From the NCBI GenBank assembly GCA_035650735.1, contig DASRGZ010000143.1, forward strand, positions 56,266 through 76,265: a stretch of DNA of 20,000 nt, given 5' to 3'. Both the position numbers and the translations under genes were made by a program. The stretch is from Chthonomonadaceae bacterium. Its GTDB lineage: Bacteria > Armatimonadota > Chthonomonadetes > Chthonomonadales > Chthonomonadaceae. The notes under the pieces were generated by a model that was not told where the DNA came from, ran no database searches, and saw only the letters and a list, made by a program, of their open reading frames with translations. Of this stretch, positions 1 through 20,000 are shown in pieces (the stretch's first letter is position 1; the number at the start of each line of letters is the position of its first letter).

Positions 1-9
1 AGAAACCAT
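1..9 (-). CDS. Possible start (Met-Val-Ser) of a gene running off the left edge
   Basis: Minus-strand ATG at 9-7 preceded by purine-rich AAGGAGAGAAAGAGG (SD-like). Only 3 codons visible. Confidence 0.25.
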
Positions 10-300
10 CCTCTTTCTCTCCTTCACTATCCGCAAAATTACAGGGCGCGCTTCCGGGGGTCGCAACGAAACGATAGCCCTGCAGGAAACCCACCCGCGC
101 ACGTTGTCCGGTAGATATTTGACACGCCTTGCGGGCGTCTTTGCTCTAGGATTAAATACGAGAAGCGCAGGTTGGCGTGTTTCCACAAACAGCAGAAACT
201 ACCGGAAATTGTTGAGAAATCTTAACTAAATCCAAAGCGGGGCCTGAGGGGGACGAGAGAGGGCGCGTTTTCTCCGTAAAGACAAACCAAACGAAAAACC

Positions 301-465
301 AAAACCTCCAACAGGATAACAGGATTTTACAGGATTAAACAGGATTTCTCAAACCTACCCAACCGAGTACCTGTTCCTCTGGACTTCAAGCTGATTGGAG
401 GGCTTCTGTCTTTTGTCTTCATCCTGTAAATCCTGAGTAATCCTGTTCATCCGGTTGGAGGTTTT
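301..465. repeat. ~165-bp foldback (REP/MITE-like) element built from ACAGGAT units
   Basis: Left arm 301-345 has four ACAGGAT units; right arm 421-465 has the inverted ATCCTG-type units. Outer 12 bp AAAACCTCCAAC / GTTGGAGGTTTT are a perfect inverted pair. Abuts the FKBP stop codon. Confidence 0.85.
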
Positions 466-1070
466 TATTTGATGGCGCGCAGATCGACGACGAAGATGAG
501 GGTGGAGTTGGGTGGGATGGTGCCATCCGGCGTGCCGGACGCTCCATAACCCAGGTCAGGGGGGACAGTGAGCTTGCGCTTGCCTCCGACGCGCATCCCG
601 GCGACGCCCTCATCCCAGCCTTTGATGACCTGGCCCGCCCCCAGAGGGAACTCAAACGGCCCGCCGTGTTTGCTGGAGGCGTCGAACTCCGTGCCATCCG
701 CCAGCGTGCCCACGTAATCTACAGCCACCGTCTGGCCGGGCTTGGCTTCAGGCCCCGTCCCCACCACAATATCCTCGTACTTCAGCCCGTCGGGCAGGGT
801 GACCACCTTGCCGGCGGCGGCCTTGGCCGTCGGTTTGGTCCCGGCTTTGGGCGCTGCCGGCGCTTTCGCCGGTTTCGACGCTGTAGCGGTCTCCGGCGCT
901 TTGGGAGTTGACGGCACCTTCGCCTCCGCCGGCGGAGACGTTTCCGCCGTTCTGGGCGTCTCCGTAGCCTGGGGGGGTGCTGCCGGCCTCTCTACCTCGG
1001 TGGTTTGTTTGCAGGCAAAGCTGCCGGCCATCAATGCCGCGCCTAGTAGCGCAATGTAAAGTCTTCGCAT
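465..1070 (-). CDS. FKBP-type peptidyl-prolyl cis-trans isomerase, predicted lipoprotein (201 aa)
   Basis: FKBP motifs VDYVGTLADGTEFDAS, LGAGQVIKGWDEG, PPDLGYG, IPPNSTLIFVVDL. N-terminus MRRLYIALLGAALMAGSFA-C is a lipoprotein-type signal followed by an Ala/Pro/Thr linker. Start placed at ATG 1070 by an upstream GGAGA. Confidence 0.95.
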   Translation of the reverse strand: MRRLYIALLGAALMAGSFACKQTTEVERPAAPPQATETPRTAETSPPAEAKVPSTPKAPETATASKPAKAPAAPKAGTKPTAKAAAGKVVTLPDGLKYEDIVVGTGPEAKPGQTVAVDYVGTLADGTEFDASSKHGGPFEFPLGAGQVIKGWDEGVAGMRVGGKRKLTVPPDLGYGASGTPDGTIPPNSTLIFVVDLRAIK

Positions 1071-1245
1071 GGGGGTTACATCTCCTGCAAGGGCACGTCT
1101 CTGGGACGCCCGGTGTAATGGCAATCACAGGCTTGTTCGTGCCGGAGGAAGCGTTTTCCTGCCTTGAGGAGATCCGGCGCTCAATGGCGAATAGACCCCT
1201 GCATTGGCGTTTTCAGGAATCCCGCAACGCGGGAAAGAGAGGAAG

Positions 1246-3273
1246 ATGGCAGGCAGGACCAACCAGCGCAAGACGGAGATAGCCACCGATACGCCCGAAG
1301 CAGGCGCAGCCGTGACTCCCCGACCGCACCCTGCGCCGCTCTCCTGGCGCTCTGTGTTCATCGGACTGGCGGGGGCCGTGTTTATCAGCGCGCTGCAGGT
1401 AGCGCAGAAGGTCACCCCACGCCGCGCGCTCTTCCCCTTCCACAGCGTCTACACGCTCTTTCCCGGCGTCATCTGCCTGCTGTTTGCGCTGGCCCTGCTC
1501 AATCTGGCGCTGCGACGCTGGCGTCCACGCGCCGCCTTAAGCCCCGCCGAGTTCGCCGTCGTCTACGCCATTGCGACCGTCGCCGCCGCCATCGCCGCCC
1601 AGGATGAGCTTCAGTTTCTGCTGCCGATGTGGGTCTACCCCTTCCGCGCCTCGCAGAAGGAGGCCATGGAAGCGTTTCGGCAGTATATTCCTACCTGGCT
1701 GGTGCCGCAAGACCCGCAAATCGTCGAGCCCTACTATATGGGCGGCGTCAACTTCTGGCAGCCGCGCCTGATCCTGGCCTGGCTGGTTCCGCTGGGGTCC
1801 TGGCTCATCTGGCTTCTGGCGCTGGGGGCGACGATGTGGGCCTGGAACGTGATCCTGCGCCGTCGCTGGATGGACCATGACCGCCTGGAGTTTCCCTGCA
1901 TCCAACTGCCCTTACAGATGTGCAAGGAAGCCGGCTTTGGCGGCATGGTTTCAGGCCGGCTGTTCTGGGGTGGCTTTCTGATCGCGGCGACCCTGGAGTC
2001 GCTGGCCCAGATCCATGATCGCTTCCCCGCCGTTCCGGCCATGCCCCTCGACTTCAACGCGACTCCGTTCCTGGAGGCCGCGCCGCCGCCCTGGAACGCG
2101 CTGGCGCCCATGTATCTGCTCTGGAGCACGCTGCATCTGGGCGTCTGCTACTTCATCCCGCTGGATATTCTCTTTAGCGCCTGGTTCTTCTACCTGGTGC
2201 GCAAGGGGCTGGAGGTCTTTGGGCGGGCGATGGGCTGGCGCGACCTGGGCTGGGACGCCTCAGGATTCCCCTTCACGCGGGCGCAGGCGGCGGGTGCCTG
2301 GATCGCGCTGTTCTTCCTGCTGGTCTGGGCCGAACGGCATCATCTCAAGCGCGTGCTGATGCTGGCCTTCGGGCTGGGCCGCGCTCGCGCGCGCGCAATG
2401 CTGGATGGCTCGCTCAACGATGCAGGCGAGCCGGGTTCCTACCGCTGGGCCGGGCGTATTCTGGTTGCCGGGACGCTGTTTATGGTCTTCTGGAGCGTGG
2501 CGGCGGGCATGTCGTTCTGGCTGGCCATCGCCTTCTACGGCTTTTTCTGGGCGCTCAACGTGACCATGACGCGCATCTATGCGCAGGTCGGCCCGCCCAT
2601 TCTGGAGCTCTACTTCCTCGACCCGCAGAAGACCCTGACGACCCTCTTCGGCACGATGGGCCAATCGCCCGCCTCGCTGACGCACCTCTCGCTGCTCTAC
2701 TGGATCAACCGGGACGACCGGGGGCAGCCGATGGCCCACCAGCTCTCCGCCTTCCGCGTCGCCAAAGCCGCCAACGTCGATCTGCGCGGCATCGGCAGGC
2801 TCGTCCTGGTGGCGTTTATGGTCGGCTGCGTGACGTGCCTGCTGGCCTATCTCTCCTGGGCCTATCGCGTCGGGGAGGATCAGTTTATGGAGGGCGGCTG
2901 GCGGGAATCGGCGGCGCCGGTGGCCGTGTCGCGCATTCGGGATTGGGTGAACACTCCCAAAGGCCCCCGCTGGACAGAGATCGCCTATATGGCGGTTGGC
3001 GGCGGCGTGACACTGGCCCTGGCCAAGCTCAACTACACGCTGATAGGCTTCCCGTTCCACCCCATCGGCTTTGCGCTGGCGATGTGCTTTGCGGTGGAGT
3101 ACAACTGGCCTGCGTTTCTGGGAATGTGGCTGCTGAAGCTGCTCTTGCTGCGCTATGGGGGCCGCAAGCTCTACCTACGTTATGCGCCGATCTTCCTGGG
3201 CCTGATCCTGGGAGGTCTGGTGGTGCCGATGGGCTGGGGCTTTGTCGCCTGGCTATTCGAATGGTACAAGTGA
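1246..3273 (+). CDS. Polytopic membrane protein, DUF6785/DUF6784-like (putative OPT-related transporter)
   Basis: Many hydrophobic segments; motifs LRRRWMDHDRLEFP and C-terminal FPFHPIGF...WLLKLLLLRYGG...PIFLGLILG that I recognise from this family. ATG at 1246 follows GAGAGGAAG. Confidence 0.8.
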   Translation: MAGRTNQRKTEIATDTPEAGAAVTPRPHPAPLSWRSVFIGLAGAVFISALQVAQKVTPRRALFPFHSVYTLFPGVICLLFALALLNLALRRWRPRAALSPAEFAVVYAIATVAAAIAAQDELQFLLPMWVYPFRASQKEAMEAFRQYIPTWLVPQDPQIVEPYYMGGVNFWQPRLILAWLVPLGSWLIWLLALGATMWAWNVILRRRWMDHDRLEFPCIQLPLQMCKEAGFGGMVSGRLFWGGFLIAATLESLAQIHDRFPAVPAMPLDFNATPFLEAAPPPWNALAPMYLLWSTLHLGVCYFIPLDILFSAWFFYLVRKGLEVFGRAMGWRDLGWDASGFPFTRAQAAGAWIALFFLLVWAERHHLKRVLMLAFGLGRARARAMLDGSLNDAGEPGSYRWAGRILVAGTLFMVFWSVAAGMSFWLAIAFYGFFWALNVTMTRIYAQVGPPILELYFLDPQKTLTTLFGTMGQSPASLTHLSLLYWINRDDRGQPMAHQLSAFRVAKAANVDLRGIGRLVLVAFMVGCVTCLLAYLSWAYRVGEDQFMEGGWRESAAPVAVSRIRDWVNTPKGPRWTEIAYMAVGGGVTLALAKLNYTLIGFPFHPIGFALAMCFAVEYNWPAFLGMWLLKLLLLRYGGRKLYLRYAPIFLGLILGGLVVPMGWGFVAWLFEWYK

Positions 3274-3340
3274 GGGAGCCTCCTGCGCCCGCTTCCGCGC
3301 CATCCAGCAGACAAACGGCGATCATAACAGGACGTTTCCC

Positions 3341-3369
3341 TTGACAGGCGAACGCGGCAGTGATACAAT
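3341..3369 (+). promoter_or_regulatory. Sigma70-type promoter of tRNA-Thr
   Basis: TTGACA (3341-3346), 17-bp spacer, TACAAT (3364-3369) with extended -10 TG; 31 bp upstream of the tRNA. Confidence 0.85.
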
Positions 3370-3400
3370 AGGGGAGTTCAGAACGGCAGAAATAGCTTGC

Positions 3401-3472
3401 GCCTCTGTAGCTCAGTGGTAGAGCAACCGCCTTGTAAGCGGTAGGTCGTCGGTTCGAAGCCGACCGGAGGCT
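3401..3472 (+). tRNA. trnT: tRNA-Thr (TGT), CCA not encoded
   Basis: Acceptor stem GCCTCTG/CGGAGGC, D arm GCTCAGTGGTAGAGC, anticodon arm ACCGC-CTTGTAA-GCGGT, T arm GTCGG-TTCGAAG-CCGAC. Confidence 0.97.
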
Positions 3473-3477
3473 TTTTG

Positions 3478-3547
3478 ACCCCTTCTGAGGGGTACGACTC
3501 CATAGCTTGTACCCACTTGTCCGCCGTTAGAATCGGGGTTTGTACCC
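3478..3547. repeat. Cluster of (GT)ACCC(CT) motifs next to the tRNA, candidate integrase arm-type sites
   Basis: ACCCCT-TCTG-AGGGGT hairpin (3478-3493), AGGGGTACG (3488-3496), TTGTACCC at 3507-3514 and 3540-3547. Confidence 0.4.
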
Positions 3548-3568
3548 CTCACATCCCCATTTTTTATC

Positions 3569-3614
3569 ACTACGCGGCCCGGCACAAAAGCGGAAGGCTG
3601 CGTAGTTATTTTTT
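3569..3614 (+). terminator. Possible intrinsic terminator downstream of the tRNA
   Basis: ACTACGCGGCC / GGCTGCGTAGT stem (one G-U) followed by TATTTTTT; the 16-nt loop is unusually long. Confidence 0.4.
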
Positions 3615-3805
3615 GTGTGTATTGCGCTACGGTCTTGGCTATCAAACGCTTATATGGGCAGGTGGGAACGCAAAGCATCGCGAATCAGAGTCTCAGAAAG
3701 CACCCGACACATAGGCTGGCAACACACAAGGACAAAATGCTGATAACTCCCATAGTGATCCAAATTGGCGTCGTCCAGTCTGTTGAAGGCGTTGCTCCTG
3801 CGATT

Positions 3806-4114
3806 TTAACCTCCAGTATTATGATAAGCAAGATAATCCAGCAGCAGCAGCCAAAACCATCCCCACAGGCCCAGGCCGATCCTGAAGTAACGCCACATGG
3901 AACCGGGTTCATCCCAAATCCATCGTATCGGCACACTGCTGCTGAGTAAAGGCGCTGGCGATGCAGCCTGCATCTGCAAGGTTGACTGGATAGTTGGCTG
4001 CGGAGGAGAAGGTTGCTGCGAAGGCGGGCGCTGATCGGCCCCACAGTGCCTACAAAAGACATCAGATAGATCAAGGGGCTGCTTACACTTGATGCAGTAG
4101 ACCGGATTGACCAT
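3806..4114 (-). CDS. Zinc-ribbon membrane protein (possibly frameshifted, true end may be 3685)
   Basis: MVNPVYCIKC...FCRHCGADQ double CxxC ribbon, Pro/Gln linker, hydrophobic segment; AGGAGA upstream of ATG 4114. Confidence 0.7.
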   Translation of the reverse strand: MVNPVYCIKCKQPLDLSDVFCRHCGADQRPPSQQPSPPQPTIQSTLQMQAASPAPLLSSSVPIRWIWDEPGSMWRYFRIGLGLWGWFWLLLLDYLAYHNTGG

Positions 4115-4349
4115 TGCTGCTTGTTCTCCTGGGGTTGTATGGTCGGTCTTACTACTGTGATGGGTCGCATTCTCTCTTTCGATACAGGCCAGCAATTCTC
4201 CTGCTGTTGATGGATTTCCACTGCTTACTCGGTTGGATCACGGAGGATGACGCTGGCAACCTTCAAGGGATCAAAAGCATCGCGCCTATCCTCCAGTCTG
4301 GCACTCTCATAGCGAATACGGTAGTAGTAATGAGCATTGTTGGGTTTCT

Positions 4350-4583
4350 CTAAGCCACCAACGATAGCGCAGGCCCAGTGTTGATAGCCTGGGTTGAGAT
4401 CACTACGATATGTTCGTCTAGGGCGGCTTTAAGTGTTTCAATGAAAACGGCCACCGCTTGGTCACGCCGTCTGCGAATGGCAACAGGTGTAGGCGCGTTA
4501 GCGCGCGCCGCTAAGTAATCAGCCTGTGCTGCCTTCACTTCGTCAAGCGCCCCCTGAAGGCGGGCCTCCATCTCTGTGTCCAT
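4350..4583 (-). CDS. Small helical hypothetical protein (77 aa)
   Basis: MDTEMEARLQGALDEVKAAQ..., AAGGGAGA SD upstream of ATG 4583; protein-like amphipathic composition. Confidence 0.6.
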   Translation of the reverse strand: MDTEMEARLQGALDEVKAAQADYLAARANAPTPVAIRRRRDQAVAVFIETLKAALDEHIVVISTQAINTGPALSLVA

Positions 4584-4794
4584 GTTCTCTCTCCCTTTAG
4601 CACCGTACCGCTCAAACGCATCGCAATGGCTCACCCGACCGAGGGGAGCAGCCAAGAAAGGACGAACGAGGTAGCAGTCCTTGTTAATGTGAACATTGTA
4701 GCGAGCGAAGAGAAAGTTGTCAATGGACTAATTACCGCACGGCGCATCCTCTCCAACACGCTCTTGCCCGTTCGTGAACACCAACCAAACCCAG

Positions 4795-4902
4795 GTCACC
4801 ACTGCGTTTCCCTCCGCCAGAGCCTTCGCTGGATCCTCCTCCCGCAGCGCCTCCAGGATAGCGCCTCGTCACCACTGCGTTTCCCTCCGCCAGAGCCTTC
4901 GC
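4795..4902. repeat. Perfect 35-bp direct repeat x2 with 38-bp spacer
   Basis: GTCACCACTGCGTTTCCCTCCGCCAGAGCCTTCGC at 4795-4829 and 4868-4902; both copies are followed by (T/A)GGAT. Confidence 0.95.
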
Positions 4903-4913
4903 AGGATTGACGC

Positions 4914-4955
4914 GGTTCTGGAGAGAACCCGGTTGGGCGGAGAAACCCAACCGGG
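4914..4955. other. GC-rich hairpins next to the direct repeat
   Basis: CCCGGTTGGG (4928-4937) / CCCAACCGGG (4946-4955) perfect 10-bp stem; overlapping alternative stem GGTTCT-GGAG-AGAACC (4914-4929). No T-tract. Confidence 0.6.
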
Positions 4956-5041
4956 CCTTACTGCTGCCTGCCGGAGAGGGAGGAGAGAGGCCCTTAGCGG
5001 CAGGGCGGAGGACAGGGGAACGCGCCGACTACAGGGGCCGC

Positions 5042-5425
5042 TTACTTCTTGACCGACCAGGCTCTCTCTACGCGCTCCAGATACGCCTCAATCTCCTCCT
5101 CGGCCCGCGCTGCCCGCGCATCCCGGTCACGCTCCCGACGCATATACTCCCGCATGTGCTCCACACACGCACTGATCTTGACCTGGATGCTGTTTTCCAC
5201 ATCCTCCCGCAGACGCGCTGCCTCCGCTTCCAACCAGATGGCTTTTTTGTAAAGGGAGAGACGCACGGCCTGCTCTCCGAGGGCCACACAGGCATCACAG
5301 ATATAGCCGATCCAGTCAGCATCGCGCTCATAGGCAGCGGCCACATGCCCTAACTCAAACAGATGCCCACAGACATAGCAGCGGTGGTCATCAAAGACAT
5401 TGCTGGCGAGCAAACGGATGTCCAT
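5042..5425 (-). CDS. Hypothetical zinc-binding, coiled-coil protein (127 aa)
   Basis: CYVC and CDAC motifs followed by a charged helical tail; strong AAAGGAG SD upstream of ATG 5425. Confidence 0.7.
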   Translation of the reverse strand: MDIRLLASNVFDDHRCYVCGHLFELGHVAAAYERDADWIGYICDACVALGEQAVRLSLYKKAIWLEAEAARLREDVENSIQVKISACVEHMREYMRRERDRDARAARAEEEIEAYLERVERAWSVKK

Positions 5426-5552
5426 CTTGGTGCTCCTTTCCCGCGCGCAAAGAGCGCGGCTCACAAAAGGGGATACGCCTCTGGGAGAACGTGGGCACGC
5501 AACAGAGGCGCAGTGCCCGCGCTCACCCATCGGCAGGAGCATTAGGGAGGGC

Positions 5553-5593
5553 AGAAACAACAAAGCCACCAGGCGCATTAGCGTCCGGTGGCT
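5553..5593 (-). terminator. Intrinsic terminator / attenuator
   Basis: Minus strand AGCCACCGGACGC-TAAT-GCGCCTGGTGGCT (13-bp imperfect stem) followed by TTGTTGTTTC. Confidence 0.6.
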
Positions 5594-5745
5594 CAACAAG
5601 GGAGATGGGAGGGAGTACAGTCTCAGGATAGGGAGACCTTGTTTCGGAAGGCGAGACTTCCGCGCATTGAGGCTTATGCCTCAAGCACCGCTGGCATCTC
5701 CTGGCCCGGTTGCTGGATGCTCTGCTGAGCATCGCTCCTAATGCA
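5553..5745 (-). ncRNA. Putative ~190-nt structured leader / small RNA
   Basis: Bounded by the 5752-5780 promoter and the terminator; contains hairpins GATGCTC-AGCA-GAGCATC, TTGAGGC-ATAA-GCCTCAA, GGAAG..CTTCC and GTCTC..GAGAC. Confidence 0.45.
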
Positions 5746-5751
5746 TCTCCT

Positions 5752-5780
5752 AGTATAGCGCATAAGTGGTCTTTTGTCAA
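5752..5780 (-). promoter_or_regulatory. Strong sigma70-type leftward promoter
   Basis: Minus strand TTGACA (5780-5775), 17-bp spacer, TATACT (5757-5752), with A-rich sequence upstream. Confidence 0.8.
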
Positions 5781-6119
5781 CCGATTTCCTTTTTTTATTT
5801 TGTCGTCTTCCCTATCCATCTGGTTTCGAGTATTTGACTTAAGGAGATGGTGGATGCCTCAGCCGGAGACACTGACGGTGAAATTCCGGTGTCTTTTCCG
5901 CAGGATTCTCCGTCCGGCTGTTGAATAGAGAGGCGATCTGTTGCGGCGCTCCGTGTGCGGCCTCATGGCAGCACTTTGTCCCCTTCCTGGCAAACAGAGA
6001 TAGGATGCTCTGCCTGGGTTTCCGCTTGCACTCGCCTGCCCGGAGTCTGCCCGTCAGAAAGGAATTGCTGGGGCCACTCGCGCCATTTTTCCCTCACGAT
6101 ACAGGTGACGACCACAGCC

Positions 6120-9100
6120 ATGCCGGATAATATTTTGCTCTCTCTCGTGGGCCAACGGGTGCCGCTGCCAGGACATTTCGATGTTCCCGTCCTCCTGGAG
6201 CATGTCCGTCCCCTGGCAACGGGCTTTGAGTGCCGCGTCCGCCTGCCCGATGGCAGGTTAGAAGAAGCCGTTCTCTCCTCCTCGGAAGCCCAGGCATTGG
6301 CAGGCAGGAGCGCCGTACCCACGCAAAGCGCGTGCCCTGCCCAGGCTGAGCAGCTGCGCTTGTTGATTGAGTCGGCCCGTATCCGGCTGGCCTATGCCCA
6401 CGACCCCCAGTTTGCCGTCTCCCTCTCCGGCATCCGCACGCTGCCCCACCAGATTGAGGCGGTCTACCAGAAGATGCTGCCCCAGCCGCGCCTGCGCTTC
6501 CTCCTGGCCGACGATCCCGGCGCAGGCAAGACCATTATGACGGGGCTGCTCATCAAGGAGATGAAACTGCGGGAGGCCATCGAGCGCGTCCTGATCCTCT
6601 GCCCGGCCCCCCTGACGATCCAGTGGCAGGATGAGATGCTACGCTGGTTCGACGAGCCGTTCGACATCCTCTTTGCGGCGGTGGATCAGCAGCAACTCAC
6701 CGACCCCTGGCAACGGTGTTCCCAGGTGATCGCCTCCCTGGACTACGCCAAGCAGGAGGAGGTGCGGGAGCGGGTCTGGCAGCAACGGTGGGACTTGGTG
6801 GTCATTGACGAGGCGCATAAATGCTCTGCCTACACCAAGTCCCAATCAGGTCGGAACCCGGAAGCCGAAGAGACGAAACGCTATCAACTGGCAAAGAAAC
6901 TCACGGCGCTGGCCGATCATGTGGTGCTGCTGACGGCCACGCCGCATCATGGCGATGAAGACCGCTTCGCCCATTTCGTCCGGCTCATTGACCCTGACCT
7001 GTTCCCGGAACCCCACCGGCTCGGCCATCAGGCCCAAGAGATTCGGAAGTCCGTCTTTCGGCTGGGCGCGGAGTGCCCCTGGGCGCTGCGCCGAATGAAG
7101 GAAGACCTGCGTGACCTCAACGGGCGCCGCCTCTTCCCCGACCGGCACGCCCTGACCGTTGCCTTCACCTTAAACCGTGCCGAATACGCGCTCTACAAGG
7201 CGGTAACGGCCTACATTAACGAGTTTATCCCCCAGCAGACCGGGCAGCGGAGAAGCAGCGCGGCGCTGGCCCGTACCGTGTTGCAGCGCCGCCTCGCCAG
7301 TTCGACCGCCGCCATCCATGAATCGCTCAAGCGCCGTCTGGAGAAGCAGCGGAACCTGCTGGAAGAACTGGAAAGCCTGACGCCCACCCAACGGGCCAGG
7401 CGGTTGGCGCGGACACAGGGACGCCTGCCAGACGCGGAGCAGGAAGAGGACGACCTGGACGAGGCCGCGCGTGATGTCGTGGTGGACGAGTACACAGCGG
7501 CACAGGAACTCGACCAGATGCGCCGGGAGGTCGCGGTCTTGAAGGAGTTGGCGGAGCAGGCCCGCCAGGTACGGGAGCAGGCCAGCGACTCCAAACTGGC
7601 TGCGCTCAAGAAGTGCCTGTCCCACTCGCAGTTCGCTGACCTAAAGGACGGGCGCGGGAAGCTGCTCCTGTTTACCGAGCACAAGGACACGCTGGATGCC
7701 GTGCGGGAGGTGCTGCACCGCTGGGGCTACTCTACCTGCGCCATTCACGGCGGCATGAATCCCCACGAGCGCAAGCAGGCGCAGGAGGAGTTCCGCACGT
7801 CCGCGCAGATGTGTGTAGCGACCGAGGCCGCCGGGGAGGGCATCAACCTTCAGTTCTGCCACCTGATGATCAACTACGACCTGCCCTGGAACCCGACCCG
7901 ACTGGAGCAGCGGCTGGGGCGCATCCACCGGATCGGACAGGAGCGGGATGTCTACGCCTTCAACTTTGTCGCCACCGAATCGGAGGAGGGGCAGCCGGTC
8001 ATCGAGGGGGCAATCCTCTCCCGGCTGCTCTGGAAACTCGATCAGATGCGGGACGCGCTCGGCGACCGCGTGTTTGATGTCGTGGGGGAAGTCCTCTCCC
8101 GGAACGACGTGAACCTGCCGGAGATGCTGCGGGAGGTCGCCCACGACCCGCGTCGCCTGGATGAGTACATGGAACAGATTGACCGCATAGACCCGGAGCG
8201 GCTGCGGCAGTACGAGGAGGCGACGGGCATCGCGCTGGCCCGTGCGACGGTGGACTTCAGCGGTTTTCAGGCCCGGAATCTGGAGGTCGAGGAGCGCCGT
8301 CTGATGCCCCGCTATGTGGAGGCGCAGTTCCTCGCCGCCGCAAGGGAGGTCGGCCTGAAGGTTGAGACCCGCGCGGACGGCCTGCTCCGTATCGAGCATG
8401 TGCTGGCCGACCTGCGCTCGGAGCGGTTGGCGTCCGTCCGTAAACTGGGCAAACCCGCCGTCAGTTATCGGAAGGCGACGTTTCAGAAAGAGACTCTGGA
8501 GCAGGATGCCCATATGGACGCGGTGCTGCTCGGCCCCGGCCATCCGCTCTATGGCGCTGTAGACGAGCGCCTGAACGAGAAGCTGGCGCCGCTCGTGGGC
8601 GGTATCGCCCTCTATCTTGACCCGTTGGCCGCCGGGCCATATCGCCTGCATTTCTTTGAAATCGCCATCCGGGGCAAAAACACGAAGGGCGAGGACGTGC
8701 CTCTCTATGGCGAACTGGTGGCCGTCCGCGAGGAGACGCGGCAAGACGGCACAGCGGCGTTTGAGGTCGTGCCCTCCGACGTGCTCATGAACCTGCCCCC
8801 GCTTCCGAACCCGCCCGACAGCGTGCCCATTGTAGACGTACAGCCCGCGTCCGACTACCTTAAGAGCACCTACCAGATCGAGTGTCGTGTCCGCTGCCAG
8901 CAGGAGCGCGAGCACTTCGCGAGCGTCTGTCGGAAGTATCTGCTCGAATCTTTTGGCGCCCGCATCCGCAAGACGCAGGATCGGGTGATGCAACTGATGG
9001 CGCGGGAGCGGGAGTCGGCGGACATGGCCCTGGCCCGGCAGCGGGCCGAGCAAGACCTGGCCGACCTGGAGCGCACGCGCCAGGAGCGCCTGTCCGGGCT

Positions 9101-9662
9101 GGCTCGCCTCGCCTTAGCCCGCACGGGGCCGGTGCGCCACGTCGGAACGGCGCTCATCGTCACCGAAGACGTAACCGGGGCCGACAGCATCCGCGCTGCC
9201 TTCGGCGGGGGCGACGCGGCCACGCGCGCGCGGGTGGAGAAAGCCGCCGAAGACCACGTGATCCGCCACCTGGTCGAAAAAGAGGGCTTCCTAGAGGCGG
9301 ATTGCGTGCGGGTGGGCCATGTGCGGATCGCGGGAAACACGCGCGAGGGCTTCGACATCCGAGCGGTCAAGGTCATTGACCACGCCACCGGGCAGATGGA
9401 AGTCCGGCGCATTGAAGTGAAGGGACGGCAGCGCGGCGGGAGCATCGTCCTGACGACGAACGAGTGGTACAAAGCCCAGCAGCTTGGCCCTTCTTACTGG
9501 CTCTACGTGGTCTGGAACCCGCTCGGCCCGGATGCGGAGGTATCCATCATCCAGAACCCGGCCCAACGGCTGGAGCACGCCAAGCGGGAGGTCATCGCGG
9601 CCCGCTACTTCGAGATCGAGGCCGACGCCCTGAAAACCGCCGCGCAGGGAGCAGGGGAATAA
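6120..9662 (+). CDS. SNF2-family helicase with C-terminal DUF3883-like PD-(D/E)XK nuclease (1180 aa)
   Basis: LADDPGAGKT (I), VIDEAH (II), LTATPH (III), TEAAGEGINLQ (V), EQRLGRIHRIGQ (VI). C-terminal GFDI...IEVKG...LTTNEW...YWLYVV. Start placed at ATG 6120 after AGGTGA. Confidence 0.93.
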   Translation: MPDNILLSLVGQRVPLPGHFDVPVLLEHVRPLATGFECRVRLPDGRLEEAVLSSSEAQALAGRSAVPTQSACPAQAEQLRLLIESARIRLAYAHDPQFAVSLSGIRTLPHQIEAVYQKMLPQPRLRFLLADDPGAGKTIMTGLLIKEMKLREAIERVLILCPAPLTIQWQDEMLRWFDEPFDILFAAVDQQQLTDPWQRCSQVIASLDYAKQEEVRERVWQQRWDLVVIDEAHKCSAYTKSQSGRNPEAEETKRYQLAKKLTALADHVVLLTATPHHGDEDRFAHFVRLIDPDLFPEPHRLGHQAQEIRKSVFRLGAECPWALRRMKEDLRDLNGRRLFPDRHALTVAFTLNRAEYALYKAVTAYINEFIPQQTGQRRSSAALARTVLQRRLASSTAAIHESLKRRLEKQRNLLEELESLTPTQRARRLARTQGRLPDAEQEEDDLDEAARDVVVDEYTAAQELDQMRREVAVLKELAEQARQVREQASDSKLAALKKCLSHSQFADLKDGRGKLLLFTEHKDTLDAVREVLHRWGYSTCAIHGGMNPHERKQAQEEFRTSAQMCVATEAAGEGINLQFCHLMINYDLPWNPTRLEQRLGRIHRIGQERDVYAFNFVATESEEGQPVIEGAILSRLLWKLDQMRDALGDRVFDVVGEVLSRNDVNLPEMLREVAHDPRRLDEYMEQIDRIDPERLRQYEEATGIALARATVDFSGFQARNLEVEERRLMPRYVEAQFLAAAREVGLKVETRADGLLRIEHVLADLRSERLASVRKLGKPAVSYRKATFQKETLEQDAHMDAVLLGPGHPLYGAVDERLNEKLAPLVGGIALYLDPLAAGPYRLHFFEIAIRGKNTKGEDVPLYGELVAVREETRQDGTAAFEVVPSDVLMNLPPLPNPPDSVPIVDVQPASDYLKSTYQIECRVRCQQEREHFASVCRKYLLESFGARIRKTQDRVMQLMARERESADMALARQRAEQDLADLERTRQERLSGLARLALARTGPVRHVGTALIVTEDVTGADSIRAAFGGGDAATRARVEKAAEDHVIRHLVEKEGFLEADCVRVGHVRIAGNTREGFDIRAVKVIDHATGQMEVRRIEVKGRQRGGSIVLTTNEWYKAQQLGPSYWLYVVWNPLGPDAEVSIIQNPAQRLEHAKREVIAARYFEIEADALKTAAQGAGE

Positions 9663-9712
9663 CGCATCCATCGTGGTTATCGAGGGGGTAATAACGCCGG
9701 GAGGAAGCGTGC

Positions 9713-10804
9713 GTGAGCGAAGAACTACAGCCCGTCTCGGAAGCGCAGGCGCTCGCCGACCTGAGCAGCGGCATTGCGCTCCTTCTGGAGGAGGCCCGCC
9801 GGCGGGCCGCCCGCTCCGTCAACGCGATCATGACCGCGACCTACTGGGAGATCGGGCGGCGCATCGTCGAGTTTGAGCCGGGCGGCCAGGGGCGCGCGGA
9901 CTATGGGGAGCAGATCATCGAACGGCTGTCCAAAGACCTGACGGCCCGGTTTGGACGCGGATTCGGACGGAGTAATCTGTTCCAGATGAGGGCTTTTTAT
10001 CGAGCCTATGCGCAGATTGTCCAGACAGTGTCTGGACAATTCGACCTATCCGAGGTGGCTACCGCCTTCCCGCTCTCCTGGTCGCACTACGTCCGACTGC
10101 TCTCTCTTCGGGACGAGTACGCCCGCCGCTTCTACGAAACGGAGGCTCTGCGGGGCGGATGGTCGCTGCGGCAACTGGATCGGCAGATCAACTCCCTGTT
10201 CTATGAGCGCACCGCCCTCTCCCGGAATAAGGCCGCCATGCTGACGCAGGGCACGAAAGCAAAGTCCGAAGACGCTATGACCCCGGAGGAGGAGATCAAA
10301 AGCCCCTATGTGCTGGAGTTCCTGGGGCTGAAGGACGAGTATTCTGAGGCTCAACTGGAAGAGGCGTTGATCCGCCACCTGGAGGGTTTCCTGCTGGAAC
10401 TGGGCAACGACTTCACTTTCGTTGCGCGGCAGAAGCGCATCCGGGCCGGCGATGACTGGTATCGCATGGACTTACTGTTCTACCATCGCCGCCTGCGCTG
10501 CCTGGTCATCATTGACCTGAAGATCGGCAGACTGGATCACGCCGACGTGGGGCAGATGAATCTCTACATCAACTACGCCTATGACCATCTGACGCTGCCC
10601 GATGAGAACCCGCCTGTCGGCCTCATCCTCTGTTCGGAACCCAACGCAGCGGTAGCGCAGTATGCGATGAACCGCCTGATGAATACGGTGCTGGCGGCAG
10701 AGTACCGCACGGTGCTGCCCGACCCGGCGCAATTGGAAGCGGAACTGGCGGAGACCCGGCGAATGCTGGAATCGCCCAACCGCAAAAGGAATCCAGATGC
10801 CTGA
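9713..10804 (+). CDS. yhcG: YhcG/DUF1016-family PD-(D/E)XK nuclease
   Basis: YWEIGRRIVE, LSWSHY, KSPYVLEFL, FLLELGNDFTFVARQKR, DLLFYHRRLRCLVIIDLK, GQMNLY, ENPPVGLILC. GTG start after GGAGG; 3' end overlaps the methylase start. Confidence 0.93.
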   Translation: MSEELQPVSEAQALADLSSGIALLLEEARRRAARSVNAIMTATYWEIGRRIVEFEPGGQGRADYGEQIIERLSKDLTARFGRGFGRSNLFQMRAFYRAYAQIVQTVSGQFDLSEVATAFPLSWSHYVRLLSLRDEYARRFYETEALRGGWSLRQLDRQINSLFYERTALSRNKAAMLTQGTKAKSEDAMTPEEEIKSPYVLEFLGLKDEYSEAQLEEALIRHLEGFLLELGNDFTFVARQKRIRAGDDWYRMDLLFYHRRLRCLVIIDLKIGRLDHADVGQMNLYINYAYDHLTLPDENPPVGLILCSEPNAAVAQYAMNRLMNTVLAAEYRTVLPDPAQLEAELAETRRMLESPNRKRNPDA

Positions 10805-13689
10805 TAACGACCGCCGACTTATTGAGGACTACCTGCCCATCGAGGCCATCAGCGCAGAAGCGTCCAGAGAGAAATCCGTCCGTAAGGGCCATATCTCCAC
10901 GCTGCACCTCTGGTGGGCGCGACGACCGCTCGTCGCGTGCCGGGCCGCCGTCTATGGGGCGCTGGTTCCCGCCGACCGTTTCAAGAGCCGCAAGGCTGCC
11001 GAGAAGTTTGTCACGGCGCTGTGCAAGTACCCTGGCGACCCGCGCACCATCGCGGAGGCCGAGCGGCACATCCTGGAAGCGCACGCCGAGCGACTGACGC
11101 GGGAGACGGGCCAGGTCGTCACCGTCGAGGACATTGTGGCAGGCCGCGCTCCCAGGCCGAAGGTGCTGGACATGTTCGCGGGCGGTGGGGCCATCCCCCT
11201 GGAGGCGCTGCGCCTGGGCTGCGACGCCTACGCCCTCGACCTGAATCCCGTCGCGCATATCATTGAACTCTGCACGCTCGTCTACCCGCAGAAGTACGGC
11301 AAGCCGGACAAGAACGCGAAGGGCTGTGCGCAGGACGGGACGTGGGCGGGCCTGGCGGCGGAGGTGGAGCACTGGGGCAAGTGGGTCTTGGAGAAGGTGA
11401 AGGCGGAGATAGGCGACCTCTACCCACCGATCCCTGACCCGGAAAACCCGCCCGTCGAATTAGCCCCACGCCCGCAGTTGGTGATGGAGGAAGAGGACTT
11501 CCCGCCACCCAAGCAACTCTCCCTCAAAGCCGGGTCGGGCTGGTTGACACCGGTAGCCTATCTGTGGACGCGCACGGTGCGCTGCAAGAATCGGGCGTGC
11601 GGCGCGACAGTGCCGTTGGTACGGCAGACCTGGCTCTGCAAAAAGACAGGGCGCTATGTCGCGCTGAAAATGGCCGCGCCAAAGGGCGCGAAGCGCGTCC
11701 GGTTCGAGGTCGTGGAGGCGGACACGGAGCAGGCGCTTGGTTTCGATCCGGCGGGGTTCAGCAAGAGAGGTAATGCAGCCTGTCCCTTCTGCGGTACGGT
11801 AGCCGAAAGCGGCTACGTGAAGGCGGAGGGCTGCGCCGGGCGCATGGAGCAGCAAATGATGGCGGTTGTCTGCACGCGCCCCGGCAAGCAGGGAAGAGTT
11901 TACCTTTCCGCCGAAGGTCTAACGAGTTTTATTCCCGATGACGCTGCAATCCGGCAGCGAGTCGAGGAGTTTTGTGCGCGGACAGGGTTGACCGTGCCTT
12001 ATGAATCTATCTATAACGATGCGAAGAACGCCAATTTCTGCGTACTGTATGGCCTGACTCAGTTCAGTTCTCTTTTTTCTCCGCGTCAGATGCTCTGCCT
12101 GCTGACCTTCGCCGCTGGTGTGAGACATGCGAATACCGAGATGCTCCGCGAGGGTTACAATGCAGAACACGCGAAAGCGGTTCTCACGTTCCTCGGCTTG
12201 CTAGTAGACCGACTTGCCGACTACAACTCTGCGCTCTGTCACTGGCAGAATACAAGGGAAATAATCGGTCATACGTTCGGTCGGCAAGCGTTGCCGATGG
12301 TCTGGGACTTCACGGAACTGGCTCCGTTTGGTGAAGCGTCTGGCAGCCCGCAGGGAGCCATTGCCTGGCTTAGTGGGTACGCGGCAGCGGAGCAGGATTC
12401 CGGTGCGCCTGCGACTGTCGTACGTGGCTCGGCCACCGCGCTGCCCTGGCCCGATGCCACCTTTGATGCGGTCATTACTGATCCACCGTATTATGACAAC
12501 GTTCCATATGCGAACGAATCAGATTTCTTTTATGTTTGGCTCAAGCGCACCATCGGACTGCATTATCCAGAACATTTCTCCTCCGAGGGATCACCTAAGA
12601 AGCGAGAAGCGGTCGCAGATGCTTTACGGCATGGAGGAGATAAGAGAAAGGCTAACGCGGCTTACGAGAGCATGATGGCCCAAGCGTTCAGCGAGGCATA
12701 TCGCGTTACAAAGCCTGGTGGTCAGTTGAATATCGTTTATGCCCACAAGACAACGCTCGGCTGGGCTACTCTCGTGGACGCGCTGCGTCGGGCTGGTTTC
12801 ACCGTTACCGAAGCCTGGCCCCTTGATACCGAGATGAAAACCCGGCTGCGCGGCATGGAGTCAGCGGCTCTCGCCTCCAGCATCTTCTTGGTTGCCCGAA
12901 AGCGCGACGGTCGGCTTCTACGAGGAGGACGTTCAGCCGGAACTAGAGCGCATCGTTCGGGAGCGGGTAGATACGCTCTGGGAGCAGGGCATTGCTGGAG
13001 CCGATCTGGTCATCGCCGCCATCGGTGCGGGACTGCGGGCCTTCACGCGCTACGCCTCCGTCGAGTACGCCAACGGCGAGGAGGTTCCCGCCGAGAAGTT
13101 CCTGGCTGAAGTTGAAGGCGTCGTGCTGGAGACGCTGCTGGAGAAGATATTCAACGTGCCGCGCTCCGGCGTGGCGGCGGTGGACGGGCCGAGCCGATTC
13201 TACACTCTCTGGCGCTACACCTACCGGAGCGGCGAACTGGACGCGGGCGAGGCCATCGTCTTCTCCTACGCGCAGCACGTCGAATTGGACGGCCCGCGTG
13301 GGCTGACGGCGGGCAGCCGCGCCCTGGTGAAGAAGACGAAGGGCAAGTACAGCCTGCTCGACTACACGGAGCGCGGCCAGGACGAGAAACTGGGACTGCC
13401 TGCGCCGGACGGCACAACCGCGCCTCTGATTGACGTGTTGCACCGTGCTCTCTGGCTGATGGAGAATGAGCCGCGCAAACTCAAGGAGTTCCTCGACGAA
13501 GCCCATCCCGACCGCGAGCGGCTGCGCTTGCTGGCTCAGGCGCTCTCCGGGGCCGGTCTCAAGGGCACGGAGGCGGAAGGAACCCGCAACCTGATTGCCA
13601 CCACCACATCGGAGCAGTCCACGCTCGCCAAACTGGTAGCAAACTGGCGCACACTGGTCGCCGACAGCCTGTTCAGCGACGGAAGATAA
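10797..13689 (+). pseudogene. DUF1156-family DNA adenine methyltransferase, split by a +1 frameshift near 12905
   Basis: N-terminal LHLWWARRPL, motif I VLDMFAGGG, two Cys pairs (CKNRAC, CPFC), catalytic TDPPYY. After SIFLVARKR the protein-like sequence continues in the +1 frame (ORF 12892-13689); joined product is about 965 aa. Confidence 0.88.
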
Positions 13690-13702
13690 GAGGAGGAAGC
13701 CC

Positions 13703-16585
13703 ATGAACATTATGGCACTGCGCCCCTGGACAGACATGGTGACGCTCCACCCGGACGTAGAGGCTGGAGCGCTCACCGAGGCTATCTTCGCTATTGACCT
13801 GGGCGCGATTGCCGCCCGCGACCCCAATGTTCCGGCAGTCAACCGCACCCCAGAGGCTTTCTTCCGCGCCACGCACATCACCGCCGACCTGGGCCGATTG
13901 CTGGAGGAGGTACTGGCCTCCCTCGCCGGAGAGCCAGGCTACAACCGTGTGCTGAAACTGCGCACGCCCTTCGGGGGCGGCAAGTCGCATACGCTGGCGG
14001 CCTTGCTGCACGCCGCCCGCGACCGGGCGGCCCTCAACGTCGTGACTGGCGCAGAGCGTTTTGCTGATCCCGGCCAGGTGCGTGTGGCCGTCTTCGACGG
14101 GGAGAAGTTTGGAGCGCTGGAGCCGACACCGCTGCCCAACGGCCAGGCCGTGCAGACGATGTGGGGCTGGCTGGCCTGGCAGATAGGCGGCGAGAAGGCG
14201 CGGGCGCTCGTCGCGGAGAATGACCGCAACCGCACCGCGCCGGGCGGCGACCTGATCCACCGTCTGCTGACGGAAGGGGCGGACGGACGCCCGGTGCTCC
14301 TGCTGCTGGATGAGGTGCTGAAGTACATGGAGCGGGCCGCCTCGGTGGCCGTTCTCGACTCCACGCTGGCGCGGCAGGCGAAGGACTTCTTCCAGAACCT
14401 GACGGTCGAGGTCGCCAAGACCACCCACGCCGTGATGGTCTACTCGCTGCAATGGAGCGCACGGGAGGCCCTGGGCAACATGGCTCTCCTTGACGAACTG
14501 GATAAACTGGCCTCGCGGGTGGATCAACTGCGGGAGCCGGTCTCCGGCGACGAGGTATTACCCATCCTACAGCGCCGTCTGCTTGGCGGCAAGCCGGACG
14601 AGGCGACGGCCTCCGACGTGGGAGCGGCATACGAGGAGGTCGTGACCACTATGCGCCGGGCCTATGCTGACAACACGACCGAGCGGCAGATGGCCGAGGA
14701 GGAAGGTATCCTCCTACGGGAGCGGTTTAAGGCCGCCTATCCGTTCCATCCGGCCCTCATAGACGCCATGCGCGAGCGGTGGACTGCGGTGGATGCCTTT
14801 CAACGCACACGCGGCTCGCTCCGGTTCCTGGGACAATGCCTCCACAGCCTCAAGAAGAACGGTGGCGCGCGGCCCCTGCTCGGCCCCGGCGACATTCCGC
14901 TCCGCGATCCGGAAGTGCGCCTGGCGATGCTCAAAGAGTTGAATGCCCAGAACGACTACGATCCGGTCGTCGCTGCCGACATCGAAGGGCCGAACGCCCG
15001 CGCCAGGCGCATTGACGACCGGCTGGCCCGCGAGACACCCGCTCTTGCCAGCGTCCGGCCCGCCACCCGGTTGGCGACGGCCATCTTTGTCTATTCCTTC
15101 GGCGGGCTGAAGCGGCAGGGAGAGACCGACGCGGAGGCGCTGCCGCCAGGGGTGACAGAAGCAGAACTGCTGGCCGCGTGCGTGGGGCCGGACTTAGACA
15201 GCATCACGGCGACGGCGGTGCTAGCCGACCTGCGGACATCCTGTCTGTACCTGCATTACGACGGTCTGCGCTACTGCTTCAAGAAAGACCCGAATGTCAC
15301 CAAGCTGGTCGAGGATGCCGAGCAGGAGGTGGCCCGCAATGCCGAGGAGGTCAGGGGCAAGATCAAGGAACTGCTGACGCAGCGCCTGGCAGGGCAACGG
15401 ACAGTGGTTGTCTGGCCTGCCAAGACCCAGGACGTGCCGGATAGGGAACCGGCATTCCTGCTTGGCTACCTGCCCCTGGAGTTCGCCGCCGCATCGAGCG
15501 CCGAGCAGGAGCGGCAGGCCATTGAGATGTTTACCAGGTATGGCGACCGCCCGCGCTCCTATCGTAACGGCATCGGGCTGGCGATCCCGGATAGGAAGCA
15601 GGTGGAGGCGCTGCGTCGGGCCGTGCGGTATCTGATGGCTTGCGACCGGGTGGAGGCCCGCAAGAGCCAACTGCGCCTCAGCAAAGACCTGCTGGATCAA
15701 CTCAAGGAGCGCAAGCGAACGGAGGAGGCAGCGGTCGAGGCCGCGTTTCGGGCGCTCTATACTGCTGTCTGGCTGCCTCGTGTGGAGGAGGGCGGTATCG
15801 GCATCGAGCGGGTCGAGGCGGCAGGCCGTCCCTTGCAGGCGACGGGCATCCACGAGCGCATGTTGGAACTGCTCACTGTCGTCGGTACGCCCAAAATGCA
15901 CCAGAGCGTGACACCCCGCAAGATCATCGAGCGCCTGCGCCTGCGCGAGACCGCCGAAGGCGAGGAGGCCGCCCGGCCTGGCGTTCGGGTGTCGGATGTG
16001 CGGGATGCCTTCTTCGCCGTTCTGGAGCCGCCCCGCCTGGACTCGCTCAACGCGCTGCGGAAGGCCATCGTGCGGGGTGTGCAGGAGGGTGCGTTCGGAT
16101 ACGCCAGCGGTTATGCGCCCAACTTGGGGACGGACGGACGCTATCAGCTTCCCCGCGAGCGGATCGCCTTCTGCCGCGCTCTGTCCGAGGATGAAGTGGA
16201 TTTCGACAGCGGCTTTCTGATGCTACCGGCGGCTATCCCGGAGGCAGTCCCGGTCGCGCCGACGCCGGAGCCATTTCCAGCGGGCGTGAGCGAAGGACTT
16301 GCCCCAACGTCTGGCGGCGTCAGCGCCCCGCCAACCCCTTCCGGCCCGGCCTCACCGCCCTCCACCGCAACGACCGGCGTGGTTAAGTTTGGTTTTGTGG
16401 CAACACGGGATCAGGTATTCCGGGCATTTCCGGCCATAGCGAATTTGGCGGAGAAGGCTGATGGCGGCAAGGTAGCTATCCAGGTAGAGGCGTCTGCCGC
16501 CGCAGGCTTTGATCCAGCGTGGTTGCGCAACGCCGTCGAAGAGCCGCTCGACGAGGCCGACATCGAACGCCTGGAAACGAATTAG
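13703..16585 (+). CDS. DUF499-family AAA+ ATPase (960 aa)
   Basis: N-terminal LRPW...LHPDV, EAFFRATHIT, Walker A LRTPFGGGKSH, Walker B LLLLDE, AYPFHP, FQRTRGSLR; AGGAGG SD. Pro-rich linker before a small C-terminal domain. Confidence 0.93.
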   Translation: MNIMALRPWTDMVTLHPDVEAGALTEAIFAIDLGAIAARDPNVPAVNRTPEAFFRATHITADLGRLLEEVLASLAGEPGYNRVLKLRTPFGGGKSHTLAALLHAARDRAALNVVTGAERFADPGQVRVAVFDGEKFGALEPTPLPNGQAVQTMWGWLAWQIGGEKARALVAENDRNRTAPGGDLIHRLLTEGADGRPVLLLLDEVLKYMERAASVAVLDSTLARQAKDFFQNLTVEVAKTTHAVMVYSLQWSAREALGNMALLDELDKLASRVDQLREPVSGDEVLPILQRRLLGGKPDEATASDVGAAYEEVVTTMRRAYADNTTERQMAEEEGILLRERFKAAYPFHPALIDAMRERWTAVDAFQRTRGSLRFLGQCLHSLKKNGGARPLLGPGDIPLRDPEVRLAMLKELNAQNDYDPVVAADIEGPNARARRIDDRLARETPALASVRPATRLATAIFVYSFGGLKRQGETDAEALPPGVTEAELLAACVGPDLDSITATAVLADLRTSCLYLHYDGLRYCFKKDPNVTKLVEDAEQEVARNAEEVRGKIKELLTQRLAGQRTVVVWPAKTQDVPDREPAFLLGYLPLEFAAASSAEQERQAIEMFTRYGDRPRSYRNGIGLAIPDRKQVEALRRAVRYLMACDRVEARKSQLRLSKDLLDQLKERKRTEEAAVEAAFRALYTAVWLPRVEEGGIGIERVEAAGRPLQATGIHERMLELLTVVGTPKMHQSVTPRKIIERLRLRETAEGEEAARPGVRVSDVRDAFFAVLEPPRLDSLNALRKAIVRGVQEGAFGYASGYAPNLGTDGRYQLPRERIAFCRALSEDEVDFDSGFLMLPAAIPEAVPVAPTPEPFPAGVSEGLAPTSGGVSAPPTPSGPASPPSTATTGVVKFGFVATRDQVFRAFPAIANLAEKADGGKVAIQVEASAAAGFDPAWLRNAVEEPLDEADIERLETN

Positions 16586-16656
16586 AGGGCGATCACGCTA
16601 CGATTGCCTGGTCTCCAGAAAGAGAAGAAGCACTGGGCTGGATGGAAAGGCTCGCC

Positions 16657-17259
16657 TCAAGGGTGATCTTCCAGCGTATCGGCCTCTGTGCTGGCATCGC
16701 TGGCAGCCTCGGCCTCGTGCTTTTCCAGAAACTTCTCCAGCGCATCGTTTAGCTGCCCGATGACAAACGTTCTGTCCAGGGCCAGTTCTGCGGCGGTAGG
16801 CGCTTCGGTGGGCGTGGTCGCTGTGAAGAGTCCGGGCCTGCTCTGCGGCGTGTCCACCAGGCGGCTGAGGTCGGCCAGGGTCGCGCGAAACTCGCGACCC
16901 AATAGAACGATGTCCACCTTGTTGGCGGGCAGGCGGGGCATGTCCTCGTAGCCCCGCACTTTGCCGGTCATGCGCTGCCAGAGGTCTTCGGCGTGCTGCG
17001 CCAGCGCCATAATGCGCCGGGCGCGCAGGGCCAACCCAACCTGCACGCTCTCTATGTCCAGGCGCTCCAGGGCTTGCTGCACCTTGCGCGACTGGCGATA
17101 GCGGTGGAGGGCTTGCCGAGAGATGGGCAGGTAGCCCTCCTGCTCCAGCGCCGCCTGTACCTGAGCGTTGCTGTCTCCAGCGAGGAGGCGCTGTCGGATC
17201 AGCTTCCTGGCAGCAGGAGGCAGCTTCGGGCCAGGACGGGAAGCGTCAAAATCAGTCAA
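16657..17259 (-). CDS. Putative phage small terminase subunit-like HTH protein (DUF3486/Mu gp27- or DUF2280-like)
   Basis: N-terminal KLPPAARKLIRQRL...VQAALEQEGYLPISRQALHRY resembles the HTH of those families; helical middle region; TTG start with GGAGG SD. Confidence 0.55.
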   Translation of the reverse strand: MTDFDASRPGPKLPPAARKLIRQRLLAGDSNAQVQAALEQEGYLPISRQALHRYRQSRKVQQALERLDIESVQVGLALRARRIMALAQHAEDLWQRMTGKVRGYEDMPRLPANKVDIVLLGREFRATLADLSRLVDTPQSRPGLFTATTPTEAPTAAELALDRTFVIGQLNDALEKFLEKHEAEAASDASTEADTLEDHP

Positions 17260-17272
17260 GATTCTGGCCTCC

Positions 17273-17551
17273 CTACCCGCCTAACGCGTTTGCTAAGCTA
17301 TCGAGATGCTGGTAGCGTTCGCGCGTCAGCCAGCCAGCATTGGCCCGCTCCACGTCCTGCGAAGAGAAGCCTGGCACCGTCTGGCCGCTCTCGCGCAGCT
17401 TGACAAGGCGATCCATCAGGTGGGTCGCTTGCTGGCGCGGCACGTAGGGGCTAACCGATACAGCCGGCGGCGCCGCCTTCTGCATAGCCGCCGCCTTCTC
17501 CAGCTTTTTGCGCTCCTTGAAGCGTTTGTAGGCTTGATCAAAGTGGCTCAT
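17273..17551 (-). CDS. Hypothetical basic protein (92 aa)
   Basis: GGAGG SD, tight operon spacing with both neighbours; no family recognised. Confidence 0.7.
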   Translation of the reverse strand: MSHFDQAYKRFKERKKLEKAAAMQKAAPPAVSVSPYVPRQQATHLMDRLVKLRESGQTVPGFSSQDVERANAGWLTRERYQHLDSLANALGG

Positions 17552-17571
17552 TGGCGTCTATCCTCCGTGAC

Positions 17572-18090
17572 TTATCGGGCCAACCACGTCGGCCCGCCCT
17601 GTAAAACCCAATCGGCAAGCGCCGCGTTAGCCTCGCCCACCGGCTGCGCTGGCTCGCCGCCCAGGGGCGTGTAGCTGATTTTCTTGCCGTCCACCGGGCG
17701 CAGGGCGTCCGCATCACCGACCCAGTAGGGCAGGTTGCTCTCCAGCCAGGCCAGAAGGACGGCGCGGGCTTTGCGCGCTCGGTTGACAGCGGCCTCTACC
17801 GCGCTCAAATCGCGTTGCAGGCGCGGTATCCAGCCGCTGGCCTGCTGGCGGCAGTTAGCGTAGAGCCTGACCGCCGCCGCCTCCTTCGCAGCGATCTCCT
17901 GGCGGGTGTTGGAGACGACGTAAGTCAAATGATCGCCGCCACCGCGTTGGCGGGCGAAGGCCCGCGCCGAAGCGTCCCCGTCCAGGCGGACGTCTCGCGT
18001 GTCGGAGTAGGTGCGCGCACAGCGGGCTTGAAGCGTCAATAGAGCCTCGGTAGCCTGCCTGTCGAGCGTCAAAATGCTCGTCATGGACAT
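17572..18090 (-). CDS. Hypothetical helical protein (172 aa)
   Basis: ATG directly follows the excisionase stop (TAG-ATG) with GGAGGG SD; no family recognised. Confidence 0.7.
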   Translation of the reverse strand: MSMTSILTLDRQATEALLTLQARCARTYSDTRDVRLDGDASARAFARQRGGGDHLTYVVSNTRQEIAAKEAAAVRLYANCRQQASGWIPRLQRDLSAVEAAVNRARKARAVLLAWLESNLPYWVGDADALRPVDGKKISYTPLGGEPAQPVGEANAALADWVLQGGPTWLAR

Positions 18091-18306
18091 CTATTTGCCC
18101 TCCTGGGCTGGCTGCTGGCCCTCGTGCGCCAGTTGGTGTAGAGCCTCCATCGGGATGCGGCGGCACTTGCCAAGCTGAACGGAAGGCAGCTTGCCAGCGG
18201 CCATCAGGCGGAGCAGGGTGGACTCGGAGATAGCAAGCATCCTTGCTGCCGCAGGGACGGTCAGCAAGAGCGGCTGCGTCGCTTCGCGCGTTGCCGCATA
18301 GGGCAT
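18091..18306 (-). CDS. xis: Excisionase-like HTH_17 DNA-binding protein (71 aa)
   Basis: LLTVPAAARMLAISESTLLRLMAAGKLPSVQLGKCRRIP matches the excisionase winged-HTH pattern; AAAGGAG SD. Confidence 0.88.
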   Translation of the reverse strand: MPYAATREATQPLLLTVPAAARMLAISESTLLRLMAAGKLPSVQLGKCRRIPMEALHQLAHEGQQPAQEGK

Positions 18307-18354
18307 TGGTTCAAATCTCCTTTAGAAGCCGGATAGCGTAACGTACAGCTTTCA

Positions 18355-18424
18355 GGTAGTGTACCCATAGAGAGTTGATACTTCGTCGCCGATGACCTTA
18401 TCAACTCTGTAGAGGGACACTACC
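18355..18424. mobile_element. 70-bp MITE with 26-bp terminal inverted repeats and 8-bp target-site duplication
   Basis: GGTAGTGTACCCATAGAGAGTTGATA (18355-18380) vs TATCAACTCTGTAGAGGGACACTACC (18399-18424), 22/26 complementary. Flanked exactly by AGCTTTCA at 18347-18354 and 18425-18432. Confidence 0.85.
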
Positions 18425-18491
18425 AGCTTTCATGCGGCTCCATTAGTAACTATGCGGGCATGGAGGAGTGCGTAACAGGGCGTGCAAGTGC

Positions 18492-18730
18492 AAGGAGTCG
18501 CGCGACTCCTTTTGTGGATGATGGATAAACACAGGAGGGGGGAAGGAGTTTAACCGAGGTCGAGGGGTCAAATTGTGCAGACACGTCTGCACTTTGGGGT
18601 GAGCGTAGGGATAAGCGGGTGATGGCCTGTCTACCCCGAACGCGGAGTTGGCAGAGCCGCAACGAAAAAATTAGTGCAGCAAGCAGGAAGGGCAGGAGTG
18701 CCTGGCTAATCTAGATATTACCTGCTTGCT
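18492..18730. promoter_or_regulatory. Palindrome-rich divergent intergenic region
   Basis: Perfect 20-bp palindrome AAGGAGTCGCGCGACTCCTT (18492-18511); GTGCAGAC-AC-GTCTGCAC (18575-18592); AGCAAGCAGG/CCTGCTTGCT (18678-18687 / 18721-18730). Confidence 0.6.
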
Positions 18731-18810
18731 TCGACCCTCCTAAAGCCAGCAGAGCCCTTCCATTCGTGGATGCCCTATACCGTACCCCTATCCGCAGGAG
18801 GCTTCTTCAG

Positions 18811-19861
18811 ATGAATGGCAAGATGCTGGCATCAGGCTACAGAACGGTGCTTCTCCTCGTCACTGTGTTGTTAGGCTTGCTTCAACGGCAGGCGCTCGCC
18901 CAGACGCCACCGCCCCTGGATCAAACAGCCAGTCCCTCCGGCATCGGCATTCTCTCTGGCCTGGACACCAAAACACCGGCACCCGCTCACCCTGCCGAAG
19001 ACGGGCATCTGGTCGTTACGGCAGCCCGTACTCAGGCTTTGGCGCTGCCCGGCACCATTGTCGAAATCGTTCCGGCGCTCCCCCTGCCAGGTTTTGAGAC
19101 TGCCATGATCGCGGTCGAGATTGACGGACAAGAACAGGCCAGGCAGATCGTTGACCCCACCAGCCCGCTGCCGGTGGTCAGAGTGCCCCCGCCCACAGGA
19201 GAGGTGGGCCGCAAGCGCGTGCGCGTCGTCCTCTTTAACCACTTCAAAGAGCCTGCCGAGTCCTCCCAGTGTGTTATCCGAGCGCGGATGCACGCCAGCG
19301 TGCAGATGACCGCCCAGTTGCAGGGCGAACAGCTTCGCCTGGCTATCGCGGACAGGGCCTCTCTCCAGGGCGTCTATGTGTTTGAAGGCGCTACCTATCT
19401 GGGACGGCTGGAGGACAATACCGAGCAGGCCCTCCTGGATGCCCGGACGCTGCTGCCCGGCTCCCATCGCTTCTGGGTCGTTGCCGAGACCGCCGAAGGC
19501 GTTTTGTTGCCCCCGATCAGCCAGATGGTGAAGATAGAGCCGCGCTATCGGATCAGCCTCCCCGCCCAGACAGGCCCCATCCTGGTGCCCCAGGACAACC
19601 CGGATAAGAAGCTCTCCGTCAAGGTGGAGCGCGCCGAAGGGGTCGGCATCGCCAAGACCCGGTTGCTGGTGGACGGCACCATCGTGGGCGAGAGCGAAGA
19701 GGCGGTCATCCAGATGGAGGTGCCCCTGCGCAACGTGCCCTCCGGCCCGACGACCATAGAGGTCATCGGCATCGGCAAAGACGGCCACCTCTATCCCAGT
19801 GAGAGCCTGCCCATTGAAGTGCAGAACAAAGCCTGGGAGGCGCATGTTGCCAATACGCTGG
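18811..19861 (+). pseudogene. Secreted beta-rich (Ig-like?) protein, first ~350 codons, interrupted by IS21
   Basis: Open frame from ATG 18811 (AGGAGG SD) to the window end, so absent from the ORF track. Signal peptide MNGKMLASGYRTVLLLVTVLLGLLQRQALA|QTPP; beta-strand-like segments such as KTRLLVDGTIVG and TTIEVIGIG. Confidence 0.75.
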
Positions 19862-20000
19862 TGTTGAACGACAAATATCCTTCCTGGTCGGCGACAATTA
19901 GATTTCCCGTTGCCTCTTTTTCAGGATGGTGCGATTTCTGCTGCTTGCTGCTGGCTTTGCGCCTGCTCCATACGGTAACTGGGCAGGTTCAACTCCAGGA
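19862..20000 (-). mobile_element. Right end of an IS21-family insertion sequence
   Basis: Plus-strand end reads TGTTGAA... (element ends in CA). Sub-terminal repeats CGACAAATATCCTTCC (19869-19884) and CGACAATTAGATTTCC (19892-19907); adjacent IstB-like C-terminus. Confidence 0.8.
19921..20000 (-). CDS. istB: C-terminal fragment of IS21 helper ATPase IstB
   Basis: Minus strand translates LELNLPSYRMEQAQSQQQAAEIAPS*; LELNxxSYR matches the conserved IstB C-terminal motif. Confidence 0.75.
   Translation of the reverse strand, partial: LELNLPSYRMEQAQSQQQAAEIAPS

Follow-up and report, generated by a model that had tools for sequence, protein, structure and literature searches.

What is the island that lies beside a tRNA-Thr gene in this Chthonomonadaceae genome, and can it still move? 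The window, that is, the whole stretch of 20,000 nt that was analysed, had originally been predicted to hold a phage-satellite-like island with a defence operon inside its backbone. The reading that we prefer, and to which we give somewhat better than even chances, is that of a decaying PICI-like satellite, sibling of a complete element in the same genome, which carries Hma, YhcG and a SAM-riboswitch cassette in a likely tail-gene slot and is no longer self-mobile.

The small genes at both ends of the island are on the minus strand and the defence operon between them (6120-16585) is on the plus strand (Table 1), an arrangement described in the original prediction and borne out by ORF calls and PADLOC. 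The prediction also noted that no integrase, primase or capsid gene was visible, and none was matched among 16 window ORFs with Pfam or 13 with PHROGs. The same two collections yielded no tail, portal, TerL or lysis gene in the assembled island.

Table 1. Features of the island and its borders (positions in the window).
Feature	Position	Strand	Evidence or remark
tRNA-Thr(TGT), integration target	3401..3472	+	ARAGORN, Rfam
attL core, 40 bp, from anticodon loop to tRNA 3' end	3435..3474	+	partner C147:1208-1247
Zinc-ribbon membrane protein, 129 aa	3806..4195	-	N-terminus like sister gene
Orphan ORF	4350..4655	-	
Sigma70-like promoter for the 4350-4655 ORF	4723-4695	-	
Hairpin-rich sequence	4935..5008	-	78% identity to DNA directly behind sister's 1023-aa gene
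Orphan 127-aa protein, two CxxC pairs, likely coiled coil	5042..5425	-	first gene behind riboswitch
Terminator-like hairpin, weak U tract	5563..5594	-	fold; conserved in C154 copy
SAM-I/IV riboswitch aptamer (RF01725)	5629..5749	-	46.8 bits vs cut-off 41.1
Sigma70-type promoter before riboswitch	5752..5780	-	11/12 consensus matches; also in C154 copy
HmaA, SNF2 helicase + NOV_C nuclease, 1180 aa	6120..9662	+	PADLOC E 6.3e-182
YhcG/DUF1016 PD-(D/E)xK nuclease (PADLOC candidate PDC-S02)	9713..10804	+	between hmaA and hmaB
HmaB, DUF1156 adenine methyltransferase, two frames	10797..13689	+	break near 12909
HmaC, DUF499 ATPase, 960 aa	13703..16585	+	PADLOC E 4.3e-106
TerS family protein, 200 aa	16657..17259	-	79% identity to sister's
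Orphan, 92 aa	17273..17551	-	83% identity to sister's
Orphan, 172 aa, intact	17572..18090	-	sister homologue split over two frames
Xis/AlpA-type HTH regulator, 71 aa	18091..18306	-	47% identity to sister's second Xis
MITE, 70-bp inverted repeat, 8-bp target duplication	18355..18424	.	between leader and xis
Conserved non-coding leader, two palindromes	18491..18595	-	76% identity to sister's
Exported-protein gene, cut by IS21; inside att-bounded island	18811..19861	+	
IS21-family element, istB-side end; contig break	19862..20000	.	

The island at tRNA-Thr(TGT) is real, and larger than first drawn. The attL core has a partner on contig C147, identical at 39 of 40 letters and corresponding to the 3' half of the tRNA gene, and two relatives (G001 and G013) have an empty site at tRNA-Thr. 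In the T-loop, the empty-site tRNA has the same letter as the C147 copy and differs from the window copy. The proposed end at 18800 has to be abandoned: the island runs on to the contig end within IS21, its att partner is on C147, and its size is at least 17.8 kb. The assembly breaks off at two IS ends, on C143 (the contig of the window) and C147, and the gap that separates them hides the far part and could hold an integrase and a primase. Tracing of target duplications did not find the partner contig of the C143 IS21 end: of the IS21 contig ends, seven are right-hand and five left-hand, four pairs match by eye, and C143 stays unpaired. The left ends of ISL3 are nested within another repeat. 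The gene cut by IS21, whose family is present in 9 of 60 relatives, lacks its C-terminal part, and as that part is likewise absent from the rest of the assembly, some island DNA is unassembled. Of the tRNA duplicate and the integrase that the prediction suggested looking for, the former was thus found, whereas the 1.2 kb before attR on C147 contains no integrase.

A complete 20-kb element (hereafter the sister) lies at tRNA-Arg in the same genome. It is bounded by an 89-bp tRNA-Arg duplication, and its halves were joined across an IS21 copy via a matching 6-bp target duplication. It encodes an integrase (E 2.5e-34), a primase (E 1.6e-85), Xis and the same four-gene block as the island; no capsid gene or TerL was recognised in it. 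The blocks shared by the two elements, at 76-100% identity, are collinear (18491-18595, 16714-17980, 4935-5008, 4571-4594 and 4008-4204). The N-terminus of the 3806-4195 product is 89% identical over 63 aa to that of the sister's last large gene, and the sister has an exact match to the 24-bp RBS/start region of the 4350-4655 ORF (4571-4594). The island regulator matches Pfam HTH_17 (E 1.9e-11) and phrog_66 (E 1.8e-6), and AlpA is also matched by the Xis/HTH_17 copy of the sister (E 6.4e-4). The conserved leader is a candidate regulatory or packaging site. According to the prediction, the xis cluster should not be confined to full prophages or ICEs, and its only close homologues are indeed in this capsid-less, TerL-less, att-bounded element.

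In the middle, the island has Hma and YhcG where the sister has a likely tail module, and the hairpin-rich sequence at 4935-5008 marks the downstream border of this cargo slot. A 184-aa protein of the sister was chaperone-like in three fold or feature searches, all matches being at the level of leads (E 0.007 or worse, Z 7.2-7.3, Atlas scores below the bar). Another of its genes is likely, by position and composition, to encode a tape measure; it has no database match. Outside this genome, word-based or cluster-limited searches found no relatives in viral contigs with the 172-aa protein or a TerS sub-alignment, nor in metagenome contigs with the sister TerS. In searches of the same kind, the 172-aa and 184-aa proteins matched only themselves in protein collections, and an Atlas search with the 172-aa protein gave no usable match. 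The element family therefore rests on two copies.

Gene context shows that the 200-aa protein belongs to the small terminase family, as predicted. Its homologues lie directly before TerL in six of nine loci examined, which are prophages; the remaining three lack TerL, and two of them are tRNA-Val islands with integrases. The structural check that had been proposed came out less clearly. The first ten PDB rows were all TerS, but every match was weak (best E 0.064, none at 0.001), a wide structural search gave generic helical hairpins only, and the PF11985 match was below cut-off.

The defence operon is a known system, Hma. PADLOC recognised HmaA, PDC-S02/YhcG, HmaB and HmaC, and the NOV_C catalytic residues of HmaA are present (D1079, E1099, K1101 and E1115), with a spacing that agrees with the accessible text of PMC11232893. 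As in the Hma or Type-1 BREX-related DUF499 systems, to the extent that the available parts of PMC11232893 and PMC12839542 describe them, a helicase-nuclease, a DUF1156 methyltransferase and a DUF499 ATPase share an operon, and a further defence gene is placed between hmaA and hmaB; such insertions are reported there in about two thirds of hma loci, and the insert here is YhcG. Unlike in those systems, HmaB is frameshifted and a SAM riboswitch is oriented divergently from the operon. Both HmaB catalytic motifs are in the first piece; homologues at 67-69% are continuous, and full-length HmaB is absent here. An assembly error was rejected, as contigs of four runs, three of which may be source DNA, show no difference at the break. 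Programmed frameshifting is unlikely because the window is some 8-11 bases shorter there than two homologues. HmaA alone restricts T4 in the one system tested.

Three lesions were thus found in the island: the HmaB frameshift, the MITE upstream of xis (23 copies in the genome, 22 with a target duplication) and the IS21 insertion. They and the finding that the 1.2 kb ahead of attR holds no integrase favour decay over the other option of the prediction, an integrase beyond position 20000, for which the gap still leaves room. The window element is probably inert. Among nine tyrosine and two serine recombinase matches in the assembly, no unassigned intact integrase was found. The integrases on C93, C132, C211 and C30 are each at another tRNA, and the C18 copy is a short piece surrounded by host genes; the C107 and C143:37684 integrases were likewise considered. 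No intact helper phage was recognised; a phrog_2 TerL match on C86 looks like a RecD-type helicase.

Four other readings were weighed against that of a decaying sibling. It is rather doubtful that the locus is a composite, in which a satellite remnant (3475-18600) adjoins captured host DNA or another element at tRNA-Thr, the att pair belonging to that other element. The sister lacks counterparts of the 18811 gene and of a zinc-finger gene located before attR, the orientation relative to the tRNA is inverted compared with the sister's, and C154 has further copies of the riboswitch and 'PDDP' modules that are not within any recognisable satellite. However, homology to the sister extends to about 530 bp from attL, and a search for att duplicates found no second att copy. 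Moreover, the sister too has an unrelated host-type gene directly upstream of the leader, so that this position is variable. We also find it unlikely that both elements are deletion relics of a temperate phage, in which TerS, tail chaperones and tape measure would keep their customary phage order after loss of the head and tail-tube genes. At most of the loci examined the TerS homologue belongs to a prophage, the 172-aa homologue of the sister is frameshifted and the sister carries IS21; but at least two clean deletions would be needed, and the three genes preceding TerS had no match in any of the nine TerS loci. Furthermore, the two copies, about 79% identical and at different tRNAs, both lack TerL and both have an open TerS, which points to movement after TerL was lost.

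An intact mobile satellite with its integrase and primase in the unassembled gap is quite improbable. The two att sites are intact, as are xis and TerS, and the C-terminal part of the 18811 gene is missing from the assembly as well. Against this, the sister's primase has no duplicate in the assembly, an unassigned intact integrase was not found either, no integrase lies beside attR, the three insertion or frameshift lesions are present, and in each of four runs the contig depth of the island pieces resembles that of flanking host pieces, without excess (a weak measure). Least credible, to the point of being very improbable, is the minimal satellite mobilised in trans that the prediction had entertained, here by the integrase and primase of the sister. 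The leader with its palindromes is shared, and the intact 172-aa gene of the island could complement the broken copy of the sister. Yet tyrosine integrases are site-specific, and the att cores share ordinary tRNA likeness only (77%); at 17.8 kb or more the island is not minimal. Mobilisation in trans is unsupported, given that the sister is complete, encodes both an integrase and a primase, and inserts at a different tRNA. Of the predicted satellite, then, the backbone, TerS and tRNA integration stood, and the minimal element moved in trans did not.

If the island is a decaying sibling of the sister, PICI biology suggests by analogy that its ancestor excised by its own integrase and Xis, replicated by its own primase and was packaged by its TerS with the TerL of a helper phage. 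The sister would in addition bring along a tail chaperone and a tape measure of its own, by analogy with PLEs; the island may now mainly benefit the host through HmaA. PICIs are defined by five core components in the accessible text of PMC10085698. Like them, the island has a tRNA att pair, a Xis/AlpA-type regulator, a stand-alone TerS and cargo after TerS, and the sister has the integrase and primase, which are not assembled in the island. In contrast to PICIs, no capsid-morphogenesis gene was matched in the assembled island, where the 92- and 172-aa orphans have no assignment; the sister has genes resembling tail chaperones although the PICI model as given there forbids tail genes, and the size is about 20 kb against a median of 9.5 kb. 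Other close known systems are the Vibrio cholerae PLEs, which, according to the available part of PMC12987554, encode a tail assembly chaperone and a tape measure of their own but no full tail, and the mycobacterial EPIPs, as far as the text at hand of PMC12822802 goes. The sister looks similar to PLEs in its tail chaperone and tape measure; it differs in its duplicated chaperone-like gene and NrS-1-type primase, and the window element in having neither a tail chaperone nor a tape measure gene.

The riboswitch, which the prediction had missed along with the MITE, stands with its zinc-finger gene back to back with Hma. The match spans the whole Rfam model (positions 1-99). In an alignment of 20 of 28 loci, P1, P2, P3, P5 and the invariant pocket letters are conserved, with 96% of cells paired (25-42% in slid controls) and two-sided changes in 16 of 25 pairs. 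A pseudoknot between the P3 loop and the 3' tail has at least five pairs in 17 of the 20 loci, with a mean of 5.6 pairs versus 3.2 for shuffled tails (0 of 2000 shuffles). The RNA is predicted from these sequence features to sense SAM. It agrees with SAM-I/IV (RF01725), as outlined in the accessible portions of PMC2864571 and PMC5473149, in its score above cut-off, binding-pocket letters, P2 without a kink-turn loop, P5 and P3-loop pseudoknot. It departs from SAM-I/IV in preceding an orphan gene on a satellite-like island rather than a methionine or SAM pathway gene; riboswitches are reportedly rare in phage genomes. Folding makes the 5563-5594 hairpin a likely expression platform; it is absent from the terminator-scan list, and the proposed antiterminator costs about 12 kcal/mol more than the best fold.

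A drop in SAM would, through the riboswitch, allow expression of the orphan zinc-finger gene, and the RNA may switch on a backup gene when phages destroy SAM. A broader and rather doubtful reading is that of a new satellite family in which TerS packaging in the manner of PICIs goes together with tail substitution in the manner of PLEs, its tail module here swapped for defence cargo. The riboswitch would then be a tripwire for SAM lyases of phages, enzymes that disable BREX-type defence dependent on SAM, and would turn on an orphan backup effector beside Hma. More than 99.9% of detected PICIs are from Proteobacteria or Firmicutes in the text available of PMC10085698, and tail substitution has been shown for PLEs only. 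The sibling pair, in which one slot is filled by a likely tail module in one element and by defence genes in the other, suggests a satellite family outside this range and shows where cargo is exchanged. No paper on RNA sensing of phage SAM destruction was found in full-text literature, in which most subscription journals are uncovered; the riboswitch offers a direct test case for such sensing in bacteria. Its exact core pattern had no match in viral contigs, and a DNA search found the 260-bp riboswitch unit in 1 of 42 family genomes, namely this one. The 127-aa protein has one other homologue (62%).

The 3' half of the tRNA-Thr recurs as a 40-bp copy on another contig of the host assembly (6.5 Mb, 224 contigs), C147, where 39 of 40 positions (1208-1247) are identical. 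In G001, a genome of the same genus, an uninterrupted tRNA-Thr is flanked collinearly by counterparts of the C147 genes and of the genes of C143, whose final 20 kb form the window. The same empty-site arrangement was found in a second relative, G013, over the 3 kb examined. Since the C147 copy has the same T-loop letter as the tRNA at the empty site, it is likely the displaced chromosomal end. The tRNA-Thr insertion claimed by the original prediction, and the duplicate of the tRNA 3' end sought beyond the window, are thereby borne out. As to extent, the island is real, but its end does not lie within the window: it continues to an attR on C147. C143 breaks off inside an IS21 element (istB end), which cuts the gene following the conserved leader (18811), and C147 starts with an ISL3 end. 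The assembled island parts total about 17.8 kb; the assembly lacks the remainder of the 18811 gene, and with it part of the island's DNA. None of the 9 tyrosine-integrase and 2 serine-recombinase matches in the genome could be assigned to this island. A 40-bp direct repeat (98%) occupies a non-coding gap between two island genes. The host flank encodes an FKBP-type isomerase lipoprotein and a DUF6785/DUF6784 membrane protein; G001 has no DUF6785/DUF6784 gene between FKBP and tRNA. The presence of DUF6785/DUF6784 genes suggests a host from the Armatimonadota.

A related element was found at a tRNA-Arg of the same genome. Its two contigs, C49 and C20, were joined by eye across an IS21 by a matching 6-bp target duplication, giving 20.1 kb bounded by an 89-bp tRNA-Arg duplication. 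Its gene order is integrase, Xis, primase, leader, second Xis, homologues of the 172-, 92- and 200-aa genes, SprT-like, paralogous 172- and 184-aa proteins, an 87-aa ORF, a 1023-aa protein, small genes and a zinc-ribbon gene. No capsid, portal, TerL or tail-tube match was obtained (15 C49 ORFs by Pfam, 12 of these by PHROGs; 7 C20 ORFs by Pfam only). Window and sister share five matching blocks in conserved order, and differ in the slot between TerS and the 4935-5008 block, which holds the SprT-like through 1023-aa genes in the sister versus Hma, YhcG and the riboswitch cassette in the window. The xis cluster, whose synteny was to be sought elsewhere, is collinear in an element with no recognised head genes, and the complete sister accounts for the island backbone. 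Of the two elements, the sister is the better target.

Coordinates of features in the host assembly (G000), the window and relatives' genomes
Feature	Location	Remarks
Sister	G000:C49:15409-30407 + C20:141-5247	complete satellite-like element (L001, L004)
C154 copy	G000:C154:12500-13770	SAM-I/IV, Cys-rich orphan, small PDDP-motif protein; patch after groEL (L005, L069)
C167 head module	G000:C167:43099-49052	portal, protease, major head protein (L114)
Truncated integrase	G000:C211:434-1565	adjoins tRNA-Lys
Third island	G000:C30:12449-34081	at tRNA-Val, 30-bp duplication (L002, L006)
Direct repeat	window 4795-4834 + 4868-4907	
Host flank	window 465-3273	
G320 island	L066:7385 to L047:15499	
Switch-MetK unit	L108:10009-12578	G197; also G146, G189
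Switch-YbjN loci	L084:7033-9956, L085, L089	

For the 184-aa sister protein, the nearest named Atlas clusters were tail assembly chaperones, with four chaperones in the first ten viral rows (best E 0.007). Full-length alignments gave Z 7.3, rmsd 4.2 and 89 aligned residues with YqbN, and Z 7.2, rmsd 3.6 and 83 with the HK97 chaperone. As a lead, the protein resembles a tail assembly chaperone, the chaperone-like gene being duplicated in the sister, and the 1023-aa protein is likely tape-measure-like, by position and composition only. The C211 integrase, 50% identical to that of the sister, is possibly a relic of a third family member.

For the 200-aa protein (16657-17259, minus strand), 58 relatives were found with E values no higher than 0.001. 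Its model (pLDDT 85.6) combines a three-helix head with a long helical hairpin, and the first ten PDB rows are all small terminases, from P74-26, G20c and Sf6, at weak E values (0.064-0.34). Gene context is stronger than these fold matches: the family profile matched in 12 of 401 phylum genomes, and in 6 of 9 fetched loci the gene immediately precedes TerL or a TerL-like gene, which upholds the predicted TerS-like product. Two of the three TerL-less loci are tRNA-Val islands with integrases. A head-module remnant is present on C167; TerL and tail genes were not recognised there, nor TerL elsewhere in the host genome. The G320 island carries a serine integrase, restriction-type cargo, a sigma-like gene, a primase, a TerS-family gene and an 896-aa TerL-like protein, with no capsid seen among scanned genes.

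The island would work in a PICI-like way yet cannot be filed as a PICI, because no integrase, primase or capsid-morphogenesis gene is seen in its assembled part and because of the sister's tail-type genes. Tail genes are forbidden by the PICI model (PMC10085698). PLEs offer the precedent for such genes on a satellite (PMC12987554). The parts worth following are the intact sister and the riboswitch.

The window element is most likely a decaying copy, marked by a broken HmaB, a MITE, the IS21 and the lack of an integrase beside attR. The 70-bp MITE (18355-18424) lies between leader and xis; the genome contains 23 near-identical copies of it, of which 22 are flanked by 8-bp target duplications. 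From the sister's layout an integrase was expected beside attR; none is present in the 1.2 kb before it, whose sole content is an orphan zinc-finger gene. Contig depth, a weak measure, was similar for island and host pieces. PADLOC called HmaA, PDC-S02 (YhcG), HmaB and HmaC. HmaB is broken near 12909, where contigs of four runs match the window sequence, and is uninterrupted in homologues of 67-69% identity. With HmaB split, defence may persist through HmaA, which retains all four nuclease residues described in PMC11232893, a study in which T4 was restricted by HmaA alone. The third island encodes a tyrosine integrase, RecJ-like protein, serine recombinase and Rep_trans initiator, and also carries a second DUF499/DUF1156/PLD-helicase operon.

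A SAM-I/IV riboswitch (RF01725, above cut-off) was found at 5629-5749, preceded by an 11-of-12 promoter and followed by a terminator-like hairpin and an orphan gene (5042-5425). The sole other match in the host genome, on C154, is 85% identical and heads a different, Cys-rich orphan. In G029 and in G053, too, PDDP proteins lie behind the switch, and such proteins are also encoded in the sister. Among genomes of the order the switch is present in 9 of 68, and among those of the phylum in 15 of 151. In the alignment of 20 of 28 loci (excluding L079, L093, L094, L097, L099, L105, L106 and L107) helices covary and the pseudoknot is maintained; the controls overstate significance, since the structure is that given by Rfam and the aligned loci are related in sequence. 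Full MetK is the first gene behind the switch in five loci (three of one genus, two below cut-off), which supports the view that this class truly senses SAM. Other first genes encode MoxR-like ATPases (3), YbjN (2 by Pfam, 1 by likeness) and DUF3293 (1); the remaining loci have orphans or no clear ORF.

Hma is classed as BREX-related in PMC12839542. SAM destruction by the T3 SAMase disables BREX (10.1101/2023.02.27.530186), which motivated the hypothesis that the switch could act as a dedicated defence guard sensing SAM loss. Against this role, five switch neighbourhoods viewed by eye at 15-20 kb resemble small insertions with host genes around them, no defence operon is seen near the C154 copy, and folding does not favour the proposed antiterminator. 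In the single MetK locus checked, a DNA methyltransferase follows MetK. The small switch-MetK-methyltransferase unit of G197, also present in G146 and G189, is surrounded by host genes and has the look of a SAM resupply for a methylase. In the YbjN loci a second aptamer-like sequence follows the switch, and a SNF2 helicase lies behind two of the three.
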